Source: Callorhinchus milii (Eukaryota). Taken from it: 64,000 bases of DNA. Positions 1 through 64,000 of this stretch are shown here, piece by piece; position 1 is the stretch's first letter, and the number at the start of each line of letters is the position of its first letter. Location: positions 24,740,001 to 24,804,000 of the forward strand of contig NW_024704743.1 in NCBI RefSeq assembly GCF_018977255.1. The letters are read 5' to 3'. Made by a program: the position numbers and the translations under genes. The notes under the pieces were generated by a model. It saw nothing but the letters and a program-made list of their open reading frames with translations, was not told where the DNA came from and did not search any database.

Positions 1-933
1 AGACTTCCTTAGAGAATAGATAATCCAAATTACTTCAGGAACGCAAACATTTACTTACCACCAGATCACGGACCAAGCAGATAAGATTATAATTACAATT
101 AAAATTACGATCATGGAAGATCCCTGCACTAGGAGCCTCCTATGCCTTATTTTTCCAAATTTGTATTTTCGTAAAGGTTAAATCCAGTCACACGGGGTCA
201 ATTAGTATGTTCAGCCATTTGCTATGGATATTCATATTAAATGAACAAGTAACATGAAGCATCACTTCACATCACAAGATCACAATACTGGTCTGGATGA
301 AAAAGGCCGTTGTCCATCCAAACCACCCTCCCTTATTACTGCATCAAGCGCATATGTTTTTTTTAAAAAAAACATGTCTAGTGTCCTGGTCTCTATCACC
401 TTTTCTGGTAACCTGTGCTAGTTGTTGATTATCTTCTGCATAAAGAAACATTTCCTCGTGTCTGTCCTGAAATTGCCCTTTACAACTCTAAACCTATGTC
501 CTCTTGTTCTTCTTCCCGATTATTGATCTGGGTTTACTTTTTCAATCCTATTTAAAAGTTGTACACCTCTATGTGGTCCTCTCTGACTTGCTTTCTCTCA
601 AGACTGAAGAACCCTAACTTATCTAATGTTGTTCATAGCTCATTCGACTAATACTTGGGATCATCCTTGTTAAATATGACTAATCAGTTCACAATACACT
701 CTAAGGATATCTATTCAAGCTCCTTATTTGGAGTTAGAACCAATGTTCCAAAGATCTGTAATAGGAACCCTGATAAATTATATACAATTGGTTTCCTATC
801 CTTTTGTCACTATGTCAGAAGAAGCTTGATATTGTTGCTGTTGAATGGTTCGCCTACATTGCACCTCTTGGACTATTGTTAGTTTGTGTAAACACGTTAT
901 GATTAAACACTGCTGGAGTGTAATAACGATATT

Positions 934-1251
934 AATAATAATAATAATCCTTGCATTTGATATAGCGCTTTTCATGTCGGGAGGACGTCCCAAAGCGCTT
1001 CACAGAATATACTGTAAAGTGAATTGACTGTATATTTGTGGGCGAACGCGGCAGCCAATTGCGCACAGCAATGTCCCACAAACAGTCGTGGATTGAAAAT
1101 GACCAAGTTATTATTGTTTTTGGTTTTTGGAGGGATTATTATTAGGCTCTGTGTGGAGTAAGGAAACTTGCCCAAGGTTTCACCCTGCCTGGAATTGAAC
1201 TCAGGTCTCTCACTTGCAAAGCGAGTGCTCTAACCACTGAGCTACAGGACT
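934..1251 (-). mobile_element. tRNA-derived SINE (short subfamily, L2-type tail)
   Basis: Head GTCCTGTAGCTCAGTGGTTAGAGC (A box), B-box-like GAGTTCAATTCC, tail GGGACGTCCTCCCGACATGAAAAGCGCTATATCAAATGCAAGG(ATT)n. Confidence 0.9.
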
Positions 1252-1337
1252 ACAGTAATCAGCAACAGTGTAAAAATAACATTGTAAGAAATAACATTAA
1301 TAATAATTCTGATTTGGCAGAAAGAAAACATCATTAC

Positions 1338-1943
1338 CTGCTGGTGGTTCCTTTGAATCTCCTTGTTTAGTTATATTTTTTATTGTAGAAACCACATCTT
1401 GTGATGGCTGATACACAATGTTAAAGTCAATAGTTTTGAATATAGATGGTGGGTATGAAAAGTGCCGAGTTATGAACAACTGATCTAAATCTGATTTCCC
1501 AACACCTATGGAAATAATTTTCACACCAACTTTGTTCAAAGATTCAAAAGGTGTTTTCACATCATCTTCTGATGGTGTGGCAGAAATGACCACTGCAATC
1601 TGAGGAACACCTTCATCCTTTCGACTTCCAGCAGATGGTATAAAGTAGTTTGAGCGAAGGTAATCAATAGCATGTCCTGTTTTTAGTCCTGCTCCACCTC
1701 TATAGGTAAACTTCTTCCTTACGTAATTCAGCACCTGGCCCTTTGTGACAAATTGATTCAAGAAGAACTCATTGTGCACGTCCCTGTTATACTGAGCAAG
1801 TCCGATTCTGTATTTATCCGCTCCAATATTCAGCTGGCTAATAGTTTGTGTAAGAAAAAGCTGTATCTGTTGAAACCCTATTTTTCCTATGTTCTGAGAT
1901 CCTTCGACCAGAAATACAACATCAGCAAAAAGCTCAGAAGGAC
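1338..1943 (-). CDS. Gene B VWA exon 7 (606 nt; second N7-like domain)
   Basis: ttgacag|GT CCT...GCA G|gtaatg; DVVFLVEGSQN...YRIGLAQY...AGSRKDEGVPQ. Confidence 0.93.
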
Positions 1944-4900
1944 CTGTCAATTTTAAATAATAAGAGTTAATTTTTAATTCTTAAGCTTTTAAATAGTCAG
2001 TAAGACTTACAAGTGACTAATCGTTATTGCCCAACTAATAACATAATTATCTATATCAGATATGACAGAGTCATTTCAATGAAAAGCAAACAGAAGGATT
2101 AAGAAATGTTGGCCACTTTGAAATATAGATTGAATTTCCATACATGCACATACCAGGATTTGTAAGACAAAAATACTTTGTAGAATATTATTTTCACATT
2201 TTTATCAGTGAAAACCTAATTTTTACATAAATATTACAGCACAGAGGTGGCCATTCAGCCCATCGAGCTTATACTAGTTTGGGCTCCTCCATTGAAGCTA
2301 TAAACTTCAATCCCAATTCCTTGTTCTTTCCCCATACAACAACAACAACTTGCATTTATATAGCACCCTTCATGCGGAGTAGCAACCCACAGTGCTTGAC
2401 AGTGGCAGAGTCTGATCACAAGCCAGGGAGAGGGAGGGGGGAAGAGGTGACCGTAAGCACGGTTAAGAAGCAGCAATGATTGTCTGGGTTCAAAGTAAAA
2501 AGAAAAACTGCACATTAAGTTAGCTTTAGGGTCTAATATATGACAATTTCAAACAGGCTTCTTAATAAGTAAGGAAATGTTCCTTACTAAATAATGATTT
2601 TAGAACTTGCTGCAGAATGATAGTCAAATTATTGTACAGAAACAGACCATTTCAGTCATTTAGAAAGCTTTAACACTCAGACGAAGTCAACATACCCAAT
2701 GTAGGAGTTCTACATAAATTATGGACAATCCTTCTTTTAATGTTATCTAAGTCAGCATAATTCTCGATACTAAATTTTCTGTCTGCTCCTCCAGCGATTT
2801 GTATCAGTTCACTATCAAATGCTCTTCCAACTCCAATGGCAAAAACATTGATCTGTTGTTGCCTCAAACCGTTTGCTGGGGCAACGACACTGTCTTGTGA
2901 TTGTCCATCTGTGATCACAAGAAGGTACTGGGGTACTCCTTCGTTCTTTCGACTCCCTTGAGTTGGTTCAAAGAAACTCTTCACAAATGTTAGGGCCTTT
3001 CCAGTGTTAGTTCCTCCTTCTAGCTGGCTCATTTTGTCAATACTATCATGAAGTGTACTTTGGCCAATAGATCTACTCAGGTAACTTTCTGCCTTTTGTT
3101 TTGTGCTGTACTGGCCCAATGCGAATTGGAATTTTCTTTCACCAATGTCAAACATTTTTGTGAAGTCTTTCAAGAATTTCTTCATAAGTTGGAAGTCACT
3201 TTTTGCGATACTTGACGATCCGTCGATTAGAAAAACAATATCTGCTTTGTCAAGCTCACATTCTGTGGGAGATAAAACACAAAATTACAATACTTTGGTT
3301 TTAAAAATTCTTTGTCAACAAAATGTCCATTTTTTGAAAAACAAAGAGCAGAACAATTTGTACCAAATGATATGTACCAAAAATCATTAAATGCTTTGAA
3401 GATACCATGATTTTATCTCAAATGGACTAAAGTATACCACTTAGGTTTTATAAATTGCTCACCTGGTTTAGAACCAACGCAGAGTATTTTAGAAATATTC
3501 TTTGATAAATATTTCAAGGCTTCAAAATCCTGAACCTTAAAGAACTTCTCTCGTGAACCTCCAATCTCTAGAAGTTCATCTTCATTGGCACCAGCTACAC
3601 CAACAGCATAGATATCAACACCGCTGCTTCTGATGGCTTTAGCTTCAGCTAGTAAGTCTGATTTGTCTGTAGCTTCCCCATCAGTTATGACTACTAAGAA
3701 CTGTGGAACCCCTTGTTGTTTTCGACCTCCTCCTACTGGATCTAATAGACTGGTTGCATGTTTGAGGGCCATTGCTGTGTAAGTCGATCCTCCTGCCTGT
3801 TGTATTCCATAAATTGCATCACCGACCTCAGTTTTTGTTGTGTATTCATCAAGCTTGAATATTGTTTGGGGTCGGTCACCATAGATAACGGCTCCGAACT
3901 GCACTTTGTCCACTGCAACATCAGAGCTGTTCACCACTGCTGCCATGAAGTGCTTCATGCTGTCAAACTGAGCAGGGCCTATACTACCTGACCCATCTAC
4001 AACAAAAACGATGTCTGCAACTTCTGCTTTCTGGCAATCTGTGAAGGGTAATATGCAAACAATGAATTAGACAACGCTCAAATGTCAACTGGTTGTTTTA
4101 AGCATTTTACACTATCCTGACACAATGGGAATAATTCTCTTCTGACCAACACATTTTTCAACCTCAGTGAGCAAGCTTGCCCATTTCTTTGCTTATTGGG
4201 CGCAGGCAATGTCCCACATACAGACAATTTTATTTGGGGCATTGCTGTCCAGGACACTGGGAGATACTCCCTACTCTTTTCCAATCATCCTGTGCGATAT
4301 TTTACATTGATCTGAACAGATGGGAACGTGAATTTTAATGTCTCATTTGAAGAACGACCCAATGCAACACCCCCCCAGCACTGTTTTGGACTAGAATGAG
4401 TTCAAGTCCCGACATGGCACTTAAATCCACAACTTTCTGACTCAGAAGCAAGAGCGTTACCAACTGAACCAGGTTGACAACAATAAACTGCATTTATATA
4501 GCACCTTTCACATTGGGAGGAAATCCCAAGGCACTGGACCGGTAAGGGTTTGCACCTGAGCTGGGGGTTGGATTTGGCGGGGATAGAAATTTCCATTTGT
4601 CTGCCTGGAGTGATACACACTGCTTACCTAATACCAGAGTGTATAATGGAACCTGGTTATGACATGATGGTTGGGATCCATAAAATCTCAACCTGTCTTG
4701 TTCATGATCAATGGGATCACTTGTCAGTGCTTCCACATGCACTGTGCACGGATGCACTTGGCCTTCTTGCTTCCCAAGTGCCAGCTGGCTCCCATGGTAC
4801 AAAAAAAAATGCTGTCGTCAGCCAACCACCAACATTACTTTCTGCATGCTGTGCATGCTGGCAATCTGATGCCCTGAAAGTCAGTCCTTCTTTAATACAG

Positions 4901-7900
4901 GAGATGGATGGCATGCAGGAAACAAATGGGACTTTATTTGGATTTTTTCATGATAATGTGTCAGGGTCCATATCCCAAACCAAGCCTGGGTTATGTACTA
5001 TATATTGTACTATTTGAGATGCAGATGAGCCAGATCCAAGACTTGGGGAAGGAACCCAGAGGATGCGTGAGGTGACTGCTGTCTAATTGAAAGTGGTTGG
5101 CAAAATGCCTCATTGCTTTTCAGGAATACTGTTTGATTATGAACATAGTCTTCAGGTGGATTGCCAGTGTATAATGTTGCATTTAATATGCACTCTCTTG
5201 ATTTTAAAACCAATATGGAAAAATGTAGCTTACCTTCCCAGGGACTGCAAATCTCCCATAAAATTTGCTTCTGTATTTCTGTTAGAGCATCAAAGTTTTC
5301 AATGTAATGCACTTTAGTCGGGGATCCTCCAATCTCTAAAAGCTGAGTCATATTGGCATTGAAGATACCGATGGCAAAAATAGTGATTCCTTTATCTCTT
5401 AAAGCTTTGGCAGGTGTAAGGACCTCATCCTGTGCCTCTCCATCTGTAATCACTATGAGGTACTGTGCAATATTAGGTCGACCTCCTCTTGATCCATGAA
5501 AGTAATCTGCAGTAAATGTCAGTGCTTGACCTGTTTCAGTTCCTCCTCCCAACTGTTGCATGCTATCCAATTCATGCTGTAGGTCAGGTTTCGCAGAATG
5601 CCTATTAAGCTCGAAAACCAGAGTTGGTGCAGATGAAAACTGTATTGCACCAATCTGAACTTTATCTGATCCAATGTTGACTTTCTTTACAAAAGAGGCC
5701 ATGAAAGCTTTCATTTTCATAAAGTCTTCAGAGTTTATGCTTCCTGATCCATCAATTAGAAAGATGATATCAGCCTTGTTCAGATCACTGCAGGCTAAAA
5801 GAAAAGAAATATTCACATGTTAGATTTTCAAGAAGTTCATCTGTACTCCGATCCTGTAATTGCATTTTTGTAAAAGAAAGAGGGCAGAGAGAAGGGAGAG
5901 AGAGGGAGAGAGAGCGAGACTGTGTGAGACTGTGTGAGAGATGGGGAGAATGTGTGAGAGAGAGGGAGTGAGAGAGGGGGAGAGAAAGAAACAGAAAGAG
6001 TGCGTGAGAGAGTCGAGGGAGAGAGTGATTGAAAGAGTTCGAGAGTGTGTGTGAGAGAGAGAAGTGAGAATGATAGAGAGAGAGAGGAGAGAGTGAAAAA
6101 ATAAAATCAAAGAGCAGAGAGAGAAGTGAGGGCAGTGTTTCATGGTTCACGATCAGGACAGATGATTAGAGTCTCCCATGGTCGCTGTGGGGGGCAGAAA
6201 GCTCCCTTTCCCCAGTGAAAAACCTCTCCACGTCCTTTAATCACCCCCACCACCACATCCTACCTCTGTGACCTCTTGACATGGCCATTCCCTTTGCCCA
6301 GCAAACGCCAGCTTGCTTCATGTCTCCCCACATCCCATCTGCCCCACCATTGGACATCCCTGCCCCGCCACCCAGTTCCCGTCCCCTGTCTGGATTTCCA
6401 TTCCTGGAGGCCCTCCAACTCCCTGCTCTTCCCCTCTTTCGAAGCACATCAAAACCTAACTCTCTGACCACTCTTTTGGTTATCTTTTCCCCTCCTCATC
6501 CCACCTCTCTATCAGCTCCCATCCCTAGCTCAGGTTCCAAGCCAGCAATGCCGAGGACTTTGAGATATCCTTCCAATATGAAAAAGATGCTGTGTAAATG
6601 TAATTATGTTTTTGGAAGGAAAACACAAAATATTGTTTTGGAAGGAAAACACAAAACAGAGTATCCGGTCTGCGGCAGCCAAAAGGGTGGACCACCGTGA
6701 TAGGTGATTATATGATTTATATAGATAAGAACATAAAAAATAGGATCAGGAGTAGGTCATTCGGCCCCTCGAGCCTGCCCCGCCATTTAATAAGATCATG
6801 GCTGATCTACTAACCGAATTCCATTTACCCGCCCTATCCCCATATCCCTTAATCCCTTTAGTTTTTAAAAATCTATCAATCTCAGTCTTGAATATGTTCA
6901 ATGACTGAGCATCCACAGTCTTCTGGGGTAGAGAATTCCATAAATTCATTACTCTCTGAGTGAAGAAATGTTTTGTCAACTTAGTCCTGAGACTATGACC
7001 CCTGGTTTTAGATTCTCCAACCAGGGGAAACAGTCTCACACTATCTGCCCTGTCAAGACCCTTAAGAATCTTATATGTTTCTATAAGATCACCTCTAATT
7101 CTTCTATATTCTAAAGAATATAGGCCTAGTCTACTCAGAATATAGGCTTAATCTACTCAGACTTATGCGAGTTTTACTGTAGTGTGAGATAGCTCAGTGT
7201 ATCTCTGTGAAAGCCCAACTGGAGTCTCAGTCACAGAATCAAATTCCAATTGTAAGGAGCATTCAAGCCTGATTTCTCTGCATGGTGCGCTTCACCAGTT
7301 TTACCTTTACTCAGAGATGAGAGTGCTACTCTTTCAGCCAACTGATATAAAAAAAACACAGTGACAATCTTCCTTTGAAAAGAGAGGAAGAACATTATAG
7401 CTTTCAAAAAGAATCCAAAGATTGTTATTTCAACACACTTTGGATTGTGTGTTAAAAAGTGACGTGCAGAGAGAAATTCCACCTAGGTCTCATTTTCAAT
7501 TTATGTAGTATTTCAATATCAGAATTTAGCAGATTCTTAAACACAGCCTTATTTTGAAGCCAGTTTTCTGCACTTTGTTTTAAAAAGAACTCCAGATAAC
7601 TGGTTCCAAAGAATTCAACAGTTTGACAAATTCTGGTCACTCTAAACCACTACGTACACAGACTATCTGTGACACACTTGCCTTTCCCAGGTGGAATTTC
7701 TCCTCACTTGTTTCTTTTACAAGCGTGAGGGACCTGGATTCCTCTTTAAATGTTAATTTCCTTTCCAAATCCTTGGTATTACAAGTATAGTAATGAATCC
7801 AGTTTTCTTCTTTATGACCAAAAGAAAGCATCAGATCAGAATCAGTTCTGGAATAGCTTATCAATCACAAGCCTGGAGGAAATGTAACATTTTAGCGTGT

Positions 7901-10900
7901 CCAGAAATTGCCGAATTGTTGAATTCATTCAACTTTGAAAAAAACTTCCAGAAGAAATGGTTTCAAAATTAATAATAATAATAATCCTTGCATTTGATAT
8001 AGCGCTTTTCACATCTTCCAGATGTCTCAAAGCGCTTCACAAAATATGCTGTCAAGTGAATTGACCGTATATTTGTGGGTGAAACGCGGCAGTCAATTGC
8101 ACACAGCAGTGTCACACAGACAGTGGTGGATTGAAAATGACCAATTTATTATTGTTTTTTTTTGGAGGTATTGTTATCAGGTGTGTGGAGTAAAAAAACT
8201 TGCCCAAGGATTCACCCTGCCTGCAATTGAACCCAGGTGTCTTGCTTGTAAGGCGAGTGCTCTAACCACTGGGCTACAATTTCTTAAATAATGTCTTAAA
8301 ATTAAGACAGTATTTAAGAAATTGAAAAACTCTGGGCACTGTGAAAGGTTAAGCAAATAGAGTAAATCTAGAGCAGTTATAATTTGTGTAAATGGACAAA
8401 AATTCTGTTGAGTACTTCATTCAACACTCCCCTCAGACCTGCACCAACCCAGAGCACCTGCTAACAATGTTACCCTTAAATCTTTTCTATTTGTCAATGT
8501 GTCACTAACTGGAGTGTACAAATCTAAGTGAATGGATTTGAACATGAATATGAGGATCTTGAAGTTGATCTGTTCAGTGATGGGAAACCAGTGGAGTCAG
8601 TCCAGAACTGGTGAGATGTTGGTACGGAGTTTGGTCCGGATCAGTATGCACATACACACTCTCTCTCTCCCTTTTCCCTCAATAATAATAATAATCTTTG
8701 CATTTGATATAGTGACTTATCCATAGACTGCAGATCATCCAGAACTCTACAGCCGATGTACTCTCCCATACCAGGCTCCGTGACACTATCACCCCCATTC
8801 TCGCCTGACTTCCGATCACACAGAGGATACAGTTCAAGATCCTGGTCCTCACCTTCAGAGCACTCTATGGCCTTGCTCCCTGCTACCTCTGCGACCTCCT
8901 AACCCCCTACCTTCCTGCTCGCTCCCTCCACTCAGGGGGCTCCAGCCTGCTTCACATCCCCCACCTCACTCGCCCCACTATTGGTGGGCAATCGGTAAGG
9001 AGACACACTTGCCTTTCCCTCATCTCCAGAGGGACTCCATGACACACTGCAGCCACAGGCAGTATTACCACTCCCCGTAACTCCATCCCCTCACCCCTGG
9101 CTGTTGTGCATGATGACGTTGATGTTATGCCCCGGGTAGGGAGAGCATGGAGAGCATTGGGGTGCACACATGCTGTGTTCAGTTTGAGGCAAACGCAGGA
9201 AACAAAAGTTTGGCCCGAAAGCAGCCAGTGTTGTTGTGGCATTATAAGTTACGCAGTGATTAATATGACTAGTGCATATAAATTGAAGTAAATTTAATTG
9301 GAAATTGACTGGGATTTGGGCGGATGTACAACTTAGGCAATTATATGATTTATACCCATCAAACTTATACGAGTTTTACTGGATAACTCCCGACACACAG
9401 GGTCTCAGATCTTGCATCCCAGAGCGCTGAATACCAGAGCATACAGGGCAAATGGGCAGAGGCAAACAGTGGGATGTCTCAAGGCTCTGTAGGATACCCT
9501 TACAGTTTTTGCATGTGTTAAAGATCTGGATTTGTGTTAACTTGGGGAGCTTTCTCATGGGGTGTTCTTGCACAAGGTGAAGACAAAAGCATAAACAGGA
9601 AAAATCTAGTGAAGAATCACCCACAAATAAATATTAAACATCCGAAGTTTGTAAAAATCTGAGTTTCAAAGTTCAACTCATACTGAATACTTAGAGAAGT
9701 TTGTTAGCCTCTTACCTGCTTTTGAACAGATGTCCCGCAGAAGATTGTCTCCCATACTTGTCAATGTATCAAAGTTATGAGTGTAAAATACTTTTTCAGG
9801 ACCATCTCCAATCACCAATAGTTCAGGCTCGTTAGCCTTACCCACACCTACAGCATACATAACAATTCCCTCTTGTCTTAATTGTTCAGCAGGCGCCATT
9901 ACATTATCCTGAGACTTTCCATCTGTAACGGTGATCAGAAAACGCTGTACTCTAACTCCGCGACTTCTTTCTGCCTCTCTGAAGTGAGTTTTCATGAAGC
10001 TGAGGGCTTGGCCAGTATTAGTGCTGCCTCTGATTTGACCAATCTTTTGAATTGCTAACTCTACCTCTGAGTTACTGGTATATTGAGTAATGTTAAATTC
10101 TGTTTGCGGTTTTGAAGCATATTGGGCAACACCAATCCGAACCTTGTCTGGACCAACACTGAAGCCTCTCACTACCCTCATCATAAACGTTTTAATGAGT
10201 CTGAAGTTTTCAGGTTTTATGCTCCCTGATCCATCGACCAGGAAAAAAATATCGGCTTCTTCAGTTTTAACACAACCTGAAAAACAGTGATGAAGCTTCT
10301 GTTAGCAAAAAACAAAAGTATGTTTAAAGCTCAATAATCACAAGGTAAGTACATTATTATCTTTCCAACAGCAATCTTCTATCAGACCAGTGGAGTTAAC
10401 ACAAAGCACATTAGCACCCATAAGAGTTCTTTGTCTTTTTAGTCTCTCTGCTACTACCATATTATATGGTAGTATCAGGGAGGCTGAAAAGGCTTTATTT
10501 CATTTCTGTATTATATAAAGCCTTATTTCTGACTTGGAGAGAAAGAGGGTGTTGCCAATGTGGCGAATGATCAGGAATGTTAATTCAGTGAAGCATACCA
10601 AAGCTTGATCTGGCTGGGTAAGCAAGTGTGTTAAAATGGGAAAGAATTTTCATAATAATGATTGTTAATTTGTGTAAACACGTTATGATTAAACACTGCT
10701 GGAGTGTAATAACGATATTAATAATAATAATAATCCTTGCATTTGATATAGCGCTTTTCATGTCGGGAGGACGTCCCAAAGCACTTCACAGAAGACACTG
10801 TAAAGTGAATTGACTGTAAATTTGTGGGCGAACGCGGCAGCCAATTGCGCACAACAATGTCCCACAAACAGTCGTAGATTGAAAATGACCAATTTATTAT

Positions 10901-13900
10901 TGTTTTTGGAGGGATTATTATTAGGCGTGTGGAGTAAGGAAACTTGCCCAAGGTTTCGCCCTGCCTGGAATTGAACTCAGGTCTCTCGCTTGCAAAGCAA
11001 GTGCTCTAACCACTGAGCTACAGGACTCCAATATTATCAAGCAAGGTAACTATTTATGTGGTTCAATGCTGGACCACAATCCCACACAGCCAGAGTATAT
11101 CTGTACACAGGAAGCCCATTTTCACAAATGTGCTTTGGTAGATGACAAGCTCAATAATCACTGGGTGAGTACATTATTTTTTCTCCAAAGGCATTTTTTC
11201 TGTCAGATCAGTGGAGTCACCACAAGCTGCAAATAAAAACGTGATAAGTCTTATTATTTCTAAATAAAGATTTTAGAGGACACAGTAGATTTAAATCTTC
11301 CATCTCCTCTCCTGAAAAATACAAGTATATAACGAATAATTATTCTGTTCAAATAATAAATTGCCATTCCTCACCTTGATGAAGCAGCTCTATCTGTTCA
11401 GTTACTATGGATGTCTGTTTAACGAGCTCAAAGCAAATCTTCTTCAGGATGTTGGTCCCATGTTTTTGTAACAATTCAAACTTAGGTAGGTTTGTCATAT
11501 AATTTTCAAAAGGATGTGAAGCAATACTTTGGAGTTCACTTTTGCTGGTGCCTATTGCAAAAACAGTAACACCAGCTTGTCGAAGAGCAGCCGCAGGGTA
11601 AGTCACATCATCCTGAGACTTTCCTTCAGTGATCACCACCGCAATTTGTGGAACTCCTTGATCTGCCCGACCACCAGCAATTGAAACAAAGCTATTCTGT
11701 GTTGTATAGTCAATCGCAGCTCCAGTAAGAGACTCTCCTTTCCTGTAAGGTATGCTTTTCAAGCGCTGGAGCATATCAGTCTTGTTTAGAGGTGTATCAA
11801 GATAAAACACTGGCATTGTGATCGTACTATACAGAGACAAACCCACTCTCACTCGGTCCATCTCAATGTCAAATGCACTGATAACATTGGACAGAAACTC
11901 TCGGATCAGCTGAAAGTTGGTTTCTCCGAGGCTACCCGATCCATCCACCAGGAAAATGATATCAGCCACTGAGTAAGCCTGGCACACTAAAAAAAAGACA
12001 TTATAAATCCATGGTAAGTACATGACAATATGTCTTCAAGTACAATGCTTCCTGAAACAAAATAACTTGGTGGTGTTCAATGAAGAAATAGAAAGAGAAA
12101 AGTATCAGATTTTAGCCCTCAACAACAGATAAACACTGAAAAAATAATCTAAAAATATGCCAGGCACTAGGAAAAAACCACCAACTTGATAGTTTACATC
12201 AATGTTACTTTAAATTGCTTTTAAATTGGGAACACTGCGTATTTTACCACCCAGATCTCGTTTCATGTTTTCAGGGAGGATGGAGCAAGGTGGAGGGATT
12301 CCTGTATGTATAGAAAAGGAATTTTCTTAAAAATCTGAATTTGGCATTTTTTGTCACACCCTATACAGAGAGTGGCAAAGGATTGTGTAAAGTAAAATAT
12401 TACATATTCAACACACTTTCCAATAGCCACATTTTTTCATAGCACTAGAGGGCAAATGCATTTCTGATTCTGTCGTTTCACTAATATTTGGTGAAGAGTT
12501 TAGTCATGGCAATCCCACAGTTGGGGAGGATTCACCAAATCAAAAGTTTGATCAGTCCCAACAATGTGAGGTTAGAGCCTGACTGGAGTCCCATATTGTA
12601 GAGTCCAAAGAGACGATAATAAAGACCAATGCCTTTGTATTTCTTTACACCATCACAGGCAGTTACATATTATACTACTACTACTAATAATAATAATAAT
12701 AATCTGTGCATTTCATATAGTATCTTAACACTTTGTTGAGACGTCTCAAAGTGCTTCACAGAATATATAGATTGACTGTATTTATTTTTGTGGGCAATAT
12801 GTGGCAGCTAATTGCACACAATAGTGTGCGACAAACAGTCAAGGATTGAGTGACCAAATTATTATTATTTTTTTGGAGGAATTATTACTCCCCGGAAAGC
12901 GATCTGCTAATCAACTAACAATTGGATTCCTACTTACTGCTGGGTGAACAGAGAATTAGTATCATAAAAGGCACAAAGATCAGGGAGCTTTCCGGGGAGT
13001 AATAATTCCTCCAAAAAAATAATAATAATTTGGTCACTCAATCCTTGACTGTATGTTTTACATCCAATACACAAAAACATAAACGATAAACATGAATTCG
13101 GGCCTTTCACTATCATAAAAGTTTGTCATTTGCCTTTTAGACAGCAAAGAAGATTGGCTAGCTACATCAACACTGTTGCTACAAGAGCAGAGGCTAGGTA
13201 CTCTGTGAAGAGTCACTCACCTTCCAACTCCTCAATTGCTCTCCAAATCTACAAGGGTCAAGTCAGAAAATGGAATACTCACCACTTGCCTTAATGGGTA
13301 CAGCTAAAACAACACTTGAGAAGATCAACATCAACCAGGAAAAAGAGGTTCACTTTATTGGCACCGCAGCCTCTCAAGTCAAAATTCACTCTTACACTCA
13401 CTGACGGACTGTGGCTACAGTGTATACTACCCATAGAATGCGCCTTGAGACGTCCTCCCGACCTGAAAGATGCTACACAAATGTAATTGTGCATTGTATT
13501 GTAGTGCACGACAGCAACTCACCAACATGTCTTCAACAGCACTTCTCAGCCACAAAACCTTCAACATCCAGGATGTCATGGGTGGGTGAGATCATGGGGA
13601 TGACATCACTCCTAAGTTCTCCTTCAAGTCACTCCTGACTTGGATGTATAATCATTATTCTTTCATCTTTGCTGAGTCAAAATTCTGGATCTGGTAATTC
13701 CCTATCCATCAGCACTGTGGGAGTGGCGTCGCCACAAGAGCTTTCGCCAGTTAATAGAGAAGATTCACCACGACCTTCTCAGGGCAACCAGGAAAGAACA
13801 ATTACATGCTGACTTTCCCAGTGTTTCCCACATGTAAAAAGCTCCCGAGGTGATGTGATCCAATGTCTAACAAAGGAAGCATATTTCTAAGGTTTGCTTA

Positions 13901-16726
13901 CAATTTGGTGAAACGTTTTACATTATTATGATTTTTACACCACTCGAATAGGGACATCCAAATGGGAAACATGAGTGAAAATTGGCTGTCTAACTTTAAT
14001 TGTTTTGTGATTTGAGTAATAGCATGTAGATAATACACTGTGAACAATTTAAAGGTGGAAGAGAAAAAAGGAACTTGGCATTACCTGCTGGTCTTTGGAA
14101 CTCTTTACGTATTGTCGATTTCTTGTCATATTTTTAATGACGCCTATTACATCAGCAGATATGAGTTTGCTATTGCTAAGTGAAGGGTACTGGAGAACAA
14201 ATGGTGCCTTTGGAAGAAAGGCTATCTTTTCCTGCTCCCTCAAGTCTGAGGTCCGCACACCGATTGAGAGAACCTTGATACCGTCGTTTTTCAAGGCTGT
14301 GGCAGCTAAGCTCACATCATCCTCTGACGGTGCAGAAGTGATTATTACTGCAAGCTGAGGAACACCTTCATCTTTTCGGCTTCCGGCGGACGGCGTGAAA
14401 AAGGTTTTGTGGAGAAAATCGAGACCGCGGCCTGTTCTTAGACCCATGCCATTCTTAAATTTGTAATTCTTCTTCAGAAAATTCACAACATTATTCTTGT
14501 TTTGAAATTTATTCAGTAAGAACTCAGTTCGGGCGTCACCATTGTACTGAGCCAATCCAATCCTGTATCTGTTTTCTCCGATTTCCAGCTTGCTGATAAT
14601 TTTTAGAAGGACTGTTCGTGCAAGCAAATATTCTGAACGTCCCAACTTTGAAGATCCATCAACCAGGAACACAACATCACCAACATGTTCATCAGGAGCT
14701 GTTAAATTATAACAATAAAAAGTCAATACAACAATCTGCATTTACATAGCTCCATTCACATTCAAGAGCATCTCAGAGCGTTACAGAAAAGATGAACATT
14801 CTATAATATCTTTTTAAGTGTACTGACAGTTCTAAATAAAAGAAAATTGCTGTTTCAAAATGCTTCAGAGTATTTACTGTAAAGTCACTGTATTTTTTTT
14901 AGGTAAATGTGGCAGCCATTTTGCACACAGCAATGTCTCACAAAAAGCCATGTCAAATTTTATTTGGGGGTTATTTAGTGAGGACACGGGAAGAAACTCC
15001 CTTCTCTTTTCGACACCCCCCCCCCCCCCCGTCTAGCCAGACTAATGAGTAAAGCTCTGATATGGCGAGCCAGAATTTCCGGCTATCAAGTTTAATTACA
15101 ATGCCTTTACCGGCATTGTAATTCTTTGATTCCTGCAAGCAGAAGGAATAAGTTGTCTTCTACACATGGGATTCAAACATTCTGAGTCAAAGTTGACATC
15201 CCTGGTTGCTGTGAAGACTAGCAAGGACAGAGAGTGCAGCGTTGGGGCACTGGGAGAGTTGGGCCAGCAAGAATCTACAAGTGGAATTAAAAACTAAAAA
15301 AAACATTTTGGTTTCATGACTGGGCCAACTTGGTTGCAATTCCAGATACCAGTAAACCAGGGGGTTTACTGTAAATTGGGGGGAAAAAAAAGAAACGTTA
15401 CACAGTGTTCTGTGCAAGATTAAAAGGTTGATTTTTTTAAATTTGAAACAGTCTCAAAACTCTCAAATAAAGAATGTGAGATGTAAACCAGATTTCACAT
15501 TCAGCAGTCTGAGATTTGACCCAATTAATAGCACAATTGTCTCTGGCAATATTTGTTCAAACTCCCAAGTTACTTTGTCAAGGCTGATGCCCATTACAAT
15601 ACTGGAGAGCACTGCATTGGAGGAGGTGCCGTCTCTCGGATTAGATTGTGAATTGCGATTCTGTCCGCCTGGTCAGGTATGCAATAATGATCCCATAGCA
15701 GTAGCAGAAAAGAAAATGGGGCCTTCAGATAAATTAATCATGCAGTTCATGTGTTACCATTTGAGGAGAGAGAAACTATTATCTGTCTCAGATCAGCTAG
15801 CTTGACTTCATCACTAGAAATGTGAGGATTGAATATTCTGGAAGTTTCCTTGTTAACCTGGGAGACGAAGACATTTTTAACTTTCCTGAGGTGATGAATG
15901 GATCTGGTAAATTTCTGGTAGACTACAGATGGCTTTTCTCATTCCATGCTTTTATTCTGCTCTAATGACTTGTCATCTCTCTGCTCCTGAGACACCTACA
16001 TTGAACCTCATGCATCCATCCTCAGTCTTCTCCTTATCTACATGCTTTCTCTTGTCAACAGACATGGTGTCAGCATCCACAAATAGCAATGACACCCAAC
16101 CCGCACCTCTCTGCCTGCACCCTCAATTCCAGAACCACTGCTGTACTGACTAATTGCCTGGTCTGGATGAGCTTTAATTTCTGTCAGCAAGAGCTCATCC
16201 ACATTTCCACAGCTTGTATCCTCTCTCACACAAGGCTCTTTGTCATCACCCCATCCCTGCTGGGCTCTATTGAACTCTGTACCCCAGGGGATCACAAGAG
16301 TTTCGCAATACATTCTCTAGCAGGCTTGATGCCTTGGCGACTGCCAAACCAGCCCTGTGTTCTCCAGCGATTGGCAAGCGGGTTTGTCGTCTGTTACACC
16401 CCTTCACTCAGAAGGAGGGACATTAAGCTCTGCACATCTTACTGAAGCTTACAGATAGCTACCCCTCATTGATTAAAATAACCCACACACAGGTACAAAC
16501 AGTTCAAATTAAGACCATTTTAAAACAGCAGCTTACATTTATAACAACACCCCTTACGCAGAATAGCGTGCCGGAACCTTTAAAACCTTTCCATGTAGAC
16601 GGGTCATTAATACAGCAAGAAAAAACAGTAATGTAAATAAAGTTAATTACCTTTTTGTTGGGAGTTGACCACAAATGCACTTGCTGTCAGAAGGAATAAA
16701 GCCACTGTTACTCTCCACATTTCCAT
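1338..16726 (-). CDS. COL6A4/COL6A6-like: Gene B (multi-exon, probably 3'-partial): collagen VI alpha-4/alpha-6(VI)-like chain, signal peptide + 7 N-terminal VWA domains
   Basis: Signal-peptide exon plus seven 561-614 nt VWA exons with GT/AG ends, D(I/V).FL(V/I)DGS.S, T.TG.A and (V/I)ITDG motifs. One phase anomaly at the first VWA exon. Confidence 0.9.
2696..3262 (-). CDS. Gene B VWA exon 6 (567 nt)
   Basis: cccacag|AA TGT...TTG G|gtatgt; CELDKADIVFLIDGSSS...VITDGQSQD. Confidence 0.95.
3463..4038 (-). CDS. Gene B VWA exon 5 (576 nt)
   Basis: cttcacag|AT TGC...CCA G|gtgagc; CQKAEVADIVFVVDGSGS...VITDGEATD. Confidence 0.95.
4200..4471 (-). mobile_element. Ancient DeuSINE/SacSINE1-like relic (others near 15590-15720 and 22860-23175)
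   Basis: CACAACTTTCTGACTCAGAAGCAAGAGCGTTACCAACTGAACCA head-like motif plus a Deu-like body; recognised from memory. Confidence 0.5.
5234..5794 (-). CDS. Gene B VWA exon 4 (561 nt)
   Basis: cttttag|CC TGC...GAA G|gtaagc; ADIIFLIDGSGS...VITDGEAQD. Confidence 0.95.
5875..6130. repeat. Degenerate (GA)n / (TC)n low-complexity tract
   Basis: About 255 bp purine-rich GA/GT microsatellite upstream of the VWA exon 4 acceptor. Confidence 0.9.
6727..7140 (-). mobile_element. CR1 LINE 3' fragment
   Basis: TRGHSL...FFTQRVMNLWNSLPQ...FKTEIDRFL plus the CR1 3'UTR and tail. Confidence 0.9.
7972..8277 (-). mobile_element. tRNA-derived SINE
   Basis: Same head, body and (ATT)n tail as the other copies. Confidence 0.88.
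9716..10276 (-). CDS. Gene B VWA exon 3 (561 nt)
   Basis: ttttcag|GT TGT GTT...GCA G|gtaaga; CVKTEEADIFFLVDGSGS...TVTDGKSQD. Confidence 0.95.
10720..11029 (-). mobile_element. tRNA-derived SINE (short subfamily)
   Basis: Full length, near-identical to the 934-1251 copy. Confidence 0.9.
11375..11986 (-). CDS. Gene B VWA exon 2 (612 nt)
   Basis: tttttag|TG TGC CAG...CAA G|gtgagg; ADIIFLVDGSGS. Confidence 0.94.
12670..12955 (-). mobile_element. tRNA-derived SINE, long subfamily, 5'-truncated
   Basis: Tail and body match; head missing; followed by an inverted duplicate of part of its body. Confidence 0.8.
12835..13052. repeat. Perfect 66-bp inverted repeat (12835-12900 / 12987-13052)
   Basis: Arms are exact reverse complements, with an 86-bp spacer. 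Confidence 0.92.
13150..13830 (+). mobile_element. Decayed non-LTR retrotransposon 3' end (L2B/Crack-like group)
   Basis: Degenerate IYKGQVR..MEYSPLA.MG....TL.K....Q motif of RT C-terminal regions; family assignment from memory. Confidence 0.6.
14085..14698 (-). CDS. Gene B VWA exon 1 (N7-like; 614 nt, phase 1-0, apparently 1 nt short)
   Basis: tttaacag|CT CCT GAT; DVVFLVDGSSK...YRIGLAQY...AGSRKDEGVPQ; donor CAG|gtaatg. Confidence 0.9.
16651..16726 (-). CDS. Gene B signal-peptide exon MEMWRVTVALFLLTASAFVVNSQQK (exon 16651-16750 includes 24 nt of 5'UTR)
   Basis: ccctttttggtag| acceptor, strong Kozak CCACCATGG, hydrophobic core, AAA G|gtaatt phase 1 matching the next exon. Confidence 0.9.
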
Positions 16727-17304
16727 GGTGGTGAGAGCTCAATCAACCTCCTACCAAAAAGGGGGAAATCTATTTTACATCACAAATCACAATGTGCCTC
16801 AACACTTTCACATTATAACTTGTATTGTGATAAACGCAAGATTTGGGATTGATTAATTGTTCAGCTATCACTATTTGAAAGAATCATGTGAGTGTTGTCC
16901 TGACTGAGGGATGTCAGCTTTATAATGGTAGAAATCTCAAAAGCACGTTGTCAAAGACACAATATTCAGAGGCAAACAAATTGTCCTGTGGACAAGGTTG
17001 ACTCCTAATCATTCTGAATCCATTATTCTCTATTTAAATTTGGCAGTGTGCTTCAGTGCTTCAAACATGTTCTGGATAATCAACGTCTCCTTGTGGAGGA
17101 ATTGATTATCCAGAAGAGGACGTAATTTTGTAATTACAAATGTAATTTGGTTGTTGTTGTCAGAACATAAGAACATAAAAATGAAAGACTAAGGTGCATC
17201 CAGTCTGCTTTTCATCATTCTGGCAGTCGGATGCACAATGTATCCCAAGACATTATTTTCTAAAAGATATCTATCCAATCTAATTTGCTTTGGAAAGAAG
17301 AAGA

Positions 17305-18130
17305 AGAACAACAACATGCACTTATATAGCACCCTCCACGCAGGGCAGTGTCTCAGAGCGCTTAACAATGGTGGAGCCCAAGGCCGAGCCAGGGGGAGGG
17401 GGAAGGTGACCAAAGGCCTGGTCAAAAAGGAAAGTCTTCAGACATGACCTGAAAATGGGGAAGGAGGGGGCCAGGGGAAGGGGTTGAGGGAGGGAGTTCC
17501 AACATTTTTGGGGATAGTGGCTGAAGGCACGGCCTCCGATGGTGGAGCAGAAGGTTCGGGGGACACAGAGGAGGCCGGACCCAGTAGAGCGGAGGCAGCG
17601 GGTACTGCTGTGGGGAAAGAGGAGGTTAGGGAGATGGGGGGGTTCCAAGGAATGGTGGGATTTAAATACTAGAGTGAGGATTTTGAAGTCGATCAGCTCT
17701 GTGACAGGGAGCCAGTGGAGTTTGCCAAGGACTGGAGTAAATAGGGTACAAAGTTTGGTGCAGGTGAAAATGCGGGCAGCGGAGTATTGAATGAGCTGGA
17801 TAGTGGAGGAGGGGAGACCGGCAAGGAGGGCCAGTTTCCCATCCTCCACTATTCACAATAACAACTTGCATTTATATAGCGCCCTTCATGCGGGGTGGCG
17901 TTCTGGAGTGATTGACAGTTGCAGAGTCTGACCCCGAGCCAGGGGGCAAGGGAGTGGAGAGGTGACTGTAAGCTTGATCCAAAAGGAAGGTCTTTAGGTG
18001 GAATTTGAAAGTGGAGAGGATGGGGTCAAGGTGGAGGGATTGAGGGAGAAAGTTCCAGAGTTTCGAGGCACAGTGGCTGAAGGCACGGCCACCAAAGGTC
18101 AAGCAAAGGAGATGAGGGGATAAACAGGAG
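17305..18130 (-). mobile_element. Two tandem L2-clade LINE 3' fragments
   Basis: ORF2 C-terminal IQYSAARI...[14 protein letters not shown]...GGRAFSH...WNSLP...LKTFLF; (TTG)n tails. Confidence 0.9.
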
Positions 18131-18890
18131 CGTACTCCCTATGGAGCTTCCACCATCTCCCTAGGGAACCTGTTCCATACACTTACTACTCACTCACTGT
18201 TGTAGTGCTTCTGCAGATTTACTGTGAACTTGCAGTATCGCAGGCCATGTTCTCTAGGTTCTATCATTATGGACAATGGTGTGGTAGTTTAGTAGTTTGT
18301 GTCTCTGCCTTTCATGTGGAGATTGAGGTTCAATTTCCCGATGGAAAAAGGCAACACTTAATACATATTACATGAGGCCAAATTTATATTAGAATAATTG
18401 CATTCCTCTTTAACTGTTAGTTTAATTTCTAAAAATGGTGTACGTGTGTGTGTCGGGAGAAAGGTTGGCCATGGTGAGCACAAATTTCAGCTCTCCTCGG
18501 TCAATCTTGGGAAAACAAAGTAACATAGGGCCCAGTTTAGGGTCTAAAAATTAAAATTCCTCACCTCAGGGTCAAACAAAATGGGAGCTTCAAGACCTTG
18601 AGGAATAAATCACTTACCTGGAGAGGGATGCATCACTTGGTAGCATTTGTAGAACACGAACCTACACCTTATCTCATCTGCTAACAATTCAGAGATTGTA
18701 ATTGGTTTATCCACAATAGGAATAATCTTTCAGTATTTATCCTCTCAGCCCTTTACAGAATTTTGAACAACTCTATTAGATGTCTTCTTAGCCTTCTATT
18801 AGATGTCCAAAATGAAATATGTTTGGGTGTCTATTTCCTAACAGAGCATTTGTTGTTGTGCCAATAAATGCTGCACCAATTAGCTCTAAA

Positions 18891-19215
18891 TAATAATAAT
18901 AATAATAATAATCCTTGCATTTGATATAGCGCTTTTCACGTCGGGAGGACGTCCCAAAGCGCTTCACAGAATATACTGTAAAGTGAATTGACTGTATATT
19001 TGTGGGCGAACGCGGCAGCCAATTGCGCACAGCAATGTCCCACAAACAGTCGTAGATTGGAAATGACCAATTTATTATTGTTTTGGGTTTTTTGGAGGGA
19101 TTTTTATTAGGCGTGTGGAGTAAGGAAACTTGCCCAAGGTTTCGCCCTGCCTGGAATTGAACCCAGGTGTCTTGCTTGCAAAGCAAGTGCTCTAACCACT
19201 GAGCTACAGGACTCC
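18891..19215 (-). mobile_element. tRNA(Ala-like)-derived SINE, full-length young copy
   Basis: GGAGTCCTGTAGCTCAGTGGTTAGAGCACTTGCTTTGCAAGCAAGACACCTGGGTTCAATTCCAGGCAGGGCGA head (TGC at the anticodon position) and (ATT)n tail. Confidence 0.92.
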
Positions 19216-20794
19216 ACAATACTCACTCACTGTTGATAAATTGATAATGTATGTCAATTAGAGAATGGCAGCTGGTATAGGAAATTAACTCCATATATAG
19301 GGAAGGAAGTACTATTCTGAGGTTTACACTGTGAGTTCAAAGTGTAGCATTAGCTTTGCACCTGACCTGGTGACTGATCTGCAGATACCATTATAAATAC
19401 CCCAGAATCTACCATAACTCTCTACAAAGGGGGAATGATATATTTACATAAGGAAAGGAAGTAAAAGAAGTAAAACTGATGAATGGCACTGTAGTAATCT
19501 AGGCAAAGACTACAATGCACGCGGGGGATTCTAGTCCTGGATTCAAACTCTGGTTACAGCAATCAAATCTATCTTCTATGCCATCTCTCTCTCTTCCCTT
19601 ACACTCCTATATCATATTGCTACCATCAGTTACTGCAGGAAAGTCTGAAACGTTTGGAAATGACACCTTATGTTCAAAACAACTTAATAGCAACTTCTCT
19701 CTCGAGCTGTGCACTTTCTTAAAACACACCGAAGGGGAAAACGTCAAAATTTGGAAGAGATTAATTATCCATTTAAACAAATAAAATAACAAATAAACAA
19801 ATAAATATACCTTTTTTTTTCCTCCTATAAGAGATTTCAGGAGAAATAAATCCATTGCAGAAGTGAAAGTTTACAGTCTCTGCTGTTGAAGCTCAAGTGT
19901 CTAGACTTAGCTACTAATCTACCAAACAACAGACCAAACAATGTGAAAAGGTGCTAAATTAAATGCAAGGATTATTATTATTATTTAAAAATACAAAGCA
20001 ATTTGAAAGACAACGACCATATATAAACAAAAGGCAAAAACTTTACATTTTGAATTAATAGGTAGATCCATAAACCAATGTGATAATGGTAGTTTCTTAT
20101 GTTTATATCTCAATCAAAGTCATTAAAAGCTTTTACATTTGGATCGGATAGTCAACAAATACTGTAACATGGGACAGCAAAATCAAGATTTCTTCTTGCA
20201 CTTAAGCATGGAGAGACTCCTAAATCGCCAAACCCAAAGTCTTTCAAAGCAAACAAAATTAGCACAAACGTATTAAAACGTTTGGGTAAAATTCAGCTAA
20301 TTAATATTTAATCCATTTTTAATTTAATAAAAGGCATTCAGAGCCTTTTAGTTTACAACGGATTCTTAATTCAGAATTGAATATTACCATTCGAATTATA
20401 ATTCACACATTTGCTTCCAAAAGTCATCAACGACTCGAGCATTAACAGTTCAGTTCAGCGTGAGCATCACTCCATCGTGTAGATCTATACACTCGATATT
20501 TAATCTCCTTATAATGTGACTTGTTCCTTACAATTCGAATAACCTATGTTTACTTATGTTCCAGTAACACCTCGAGTGGACTCGACTGGTAACAACTGTG
20601 TTACTGTTACTGCAAAGTCCTTATTGTTAAATCATTATTTTTGTGCTGAAACTTCTAGTGTATTTAGCACGCAGTACATTATCAATATCATTTGAATATA
20701 AACTTTTTTTTAAAACTCAATGCAAGTGTTTGCACATTTAATTTCTGCCCAGAGCCAGTGTGCAAACAAGAGAGAAGAGGATCAGAGGACTTAC

Positions 20795-21080
20795 CTATTC
20801 ACTTACTTACTACATCAGTTGCCTGGAGCAGGTTCTGAAATTCCATGTTAATCTTCCATTGGGTCATGTTTTAAACCTCTCAGAGGCTCCTCCTAACTTC
20901 TCAAATGGGGAGCCAGCCCCATCAGGTGTTTGGAAATATCTCAGCAGATTTGACTGTAATTGAAACCCTCCTCCTTTCCTCGCCTCTTCCCGGATTCTGT
21001 GTTGGGAGTGATTCCATTTGGATGCAGTAGTTTTTCCAGGCAGCTAGCTGATGTATTTCCCGTTTTCTCCCTGCTCTGGG
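20795..21080 (-). promoter_or_regulatory. Possible promoter/non-coding first exon of gene B
   Basis: Strong minus-strand donor AG|GTAAGT at 20794-20789 with tandem GTAAGT alternatives at 20801-20810, in a repeat-free stretch upstream of the acceptor-bearing ATG exon. A rival donor lies near 18613-18618. Confidence 0.3.
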
Positions 21081-21546
21081 CCAGTGATCACAGCCAAGTA
21101 TTACTATGAAGTTACAACATACACATTGGCGTGAAGCTACTCAGCTGAACCAGATAAGAGAAAAAAAGAGTAATTTCTAAAAGAATCCAAATCAGCTGCT
21201 TTAAGGATGTAAAAGATGAGCGGAGATTTTAATGATCTGAATGTGAAGTACTGTATATTTCAGCAGGAAATATACAATAGTTTTAAATAAACAAAAAAAT
21301 TGGAAAAATGCCTACTGACAAAAGATTTGGATGTGAGTATTGACAATACATTTTAGATTCAGATACATTCAGCAGTTGTGCTGTTGACACAGACAAACTA
21401 TTTCAGGTCAGCCAGGACAAACACATGTCCACTCACAGACATTTGTTTTAAGATTAACTGCATGAAACTCAGCATGATGCATAAGTTTTGCCAAGGCATG
21501 GCTAATTACATTGAAGATTTACTGCAAATGCAGGAAGTAATAACAG

Positions 21547-22800
21547 TAATAATAATAATAATAATCCTTGCATTTGATACAGCGCTTTTCACGTCGGGAG
21601 GACGTCCCAAAGCGCTTCACAGGACACACTGTAAAGTGAATTGACTGTATATTTGTGGGCGAACGCGGCAGCCAATTGCGCACAGCAGTGTCCCAAAAAC
21701 AATCGTAGATTGAGTGACCAAATTATTATAGTCCTTGCTTTTGATATAACACCTTATCACATCTTCGAGAAGTCTCAAAGCTCTTCACAGCATATACTGT
21801 AAAGTGAATTGACTGTATACTTTGTAGGCAAAATGTGGCAGCCAATTGCACACAGCAGTGTCCCAAAAACAATCGTAGATTGAGTGACCAAATTATTATT
21901 ATTATTTTTGAAGGGATTTTACCCCCGGAAAAGCGATCTGCCAATCAACTAACAACCGGATTCCTACCTACTGCGAGGTAAACAGAGGCGTGGAGTGAGG
22001 AAACTTGCCTAACATTTCACCCAAAGTTTTGCCCTGCTCGGGAATAAACCCAGGTCCTACCGCTTGTGAGGCGAGTGCTCTAATCACTAAACTACAAGAC
22101 TCCACTTGTCTTGCAGTGTATTGGTTAGATTTCCAGGGGAATAATAATAATACTACTAATAATAATTTGGTCACTCAATCCATGACTGTTTGTGGAACAC
22201 TGCTGTGCACAATTGGCTGCCACGTTTCACTCACAAAATGTACAGGTCAATTCACTTTCTATTTTGTTTTGTGAAACGCTTTGAGACGTCTCAAAGGCAT
22301 GATAAGGCGTATCAAATGCACGGATTATTATTATGATTAAATGGTGCTCAATGGAACAAAATGAAGTGGGATCTCTCAGACTATATGCAGCAGGGAAATG
22401 TTTTAGTCCGCATAGGTTCAGGATGTCCATTTCCTCCTTTACCGTCCCATAAACTCAAGATTTAACATGTGAGAACTGACAATCAGCAGGTTTAACAACA
22501 ACAACTTGCTTTTATATAGTGCTTCACGCACATTGTTGAAACATCTCAAAGTGCTTCACAGAACATATTGTAAAGTGGATTGACAGTGTATTTTGTGGGC
22601 AAATCGCTGCATGCCAATTGTGTACAGCAGTGTTTCACAAACAGTCGGGGATTAAGTGACCAAACTAATGGGTTCCTACTTACTGCTAGATAAACAGAAG
22701 CTTGTGGATTAAGGAAATTTGCCTAAGGTTTCGCCCTGCTCAGTAATCAAACCCAGGTCCTCTGCCTTGCGAAACAATTGTGCTAACCACTATGCTACAG
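21547..22800. mobile_element. Cluster of 4 SINE copies or fragments (21547-21728 -, 21729-22103 -, ~22160-22335 +, ~22495-22800 -)
   Basis: Repeated SINE tail, body and head motifs on both strands. Confidence 0.85.
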
Positions 22801-23177
22801 TGTTCCATAGTGCTCTATTGAGCAAGATGTTGTTTTTAATGCTGATCGTTGAATTTGACATATCTTTGAGACATCTCAAAATGCTTCACAGGATTCCACA
22901 GTGAAGGATAGTGACTGTGTATTTGCAGGCAAACACAGCAGTAATTTACACATAGCAATGACCCACAATGTTCCATGAAGTGTGTAACCAATCTATATCT
23001 GGGAGATTGTTGGCCAGGACATCAGGAGGAATCCTCTTCTCTTTTTGAATAGCACCATGAGATCTTTCATGTCCACCTACACAGGAAGATGGGACATTGA
23101 ATTTTGCCGAATCAACCAAATGACCAAACTGCAACAATGCATCATTCCTCCTGCACTGCATTGGAGTGTCAGCCTGA

Positions 23178-23710
23178 ACAACAACAACAACAACAACTAC
23201 AAGATTTCATTTGTATAGCGCCTTTCACGTCGGGAGGACGTCCCAAGGTGCTGGACAGACCCGAGCTGGGGTTGGGGGGATAAGGGAGGGGAGGGGAAGG
23301 GGGTGATCAATGGCATGGTCGAAGAGGAGGGTGTTGAGGCAGGACTAGAAGGGGGCTAAGGAGGGGGCGAAGCAGAGTGATTGGGGGATGGAGTTCCAGA
23401 GGTTGGGGGCAGAGTGGCTGAAGGCTTTCCTGCCAATGGTGGGGCGGGTGGGTCGGGGGACATGGAGCAGGCCAGAGCCGGCTGAGTGGAGGGAGCGGGA
23501 GGGTTGGTAGGGGGTTAGGAAGCCGCAGAGGTAGGGTGGGGTGAGACCATTGAGGGCTTTGAAGGTGAGGACCAGGATTTTGAACTGGATCCTCTGAAGG
23601 ATAGGGAGCCAAAGGAGTCGGGTGAGAATGGGGGAGATGGGGTCACAGAGTTTGGTGCGGGAGAGGACACGGGCTGCAGGGTTCTAGATTATCTGCAGCC
23701 TGTGGAGATT
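23178..23710 (-). mobile_element. L2 LINE 3' fragment
   Basis: Tail GGGACGTCCTCCCGACGTGAAAGGCGCTATAC + (TTG)n; LHWLP/FKIL-coding homology. Confidence 0.88.
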
Positions 23711-24444
23711 CAGCCTAAATCTTTTCCCTTTCTGCACCCTCTAACGTGGGTACAAACCATGTCAATCGCCTTGGGATGTCCTCTGGACATAAAAGGTGTT
23801 ATACAAGTTGTATTTTAGTTGTATTTGTTCCTTGATTTGATGTAGCTGCTTCTCAGGTCATCAAAATATCTCAAAGCGCCTCATGGATTATAGTGTAAAA
23901 TGTATTTTGTGGGCAAAAGCGGGAGCCAGTTGCGAATGGCAATGTCCTAGGAACTGCCATGGACTAATTTTATTTGGGGGATTGTTGGCCAGAACACTGG
24001 GAGAAATGTCCTTCTCTTTTCGATTAATGCCATGGTATCTCTAACATGCACTTGAACAGGCAAATGGGAAATGTTTCATTTGAAGGATGGCGTGGGTCAC
24101 ACCTTGTGTAACAGTGGAAAAATCTGTATAAACCTCTTTTCTGGGCTTTTGATCATCATTTTTCTCAAAGTTCTGATGTTCTTCATTGTTGACAGTTTTT
24201 TGAATGGCATAACTTTGTTTACACATGTGTTTCAGTTAACTTGGATATTTGCCAAAGTAAGCTTTGATTTTAAAATAAACAGCTACAGTAGCATATTTCA
24301 TGTTCAAAAGCTCAAGTACTGCAGATACAGAAAATCTGAAATAAAAACAGAGTAACTATGTGTTCTGTCCCATCTTAATAAAAAACACAACTTGGAGAAG
24401 TTAACCATCCTGACATCATCAATTATGTCCAATTAAGGAGGAAT

Positions 24445-25232
24445 CTATTCCAAGGCGCTGGACAATCAGTGTTTCAGACCCGGGCTGAGCGAGCGGAATC
24501 AAGGAGGGTGGAAGGCAGGGGGGGAGGGAGGATGATCGAAGGTACGGTCCGATGGGTCTTGAAGGAGGCAAGGTAGGGGGCGAGGAGGAGGGATTGTGGG
24601 ATGGAGTTCCAGAGAGTGGGGATAGAGTGGCTGAAGGCCCGCCTGCCAATGGTGGGGCAGGCAAGGTGGGGGACGTGCAGCACGCTGGAGCCCGCTGAGC
24701 GGAGGAAGCGAGCAGGTTCGTAGGGGGTTAGGAGGTCGCAGAGGTAGGGGGAACAAGACCATGGAGGGCTTTGAAGGTGAGGACCAAGATCTTCAACTGT
24801 ATGGGAAGCCAGTGGAGTCGGGCGAGAAAGGGGGTGATAGGGTCACGGAGCCTGGTGCGGGAGAGGACATGGGCTGCAGAGTTCTGGATGATCTTCAGCC
24901 TATGGAGGGAAGAGTTGGGGAGGCCGACAAGCAGGGAGTTTGCGTAGTCAAGCCTGGATGTTACAAATGCGTGTATGAGGGTTTCAGAGGCCTGCAGTGT
25001 GAAACAGTGGCAGAACTGGGTGATGTTGCGGAGGTGGAGGAAGGCAGAGCGGGTCATGACACAGATGTGGAGTAGAAAGGATAGTTGAGGATCAAACAAG
25101 ACCCCAAGGTTCTGGACTGGCTTAGCAAGGTGGAGTGTGCAACCATGGATGGTGATGCTGTCAGCGCCCGAGGTGAGGAGGTGCTGATGGGAGCCAACCA
25201 GGAGAGCCTCGGTCTTGTTGACATTCAACTGA
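24445..25232 (-). mobile_element. L2 LINE fragment
   Basis: [13 protein letters not shown]...NLGVLFD..LSF...[16 protein letters not shown]...LHWLP. Confidence 0.92.
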
Positions 25233-26759
25233 AGAAAGTTAGCTCAATTAAGGCTTTAATCGACCCACATTATCCACTGCAAATTTATTACACGGGCCAA
25301 AACTAAAGTTCTCGGAATTGTTTATTCCTGTGAGGTCTGTTAATCGCTGTTGGTATTACCGTACTCCAGCACAGTGACAATACCCTTCTGGCAAGTTGTG
25401 GGCCAAGGACTGGAGTTTTGAAATCTTATTTCTGCCTTAAATCCTTTTGCAAAACGTATACATTTTTTGTGCAGAATTAACAAAGACCTCCTGCAACTTT
25501 ATTATCAGTAAAATGTTGCCAGGACATTATTATTGTAACATTAATACAAATATGCAATACTATATTGAAGAATATTTTTCACAACTCGATAAAAAAAACT
25601 GGGCTGCAGGTAATTTTCCTGCAACGACACAGTTACTTTTGAAGACATAAATTTACTGGTATGAGTTTAAAATATACAGTATTTTATTGGTTGAAAAACA
25701 AGGCCTTAGAGGCAGCAAGAACAAGGATCTTAAAATTATTCTGCTGAGGAATAAGGAGCTAAAGGAGCCTGGTGAGGAAAGGGGTTCGCATAAGCTCTGC
25801 TCAGTCTCTGCCGCTCAAAAGATTAATGAGTGTTAACCAATCCCATACAAGGGAGTTAGGGGGTTAGCACAAATAGAACAACTCAAATGCATATACTGTA
25901 TCTCCTGTCTACTGTGGGCAAACTATCCTGTTATCTTCTTGTTCCTGTTGATCATTTATGGTTAGAAATTCCAACTACGTGTAGATTTACTCTAGTCATT
26001 CTACTATTTATATATACTCCATTTCAATGTCCAGAGATTCTTAAAAACAGCCTTCATTTTGAAACCCTTTTTATGCAATTATAGAACTACAGAAAACCAA
26101 CATTAATGTTAAGATTGAATTGAATAATTTCCCAAATTCTGGATATTCTAAAATGGTGGACAAATCGAATAAATGTAGACCCAGGTGCATTTTCTCTAAC
26201 TTGCAATTTCAATAAAGTAGCCTGCATTTCAAAGTATGAATGTTATTGAGCTGTTGTCCAGTTTTCCAGGGATCAGAACTTGCCTTGCTTGTATCCTCTC
26301 TGGAAGTGATGTCTCCAATATTAAAAACAATATTTTAATCATAAACTTCATGTGACATTTCACTGGGAGTTACATTTTATCTTTGCTTTGAACCATTTAC
26401 AACGGTTGGTTGGACATTTGTTTTGACCGCAGTTACACTTGTAACCCATCCCAGCAGTGGACATGGGTAGAAGGGATCCCAGGAACATCCTTGGTATTTT
26501 CATTAATAGAGATTCAGACACTGACCAGTACAAGACAGCAGTGTAGCCCGGCATTCTGAGGGGTCGCTATTCCAGGAACCAGTTTGACCTCTGCACACAA
26601 CAGTTGTCAACAGAGACCTGCATCAACCAGGAGAAGTCAGTGTCACTCCATGAAGCTGTGATTGCACAGTCTGTTTGTGGTGGACAAGGCTTTACGAAGT
26701 GTAACTGCGATCAGAAGAAATGTCAGGCCAATCATTGTAAATGCTTCAAAGCAAAGCTA

Positions 26760-28245
26760 CAACAACAACAGCAACAAAATTACATTTATAGAGCATCTTT
26801 CACATCGGGAGGACATCCCAAAGCACTCAACAGTCAGGTGTCGGGGCCTGAGCATGGGGGAGGGGTGGTGTAGGGGTGAGAGAAGACAGAGAGGTGGGAG
26901 GGAGACCGAAGGCACGGTTGAAGAGAAGGGTCTTGAGAACGGCCTTAAAGGAGGCAAGGGAGGAAGCGATGCGAAGGGACCATGGGATGGAGTTCCAGAG
27001 TGTGGGGGCAGAGAGGCTCAAAGCCTGGCCACTGATGGTAGGGCAGGTCATAAGAACATAAGAACATAAGAATTAGGAGCAGGAGTAGGCCATTCCGCCC
27101 CTCGAGTCTGCCCCACATTTAATAAGACCATGGCTGATCTTCAGACCTAACTCTAAATATTTGCCTTATCCCCATATCCCCTAATGCCTCTGTTTTTTTA
27201 AAAATCTATCAGTCTCAGCCTTGAAGATATTCAAGGACTGAGCATCTACAGCCTTCTGGGGCAGTGAATTCCATAAATTCACTACCCTCTGAGTGAAGAA
27301 ATGTTTCCTCAACTCTGTTCGAAAAGGCTGACCCTTAATTTTAAGACTGTGACCCCTGGTTATAGATTCTCCTACCAGAGGAAACAGACCCTCAGTGTCT
27401 ACTTTATTCAGCCCTTTAAGAATCTTATATATTTCAATAAGATCTCCCCTAATTCTTCTGTACTCGAGAGAATATAGCCCTAGTTTATTCAGCCTATCCT
27501 CATAAGTCAGTCCCCTCATCCCAGGAACTAACCTGGTGAATCTACGATGCACCCCCTCTAGGGCAAGTATGTACTTTTTTAAATAAGGAGACCAAAACTG
27601 CACACAATACTCTAGGTGCGGTCTCACCAAGGCCCTATACAGTTGCACCAAGACTTCCCTACTTTTGTACACTAAACCTTTTGCAATGATCGCTAACATG
27701 CCGTTGGCCTTCTTAGTTGCTTGCTGCACTTGCAAACTAACTTTTTGAGACTGGTGTACAAGGACACCCAAATCCCTCTGCACACTAACACTATCTAAAC
27801 TCTCCCCCTCTAGAAAATAATCTGTTTTTCTATTTTTTCTACCTAGGTGAATAACTTCACACTTCCCCACATTAAATTCCATCTGCCACCTACTCGCCCA
27901 CTCCCCTAGCCTATCTATATCCCGTAGCAATCTTTTTGCATCATCCTCAGAGCTTACTCTCCCACTTAGTTTAGTGTCATCTGCAAATTTAGATACGTTA
28001 CATTCAATGTCCTCGTCTAGATCATGTCTCGAGCGTGAGACATGGAACAGGCCGGAGCCCGATAAACGGAGGGAGTGGGTAGGTTGGTAGGGAGTCAGCA
28101 GGTCAGAGAGGTAGGAGGAAGCAAGGCCATGGTTGGCCTTAAAGGTGAGGACGAGGATCTTGAACTCGATCCTCTGGGGGATGGGGGAGCCAGTGGAGTC
28201 GGGCGAGGGTGGGAGTGATGGGGTCACGGAGCCTGGTGCATGAGA
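26760..28245 (-). mobile_element. L2 LINE 3' fragment split by a CR1 insertion (L2 parts ~26760-27050 and ~28030-28245)
   Basis: L2 homology resumes colinearly on both sides of the CR1. Confidence 0.85.
27051..28020 (-). mobile_element. CR1 LINE 3' ~970 bp (RT C-terminal part)
   Basis: SKFADDTKL...WQMEFNVGKC...RDLGV...LYRALVRPHLEYCVQFWSP...RGDLIE...FFTQRVVNLWNSLP; (TTCTTATG)n tail. Confidence 0.95.
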
Positions 28246-28504
28246 GTTAAAATGCAACTCCAGGTGTCATGGAAGTCTCACTTGCATTAACACATGGACA
28301 TTTGACTCATCAGTGAATGCAATGTCACATGAAAGTTTATGGTGAATAAAATATTAATTTTGATAATGTGTTATTTATTTGTGACAAGTGGCAAGATTAT
28401 CAATGTGATGAAATGATCACTTTCTCACAAAGTCCTTGACTCCAAATTTCAGTGTTTTTATGGTTTCACAACTTTACTGTAACATATATCATATACTGTA
28501 ACAT

Positions 28505-28860
28505 GGAGTCCTGTAGCTCAGTGGTTAGAGAACTCGCCTCACAAGTGAAAGACCTGGGTTCGATTCCTGGCAGGGTGAAATGTCAGCAAGTTTCCTCATG
28601 ACACACGTCTCTGTTTACCTAGCAGTAAATAGGAAACCATTTTTGTTGATTGGCGGATTGCTTTTCTGGGGGTAATAATTCCTTCAAAAAAATAAACAAA
28701 TTGGACATTTCAATCCACAACTGTTGTGGGACTTGGCTGCCGTGTTTCACCCACAAAATATACAGTTGATTTATTTTACAGTATATTCTGTGAAACGCTT
28801 TGAGATGTCTCGAAGATGTGATAAGGCGCTATATCAAATGCAAGGATTATTCTTATTCTT
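28505..28860 (+). mobile_element. tRNA-derived SINE, long subfamily
   Basis: GGAGTCCTGTAGCTCAGTGGTTAGAG head to ...GCTATATCAAATGCAAGGATTATT tail. Confidence 0.88.
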
Positions 28861-29304
28861 CTTATATAAATGTGTACTCATTCCTGAAATACACCGTGAA
28901 GGTAAATGCAATAATATTTGAAGAATAATATGAATTACAAACTGAAATGCGATTGCTGGATAATTTTTTTATTCAGGTCAATGAACCTGTATAAAGTTAA
29001 ATCTGTGTTAATAGACACTAGACACTGAAGAAAAACAAAGAAAGAGCTGTTTACCATACACAGCACAAGAACATTTTATCTAAGCAAGGTTGCCTCTGTT
29101 AATTATTGATAATTGGTTCTTTTTCGGTCATTCTAATTGTCTAATGAAACAAAAAGGACAGATCAAATGATAAACTATAAGTGAGAATGCTCTAAAACGT
29201 AAACAGATATAAAACTCACTGAAAGATCTTTGCTTTCAATCTTGAACTTTCAATAGCAAAAGGAACATGGGAGAAATTCCAAATTTGTTGATACATTAAT
29301 GGAC

Positions 29305-29548
29305 CTTCTTCACTCAGAGGGTAGTGAATTTATGGAATTCTCTACCCCAAACGGCCGTAGATGCTCAGTCCTTGAACATATTCAAGACTGAGATTGATAG
29401 ATTTCTTGTGGATAAAGGGATTAAGGAATATGGGGATAAGGTGGGTAGGTGGAGTTAGAATAGATCAGCCATGATCTTATTGAATGGCGGGGCAGGCTCG
29501 AGGGGTCAAATGGCCTACTTCTGCTCCTAATCCTTATGTTCTATGTTC
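29305..29548 (+). mobile_element. CR1 LINE 3' end
   Basis: FFTQRVVNLWNSLP-coding sequence, 3'UTR and TTATGTTCTATG tail. Confidence 0.88.
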
Positions 29549-29899
29549 CACAACGGTCCATAAATGGTTTGACCAGGACTACTTTGCGCCTGGGTTAATA
29601 AAATTAGCTCAAATGGAACAAACACCACCTCTTTAGCATGTATTTTTAACAGGCATTGAAGCTTGAAAATTGTTCTCTTCCTGTGCCTGCAAAGTGATTC
29701 TGATTTCTACGCAGAAACCCCTGTATGTCTTCATCTCAGACCCGAGATCTCACTGGAGCTGAAGTTTCATGAAGGCTGTACAACATACAGGGTTTCCATG
29801 GAGTGAATTCTGTCTAAATTGGGAGGCAATTTGCCAGTGTTCACAGTGGTGATCTAAGGTAGAATGTTTTTGTTATACCTCAATCACATGAGAAATGAA

Positions 29900-29905
29900 T
29901 TTATT
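29900..29905 (-). terminator. Candidate polyadenylation signal AATAAA of gene A
   Basis: TTTATT on the + strand, about 160 nt past the stop codon. Confidence 0.55.
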
Positions 29906-30064
29906 TGAAATGAATACATATTGACATTTAGAACTCTATTCAGTAGTTTTAAGTAACTGTATAAAATAGCAGATCAGCAATTTTTCCCCCTCCAAATGCT
30001 AATTCTTTCTGAAGCAGCCGTCTCCATCTGTTTCCTCACAATTCTAAAATGTCACATTCGAGCA

Positions 30065-30237
30065 CTAGTAAGACTTAAGGCATAAGGCTTCACATTCCTC
30101 TTCAGTGTCAAATCTGTTTCCATTTCCTTTGCAGCCACCGTACCAAAATCGTGTGCAAACTTGCAGCTCTTTGTCAAAGTACCATTTAAGATCATAATCC
30201 TGGCAAGCCCCTTCATCTTGATTCAGTGCACACACAT
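30065..30237 (-). CDS. Gene A terminal exon: Kunitz/BPTI domain (endotrophin/C5-like)
   Basis: tgcttccag|[65 protein letters not shown]; 6 Cys and the F.YGGC.GN.N.F signature. Confidence 0.95.
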
Positions 30238-33200
30238 CTGGAAGCAAAAATAAGGCAAGAGGTTTACTAAGCAAGAATAGGCCCAGCTAAATTTATACTG
30301 CATCTCCATAGTTAAAAAAAACTAAAGAACATTCAGTATTCACACCACAAGAAATACACTGTAAAGTTGGGATGAATAAAAAAATGATCGGGAAAAAAGG
30401 AAAAGTCTAAGACTACAAATCCCTAGAATTTCGGAAATCCCGTTTCTGTTGTTGAGTTTAGTACCCATTATGGTGAGGGGCTGTTAGTTGTGGGGAAATG
30501 GAACACTTTCCCACTTTGTATACTCAGTTATTATCATCATTGCTTGCTCAGGTATAACAACAAGAAATTACAACAACAACAACTTGGATTTTTATAGTGC
30601 CCTCCACGCCGGAAGGCGTCTCAGAGTGCTTCACAGTAACGGATTCCAGGACCAAGCCAGGGGGAGTGGGAGGAAAGTGACCGAAGGCGCAGTCGAAAAG
30701 AAAGGTCTTCACCAGAGACCTGAAAATAGGAAGAGAGGGGGGAGTGAGATGAAGGGAGTGAGGAAGGGAGTTCCAGAGCCTGAAGGCACGGCCGCCAAGG
30801 GTGGAGTGGAGGACTCGGGGGACGAGGAGGAGGCCAGACCCGGAGGAACGAAGGCAACGAGCACTGTTTTGAGGAGAGAGGTCAGAGAGATTGGAGGGTG
30901 CAGAGGAGTGGAGGGATTTGAAGACAAGGGTGAGGATCTTGAAGTCGATCCTCTCTGGGATAGGCAGCCAGTGCAGTCTGGCAAGGACTGGGGTGATCGG
31001 GGAGCAGAGTTTGGTGCGGGTGAGAATGCGGGCGGCAGAGTTTTGAATAAACTGGATTTTATGAATGGTAGTGGAGGGAAGGCTGGCGAGGAGGGCGTTA
31101 GAGTAGTCCAGCCGAGAGGTGACAGAGGCATGGACCAGGGTTTCAGCGGCTTTTGGAGAGAGGTATTGGCGGAGACGGGTGATGCGTCGCAGGTGGAAGA
31201 AGGCGTTGCTGGTGAGGGACCGGATGTGGGGAAGGAAGGATAATTGGGGGTTGAACCTGACGCCTAGGTTGCGTACGGGTTCGGAGAGTTTTAAGGGGAG
31301 GTCAGGTAGGTGGAGGAGGTGAGAACCGTGAGATTTTAGATGTTGACGAGAGCCAAAGAGTATGGCTTCCATCTTGTCAACGTTAGCTGAAGGAAGTTTG
31401 CACTCATCCAGCCCCTGAGATCTGACAGGCAGGCTGACAGAACATCAGGGGACTGGGGGTCGCAAAGAGAGGTGGAAAAATAGAGTTGGATGTCGTCCGC
31501 ATATATGTGGAAATGTACTCCATGTCTACGGATGACATCTCCAAGAGGAAGCATGTAGATCAGAAAGAGTAGGGGGCGAAGGATGGATCCTTGGTACCCC
31601 ACAGGTGACCGGGTGAGATCGGGAGGAGAAGCCATTTATGCAGATGTACTGCTGGTGGTTTGTGAGGTAGGACTCGAACCAGGCGAGTGTGGTCCCACTG
31701 AGGTGGATGATGGAGGAAAGGTGGTGGAGGATGGCGTGATCGACTGTGTCGAACGCGGCGGAGAGGTCCAGGAGGACAAGGAGGCAGAGGGAGCCCTGGT
31801 CACAGATAGAGAGGATGTCGTTTATGACTTTCAAGCACAGTCTCTGTACTGTGGGCAGAGCGGAAACCAGACTGGAGGGGTTCGAAGAGGGAGTGGGAGG
31901 AGAGGTGACACGCCGACGTCACTTTGTGAATCGCACCACCCCATCACGTACCCCCCTGCACTCTCCTGACTCCGCTCCTGACAAAATTACATTTGTATAG
32001 CGCTTTTCATGTCGGGAGAACATCCCAAGGAGCTGGACAGTTAGGGATTTGAACACCAGCAGGGGTTTAGGATCAGGCGGGGTGGAGGGTGAGGAGGGTA
32101 GGGATAGGAGGATGGCCGGATACGCGCCCGAAAAGAAGGATCTTGAAGGCAGCAAAGGACGAAGCAAGGCAAAGCGATTGTAGGATGGAGTTCTTAAGGG
32201 TGGGGGCAGAGAAGCTGAAGGCCCGACCGCCAATGGTGGGGCGGGCCAGGTGGGGGACATGGAGCAGGCCGGAGCCTGCTGAGCGGAGGGAGCGGACAAG
32301 TTGGTATGGGGTTGGTTAGCAGGTTATAGAGGTAGGAAGGAGCAAGGCCTCGAAGGTGAGGACGAGGATGTTGATCTCTATCCACTGGGGGGGATGGGGA
32401 GCCAGTGGATAACAGTGTATAGCATGGTATTCACATACAAAATTTGCCCATAAAATATACAGTTAATTCACTTTACAGTATATTCTGTGAAGCGCTTTGA
32501 GACACCTCGAAGACGTGATAAGACCCTATGTGAAATGCAAAATTATTATTATTATTATTATTAAAATACACAGTCACTACACTTTTCAGTATATCGTGTG
32601 AAGTGCTTTTAGACACCCTCCTGACATGGAAGGCACTATATCAAATGCAAGGATCAAATGCAAGGATTATTTTAAGGAAAATTGTGACAAAGATATGCAG
32701 TCCTGGCATATAACCAAACTATTCATTCTATTCATTGACCTGAATAAAAAATTATCCAGCAATCGCATTTCAATTTGTAATTCATATTAATTCTTCAAAT
32801 ATATTATTGCATTTACCTTCACAGTGTATTTCGGGAGCGACTATGCATTTATATAATAATCCTTGCATTTGATATAGCACCTTATCATGTCTTTGAGACG
32901 TCTCAAAGCACTTCACAGAATATAATAATAATAATCCTTGCATTTGATATCGCGCTTTTCACGTCGGGAGGACGTCCCAAAGCGCTTCGCAGAACACACT
33001 GTAAAGTGAATTGACTGTATATTTTGTGGGCGAAACGTGGCAGCCAATTGCACACAGCGGTGTCCCACAAATAGTCATGGATTGAGTGACCAAATTATTA
33101 TTATTTATTTATTTTTTGGAAGGGATTATTACCCCTGGAAAAGTGATCCGCCAATCGACTAACAGCCGGGTTCCTACTGAATGCTAGGCGACAGAGAGGC

Positions 33201-36200
33201 ATGTGGCGTAAGGAAACTTGCCCAACGTTTCGCCCTGCCAGGAATTAAACCCAGGTCCTCTCGCTTGCAAGGCGAGTGCTCTAACCACTAGGATACAGGA
33301 TTCCAAGATCAAGGTCAATAACACTTCCAACATTAGTTTTGTACTAATTTCCAATTACCTTCACTCTGCATTTCCTTTTCAGTGTCAACCATTTCGCCTG
33401 AAAGTGAATACACATGAAAATAAATGAATCATGCACAAATAGAGTAAGTTTTATATTACATTTTGAATTAAGTTTGTTTCAGTTTGGCAAACAAATTTCT
33501 CATCATACCTACCGTAACCATTATCTGTCGACATTTCTGTTTCTCTTTCAGAATCTTCAAATTCTTTTTCCTCTTCAAATTCTTCCTCTTCAAATTTCTC
33601 TTCTTCAAACTCCTCCTCTTCAAACTCCTCCTCTTCAAACTCCTCCTCTTCAAACTCTCTCCCTTCTTCCTCAGTTCCCCTATGGATGAATACAAGTTTA
33701 AGCTAGCAGTATCCAAGAATTCAACCAGATATCCGGTGAGATGTTCAAATAGGATTAAATGTAATATTAATAGTGATGCAGATAATAAAAAAACATACCT
33801 TTTTTGTTCAGAAATTGCATTTGATACCTTTGTGATCCCCTGGAATAATCTCGCTGACTGACATTCTCTTCGTAAAGCTTGAGGTGGATATGCGTTGATC
33901 CCAACTATACAAAGTAAATGTCTATTAATATATTTTCTGATTTTGTAAGTATAGTTCAGTATTGCTAATCCCTTTTGGATGTCAAATATCAAATTGTTAG
34001 CTTCACATTTGACTGAATTAATGTTTTACATTTTCCATGGGATATCTAGAATAAAGAAATACTTTATGTTTTCGTAAACCATTTTTGTGTTTTAGTGTAT
34101 ATTTTTTTGACTGTATACAGATGTATATTTACAGATGTGGCAAAAAGAAGATCTGATAATATTTTAAATGCAGTGAAACATTACTTACATTTATAAAATA
34201 ATAATAGTAATAATATTTTTTCTGCAAGTGAGTAGTTTGGCCAGTATCAAAATGCTGTAAAATCTGGAATAATGTAGTAATTAATTGAGCAGGCTTCAGT
34301 GTTTTACCATCATGAAGTCAGTGGTTCACAGGTCAGTAGGATGAAATGTTTGCCGAATAATAATAATTATTGTTGATAAATATCAAATTGTCAAAAAAAC
34401 ATATAAACTATAATTACTGTCTCTGAACCACCCCATACACCACATTGACAAACTAATTTGATGATAATCTGGAGTAACATTGCTCCGGATTACGCCAGAG
34501 AAAAAAAAGATTTAAATGTTATTAGCTTTTGTACAACTTTGCTCTTTCAATAAAATGGTACTTTATGTAACTTGTCATGTAAATTGTCATGCTCTCCAAT
34601 GTTGCACTTACGTGTCAGACTTTTCAAAAAGGCCCGAGTAAACCTGTGTGCGTATCTCATTTCAGGCTCAAGCAGTCTACCAAGTCGAATTAGATGATGG
34701 TCAAAAGGGAAACTAACAAGATCTTCCAAGTCAGTCTCCACAGTATCCATCCCAAAAGAGAATATAAAGACAGAGAACCCTTGACATCGCGCTTGTAGTG
34801 ACGCAGCCAATAACTTGGCTTTGTCCCAAACACTAGTGTCTCCTGCAACTAGTAGAAATAGAACCTTGTAGCGTCGTGGGGTTGGCGCAGTTGCAAAGAC
34901 ATTGTTCAAAGTCCATTCAATAGCATGGCCAACACCAGAAGAGCCGTCTAATTGATCGAAGGATTGCTGGATGTACCTCTTCATTGTACTTTTACTTGAA
35001 AAGTTAAAAAATCCAAATTCCAGGTGAACAGGCTGTTGGCCTGACCTAGGCACGTAATCACGTGGTACATGTTGCACAAGAGCAACTCGAGCACGATTAT
35101 CAAAAGCCTTTGGGTTTCGGGACGTCACAAACTCATCGAGTATCGAGCTTAGAAAGATCTTCAGCCTTTCGAAGTCTACAGATCTCACATTGCTTGAGCC
35201 ATCAACAATGAAAGCTATGTCCATGCTGATGGGAATCGGAGGTGGGCGGAGGACTTGCTGGCATCGTGGGTTTGGTTCACACATATCTGCAAAAGACGAA
35301 TAAAGTAAAATTTTTATGTTCTAAAATAATAATGTGTGGTTCTCAGTAAATCCTATTTATGGGGTGATTTTAGATAGATCCTAGTTTAAGAGTACGACTG
35401 GAAGAGAGAGTGTGTTGAACCCTGGCAAGGACTATTGATTCTCTAATAAGATTAGAAATTCCAAAAGTCACAGAACGGATTCTGTTCCAAAATCAGCTCT
35501 TGGATGGAAGGGGTGGAGCTCAACATCCTTAAAGCTAATTTTATGCTTCATTCATTGCATCAATTCAACATGAAAAATGGCTAAAAGTGAAGCATAATAC
35601 TACAGTCTAAAATCTCAAGCTTCCATGTGAGACTGCGGAAGAATGCGCAGTATGTGCGAACTATCAATTGGGAAGCAATCAGACTGAATTCTCTGAAATG
35701 GATATCAATTACAATCAGTTGTGTATTATGAACTAGAAGTAAATGACAGCTTTGATCTAGGCCTTCATCTGTATGGCTGCCGTCAATTATATTTAAAAAT
35801 AGGTAGGATGCCAATATTTGAAAACAATTTGAAAGATTTCATTAAAGCAGTGAGGTAAGATCAGGTGGATTTCTGCTGAAAACTGAACCAGTTTGGTTAA
35901 ATAGTTTGGGATGCCTGAAGCAAAAAAAAAATGAAAAGAGAGATTTGTAGTGTTTTGCATAAATGCTTTCGATTCTCCCAAATATAATTAAACAGAACTG
36001 TAGAATATTCACCAATTCTCACATTTCCCTTATCCAACCCTGGTTTGCTGCCCTTCCCTGGGTCAGCATTCTGCATCACAATAGCAAAGAAAGTATTATT
36101 TGCCAAAGAGTATTTGATCCTCCTGCCTTAAAAAAAGAATAATAATGATCCTTGCTTTTCATACAGTACCTTATCACGTCTTCTAGATGTCTCAAAGCAC

Positions 36201-39200
36201 TTCACAGAATATACTGTAAAGTGAATTGACTGTATTATGTGGTCAAAACACAGCAGCCAATTGCACACAGCAGTGTCCCACAAACTGTCGTGGATTAAGT
36301 GACCAAATTATTATTTTGTTTAGAAGGGATTATTATCCCTGGAAAAGCGATTCACCATTCGACTAACAACAACAAGATTACATTTGTATAGCGCCTTTCA
36401 CATCAAGAGGATGTCCCAAGGCACTGGACAATTACTGTTTCGGATGCGAGCTGGGGGTCGGGATTGGGGAGGATGAAAGGTATAAAAGGAGGGTGATCGA
36501 AGGCATGGTCGAAGAGGAGGCTCTTGAGATGGGTCTTGAAGGAGGCAACGGAGGGGTAAGGCGGAGGGATTGCGGGATGGCATTTCAGAGGGTGGGGGCA
36601 AAGTGGCAGAAGGCCTGCCAATGGTGGGGCGGGTGAGGCAAGGGACGTGAAGCAGGCTGGAGCCTGCTGAGCAGAAAGAGCCGGCAGATTGGTAAGGGTT
36701 AGGAGTTCGCAGAGGTAGGGAGGAGCAGGGCCATGGAGGGCTTTGAAGGTGTGAACCAGGATCTTGAACTGTATCCTCTATGTGGAGGTGATACGGTCAC
36801 AGAGCCTGAGGAGGGAGAGGAAGGCAGAGCGGGACATGGCATGGATGTGGGGGAGGAAGGATAGTTGACGGTCAAACAAAATGCCAACGTTTTGGACTGG
36901 CTTAGTAAGGTGGAGTGTGCCTAACAACCGGGTGGAGTGTGGACTAACAACTGGGTTCCTACTTATTGCTAGATAAATAGAGGCGTGTGGCGTAAGGAAA
37001 CTTCACCAACATTTCGCCCTGCCGGTAATTGAACCCAGGTCCTCTTGCTTGTGAGGCGAGTGCTCTAACCATTAAGCTACAGGACCACCAATACTTGAAA
37101 TGATCAATTATTTTCAAGTTTGTTGTTCCGGAAAATATTCTGCGATGTGAGAAATGGTACACGACTCTGTCTAGAACACCATACCTGTACAGAAAGTACA
37201 CGATTGGATTCTGCGTAACCGCTCTCGTGCCTCTTGCTGCTGTCTTGGCAAAACAACCACTTGAAAGGTTTTTGTGTCATCGACCTTCACAGGAAAAATA
37301 GAAAATAGATTAAACATAGAACCAAACATTTGTTGGAAGATTTTTATAATCCAATTTTGAATCTCAGATTCCTAAAGTGTGTCACTCTCTCCTTTCTTTT
37401 CTCATTTCACAACAGCGAACAGCTGAGTGGGGAAAACTGTCTTTATCCTACCTGCACTGACAGCCTGCCCATGTACTGCATCATTGCCTAGCACAAACTC
37501 CATCCAGTTCAAAGAATTAAGAGGAGCGTACAAAAAACAAATTAGAATGGACGAAAGGTTGCGTCTGACAATACAGTCAGCAAAGTCTCTGTGACCCTCA
37601 ACAACCATACCTAAAAGGATAGAGGACCTGAAAAGGGGTTGATCATTGGAACCAGCAATTTGTCACTTTATAGTCACTACAAGATAAAGACCAAAAGTGG
37701 GTTGTTGTTTCTTAAAAGAACATTCTTAGAATTTCAACTGGAAACAGAACATATCAAAATATGGAGTTTACTTACCTCAAAAGCGCGCTGAACTTCAGGG
37801 ATGTTATTGAACGAAATGACAACTGGTGTAATGTCCAAAGCGCTGAACTCCAGAGCTGCTGTAGAAATGGTTGAGGTTTCTTGAGATGGCCCATTTGCGA
37901 GAAAGACAGCAATTTTCTTCACAAGAATGCCCCCACGAATGCGCTTTAAAGTATTTCGTGCAACAAACCTCATGGCAGCACCAATATTCCGCCTGTTGGT
38001 TGACCGCTCATAAGATAGGTTTTGTATTTCTTCTAGCAGCTTTTTCTTTCGGTTAAAGTCTGAAAAGCGGATAAATGTTTTTGTTGTAGAACTGTACGTG
38101 AGGACAGCCACCCGAGCCCCGTTAGGGCAATTGCTCTCAGAGATTTTAAGATCCTGGAGAAAATTAACCACAATGCCCTTCATTCTGTCAAATGCAGCTT
38201 GTGTGACATCCGCTGACATGTCCAGAGCGAACACCAGCTCGGTGGGATACACAGGACACTCGTTTCTTCCTGACACAAATGCACAGAAGTAGTTTAGAAT
38301 CATTTATCGGAACAACAATGAGACAGATATAAAGGCTTGGCTTTAGCAAGGCAAACTTACAAGAGAAATAAAAAAAATACAAGTACTTACCTGATGAACA
38401 ACAGGCTGCAAAGAAAGCAAAAATAAACATAAAATAATAAATATATCTTCAGATCATTGTGGTTAGAAGAAAAAATGCAGACATTAAATCTTGGAATGTC
38501 CTTGGGCTTATTACCCAGGCTAATAATTTCTCCATTCACCACAAAATTGGTTTCATCTGACCTAGATCATGCCTGCCATAGGAATATATAACGGAGAACT
38601 CTGCAGCAAAATGCCATGTATTTGATGCAGTACAGGATCATACAGTGTAGTACAATGCAGTACTGTCATACAGTTAATAACGGTAAACCTTGCCTCTGAT
38701 CTCGCACCTTTCAAATCAAGAGGACATTTCAAAGCGCTTCACAGGATATACTGTGGAGTGGAGTGACTGTGCATGTTGTGCGTTAATATTCCAGCCAATT
38801 TAAGACAGAGAAAGTGAGAGAGAGGGAAAGAGCCAGAGAAGAGTTAGAGAGCGGGTTAGAGAAAGAGTGAAATGTTGGCACAATGTGATATCATGATAAC
38901 CACAGAGAATACTTTAAATTGTGTTTTACAATTTGGAGAACATTATCACTATTGGAGTCATTTTAATGTTCCATAATTTCTTTTAACTATTCTATAATTA
39001 CTATATAACATTTTTTTTACTCTTTTACTCAAATAATCTATGAAAATTGGGAAAGAGGTTGCCTTATAATTGAGGTCACCCTGTATTTGGAATAATACAG
39101 CACATACAGAATATACAGTCAATACACTTTGTAGCATATTCTGTGAAGCGCTTTGAGATGTCTTGAAGACGTGATAAGGCGCTATATCAAATACAAGGAT

Positions 39201-42200
39201 TATTATTATTATATATCCCAAAGCATAACAGGCTGAAACACATCAGAGTTCTTGAAGATGCTAATAAAGGCTCCAGTAATGTCACCTACACACTTCAATT
39301 TGTTACAAGGAGGAATGAACCACAAACTGTTTGTTATCCTCTTAGTACTCTATCATATCTTCTACTTTTATATTATACTGTAAAGCACTTAGCCACTGAA
39401 GTGGAACTAAGGACAGCTGCAAAGTAATTAAGGTATGTATAGTTTTAATAAATTACTTACGGCAATTATCTCGAACATATGATATAAGTTCACATGACTG
39501 GAACAGAAAAACAGAGAAGTAAAGATTGGGTAACAGAGATTAAATTAGGTTTTAGCATGAAATCATTATACTTATATTTGCACTGAAACTACATACTTTC
39601 ATAGATATAGTTCCTGATGGTCCTTTAGGGCCCTGGAATAAGGAAATAAAAAGTCAGTTAGGTACTTGTTTTTCATTTTTCTATATAGTGGATGTTAATG
39701 CAAAAACAAAAGGCAATGAAAAAATGGGCTGATACATATATTAACAGTAATTATCATAATAAATGCCATAGAATATGGTGGGCCATTGCAAGTATATAAC
39801 ATGTAAACAAATTCCAATTGCCTAATTGCAGTACTCACTATATACTACTTCTATTGAACAGTCTCAGTAATTATTTGGAAAATAGACCTGGCAAATGAAT
39901 CCCCTGAGGATTGACTTCTATTTGTAGAAGCTGGAGCTCATAATTTCTGAACTCTAGATTCTGCGTGCGCAAAACTGAGGCCCTCCTGATTGGCTCGCGT
40001 CAGCTCCTCCGCACCTCAGGCGCTGATGGCATCAGCATCCAAGACTGCACTCTCCACCTCTCAAAGCCAGTCAGGAACCTCAGGGTTCTGTTCGACCCTG
40101 AGCTGTCCTTTCTTCCTCATATCCGCGTCACAACTGGCACCGCCTGCCATCACCTCCGAAACATCGCCAGACTCTACCTCACCCCTCACGCTGCTGAAAC
40201 TCTGGTCCACACCTTTATCACCTCAAGGCTGGACTACGGGAACTCTCTCCTCGCCGGCCTTCCCGCCACCTCCCTCCACAAGCTGCAGGTCATTCAGAAC
40301 TCTGCAGCTCGTGTACTGTCCCGCACCAGGCTTCGGGACCACATCACTCCCACCCTCGCTCACCTCCACTGGCTCCCCATCCTCCAGAGGATCGAATTCA
40401 AGATCCTCATCCTCACCTACAAGGCCATTCACGGCCTTGCTCCCTCCTACCTCTCCGACCTACTATCCCCCTACCTACCTGCCCGTACCCTCCGTTCCTC
40501 TGGCTCCGGTCTGCTCCACATCTCCCGCCCCAACCGCCCTACTATCGGTGGTCGGGCCTTCAGCCTCTCAGCCCCGAGGCTCTGGAACTCCATCCCCCAG
40601 TGCCTTCGCCGCCTCCTCCCTTTCCTCCTTCAAGGCCGGTCTCAAGACCTTTCTCTTTGACCGAGCCTTCAGCTCCCCTCTCGACTCTCTACCCCCTCCT
40701 CGCTCCCTCCCTTCCCTTCCGTCCCCTCACCCTGACCATTTCCCCCCTGCTCGGGTCCTGACCCAACTGTCCAGTGCCTTGGGACGTCCTCCCGACGTGA
40801 AAGGTGCTCTATAAATCGAATCTTGTCGTTGCTGTGCACCTATGAGTTAACACGCATAATGAAACATAATAACTTTAGTTGATTGCTTAGCTTTCATACT
40901 CTGAAAGGAAATAATGCTATTCATCTTTGGCCACGCAACAGTAAGTGGTCATTACTCACCAGGTATTTTTGTGGGTCGAACAGTAAAACAGAGTTTGTCC
41001 TGTATAAAACTGAATAAATCTGCATGTAGATCTATTTACAAATCACTCTTATTCCATCCTTCTCAATCACACGAGCATTCTTACTTATTGCGAATGTTTG
41101 TATTATACTGTTCATTTTACTTTTCCCATCATTCTATATTTTAATTTCTAAAAAGTTAGGTTTCATTTTATTTCATAGATTTATGAGGATAAAAATATTC
41201 TCTTGGTCTATAAACCTTACAAAATATGAAAAAATATGGAAAAAAATGAAAAATGAAAAAAATGAAAATGAAAATGAAAAATATCAGCTTAAGAAAACAC
41301 TCCAAAATAATTTTAGAGACAAATGTGCTTTGTTTTGTGAAAACAAAACAGAATGTCTATTTTGCTGCACGGCTGTTATAATTAAGTCTTAGTTTGGACT
41401 GTTGCTTTGCTTTAGGTTTCCATTAATGAAATCCTTTCCTCTAAACCCAAGTATGATCATATTTTTACACAGAATATAAATAGTCGCGGAGTAAAAATAA
41501 GCATATCACGAGAAATGTTTTGCAAAACATATAATTTTCTACCTCCATGGTACAGTATACATACCCTGGTTCCTAAAGCTCCAGCATCTCCTGGGTTACC
41601 TATATTACCAGAAGTGCCCGCATCACCCTAAAATGGCAGAAATAGCATACCATGAAATTCAGAAATGCATTCTGTTTTTTCAACTACTCATACTGATACC
41701 AACACTAACACATGTTTTCAAATTAAGATTAGCACCATTATTGTTAATGGCACTACACCAAATGCAAGTATTATTATTAATAATTATCTTTGTATTTGGT
41801 ATAGCACTTTCACAGGATGTACTGCAAAGTGTAGTGACTGTGTGTTTTACGTTGTTAATAAGGAACATTTAACAATGCCGCCAGTTAACTTTCAAACTGT
41901 TTACTCTTTTGTACAATACAATAGATGTAATGGGAATTATATGAGACACAGTTCATTGCACAGGTAACATAAACTTCATAAGCAAGTTAGTTGGAAATAC
42001 CTCAGAACTCCACTGAGTGAGGTGCATTTTATGTACAACAAAGTAATAACCTAAGCTGGGTTCTCTCATGGAATAATCATCATAAGCCACTTGTATGTTC
42101 TATTTTTACAATGTGTAAGATTCTACAGGTTTTATTTTTAATTAATGTGCAAAATATAGCAGGGAGACACTCGAATTAAAGGCAACTAGTTCTTGCTCCT

Positions 42201-45200
42201 TCAACAATTCAAGGTAGTCTTAGACGTGAAGTTACTCTACAGTTATTTTACCAATGTTAAAGACACTTCACATCGGGTATAAATGTGCTTGTACCACAGA
42301 AGTTGGGGCAGGATATTATAACTATTATTATGTAGAGCAAAATTACTATTTCTTTCTTTGTGATATCACAGATTATCCTGCAAATTTTCTCCCTGCGTTA
42401 CCAATCGTCTGTTTGTGTGATTTGATTGGATTCTTTAAAAACTGCAGGGATTTTCTAAACGGTAAATGTGGGCCATAAATTGTTGAATTTCACATGTCAG
42501 AATGAAATAAAAAGTTAGGGAGTCTAAACTACATCACTGCATTAATGTGATGATCTTTAAAAATAGTGGAAAACTTTACACTGGGATCTCCCATGAAATA
42601 CACATTTGTTTGGGACGCTGCAGTGATCTGTTGTCCTCTTTGTGATCATGGTTTAAAGTGGGAACAATGTTCTCTAAAATTCAAAGTAGTTTTTTTTGTT
42701 AGGAATATTGGACAACAGGAACAGGAGAAGGCCATTCAGACCATCAAGCCTGTTCCACCAGGTTTTGTCAGATCTCTTAATCCCAATAACCTTCCCTTTC
42801 GCCAGGCCCCTTAATACTTCTATTACCCAAATATCTGTTCTGTTACAGATTTAGAGGTTGAGAGAAGAAATCATTTATTTTTTAAAGTAATAAATTTTTT
42901 TTTAAAACATATGAAAGATTTTACCCTGCGTCCTCTTGCTCCTTTGGATCCGTCTTCGCCAGAAGTACCGGGTTCACCATCCAGTCCCTAAAGGTACAAA
43001 ATATAAGTTAATGTAGAGAGATAATGTGAGACTTTCTTTGACACAGAGCTTAAAACAGGCAAGCAACAAAAGAGAAGCATGTCTTTTTTTTTAATAAATG
43101 TAACAGTACCTGTGCACCAGGATAGCCAGGAAATCCTTGTAATCCCTGAATCACAAAATGACAAAATAAATTAGCCTCATCTTCTTATCTGTTGGGAACA
43201 TTGGTGGCTGAAAAAATAGTTTTGCAATGGGATTTACTGAGACCAACCCGGTCGCTAATGGGAATCTTGCCACTCTGTGGCAGCATGTTATGGAGACCTT
43301 ATTTCTAGGCACCAGAGATGTCGTCTGATGCAATTCCAATTACCAACACGTCCAGGAATAGGAAAACGTTTCCAAAATTCATTCATTTTTTTCTCATTCC
43401 AGTAATGTGCAATGTCTTTTCATTCAAATACACTGTCCTTTCAGTTGAATCTGGTAATAGTTTTGACTAGGTTTTTTACAGCAAAATTTTAAAGACAAGT
43501 GACGGTACAAAATCTCAGAAATCATTTTCTGAATTCCACCCGCACCAATCCTCCAAACCCTCACCTAAAGTTTATTTGAAGCTTCATGATGAAGCATTAT
43601 AAAAATATTATTTATATCGACAGATAAATTACATTCATTATATTTTAGAATGCGATAGAGAATTCTGTAATGAAGCAATCTTTCATTGTAAACACATTGA
43701 AACCTATATCATGAAAATGATTGTTATATTTATTTTGAAAGTACAATTTCAAAATTTGCGGACAGAACCAAATGGGTGGCGGGGGTGGTAGTTAATACTG
43801 AGAAGGACTGCAACAAATTACAAGACATTTATAACCTTGCTGAATGGGCATTTAATTGGTAAATGAATTTCGATATAGATAAGTGTCAGGTGGTACATTT
43901 TGGTAGGAGGAATAAGGAGGTCACATCCTGCCTGGAAATTAAGAATCTAAATGGGGTGGAGGAGCAAAGGGATCTAGGGGTACATATACACAAATCGCTA
44001 AAAAAAGCAAACCAAGTTTCATTTCTAGAGGGATAGAACTTATATCGAACCTTGGTTAGACTACACTTGGACTACTGTGTACAGTTCTGGTCCCTACATT
44101 AAAGAAAGGATATAGAGGCACTGGAGAAGGTGCAAAGGAGATTTACAAGGATGATACTGGAACAGCGAGGTTGTACCTATCAAGAAAGGCTGAACATGCT
44201 TGGACTCTTTTCTCTTGAGAAAAGGGTGAGGGGTGACCTAATAGAGATCTTTAAAATTATGAAAGGTTTTAATAGGGTAGACAAAGAGAAGATGTTTTCA
44301 CTTGTGGGGCAGACCAAAACCAGGAGCCATACATATAAAATAGTCACCAATAAATCAAATAGGGATGTCAGAAGAAACTTCTTTACCAAGAGAGTGGTGG
44401 AAATGTGGAACTTGCTACTACAAGGCATAGTTGAGGCGAATTGCAGAGATACATTTAAGGGGAAGTTAGATAAGTACATGAGGGAGAAAGAAATAGAAGA
44501 TTATGCTGATAGGCTTAATTGAGGAAGGGCAGGAGGAAGCATATGGAGCATAAACACAGACATAGACCAGTTGGGCCAAATGACCTGTTTCTGTGCTGTA
44601 TATTCTGTGTAATTCTACGTAATATAAATACGATGATATATCATACACAAACTCATTATTGTCACATTTACAAATATTCAGAAAAAATACTTATTTTACA
44701 TATGTATTTTAACTTATATTAGAGCACTTCTATGTGTGGGACATTACAGTATCTAATGCATAGTCATTACAGTGTTTGATTATTATTTAGTTATTGAGAC
44801 AATAGCCAAGATGTAAAGCTACAACAATAAACTCTGATTTGTTACCTTTTCTCCTTTTGACCCTGGTTGACCAGCAATATCATTGCCATCCAACCCCTGT
44901 GGTAATTTAAGACATTTATAAAAATATATAAATTGTTAAACGGAGATGAAATAGCATAATGTTATGAAAGTTTACATCACTGGTAGTGTGCATTATATTG
45001 CTAAAACCAACAAAATGTGTATCTAATGGAGCTATGGCAATTTCTTTGATTTCATTATCCTACACTACTAACCTTGAAAGGTTTCCTCCCGTCCAACACA
45101 CAAACACACTCTGTGAGAGTTATTAGTCAATACCTGTATTTCCACCCTTTCTTTCATACACCTCTACACACACCCCTTCACACACACACATACACACGTG

Positions 45201-48200
45201 CAGGCACCCACATACACTTGCTGCACACGCTTGCACACAGATGATTATACATCTAACCTCCTCCATATACAGCTTCTCTTTTATGTGAAACTCTGAAAAC
45301 AAGCACCCAAATGTGATCAATCTAATCTAATGTAATCTAATAAACCATAATCAAAAGGCCATTAAGGCAATCAAACTCCTTCCCTATATCTACAGGATGT
45401 GAATTTAATCAAAGATCTTAATCTCCTGAGCCAAGTTCTTACTAGCGCCGCCCACCCTCACCAAGAAGGGAAATCAAACAAAAAAGGTTCATTAAATACA
45501 CAAATATAACTTGATAAAAAGCTATTGTGGGCAATTCACAAACTAAAGAGCGTTAAGGACTAACCATCAATCCACGGGGTCCTAATGGTCCAGGATTTCC
45601 TCTGTTACCCGAGACTCCAGATTCACCCTGTCACATAGTTTTCGAGTGAATGAGTGACAGATTATATACAAAACTGATTTTCTAGACACATGGGGAAAAT
45701 TAAGTTATGCATCATCTTTTGGCGATGTGCACTGACACTTTGTCAAACACCTTTTGGAAGTCTTGATATGCAGTGAAATTCAGTTAATTGTATATCAGAT
45801 AATCTCTGCTCGCCAGATTTCTCACCTCTTCTCTCCACAAGCTGCGGATTATTCAGAACTCTGCAGCACGCGTCCTCTCCTGCACCAGGCTCCATGAACC
45901 GATCACTCCGTCCTGGCTTGACTTCACTGGCTCCCCATCCCCCAGAGGATCGAATTTAAGATCCATATCCTATCTTTTAAATCCTTTCACGATCTTTGCC
46001 CTCCCTACCTCTACCCTTCCCTATCATCCACACAATTATTACATCTAGGCTGGACTACGCCAACTCCCTGCTTGTCGACCTTCCCAATTCTTCCCTCCAC
46101 AAGCAGCAGACCATCCAGAACTCTGCAGCTCATGTCCTCTCCTGCACGAGGCTCTGTGATCCTATCACCACCACCCAGCTCCACTGGTTCCCCAGCCCCC
46201 AGAGGAGGGAGTTCAAAATCCTCACCTTCAAGGCCCTCCACGGCCTTGCTCCTTCCTACCTCAGTGATCTGTCCTATCAACTTGTAAAAAAAGAGTCATA
46301 TCAACCTGTTGGCCTCAAACTATTGACAACAGCAATAATTGTGAATATAAAATGAAGATAACTGATGAGAACAAGATGGATTCACAAACGGAAGGTGATA
46401 TTTTACACTACGCTTCCAGTGTCTATTGTGTCTGGCTGTAATACTGCAAACACCTGGACGATTTTGCTGTTTCCGTACTACAATTGTCAGTTGCAGTATT
46501 TTTAAAATAAAAGTCACATAGTTAAAAAAAAGTTCGGAAACTGCTTATGATTTTATCCTCTTTCACCTGAATTGCTTCATAATCCCATGCTTCAATAAAG
46601 TTGTGCTCTATAAGCATAAGAACAATAGATATAAGAAATTGTCTGACTGACCTTTTGTCCCTTGAGTCCATTGTTCCCTTTGGATCCTTTAAAAGCTTGC
46701 AGTCCAGGGGGACCCTGCAACATAAATATATTACAATAATAATAATAATCCTTGCATTTGATAAAGCACCTTATCACGTCTTGGAGACGTCTCAAAGCGC
46801 TTCACAGAATGTACTGTAAAGTGAATTCACTGTATATTTTGTGGGTGAAACGCAGAATGAAATAATTGTTGGATAATGGTGTGATCCAACATGCTGGAAC
46901 TCCATTTTACTATTACACAGAATACCAGGAAATGGGTTCACGTCTACAGTTCCAGTTCCAACTACGCCACAAAAGGCAGAAAGTTGAGGCTTGCTCTTGT
47001 TGCTCTTTCATTGTCTCATAACAGTTTCATTGTTGGACTTAAAAGACCTTTCCCCTCCCCTGATGCCATTTTTGTTTTGTTTTGTGCACAAAGTGGGCCA
47101 TGCATGATCTGCACATCAAGGTTCATGACTGTTCAACCCACATGGCGATAAATATCTCACAATTACCTACGATGTGCACTGCCAAGCTTACTATTGTTTT
47201 TATTCATTAATCTCCACTGTTATCTTTCCACAAGAATTCTCTTCATAATACTTGGCTCATTTTGAAGGCTGCTAAGTTCCTGGAATGGAAAATTCCTCCT
47301 TCCTCTTCTATAGTCACTTAACAATTAATCTTAACTGTTTCAGAACTTATGTAGCCAAAGTCTTCTTTCACCAGGCAACAAGGGTTGTTGGCTGAATTGC
47401 CTTGAAGATTTTAGAAACCCTTAACCCCACTCCTTTCAGCTATGAATTCTGTAAAATTCAAAATACTTTTACTTGCATCAAATGTTTACTTACTTTGTGG
47501 TGACAAATTTCAGACGGATTTACAAAGGATTATTAAACACTGCATCCTGTAATTAGATAGTTCTCTCACATTTACCTGAAGGTATCTGATTCGGGGCCCA
47601 CTGGAGCAGAGTTCCTGCTGGTAGATGTTACTAGCAGGATTCTATATTTGCAAATCCTTCACGAAGGATATCCCAGTGGGATATGCAAAGGATAAGTGGA
47701 TTATAAATCTCTTGAACTAAAAATTAACAGGATTCTCATTTTATTTTCTCACATGTCTGAAGGCTCTATTTCCTATAGATGTTTTCTGTCGCAATCTGGT
47801 TTTGCAGTTACACCTAGTATTAGTAGACCATGGACATAAGTGTTTGTGAAAGTAAAGCTATTTGTTTGGAACAGGTAAACTCTATTGGTGAGCAACCACT
47901 TTTCAGGGCAAATCGTCACCCAAGATTCTGAACAGAAATTTCTAAACTTTATAACCAGTGAACTTTGATTAGCTATCACGTTCAGGTTCAAAATAGGCGA
48001 TTATCAAAACAATATGAAAGAACTGGGTTTGGGGTGAGATGAAACAGTGATGGATTGTTTCACTCCTCCTCCTCCCAAACTTACAATAATATGAATAAAC
48101 TTTTTTTTGCCTATAAATGTAAATCAGCTCAAGGCAATCCCTCATTTGGATATTCATAGAATTATGATAGGCTGCACATATTCACAGCAGTATGGTGAGG

Positions 48201-51200
48201 TACATGTATCATTATAACGACTTGTATTTATATAGGCCTTTCATATGGGGTAGCGACCCGGAAAGCTTGACAGTGGTGGAATCTGACCTCGTGCCAGGGG
48301 GAGAGGGAGCAGGGAGGTGACCATAAACACGATAAAAAAGGAAGGTCTTTAGGCAGGATTTGAAAGTGGGGAGGGAAGGGGCAAGGCGGAGGGATTGAGG
48401 GAGAGAGTTCCAGAGCTTTGGGGCGTAGTGGCTGAAAGCACAGGTGCCGATGGTGGAGCGGAGGGGGCGAGGAGTAAACAGGAGACCAGAGTCGGTCAAG
48501 CAGAGGCAGCAAGCGGTGGAGTGGGAGGGTAAGCAAATCGGATAGGTAGGGAGGTGTGAGGGCATGAAGAGATTTGAAAACGAGTGAGAGGATCTTGAAG
48601 TCGATCCGTTCAGTAATTGGGAGCCAGTGAAGCCTGCCAAAGACTGGTTTATGGAGTCTTGTGCGGGTTAATATCCGGACGGTGGAATCTGAATTAATTG
48701 TATTTTGTGCATGGCGGAGCTGGGGAGACCAGCGAGGAGAGCACTGGAAAAGTCCAGCCGAGAAGTGACAAAGACACGATCGATCCTTTCGGCTGCTGTG
48801 GGTGTGAGGCATGGATGGAGGGGGGCAATGGGGCGGGGGTGGAAAAAAGCGGTCCTGGTCAATTAACAGATGTGGGGTCGAAAGGAAAGCTGGGGATCGA
48901 ACCCGACGCCTAAGTTGGGCATGGGTTCAGTAAGTCTGAGTCAGAGCCCGGGAAGGTTGAGGATGTCGGGCCTGCAGAAAAGAAGATGTTGATGGGAGCC
49001 AAAGTGTAATAGGAAGACTTCAATCTAGTTACTTGAAGTTGGACTTTATATTGCTAGAGCAGGATGTAATTCTTCTTACAAGATTTTATGCTTTACTTTT
49101 TTTTACAGAAATGGTATTAGAAGCAGTGTGTTTTCTCTCTAATAGATTTAATAACTGCTGATGAATGAGGAACCTAGTGTCAGCATATACTCTATTTGGA
49201 CTCGAGAGGGAGGAAGCCGAAAGAGACGAGGTAACATACTACCAGATGAGCCAATATGTGAGCACCAATGAAGCAATCTGAAGAACTTTGAGCTTCCACA
49301 TACATGATCAACATCCAGTGGTCCAAGATCTTCAGGTTCATCTTGAAAACGGTCAAAGGTTGTTTTTTACAGAAACGAATGTTCGGGAATGTTCACTTGA
49401 ACCTCCCAAAACTAGATTACTGCATTCTTCCAACAGGACTAGTTTGCAAGAATCGTTCTTTACTGTGAGGTCCCAAAGTATTTCACATGGAACTCCCAGA
49501 CCAAGAAGTGGAAGTGAAGAGTTCAAGGTACTCCGGCTGAAGGCAATCTTGGTGTCAAGTCCAGTGACACGCTCGCCAGGGTGTACAACCAGGGTGTACA
49601 GGGTGTATCCAAACAACTCTGAATGCTACTTCCTAAGGCTTTTGCTGCACACTGTGAGATACCCAACAAGCTATAAGGATCTTACCACCATTGATGGCGA
49701 AGTCTGTGATACATACCGAAAAGCATGCCAACGGGTACAGCTAGTTAAATATATTAACAGTTTTACAAACCTGAACTCCTGGAAGTCCCTGCTCTCCCTT
49801 TATTCCCTTCAATCCAATTATTCCTCTGGATCCCTAAAATTTAAAGAGACAGAAAATTAGAAGTTGTAAGCTATAAACGCTGGTACAGAGAGATGCCTGG
49901 AGACCACTAGTAATATTGTGATATGCCAGTGATTTCCTGCTGAGGTTCCAGGAGATATACTGAGAGCTCATGTTGTACAAATATGAATTTAATTGGAAAT
50001 CACCTGCTGCCCTCGAAATCCTCTGGGCCCGAAGGATCCTGAATCACCAGACTCTCCCTTTTCTCCCTAGACAAAAATAAACACTTGAACATTCATTTAC
50101 TGAATTAAGCTTTATGACAACAATTTACATTAAAAAAGTGTCTTTAACATCATGATGACTTTTCAAAATGATTCATACAGCAGATGCTTAGTGGGGGTGG
50201 GGGAGGAGCTGGGGAGAAGGGAAAGTGACCGCACAATCAAAAAGATACGCGTCAAAGTAATATAATTTCTTTCCTATGTTTTTGAACAGTATACGCTAGC
50301 TGGTATAGGACAGTATTTTAAAGAAATAATTAATTGAAATGAATATTAAGTTCAATGAGAGAAGGTGGTGCTGGAAATATATGGAAAGCATGTAAATTTG
50401 GATATTGACTAGCCAGAAAATGTAATACCATTTTGATGATGTGAGACAATAATGGGATCTCCATTAGGTCCGTTCCCACAAAGCTTGGCAATTTTATCAG
50501 AAGTGGAAAATAATCCAAGCCTCTTCCTTGAATCAGTCATACTTACAGAATCTTTCAGTGAATCTGATAATTTACTGTGTGGTAGTGTTAACAACGAAAT
50601 TTCCACATGTAAATGGCTTATATATGTTGAGCTCTTAGTCTGGTTTGATTACACTTAAGCATAAGCATGGTGATAGATTTCTACAAGTGTCAGATACTGA
50701 CCAAAACATCAATATGGACTCATGTAGAATTTGTTCCTTGGATGCAGATGCACTAGGTGAGTTCAAATAGTCCAAACTCCTTTCATCTTCTAGACACAGA
50801 CATTTCCTTGTGTAGGAGACAGTCTAATTTGAATCCCCTTAAGCATGATAATGAGTTTCCGCATGTGTCAGACACCCGGCTGGCCAAAAGAAATCCAGAA
50901 TATCTTCTTGTTGGATATGTTTCTGTCTTACTCAGCGGGCCCCATAATCAACTGCAGGCATTCAAGCCTATACTTGCAAACAATTCTGTATTTGCAACCA
51001 ATTGTAATCGGAGTCCTGTAGCTCAGTGGTTAGAGCACTCGCCTTGCAAGCGAGACATCTGGGTTTGATTCCAGGCAGAGCGAAACCTTGGGCAAGTTTC
51101 CTTACTCCACACGCCTAATAATAATCCCTCCAAAAACAAAACAATAATAAATTGGTCATTTTCAATCCACGACTGTTTGTGCTGTGCTCAGTTGGTTGCC

Positions 51201-54200
51201 GGGTTTCGCCCACAAATATACTGTTAATTCACTTCACAGCATATTCTGTGCAGCATATTCTAGAAGACATGAAAAGCGCTATATCAAATGCAAGGATTAT
51301 TATTATTATAATTCAAGTTGTATCAGTGCCAAAAGTGTCTGGTGCATAGAGTTAATCATTCTCAAAGGGTGTGCCCCCTGTGACATATGCAGAACTCGGT
51401 GATGGGGCAGAACTGGTGCTGACACATGTGTCAACTAGTCACACCTGTGTTCTGCCACATACCATTAGTGGATTGATGAAATGAAGGTGAGTTTAAATGT
51501 TAAGTAACATATGAAGGATAGTTTGTAGGTTTATGTTCTACATGAACATGAAACACTGACTATCAATGAAGTATCTGAATCCATCCATCATGAATGTCTA
51601 GAACTATTCCTAAAGAAAATTAAAGGCATTCATGCCTTCATGTTGGAGTATGAACCCTAACGTCTCTGTCACAAAAGTGTAGGCATTCATGAGAGATATT
51701 CCTTCTTTGCCTACTGTTTGTGCAAGTACTCCAGAGTAGTTACCAACAACAACAACTTGGATTTATATAGCGTCCTCCATGTCGGACGGCGTCTCAGAGC
51801 GCTTCCACAGTAACAGATCCCAGGGCTGAGCCGGGGGCAGGGGGAGGAAGGTGACCAAAGACGCGGTTGAAAAGAAAGATACCTGAAAATAGGAAGAGAG
51901 GGGGCGAGGCGAAGGGAGTGAGGAAGGGAGTTCCAGAGCCTCGGGGCTGAAGGCACGGCCGCCGAGGGTGGAGGACTCGGGGGACAAGGAGGAGGCCAGA
52001 CCCGGTGGAGCGAAGGCAATGGGCACTGTTGTGAGGAGAGAGGAGGTCAGAGAGGTAGGGAGATCAGAGGAGTGGACGGATTTGAATACAAGGGTGAGGA
52101 TCTTGAAATCAATCCTCTCTGGGACAGGCAGCCAGTGCAGATTGGCAAGGACTGGGGTAATCGGGAGCATAGTTTGGCGCAGGTAAGAATGGAGGAGGCA
52201 GAGTTTTGTATTGTTGCTTGTTCCCAATAATAGATATTAGGAGCTGCATTTCACTTGGGAGATGGCATAGTGCAACTAATTGGTAGATGACTCCTCACAA
52301 CTCGAGTATAACACGAGTGGCAAGTTACTTCTCCACATAGCTCTTCTAGAGTATTCAAGCACTCCGAGATGCTACCCTGTGTGAGCGATGCTATATAAAT
52401 GCAAGTTGTTATTGTTGTATTAGAAAGTATGTCTGAAAGTAAACCAACATTAACATCATCTCAGTTGGGACTGTCTGATGGTTTTCTATCCCATATCAGA
52501 TGATCCCTAATCACGAGTGCTTCACCCTCACAACAATACTTATGTCTCCCACATTGTACGCATCTAAGATGGTGCTTGCTTCATGAATGGGTGATAATGG
52601 ATGGTGCTCAGAATTCTGTCATTGTGGTAGGTACACCACTGTGTTTCCTCTTGTTCTATGAAGAGTGCAGATGGTATATTATAAGTATAAATGTACACAT
52701 ATTGATTTAAATATTGTATTTCATTTCTATACTGCTCTGACATAAGAGAGATACAGATAAAAAGACTCTTCAGCCCATTTGATTACATCCTTCCAGAATA
52801 ACCCCCTCCCCATCTCCCCCTCCCACCCGGGCTATTACCTATCCCTTCCTCCACACCTCTGCTCACTAAAAACACAAACCCAGATGCTCGAGCACAGATG
52901 GCAGAAATCCGGCCTCACTATTCACCGCCAGCTGCGGCTCGAGCACCTCTGCATCTACCGCCTCTCCCTTTCACAGGTCAAAACTGACTTTTACTCCAAA
53001 GTCATCCTGGAGGCAAACAACAATCCAAAGACGCTGTTTTACACTGTCCATTATCTCCTCCGTGCACGCCCTCAAGCCCCTTCTATCCTCACATCAAACA
53101 TCAAGTGCAAAGAGATCCTAGACTTCTTCGCCTCAAAGATTGAAAGTATCTGCTTGGCTGAGTTGTCCTCCCCCCCACCCCTTCCCCCATGTCCCATTCC
53201 ACCTCACCCAGACCATCCACACCACCTTCTCCCTCTGTCACGGCTCCTGCCACTCCCCCCTCTTTACACTCCTTTGCCCCATTTCTCCCTCCTCCCTTTC
53301 AACCACAATCACCCAGATGAATTTCTCCACCTGCTACCTCAACCCCCTCCTCACCCAGCTGCTGGTCACTCAACTCTCCCTTCTCTCCCCTGCTGTTGGC
53401 CGACATGGTCAACCAGTCTCTCTCTTCAGGCTCTGTTCCACTTCCCCTGAAAACTGTTGTTATCACACACCATCGGAGGTTGTGCTTTAAGCCACTATGA
53501 TCCGAAACTCTGGAACACTCTCCCTCAATCCCTCCACCTTGCCCCCCTCCACTTTTCCAGTCCTGCCTAAAAACCTTCCTCTTCGTCCGTGGCCACCTCC
53601 GCCCTCCCCCCATCTCCCCCCCCGGCTCGGAGTCAGGCTCTGCCACTGCTAAGTGCTCCGAGATGCTACCCTGTGAGAAGAGCGCTATATAAGTGCAAAT
53701 TGTGGTTTCAAATCCATTCACTCCCTGGCACCTCCCTACCTCTCTGACCTCTTCACTCTCCAATCCACTACCCGGTGCCTCCACTCGACTGGCACCGGCC
53801 TCCTGCTCGTCCCTTACACCCTCCACCCCACCATCGGAGGTCGCGCTTTCAGCCACTATGCCCCAAAACTCTGGAACACTCTCCCACAATCATTGTCCCC
53901 TCTCTCTTCCTCTTTAAAGTCCCGCCTGAAAACTTTCCTCTTCAACCGTGCTCAGGGCCATCTCCCCCTCCCCCTGGCTCAGAGTCAGGCTCTGCCACTG
54001 TTAAGCGCTCTGAGATGGTATCCTATATGGAGGCCGCTATATAACCTGCAAGATGTAGTTGTTTTAACTTGTCTTTTTCACCTTGACCTTGTGTTTTCTT
54101 AGCCTGCCTCCTTGGCACATCATAAAGTATTGTTCTGCATTTACTTTGAATTCCCATTAAGCATCTTACATCACTCTTTAATGTTTCTCTAAAGTTTTCT

Positions 54201-57200
54201 CCCCTGCCAAGACACAACTGGAATACATTACTTGTTTCAAGAGCTGTTAATTGCGTACACATGTTCTTCTACCATTCATAATGCAATTCAATATAAGAAA
54301 ACAAGATAAGAATAAGAAAGTTTCCTATGCTTGGTGTAGTTTCCACATTTCCATACATTTCAAAATTTCTCACCCAAAAATCTATAGTATTCCTTTTCAT
54401 AAAATGCTTATCCTTTCGATTTCGTCATCTAGCAAATGATGGATTCCAGCTGTGAGCGAGTTTCTCTCTTGGATGTAGAAGCAGTGGTGATCTCGGCCAT
54501 GGTAAATGTTCATTGTAGCACATTCGCTCTCCCATTTTAGCGCAATCATCGTGATTGTTATTTTTACAATTAGATACCTGTATATGCGTTTTCAGTGGAC
54601 CCTACAATCATTCTGCACCTTAGTTCTTCTCTTCAAGTCCTGGAATGTATTGTATATCTCGCAGCCTGGATTTTCAGTTTGTGAGACAGCATTGACTCAA
54701 GAGGTTACTTCCTGTCACACCAGTCACCACCTCTAAAAGTTGAGCTTGAAAGTGGGGGGGAGGAATGTGGGGCAAGAGGGAAAGAAAACCTCCCCCACCA
54801 GACAACATGCTGCCACTGCTCCAATACATTTGTAAAATGCATTGCTGTCAAAATTTAACAAACATTACAAGACAAATAGATCAACTCACCACTTCACCTA
54901 TAAATCCTCGTCGGCCCGTTCGCCCCTTGAAAAGGCAAATATTAAGATTTTATTTTTGGTCGAGTGGCAGAGAAAAAATGGTGGAATAGCAGTGAGTTTA
55001 CATTTAGATTTTAAGCAACATGTGAAGGATAGTTTGTATGTTTATAGATAAGAGACAAATCTAGTGACGGGAGAGAGGGGGAACTGATGACATCTGACTG
55101 AATTACAAGAACATTTCTTACATCATATCCAATACTACCAATATCGCCAGGTATACCACTGCTTCCAGAGTCACCCTGTGAAAGAAAAGAAAGGCTTAAT
55201 GTTATTTTGGTTTCATGTCATGGGTTTTTAAGTGGAACAGGGCAGCAACTCGAACATTCACATATATTCACGCAGCTTTCCCTGAAACAGACAAAAGATA
55301 ACTAATTTTATCTGTTTTCTTGGAACTATTTTATTAAGCTATTTTGGTATTATGTTCGCCGACTTGCACATTTATTTGGCTATATACATTCCTTTGCCAA
55401 TTGGCAAAGGAACAAACAAACAAGCTACTCTCTAAAACTTTTGTTTGAAATCATGGGATCTCAAGAGTTCCTATCCATTTCCCAAACTGATGATCCATTC
55501 AATAAAACATTTATGGACTTTCCAAGAAAAAAAACAAAGATATATATACAGTGTTTATTTTGTTTTCATTTCAGAAGCCTTGGGTTCGATTCGTGTACAG
55601 GGTGAAATGTTAGGCAAGTTTCCTTACTCCACATGCCTCTGTTTAACAAGTAGTAAGTAGGAACCCAGTTATTAGTTGATTCTCTGTGGGTAATAATCCC
55701 TTCAAAAAATAAATGATAATAATAATTTGGTCACTCAATCCATGACTGTTTTGTGGGAAACTGCTGTGCGCAATCGGCTGCCACATTTCACCCACAAAAT
55801 ATAAATTCAATTCACTTTGCAATATATTCTGTGAAGCGCTTTGAGACGCCTCAAAGACTTGATAAGGCATTATATCAAATGCAAGAATTATTATTATTTT
55901 TGATATGCAATTTATTTGGCATTTCTATGGGCTCTACTGCTTTGTTTTTGTTTCTCCATAGTTTTCAATCACCGAAATCTAATACCCTTTCAAACAACGA
56001 CAACAATTTGCACTTTTTTAACTTCACATATTTGGTGGAGAAAGCTAAGTATGGGTGCTAGCATTTAATGTGACCATGTCAGAGTTGTGGAAAAGATTGT
56101 AAGTATTCAGCCACATGATTACATTTCTATTAGAAGGTTCCCATTCATATTGGATACCGTGAAATGATTCAAGGTGTTCAGGGTAGACAGTTTATTACTA
56201 TAAAATAAATATTGGTGCATGACTGATGTTCCACAATTACAACATATCACACTATATTAAAGTGTTAATTATTTCACTACTAATATCAGGCTGTGTTCAG
56301 GTGGTAACTACTAATATACAATACCAAATTATATTTGTAAAGCGCCTTTCACATCGGGAGGACGTCCCAAGGAGCTGAACAGTCAGGGATTAGGACCTGA
56401 GTGGGGTTGTGGGTGTTGGGGGCAGAGAGGTTAGGAGGGTATAGTACTCATTGTTAATATCAGGATGTAAGAGTTGCACCCTGCTATTATTGGACAATAT
56501 ATATTCCCACTGTTAATATCTAGCTTTAAAGAGATGCTAGCTTCTAATTCCAGGATGGTAAAATTGTTCACAAGAGAGATCCAGATGAAGAAGGCATTTT
56601 CAGACCACTAACTCTCATCCTTCCAGGATATTGATCCTGTCTTCCCACCACAGGATCAACCTGTGTGTTTTTTTTAAACGAGTCAAATGTTGAGGAGTAT
56701 ACTTTTAAACTCCAGGAAGTCATTGTTTAATATGTTCGCTTATCTCCACCCTTCACTGCTGTTACTGGACTGCGTCCGTGCTCACTGCTAACAGGCTACA
56801 CAGCATTTCTCAATGCTCATAACATGCAATTTAGAGGTTCTCACAGATAATGTCAAGATTAAATTGCTCCTTGAAAATATTAAGCTGTATGGTAATGCTC
56901 TTTGCTAATATGCCATTGGAAGGTGCTCACAGATAATAGATGTTTGTGAGTAATCGTGTAGTTATGGGTGTGGTCGTGACCCCATCACACCCACCCTCGC
57001 CTGGTTCCACTGGCTTCCCATCCCTCAGAGGATCAAGTTCAATATCCTCGCCTTCAAAGTCTTCCACAGCCTTGCACCATCCTACCTCTCCAACCTGCTA
57101 ACCCCTTATCAACCTGTCTGCTCCCTCCGCTCAGCAGGCTCCGGCCTGCTCCACGTCCCCCACCCGGCTCGCCCTACCATTAGCGGTCAGACCTTCAGCT

Positions 57201-60024
57201 TCTCTGCCCCATCCCACCTTCCCTTCGCTTTGCTCCCTCCCTTTCCTCCTTCCAAGGCACAACTCAAAAACCTCTTTATCAACCGTGCCTTCGGCCGCCC
57301 TCCTACCCTCTCTGCCCTCCATCCTCCCTGATCCCAAACTCCCCCACCCCCCCACCTCCGCTGGGGTCCAAATCCCTGACTCCTGACTGTTTAGTGTCTT
57401 GGGACATCCTCCCGATGTGAAAGGTGCTTTACAAACATAATTTTGCATTTCATATTGTATTGTAGAGCTTCTCAATACTAATTCCGTCCAAAATACAAGG
57501 ATCGTAATGTTAGCACACACCTGGTGTCCGTGAACTTGAATTGGACTTGAAAATAATACAATACAATATTACATTACATAACGTTGGGAGGACATCCCAA
57601 GGCACTGAGATACTACAGATTATTGCATATATATCATCTGCCAAACATTAACAATAATAGAATATGGTTATCGAATGGTTATTGAAAAGTGTACCTGTGA
57701 GCCTGGATATCCTTTACTACCTTTAACTCCTTTATCATAATTATTTATTCCAGGAGCACCCTGAAATATAAAGACACCCACATTAGACACAAAACCCTCT
57801 TAGGTATAGAACTATGAACTCTCTTAACTATATCTTTTGTTTGTGCATTGGAAAACTACTGTAATTTCACAAAAACAATATCTATTTTCTATCTCACAAA
57901 TTTATTTCTAAAATACAAAATAATGATTCTTTTTAACTCTGCCAGACAATTTGACTGCAAGGAAAAATCACGGCCAAGTTCAATCCTGTTCGCTTCCAGT
58001 GTCCAAACATATACTTTCAATAGCGGTCAATAGTGATAGAGATCAGGAGCAGCAATCCTAGATAACTCTTCCTCTCCCTAGCCTTTAGAAGTTGAGATTA
58101 ATTGTGCTTCTACTGTCAATTTAGCTGAGATCAGCAAAGATCAGAATTACTTAGTTATTCATCTTGATAAAAACAACAACACATTATTTTGTTACAGCGC
58201 CTTTCATGTTGGGAGGATGTCCCAAGTCAGGGATTTGGACCCAAACAGGAGGTTGTGATTAGGAAGCGTGGAGAGCAGGGAGGATAGGAGTAGGAGGGTT
58301 ATTGAAGGCGTTCCAAAGCGTAGGGTCAGAGAGGCTGAAAGCCCAACCACTGATGGTAGAGCGGGCCGGGCAGGGGACGTGGAACAGGCAGAGGGAGCGG
58401 ACAGGTTGATATGGGGTTAGCAGGTAACAGAGGAGCAAGGTGGTAGAGGGCTTTGAAGGCAAGGACAAGGATTTTGAACTCTATCCTCTGGGGGATGGGA
58501 AGGGTGGGGTGAGAGAGTCATGGAGCCTGGTGTGGGAGAGGACACACGCTACATTGTTCTGGATGATCTGCAGCTTGTGGAGGGAAGTTGGCATAGTCGA
58601 GCCTAGGTATAATAGATAGGTGGATGAGGGTTTCAGCGGCCTGAGGGGTGAGGCAGTGGCAGAGCTGGGTGATGTTGCAGAGGTGAGGGAAGGAAGAGAG
58701 GGTCATGGCACGGATGTGGGGTAGAAAAGACAGTTGAGGATCAAACAAGCCACCTAGGTACCGGACTGGCTTAATGAGGTGAAGTGTGCATCCTTGGATG
58801 GTGATGCTGCCAGTGCCTGAGGTGTAGAGGCGCTGAAGGGAGCCATTCAGGAGGGCCTCGGTCTTGTTGACGTTCAACTGGAGATTATAAATAATAAATG
58901 ATATTTGTAGTTTTTGCTTTACTTTGTTTTTCACTTACAGGGTCTCCACTTAAACCATAGCCTCCACGGTCACCTCTGAATCCACTTGAGCCTTTCAACC
59001 CCTGAGAAGTTAATATGACATATTTATTCAAAATGATGCTTATTTGCCATGTTAAATTTTTCTCTCCCTTCCTCCAACTAATAACGTATTTAAAAATTAA
59101 TGAATTACCAAACATGTATGTTCTTGTATATTGTTTTGTCCATTTTGTTGCTCATTTAATGTTAGAAAATTAATAAAGGTATTCACTTACCACTGATTAA
59201 GCATCATCTAAAAATGTATATTAGCACAAAGACCCACAGGCACTGAAAGGAAAATGATCATACAACATCACAGCAAATTGGTAAAACTGAATAAAATACT
59301 TTTCAAATGGAAAAGTGGGGATGTTTTCAGATTGAGTTTATGAAACATCAAAAATGGGGAACAGAAAACTAGAGAGAAGAAAGGATCTTAAATTATATCT
59401 ATGATGGACCTACACGTGTTCAGTGCGGAGAAAGAACAGCAAACTGCTGCCTGTGTTGTTCCACTGCATGAGTTTTACACGCATGTGATCCTTTAAAGTA
59501 GGACTGGAAGACTCTTCAGAGCAAGCTAGACAACTTTAAAGACAGTTTACAAACGAGCAAAGTTTGAGACTAAAAAAAGTTAGCAGAGAAATTAAACACT
59601 CCGTAAGGGATTGCAACTACACAAGAACAATCCTAAATCTTTTATTCCACTGGCTGAGGTCTCTTGTCAATCATGGCAGTCATGAGAGGAGTCCTTCTGG
59701 GCTGATGTCAGTGTTGGACAAGTCTGATGCTCTTCATAATTAGGTTAACAGGGTGTAACCCTCTAAAGAGAGAGTGTACACAGTGTTCCAGGCCCAGGGA
59801 ATATCCATGAATAAGTAGCAAGCATATATGCAACTCTCATTCTGAATAGGCTTACACATCGAGATGGGTTTCCACATGTGACAAAACATCCAGCCGAAAA
59901 GTTTTACACGTACATGTATATTCTCTACATTTTAAACAGAGTTTCAATTATTTTCTATCTAAAATGTTACCGGATTTCCAGGGTCTCCTTTAACCCCTCG
60001 GGCACCAGGAAGTCCAGGATTCCC
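30065..60024 (-). CDS. COL6A4/COL6A6-like: Gene A (multi-exon, 5'-partial): collagen VI long chain, alpha-4/alpha-6(VI)-like; triple helix + VWA C1 + VWA C2 + acidic linker + Kunitz domain
   Basis: 23 exons with GT..AG boundaries and compatible phases sum to 2580 nt, open to TAG at 30065-30067. The helix exons and the motifs [28 protein letters not shown] and GINAYPP match alpha-4/5/6(VI) chains as I recall them. A C-terminal Kunitz domain favours the alpha-4 type; exact orthology needs a phylogeny. Confidence 0.93.
30566..31920 (-). mobile_element. L2 LINE fragment with frameshifted RT domain
   Basis: [46 protein letters not shown] motifs over three frames. Confidence 0.93.
31980..32410 (-). 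mobile_element. L2 LINE 3' fragment
   Basis: Tail GGGATGTTCTCCCGACATGAAAAGCGCTATAC; body homologous to 23178-23710. Confidence 0.85.
32855..33304 (-). mobile_element. tRNA-derived SINE, long subfamily, with two tandem tails
   Basis: Old-type tail 32855-32924, then young-type tail and body to the head at 33304. Confidence 0.88.
33359..33397 (-). CDS. Gene A small linker exon (39 nt) (G)[12 protein letters not shown]
   Basis: cactttcag|GC GAA...GAA G|gtaatt; phase 1-1. Confidence 0.78.
33513..33679 (-). CDS. Gene A acidic linker exon (167 nt) GTEEEGRE(FEEE/FEEEK-type repeats)[14 protein letters not shown]
   Basis: catccatag|G GGA ACT...TAC G|gtaggt; phase 2-1 bridges the flanking exons exactly. 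Confidence 0.82.
33799..33904 (-). CDS. Gene A post-C2 exon (106 nt) (L)[34 protein letters not shown](R)
   Basis: ttgtatag|TT GGG...AAA AG|gtatgt; phase 1-2; conserved IN.YPP..L...C motif. Confidence 0.9.
34612..35286 (-). CDS. Gene A VWA C2 exon (675 nt)
   Basis: cttttgcag|AT ATG TGT...ACA C|gtaagt; [10 protein letters not shown]...RVALVQH...GHAIEWTL...DHHLIRLGR; phase 1-1. Confidence 0.95.
36140..37087 (-). mobile_element. SINE interrupted by an L2 fragment (~36362-36920)
   Basis: SINE body stops at CTAACAAC (~36363) and resumes at CTAACAAC (~36921) either side of an L2 3' end. Confidence 0.85.
37185..37284 (-). CDS. Gene A end-of-C1 exon (100 nt) [33 protein letters not shown]
   Basis: ttcctgtgaag|GTC...ACA G|gtatgg; phase 0-1; DDT.TFQV and CTFC motifs. 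Confidence 0.9.
37776..38269 (-). CDS. Gene A VWA C1 exon (494 nt)
   Basis: gtgtcag|GA AGA AAC GAG TGT...TTT GAG|gtaagt; [16 protein letters not shown]...RVAVLTYS...AMRFVARN; phase 1-0. Confidence 0.95.
38391..38405 (-). CDS. Gene A 15-nt micro-exon (P)CCSS(G)
   Basis: ttctttgcag|CCTGTTGTTCATCAG|gtaagt; completes the CPCC motif; phase 1-1. Confidence 0.85.
39461..39497 (-). CDS. Gene A post-helix exon (37 nt) [12 protein letters not shown](P)
   Basis: ctgttccag|TCA...TGC C|gtaagt; conserved collagen VI CEL..YVRD.C motif; phase 0-1. Confidence 0.92.
39597..39632 (-). CDS. Gene A last helix exon (36 nt) [12 protein letters not shown]
   Basis: ttattccag|GGC...AAA|gtatgt. Confidence 0.9.
39965..40835 (+). 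mobile_element. L2 LINE 3' fragment, young copy
   Basis: 231-aa open ORF2 C-terminus (KTEALLIGS...[10 protein letters not shown]...LHWLP...GGRAFS...LWNSIP) with an intact tail. Confidence 0.94.
41565..41627 (-). CDS. Gene A collagen helix exon (63 nt) [21 protein letters not shown]
   Basis: cattttag|GGT...AGG|gtatgt; Gly-X-Y. Confidence 0.92.
42925..42987 (-). CDS. Gene A collagen helix exon (63 nt) [21 protein letters not shown]
   Basis: cctttag|GGA...AGG|gtaaaa; Gly-X-Y. Confidence 0.92.
43110..43145 (-). CDS. Gene A collagen helix exon (36 nt) [12 protein letters not shown]
   Basis: gattcag|GGA...CAG|gtactg; Gly-X-Y. Confidence 0.9.
43740..44620 (+). mobile_element. CR1 LINE 3' fragment (decayed)
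   Basis: [31 protein letters not shown]...[13 protein letters not shown]...[11 protein letters not shown]. Confidence 0.9.
44846..44896 (-). CDS. Gene A collagen helix exon (51 nt) [17 protein letters not shown]
   Basis: accacag|GGG...AAG|gtaaca; 51-nt exon with the second helix interruption. Confidence 0.9.
45565..45627 (-). CDS. Gene A collagen helix exon (63 nt) [21 protein letters not shown]
   Basis: gtgacag|GGT...ATG|gttagt; Gly-X-Y. Confidence 0.92.
45820..46275 (+). mobile_element. Two L2 fragments
   Basis: IQNSAA/LHW.P/FKIL homology occurs twice. Confidence 0.8.
46652..46714 (-). CDS. Gene A collagen helix exon (63 nt) [21 protein letters not shown]
   Basis: atgttgcag|GGT...AAG|gtcagt; Gly-X-Y with one Gly->Ala. 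Confidence 0.92.
48215..49010 (-). mobile_element. L2 LINE fragment
   Basis: [17 protein letters not shown]...[15 protein letters not shown]...LWNSLPQ...LKTFLF. Confidence 0.9.
49190..49735 (+). mobile_element. Helitron Rep/helicase relic
   Basis: [21 protein letters not shown]...[11 protein letters not shown]...PPKT and [30 protein letters not shown]....TYR.AC motifs; stop codon and frameshifts. Confidence 0.88.
49771..49833 (-). CDS. Gene A collagen helix exon (63 nt) [21 protein letters not shown]
   Basis: aattttag|GGA...CAG|gtttgt; Gly-X-Y. Confidence 0.92.
50004..50066 (-). CDS. Gene A collagen helix exon (63 nt) [21 protein letters not shown]
   Basis: tttgtctag|GGA...CAG|gtgatt; Gly-X-Y. 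Confidence 0.92.
51010..51309 (+). mobile_element. tRNA-derived SINE (short subfamily)
   Basis: Full head and (ATT)n tail. Confidence 0.9.
51743..52210 (-). mobile_element. L2 LINE 3' fragment
   Basis: [17 protein letters not shown]; same subfamily as 30566-31920. Confidence 0.88.
52790..54065 (+). mobile_element. L2 LINE fragments (mid-ORF2 piece plus two 3' ends)
   Basis: [12 protein letters not shown]...K..FYS......NNPKTLF.TV..LL ORF2 motif; two tail copies. Confidence 0.8.
54890..54925 (-). CDS. Gene A collagen helix exon (36 nt) [12 protein letters not shown]
   Basis: ccttttcaag|GGG...GTG|gtgagt; Gly-X-Y. Confidence 0.88.
55122..55175 (-). CDS. Gene A collagen helix exon (54 nt) [18 protein letters not shown]
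   Basis: ctttcacag|GGT...GAT|gtaaga; Gly-X-Y. Confidence 0.92.
55580..55897 (+). mobile_element. tRNA-derived SINE, long subfamily, 5'-truncated
   Basis: B box GGTTCGATTC through to the tail. Confidence 0.8.
56975..57450 (+). mobile_element. L2 LINE 3' fragment
   Basis: [11 protein letters not shown] homology and tail. Confidence 0.85.
57695..57760 (-). CDS. Gene A collagen helix exon (66 nt) [22 protein letters not shown]
   Basis: atttcag|GGT...CAG|gtacac; carries a helix interruption (GINNYDKG) of the kind found in collagen VI long chains. Confidence 0.9.
58170..58884 (-). mobile_element. L2 LINE fragment next to a helix exon
   Basis: [12 protein letters not shown]...FDPQLSF...RLDYAN; tail near 58190. 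Confidence 0.88.
58939..59001 (-). CDS. Gene A collagen helix exon (63 nt) [21 protein letters not shown]
   Basis: ttctcag|GGG...CCT|gtaagt; Gly-X-Y; contains RGD. Confidence 0.93.
59971..60024 (-). CDS. Gene A collagen helix exon (54 nt) [18 protein letters not shown]
   Basis: ttttcacag|GGG...CCG|gtaaca; phase 0-0; perfect Gly-X-Y. Confidence 0.92.
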
Positions 60025-60309
60025 CTGTGAAAACATGATTTGTAAATAGCGTTTATTTCATAACATGTAGGAGCAGGAGTAGGCCATTTGGCCCTTCGAG
60101 CCTGCCCCGCCGTTCAATCAAGGCTGATCTTCTAATCTAACTCCAGCTAATAACATAACCCTGCCTTATCGCCATATCCCTCAATCTAAAACATACAATA
60201 GCATGATAAATATTATCATGTGGAAACGAAGTAACAAGAAGAAAAAAGTATGGCAATTAGCCACATGAAACAGCTGTGGACCACTAACACAAATCTGTTA
60301 AATCTGTTA

Positions 60310-60925
60310 TATCTTGACTCGACTTTGCCAACTCCCTGCTTTTTGGCCTTTTCAACTCTTTCCTCCACAAGCTGCAGATCACACAGATCTAATAAAGTCT
60401 GTGTCCTCTCCTGCACCAGGCTCTGTGACTCTATTAACCCCACCTTCACCCAGCTCCACTGGCTCCCCATCGCCCAGAGGATAGAGTTCAAAATCCTCAT
60501 CGTTGCCTTCAAAGCCCTCCACAGCCTTGCTCCATCCTACCTCTGCGACCTGCCCTGCCCACCACACCATCGGCGGTCAGACCTTCAGCCTTTCTGCCCC
60601 CAACCTTTGGAACTCCATCCCACAGTCCTTTCACCTTGCTCTCTCCATTGCCTCCATCCAGGCACATCCCATGACCCTCTTCTTTGACCGTGCATTTAGC
60701 CACTCTCCTAACCCTACCCTCCCTGCCCTCCACCCCTCCTAATCCTAACCTCTTGCTTGGGTCCAAATACCTGTTTGTCCATCTACATTTTATGCCATCT
60801 ACAGTGAGAGGACATCCCAAGTCTTCCCTCCACAAGCTGCAGATCATCCAGAACTCTGCTCTTGTATCCTCACTTGGAACATCCTTCCAACGTGAAAGGT
60901 GCTATACAAATGTAATTTGCTGTTT
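60310..60925 (+). mobile_element. L2 LINE fragment
   Basis: [23 protein letters not shown]...LWNSIP. Confidence 0.85.
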
Positions 60926-61644
60926 TTGAGTAATTTTACTTGCTGTACAGTAGAACACCATTTACTGAAGAACTCCACAACTACGCACCCCAACTATCCA
61001 CACATCCATTTATCTCCATTAGACTCTGATGTGGAACGTATTGCAGGGCTACAATATTGCAAAATCCATGCTAGGATTTATCCGCACAGCTCAATTGCAA
61101 GTTGACAGTGTAAAAGTAGGTGTTAATTTAGTATTTGTCAATTTACGGGTTTAACGTTAGAAATATGGAGAGTCAGAGAAAGTGAAAAAGACAGTTATAG
61201 CAGAATGATAAAGGGAATGTCATAGAAAAAGATAGAGGGCTAGAAAGTTAGGGACACTCCAGTTAGGAAGTTAAGAGAACTCCAGAAAAATAATATTTTG
61301 GTTAGGACAGAAATAATTTGTATTTTAAATGATGCTTAATTGTTTGCACAATTTCGTAATCATGCCCTAGCTTGACTAATAGTTGCTCATTACTCATTCG
61401 TGGAACACAAGGGATCAAATTGTTGTTTTTTCTCTGCACTGAACTTAGAGCCTGGGCCATCTCCTTATATCAGAACTGAATTAGTTAGCATTGAAGCCAA
61501 TTTGCATTTTGTGAAATGGCCCATTATCCATACTGTTTATATATCCACAATGGGATTGGTCTGAAATAGTACGGAAAATAAGTTCCCTACTGTATTTCCA
61601 AAATTATGTTAGAAAGACAAAATAAGCTACTTTTTAAAAAATAC

Positions 61645-64000
61645 AACACAAAGTTACATTTGGATAGCGTCCTTCACATCGGGCACTGGACAGTCAGGGA
61701 TTTGAAGCCGCGTGGGTGGGGTTTGGGATCAGGGAGGGCTGACGGCAGGGAGGGTAGCCGAGGGTGCGGTTGAAGAGGAAGGTCTTGAGCCGTTCCTTGA
61801 AGGAGGCAAGGAAGTGTGAGGTGAAGGGAATGTGGGATGGAGTTCCAAAGGTTAGGGGCAGAGAGGCTGAAGGTGGGGCCACCGATGGTGGGGCATTCTC
61901 TGGATAGGAAGCCAGTGGAGCTGGGCGAAGGTTGGGGTGATGGGGTCACGGAGCCTGGTGCGGACATGGACACAAGCTGCAGAGTTCTGGAGGATCTGCA
62001 GCTTGTGGAGGGAAATGTTACGTGCTCAACAAACAATGTGTAGAACACGCTTATTTCAGCTCACCAGTTACAAAATCAAAAGTCCAACCAAAATTCCTCT
62101 ATTCAGTTCTCCCTTCTTTGCTGCTTTTCTACCTCCTGATCACCTTCCATTGGTCCTAGTCAATTGGTACTTATTGTCTTAATGAGTATCCAACATCTTC
62201 CCCTTTTTGGTCTCTTCTGTTTTTAATTTGTGTCTCAGTCTTGTTCAATTAATCTCCTTGTTGGTTTTACTACTCTGCCTGATCTGGTGGTTATTGATGT
62301 TTCTGGCATCCTCGGATCTTCCTTCTGCTCTTCGTTTTCTTCCTCGGTCCTTCTTTGGCCAATTTCCCGTGATGTCCTGTATATTTTTCCTTTATCACTT
62401 TTAAGCCAATATGATATTGGGTTTTTAGCCTTCTTTCAAATTTCCCCTTTTGTCCAACCTTCTGTATTTCAGTTTTTCTTGCTGAACCATATTCTCTCTC
62501 CTCTTTAAATGGTTTCTCCTTTCCTGGTTGTGTTTTCCTTCCATTTCTATTGTGTTGTACCTGTGGTCTCAATATTTTCTCTTCCGAGATTAACAAATCT
62601 CTTAACCTTTTTGACATCAGTATTTGTGTTGGTGAGTGTTTCTCATTGTCTTTCGACATGTCTCTATAGGTCACAATTGCCAGGTGCTTATCTGCCTTTG
62701 CATTTTCTGACTTCTTTCACATTTTCTTGACAGCCGGTGTTTCTTGTTCCAACAGACCATTGCTTTGGGATATCCTGGTGAAGTTGTTTTGTCATTTTCC
62801 ACTGCCTTGTGAATGTCTTGTGTTCCTTGCTTGAAAATTGGAGTCCGTTGTCACTAATTATCTCCTTTGGCATTCTATGTCGGGCAAAGATTTCCTTGTT
62901 TTTTCCACTATAGTTTCAGATGTTCTGTCATTCAACTCTTTCATCAATCCCCTTTTCCCCCAAACTGGTTGATTTTTTCCAGTATTTCATCCATCTCCAT
63001 TTGTTTGTAGTCTTCTGTTTCCACACTCCAAATTTTTTTGAGCAATCCCATTTCAATGATATCTTGCAGTCCGAGCAGAGTATCAGCTTTTAATTTTACA
63101 ATGTGAAACTTTATCTTATATGCTTTATCTTTGTACTATCTCTCCTTTGTTATAGGCCAATAGTCTGCTGCTGCCTTTTTCTAATTTGTCTTTATTGGGT
63201 TCTCCCAGCTGGGTATACTCTTCTAATGACATTACACTGGTCTGAGCTCTTGTATCCACTTTGCACCTTAACTATTTTCTTTCTTCCGTGCACCATAGCG
63301 ATATCATCCACTCCTTTTTCTGTATGCACTCTCTTAGTAATTTTTATTGCATCAATATTATATATCAATTCGTCCTTATTGTCTTAATAAGTATCCAACA
63401 GGAAGAGTTGGTGTAGTCGAGCCAAGATTCGATCAATGCGTGGATGAGGCCTGAGTGGGGAGGCAGTGGCGGAGCCGGGCGATGTTCCGGAGGTAAGGAA
63501 AAACAGAGCGGGTCATGGCATGGATGTGGAGTAGAAAGGGCAGTTGAGGATCAAACAAGATGCAATGGATCCCGACTGGCTCAGTGAGGTGGGGTGTGCA
63601 TCCATGGATGATGATCCTGTCAGCACTTGAGGTGAGGAGGCACTGACGGGAGCCAATCAGGAGAGCCTCGGTCTTGTTGACGTTCAACTGTAGAAAGTTT
63701 GCTCTCATCCAGGACTTGATATCTGACAGACATTCTGTCAGGACAACAGTGGTCCTGCAGTCAAGGGTGGAGGCAAGGTGTCATCCGCATGCATGTAAAA
63801 GTTGAACCCTTGTCTGGGGATAATGTCACCAAGAGGGAGCATGTACAAGTTGAAGAGGAGGGGACCACGGACAGAGCCCTGAAAAACGCCACACGAAATG
63901 GTGTGGTTGCTGGAGGAGAAGCCATTGGTCGAGACGGTGTGAGAGGTAAGATCTGAACCACTTAAGGACAGAACTGTGAAGGTTGAGGTGAGAGGAGAGG
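61645..64000 (-). mobile_element. L2 LINE fragment (61645-62015 and 63401-64000) split by an LTR element
   Basis: [19 protein letters not shown]2 sequence resumes colinearly across the insertion. Confidence 0.85.
62016..63400 (-). mobile_element. Internally deleted Gypsy-like LTR retrotransposon
   Basis: 3' LTR 62195->62016 (TGTT...AACA) preceded by PPT AAAAAGGGGAAGA; its first ~36 nt recur at 63400->63365; integrase relic IFARH..PKEIISDNG.QFSSKE...SPTQILMSKRLR; flanks GGAAA/GGAAG. Confidence 0.85.

Follow-up and report, generated by a model that had tools for sequence, protein, structure and literature searches.

The collagen VI locus studied here raises the question of how many VWA domains one of its long chains carries ahead of the triple helix, and how that array came about. 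The window, a stretch of 64,000 nt from Callorhinchus milii (contig NW_024704743.1, positions 24,740,001 to 24,804,000), contains the beginning of a gene, hereafter gene B, whose exons match C. milii gene models and which encodes a signal peptide and tandem N-terminal VWA domains, as collagen VI long chains require (Table 1). An earlier note on this DNA proposed that the N7-N2 block of domains restarts at the seventh VWA exon. Our analysis makes it likely that gene B is a single unit encoding a long chain of the collagen VI alpha4/5/6 family, in which a block of six domain types (c to h) was doubled once, before chimaeras and sharks split.

Domains were assigned to types with profiles trained on 77 nine-domain chains, some of which were among the rows later typed. 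All seven VWA exons of the window fall within alpha4/5/6 type clades in a domain tree, the assignment of exon 2 to type d leading type b by only 21 bits. Every VWA exon is symmetric phase 1, as the window's seven demonstrate. Spliced contigs continue past the 5' end of exon 1 by 34, 72, and 297 nt (only their lengths are displayed). Exon 1 as assembled measures 614 nt and is out of frame with exon 2; however, one extra base at 14118/14121 in all four runs examined yields 615 nt and an open frame, which indicates that the base missing from the window is an assembly error. This rules out a real frameshift or a pseudogene. A phase-0 acceptor at 11978 that would rescue exon 1 was also ruled out, since contigs use 11986. 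Gene A, an upstream paralogue in tandem with gene B, is a nine-N-domain chain of alpha4 type (XP_042202096.1); its tblastn matches are mostly 94-100% identical, with four short pieces at 70-79%, and the part within the window comprises helix exons, C-terminal VWA domains, and a Kunitz domain.

Table 1. Features of genes A and B in the window (position 1 is its first letter).
Feature	Positions	Strand	Basis or remark
Signal-peptide exon, gene B	16651..16726	-	25 codons + 1 nt, phase-1 donor; from translation and donor
Exon 1, VWA N13, type c (N7 type of alpha5/alpha6)	14085..14698	-	Typing, tree
Exon 2, VWA N12, type d (N6 type)	11375..11986	-	Clade support 97; spliced in X1-X3
Exon 3, VWA N11, type e (N5 type)	9716..10276	-	Typing, tree, spliced contigs
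Exon 4, VWA N10, type f (N4 type)	5234..5794	-	Typing, tree, spliced contigs
Exon 5, VWA N9, type g (N3 type)	3463..4038	-	Typing, tree, spliced contigs
Exon 6, VWA N8, type h (N2 type), closes block 1	2696..3262	-	Spliced to exon 5 in X1-X3
Exon 6 stretch, putatively DNA-identical to the type-h exon of block 2, which lies beyond the window	2872..2953	-	Contig breaks
Phase-1 intron between blocks 1 and 2, 752 nt	1944..2695	-	Joined in models P0004 and P0005
Exon 7, VWA N7, type c, opens block 2	1338..1943	-	Typing, trees; covered by X3 contigs
Gene A, 3' half, upstream paralogue	30068..60042	-	tblastn of P0274

Exons 1 and 7, both with AG and GT bounds, are nearer to each other than exon 7 is to exons 2-6, in agreement with the earlier note. 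In pairwise comparisons among the seven VWA exons, their protein sequences share 43% identity (global score 416), while exon 2 is the next nearest to both exon 7 (36%, score 270) and exon 1 (33%, score 248); their DNA is 67% identical in a 415-nt alignment (E 3e-28). The leading Cys, whose absence from the pair had been pointed out, is indeed lacking in both, as is the closing Cys of exons 2-6, and both end at the reported CCAGCAG/GTAATG donor. The motifs that had been listed as uniting the two exons are also present, including a broken MIDAS motif (DGSSK in exon 1; EGSQN in exon 7, with Glu replacing Asp), but most of them, and the broken DxSxS, are family-wide for this domain type rather than particular to the pair. 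Exon 7 matches the Pfam VWA family (E 1.5e-34), and the solved structures nearest to it are of alpha3(VI) (9HAN chain C, 6SNK, and 4IGI). The suggested domain phylogeny places exons 1 and 7 in one clade with N7 of alpha5 and alpha6 (support 99), far from N1, which rules out exon 7 as an N1 domain. The label 'N7-type' is correct with respect to alpha5 and alpha6 only; the same type is N5 in mammalian alpha4 models. The numbering had to be revised: with the helix as the starting point of the count, the true N7 is exon 7, and exons 1-6 are N13-N8, exon 1 being N13.

Exons beyond window position 1 were taken from public protein models, not DNA. The C. milii model A0A4W3GBD9 (P0005) displays a full second block, as the restart at exon 7 had implied: exon 7 is followed by an N6-type domain, the neighbor that the earlier note had proposed to look for, then by N5-, N4-, N3-, and N2-type domains, N1, and the start of the helix. 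The divergent N1 (type i) precedes the helix in both P0005 and P0278, models that continue the block of exon 7 outside the window. The suggestion of 13 or more N-terminal VWA domains can now be narrowed to 13, with the window exons providing types c-h and P0005 providing h-c-d-e-f-g-h-i plus the helix start. Gene B thus has the order c-d-e-f-g-h-i directly after the signal, with c-h repeated, and the combined gene and protein models support a predicted chain of signal peptide, six VWA domains twice over, and N1. All C. milii gene B models retrieved are short of full length; the RefSeq model XP_042188233.1 keeps Cys 50 and ends after 250 helix residues, and C-terminal VWA domains are present in shark models in the region before which the retrieved C. 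milii models end.

The doubled block is not private to C. milii. The h-to-c junction was detected in 11 of 277 typed proteins (two from C. milii, eight from sharks, and one from an eel) and in four of 83 proteins of a second typed set, all from sharks. In all, automated models of nine shark species contain the junction, and seven of these species have complete models with 13 or 14 domains and both blocks whole. Shark models with the doubled block are 46-51% identical over the junction region. Those called 'collagen alpha-6(VI) chain-like' (for example XP_072365905.1, XP_060706236.1, and XP_078098451.1) carry the doubled block as gene B does and are probable orthologues; their database names do not record this architecture. 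A Hemiscyllium model and two Chiloscyllium models begin with a further type-c domain, giving 14 N domains. The helix of the shark chains measures 333-336 residues (302 in one GenBank model) and keeps the position of Cys 50, a residue with a role in oligomer linkage, and the S. torazame model carries C-terminal VWA and Kunitz domains. No 13-domain model was found for rays, Heptranchias, or Pristiophorus among the best 120 of 219 and 120 of 1927 matches. Doubled arrays recur in teleost models, for example in the eel (P0077), where the copies are near-identical. The junction common to C. milii and sharks suggests an old variant rather than an error, and one that is probably ancestral to cartilaginous fish.

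Transcript evidence came from four of 13 listed runs; none is recorded as RNA, and runs X1-X4 are only presumed to be so, although the contigs of X1-X3, from which splicing was read, are spliced; X5 comprises DNA contigs. In X1 and X2, exons 1-6 are joined within single contigs. An X3 contig of 562 nt aligns to exon 7 over 354 nt, with the end at 1941, and its other 208 nt are the exact length of 2694-2901, with the same 2-nt GT shift as at exon 2/3. From the exact length of this one contig, whose exon 6 piece is not displayed, we infer that exons 6 and 7 are spliced in transcripts. That this piece is not seen directly, that depth is 0 at 1931 in exon 7 in X1 and X2, and that the C. milii models are fragmentary could each be read as signs that annotation pipelines had fused two separate genes lying 752 bp apart, or that the assembly had duplicated the block. 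We consider this reading highly improbable. The intron between the blocks runs from phase 1 to phase 1 and, as the earlier note stated, is free of a signal exon: a profile of nine family signal peptides scores at most 0.3 bits in it, ruling out a hidden one (the 54 bits obtained on the real signal exon, itself one of the nine training members, serve as a positive control only). Past its type-h exon, block 1 lacks an N1, a helix, and a stop exon; the length of the X3 contig is exactly that expected of the splice, and the junction recurs in nine shark species. The copies are 45-70% identical rather than near-identical, which rules out a recent or assembly duplication, and X5 DNA contigs cover 1228-2091 and 2355-2901. 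The zero depth at 1931, together with the symmetric phase of all exons and the alternative splicing of alpha3 N domains recorded in print (in a reference title within PMC6934817), might instead indicate that the 13-domain chain is one splice form and that other transcripts skip a block to give a seven-domain chain. This too appears unlikely, since contigs of X3 cover exon 7 at a depth (9.9) close to that of exons 1-6 (12-14), the X1 word share of 0.45 fits the 0.452 expected with exon 7 rather than the 0.329 expected without it, and no exon-skipping joint, nor any other joint between exons, occurs among the 15 joints listed of a repeat-dominated table with 5951 further rows.

The age of the doubling was evaluated with trees inferred under LG+G4 without a mixture model. 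A type-c tree of 44 rows took all type-c rows collected, and later trees dropped 18-20 named near-duplicate or distant rows. In the 44-row tree, C. milii copy 2 groups with shark copy 2 (93/88) and copy 1 with copy 1 (95/91); the corresponding supports are 99/99 and 86/73 in a 39-row type-c tree and 98/98 and 83/97 in a 27-row tree of domains c, d, and g, which were picked after viewing other trees. This pairing of each chimaera copy of the exon-1/7 domain with its shark counterpart favors one event before the split. Constraining the C. milii copies to form one group gave AU p values of 0.0145 (type c) and 0.043 (c+d+g); a first test, on the 44-row set, did not reject their grouping (p 0.061). 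Glu at the first MIDAS position was observed in C. milii and in five of seven shark internal copies, and in none of the first copies, and type-h tails are block-specific and common to C. milii and sharks. The C. milii blocks group together in single-domain trees of types d (87-89), f (77-87), and h (97-99), in one of two type-e trees (79), and in the six-domain concatenation (0.78). Gene conversion probably explains why these domains disagree with the type-c trees. The bounds of the exon 6 stretch in Table 1 match a 30-residue run identical to the N2 domain of P0005, contigs of all four runs stop at 2924, and one DNA contig ends at 2901; this protein identity and these contig breaks point to a probable recent conversion with block 2. 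Exon 4 and its counterpart domain in gene A share 75% identity, including a 24-column identical run.

The grouping of the C. milii blocks by types d, f, and h and by the full concatenation, the recurrence of doubled arrays in teleosts, and the lack of a ray 13-domain model among the matches listed could also reflect independent doubling in chimaeras and galeomorph sharks. We give this little credence, since it is rejected by type c and c+d+g, since junction-specific residues are common to C. milii and sharks, and since conversion is evident in both the type-h and type-f runs. Fusion of two different tandem seven-domain paralogues is an alternative that bears solely on how the 13-domain chain arose and does not conflict with a single early event: a deletion would have cost the first gene its N1, helix, and C-terminus and the second its promoter and signal exon. 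The cluster does hold other genes that start with a signal and type c, namely one with seven domains and a short one reading c(d)-i, to which copy 2 (80/80) and copy 1 (77/82), respectively, are sister in the 39-row type-c tree, and block 1 resembles gene A (53% identity) about as closely as it does block 2 (about 54%). However, these sister supports are weak, a clade of all first and second copies is not rejected for type c (AU p 0.10), and such a clade appears in the best c+d+g tree (60/51) and in the type-d tree (88). AU tests of internal duplication versus fusion (p 0.10 and 0.31) decide neither, and we regard fusion as a real possibility, though short of an even chance.

A single doubling of block c-h before chimaeras and sharks split would give a unit ordered as signal peptide, VWA block c-h, second c-h block, N1, triple helix, and C-terminal domains. 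Given symmetric phase-1 VWA exons, an ectopic crossover joining the intron that follows type h to the one that precedes type c would repeat the block and leave the frame intact, after which the blocks may have diverged to their present identity with patchy gene conversion. By analogy with mammalian chains, the product would use its 336-residue helix to pair with alpha1 and alpha2, as other long chains do; PMC4777857 describes mouse long chains assembling with alpha1 and alpha2 into microfibrils. The N-terminal array would then form a flexible arm off the microfibril bead, about twice the usual length and with two sets of binding surfaces, in which the two type-c domains, lacking an intact metal site, probably act as metal-free spacers.

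COL6A5, COL6A6, and the seven-domain chains of gar and sturgeon consist of a signal followed by c-d-e-f-g-h, N1, and a 336-residue helix with Cys 50, and seven N domains are stated for alpha5 and alpha6 in PMC12354898. Gene B differs in having c-h twice and 13 rather than seven N domains, and the shark doubled chain, unlike COL6A5 and COL6A6, carries a Kunitz domain. Since the cartilaginous-fish paralogues group with each other in trees, and not with bony-vertebrate alpha5 and alpha6, orthology of gene B to the latter is not established; a helix plus C-terminal tree unites shark 13/14-domain, seven-domain, and short chains (100/100), with weak deeper placement. COL6A4 shares the c-h block, N1, helix, and Kunitz domain, but gene A has a single block and begins with types a and b, which are absent from gene B. 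COL6A3 resembles gene B in its long N-terminal VWA array, and many alpha3-like models of sharks, rays, and teleosts have 13 to about 21 N domains; however, the c-h type clades do not include its domains, which form runs of similar domains rather than a repeat of a six-type block.

A literature search, from which subscription papers largely fell outside, found no description of a cartilaginous-fish 13-domain chain. Zebrafish work by Ramanoudjame in 2015 is said to concern long chains and may describe fish chains of nine or more domains. The doubled-head chain is apparently undescribed in the literature, though automated models already contain it. Neither its fold nor its chemistry is new, and fish alpha3 models commonly have arrays of the same length. 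Cartilaginous fish have a history of about 400 million years and appear to retain the whole-block repeat beside nine-, seven-, and two-to-three-domain paralogues; such long retention would imply selection on array length. These paralogues offer natural constructs for the role of the N-terminal arm in microfibril assembly and ligand binding. That the 13-domain chain is an ancient composite of two tandem collagen VI genes, kept since before the chimaera/shark split, is a tentative proposition, less likely than not; if true, the cluster would be a natural series in which one and the same 336-residue helix carries 2-3, 7, 9, or 13-14 N domains, and would directly test the effect of array length, including the stated need of at least five N domains for microfibrils. 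Elsewhere in the family, non-mammalian alpha4-type models have nine N domains and mammalian alpha4 models read a-b-c-d-e-f-i, such that the seven domains of mammalian alpha4 are a different subset of the nine-type set from the seven of alpha5/alpha6.

Exons 1 and 7 of gene B, a minus-strand collagen VI long-chain gene, were mutually closest among its seven VWA exons (43% identity and a score of 416, with next-best scores of 270 and 248), and a DNA alignment of the two gave 67% over 415 nt. This confirms the likeness described in the earlier note, including the shared motifs, the absent cysteines, and the common donor; the intron preceding exon 7 was also as described, at 752 nt, in phase, and free of a signal-peptide exon (profile <=0.3 bits). 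The window gives exon 1 as 614 nt, a length that would shift the reading frame. One additional base at 14118/14121 in 4 of 4 runs restores an open 615-nt exon, which indicates a one-base assembly error and rules out a genuine frameshift. The false frameshift may partly account for the late starts or fragmentation of the public gene B models from C. milii, none of which is complete (XP_042188233.1 stops after 250 helix residues).

Collagen VI long-chain features in the window
Feature	Position	Strand	Remark
Upstream gene A	60042-30068		XP_042202096.1
Signal-peptide exon, gene B	16726-16651	minus	upstream of the seven VWA exons
Seven VWA exons, gene B	between 14698 and 1338	minus	phase-1 acceptor on each

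Profiles for the nine N-domain positions (types a-i, where i is the N1 domain before the helix) were derived from 77 chains, each 2690-2830 residues long and carrying eight typical VWA domains ahead of the helix, and were used to type 277 proteins and then 83 further proteins. Exons 1-7 were typed as c, d, e, f, g, h, and c. The search table gave exon 7 a 100% match to two C. milii models, XP_007887976.1 (P0004) and A0A4W3GBD9 (P0005). In both, exon 6 runs directly into exon 7, and each departs from the window at two residues, which match contig variants at 1931 and 3149. The domain order of P0005 is h, c, d, e, f, g, h, and i, followed by the helix start. The proposed restart of the block at exon 7 is thus borne out, the N6-like (type d) domain expected next is present in P0005, and the prediction of 13 or more N-terminal VWA domains agrees with an architecture, from window exon types and P0005 domain order, of a signal peptide, two c-h blocks, and i (13 N domains). 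Numbered from the helix, exon 1 is N13 and exon 7 is N7.

The domain phylogeny called for in the earlier note, a tree of 75 rows, placed exons 1 and 7 in one N7-type clade (SH-aLRT 99) that also holds the alpha5/alpha6-type N7, the mammalian alpha4-type N5, and the N7 of nine-domain chains. N1 domains formed a separate long branch, and an N1-type assignment of exon 7 was rejected. The label 'N7 type' holds for alpha5/alpha6 chains (c-d-e-f-g-h-i; P0020, P0023, and P0026) but not for mammalian alpha4 chains, whose models read a-b-c-d-e-f-i (P0014, P0015, and P0017); because these are different subsets of the nine types, equal N numbers are not homologous between them. Collectively, these observations support, with corrections, the reading of exon 7 as the start of a second six-domain block.

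Splicing of exons 1-2-3-4-5-6 was directly observed in single contigs from two sequencing runs (X1 and X2), which stop at 2924, and across two contigs from a third (X3). Among DNA contigs (X5), one likewise breaks off at 2924 and a second at 2901, pointing to an 82-nt stretch (2872-2953) common to a second locus. The second type-h domain is identical to exon 6 over a 30-residue run with coincident bounds, which explains the breaks. In one 562-nt X3 contig, letters 1-354 lie on exon 7, up to 1941, and the remaining 208 letters equal exactly the length of 2694-2901, with the 2-nt offset that the aligner made at the exon 2/3 joint; this contig therefore probably spans the spliced exon 6-7 junction. 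The X1 word share of 0.45 fits the 0.452 expected with exon 7 rather than 0.329 without it, although intronic repeats would raise either value, and depth of 0 at 1931 in X1 and X2 argues against the splice. X3 contigs are also broken within exon 7 (1343-1617), where one stops at 1588 and another, at half depth, spans 1343-1591; an allele or other similar copy could be the cause.

The h-to-c junction was identified in 11 of the 277 proteins (2 C. milii, 8 shark, and 1 eel) and in 4 of the further 83, and occurs in automated gene models of nine shark species, all of them galeomorphs. Both blocks were complete in Scyliorhinus torazame, Cetorhinus maximus, Carcharodon carcharias, Mustelus asterias, Hemiscyllium ocellatum, Chiloscyllium punctatum, and C. 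plagiosum, the last three with an additional leading type c; the first c is missing from the Stegostoma model, and that of S. canicula is of low quality. No 13-domain model from rays or squalomorphs was detected among the best 120 of 219 and best 120 of 1927 matches. The helix is conserved in the seven shark chains measured (336 residues in four, 333 in two, and 302 in one GenBank model), and all seven automated models keep the Cys-50 position. In the S. torazame chain, Pfam gave 14 VWA matches, and a Kunitz domain is present. Doubled N arrays with differing breakpoints occur in five teleost alpha4-type models (P0077, P0086, P0104, P0161, and P0208). Annotation fusions may account for some of them, and the copies in eel, being near-identical, reflect recent duplication or an assembly artefact. 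Most of the shark and ray models P0036-P0059 comprise 3500-5000 residues and 17-25 VWA domains of alpha3-like type, show no sign of a collagen helix, and are either split col6a3 models or a separate VWA-only gene.

The C. milii blocks share 54% identity, and block 1 and gene A, the tandem paralogue, share 53%. In type-c trees, the second copy of C. milii grouped with that of sharks (93/88 with 44 rows, 99/99 with 39), and the first copies likewise grouped across species (95/91 and 86/73). A c+d+g tree, built on a domain set picked after the other trees were known, gave the same two pairings (83/97 and 98/98). Forcing the C. milii copies together gave AU p of 0.061 (44 rows), 0.0145 (39 rows), and 0.043 (c+d+g). 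Copies also match across species in the first MIDAS position of the internal type-c copy (Glu in C. milii and 5 of 7 sharks; Asp in every first copy) and in block-specific type-h tails. These results favour a single doubling before chimaeras and sharks split. Doubling in parallel is a less likely alternative, to which the contrary trees point: the C. milii blocks group together for type d (87-89), type f (77-87), and type h (97-99) and in the full concatenation (0.78). We attribute this pairing to putative gene conversion, which is evident in type h and between exon 4 (5234-5794) and the same domain of gene A (75% identity, with a 24-column run).

Under a single doubling, the second block could derive either from block 1 or from a neighbouring gene. 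Other members of the cluster are a seven-domain gene, present in C. milii, bamboo and epaulette sharks, and rays, and a short gene of the c(d)-i type. Blocks 1 and 2 as one clade gave AU p of 0.10 (type c) and support of 60/51 (c+d+g); block 2 with the seven-domain gene gave p of 0.31.

Symmetric phase-1 exons would allow an intron-to-intron ectopic crossover to repeat a block in frame. VWA termini lie on opposite ends, making beads-on-a-string arrays possible (PMC3919171), and mammalian long-chain N regions are described as monomeric, C-shaped, and 15.6-18 nm long (PMC4777857). Mammalian long chains assemble as alpha1-alpha2-alphaX, with N1 in the bead and outer N domains probably flexible (PMC12354898). 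By analogy, the flexible arm of gene B would be roughly doubled and carry two sets of binding surfaces, with type-c domains probably acting as metal-free spacers. At 900-1250, 8000-8280, 10700-11030, and 12700-12960, among other places, the introns are rich in a high-copy short repeat that ends in a TTA-repeat tail, and in LINE fragments; such repeats could seed ectopic crossovers.

Gene B appears to work like an alpha5/alpha6-type long chain but differs from COL6A5/COL6A6 in domain number and tree placement, and is therefore best classed as an alpha4/5/6-family paralogue of cartilaginous fish. Its 13 N domains contrast with the norm of seven stated in PMC12354898. Independent duplication of whole long-chain genes is reported (PMC6934817), and the available part of a collagen VI review (PMC11007232) makes no mention of sharks. 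No description of a 13-domain cartilaginous-fish architecture was found in the literature covered, which stopped short of the texts of Ramanoudjame 2015, Gara 2008, and Fitzgerald 2008 and the PMC6934817 supplement. Arrays of 13 to about 21 N domains are common among alpha3-like models of fish, and these, with the doubled teleost alpha4-type arrays, temper the novelty of the architecture.

Seven-domain c-i chains were identified in C. milii (P0280/P0398), Hemiscyllium (P0282), rays (P0281/P0399), sturgeon (P0283), and gar (P0405); because those of gar and sturgeon group with mammalian alpha5/alpha6, this branch is older than tetrapods. Short long-chain-type models with 2-3 N domains (signal, c, sometimes d, and N1) occur in Mustelus (P0034), Narcine (P0035), and Hemitrygon (P0279/P0396), below the five said in PMC12354898 to be necessary for microfibril assembly, and the helix in the two short-chain models measured is a full 336 residues with Cys 50. 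Gene A carries an acidic repeat (EEEEF-like units) at 33300-33560, before a Kunitz exon at 30238-30068.
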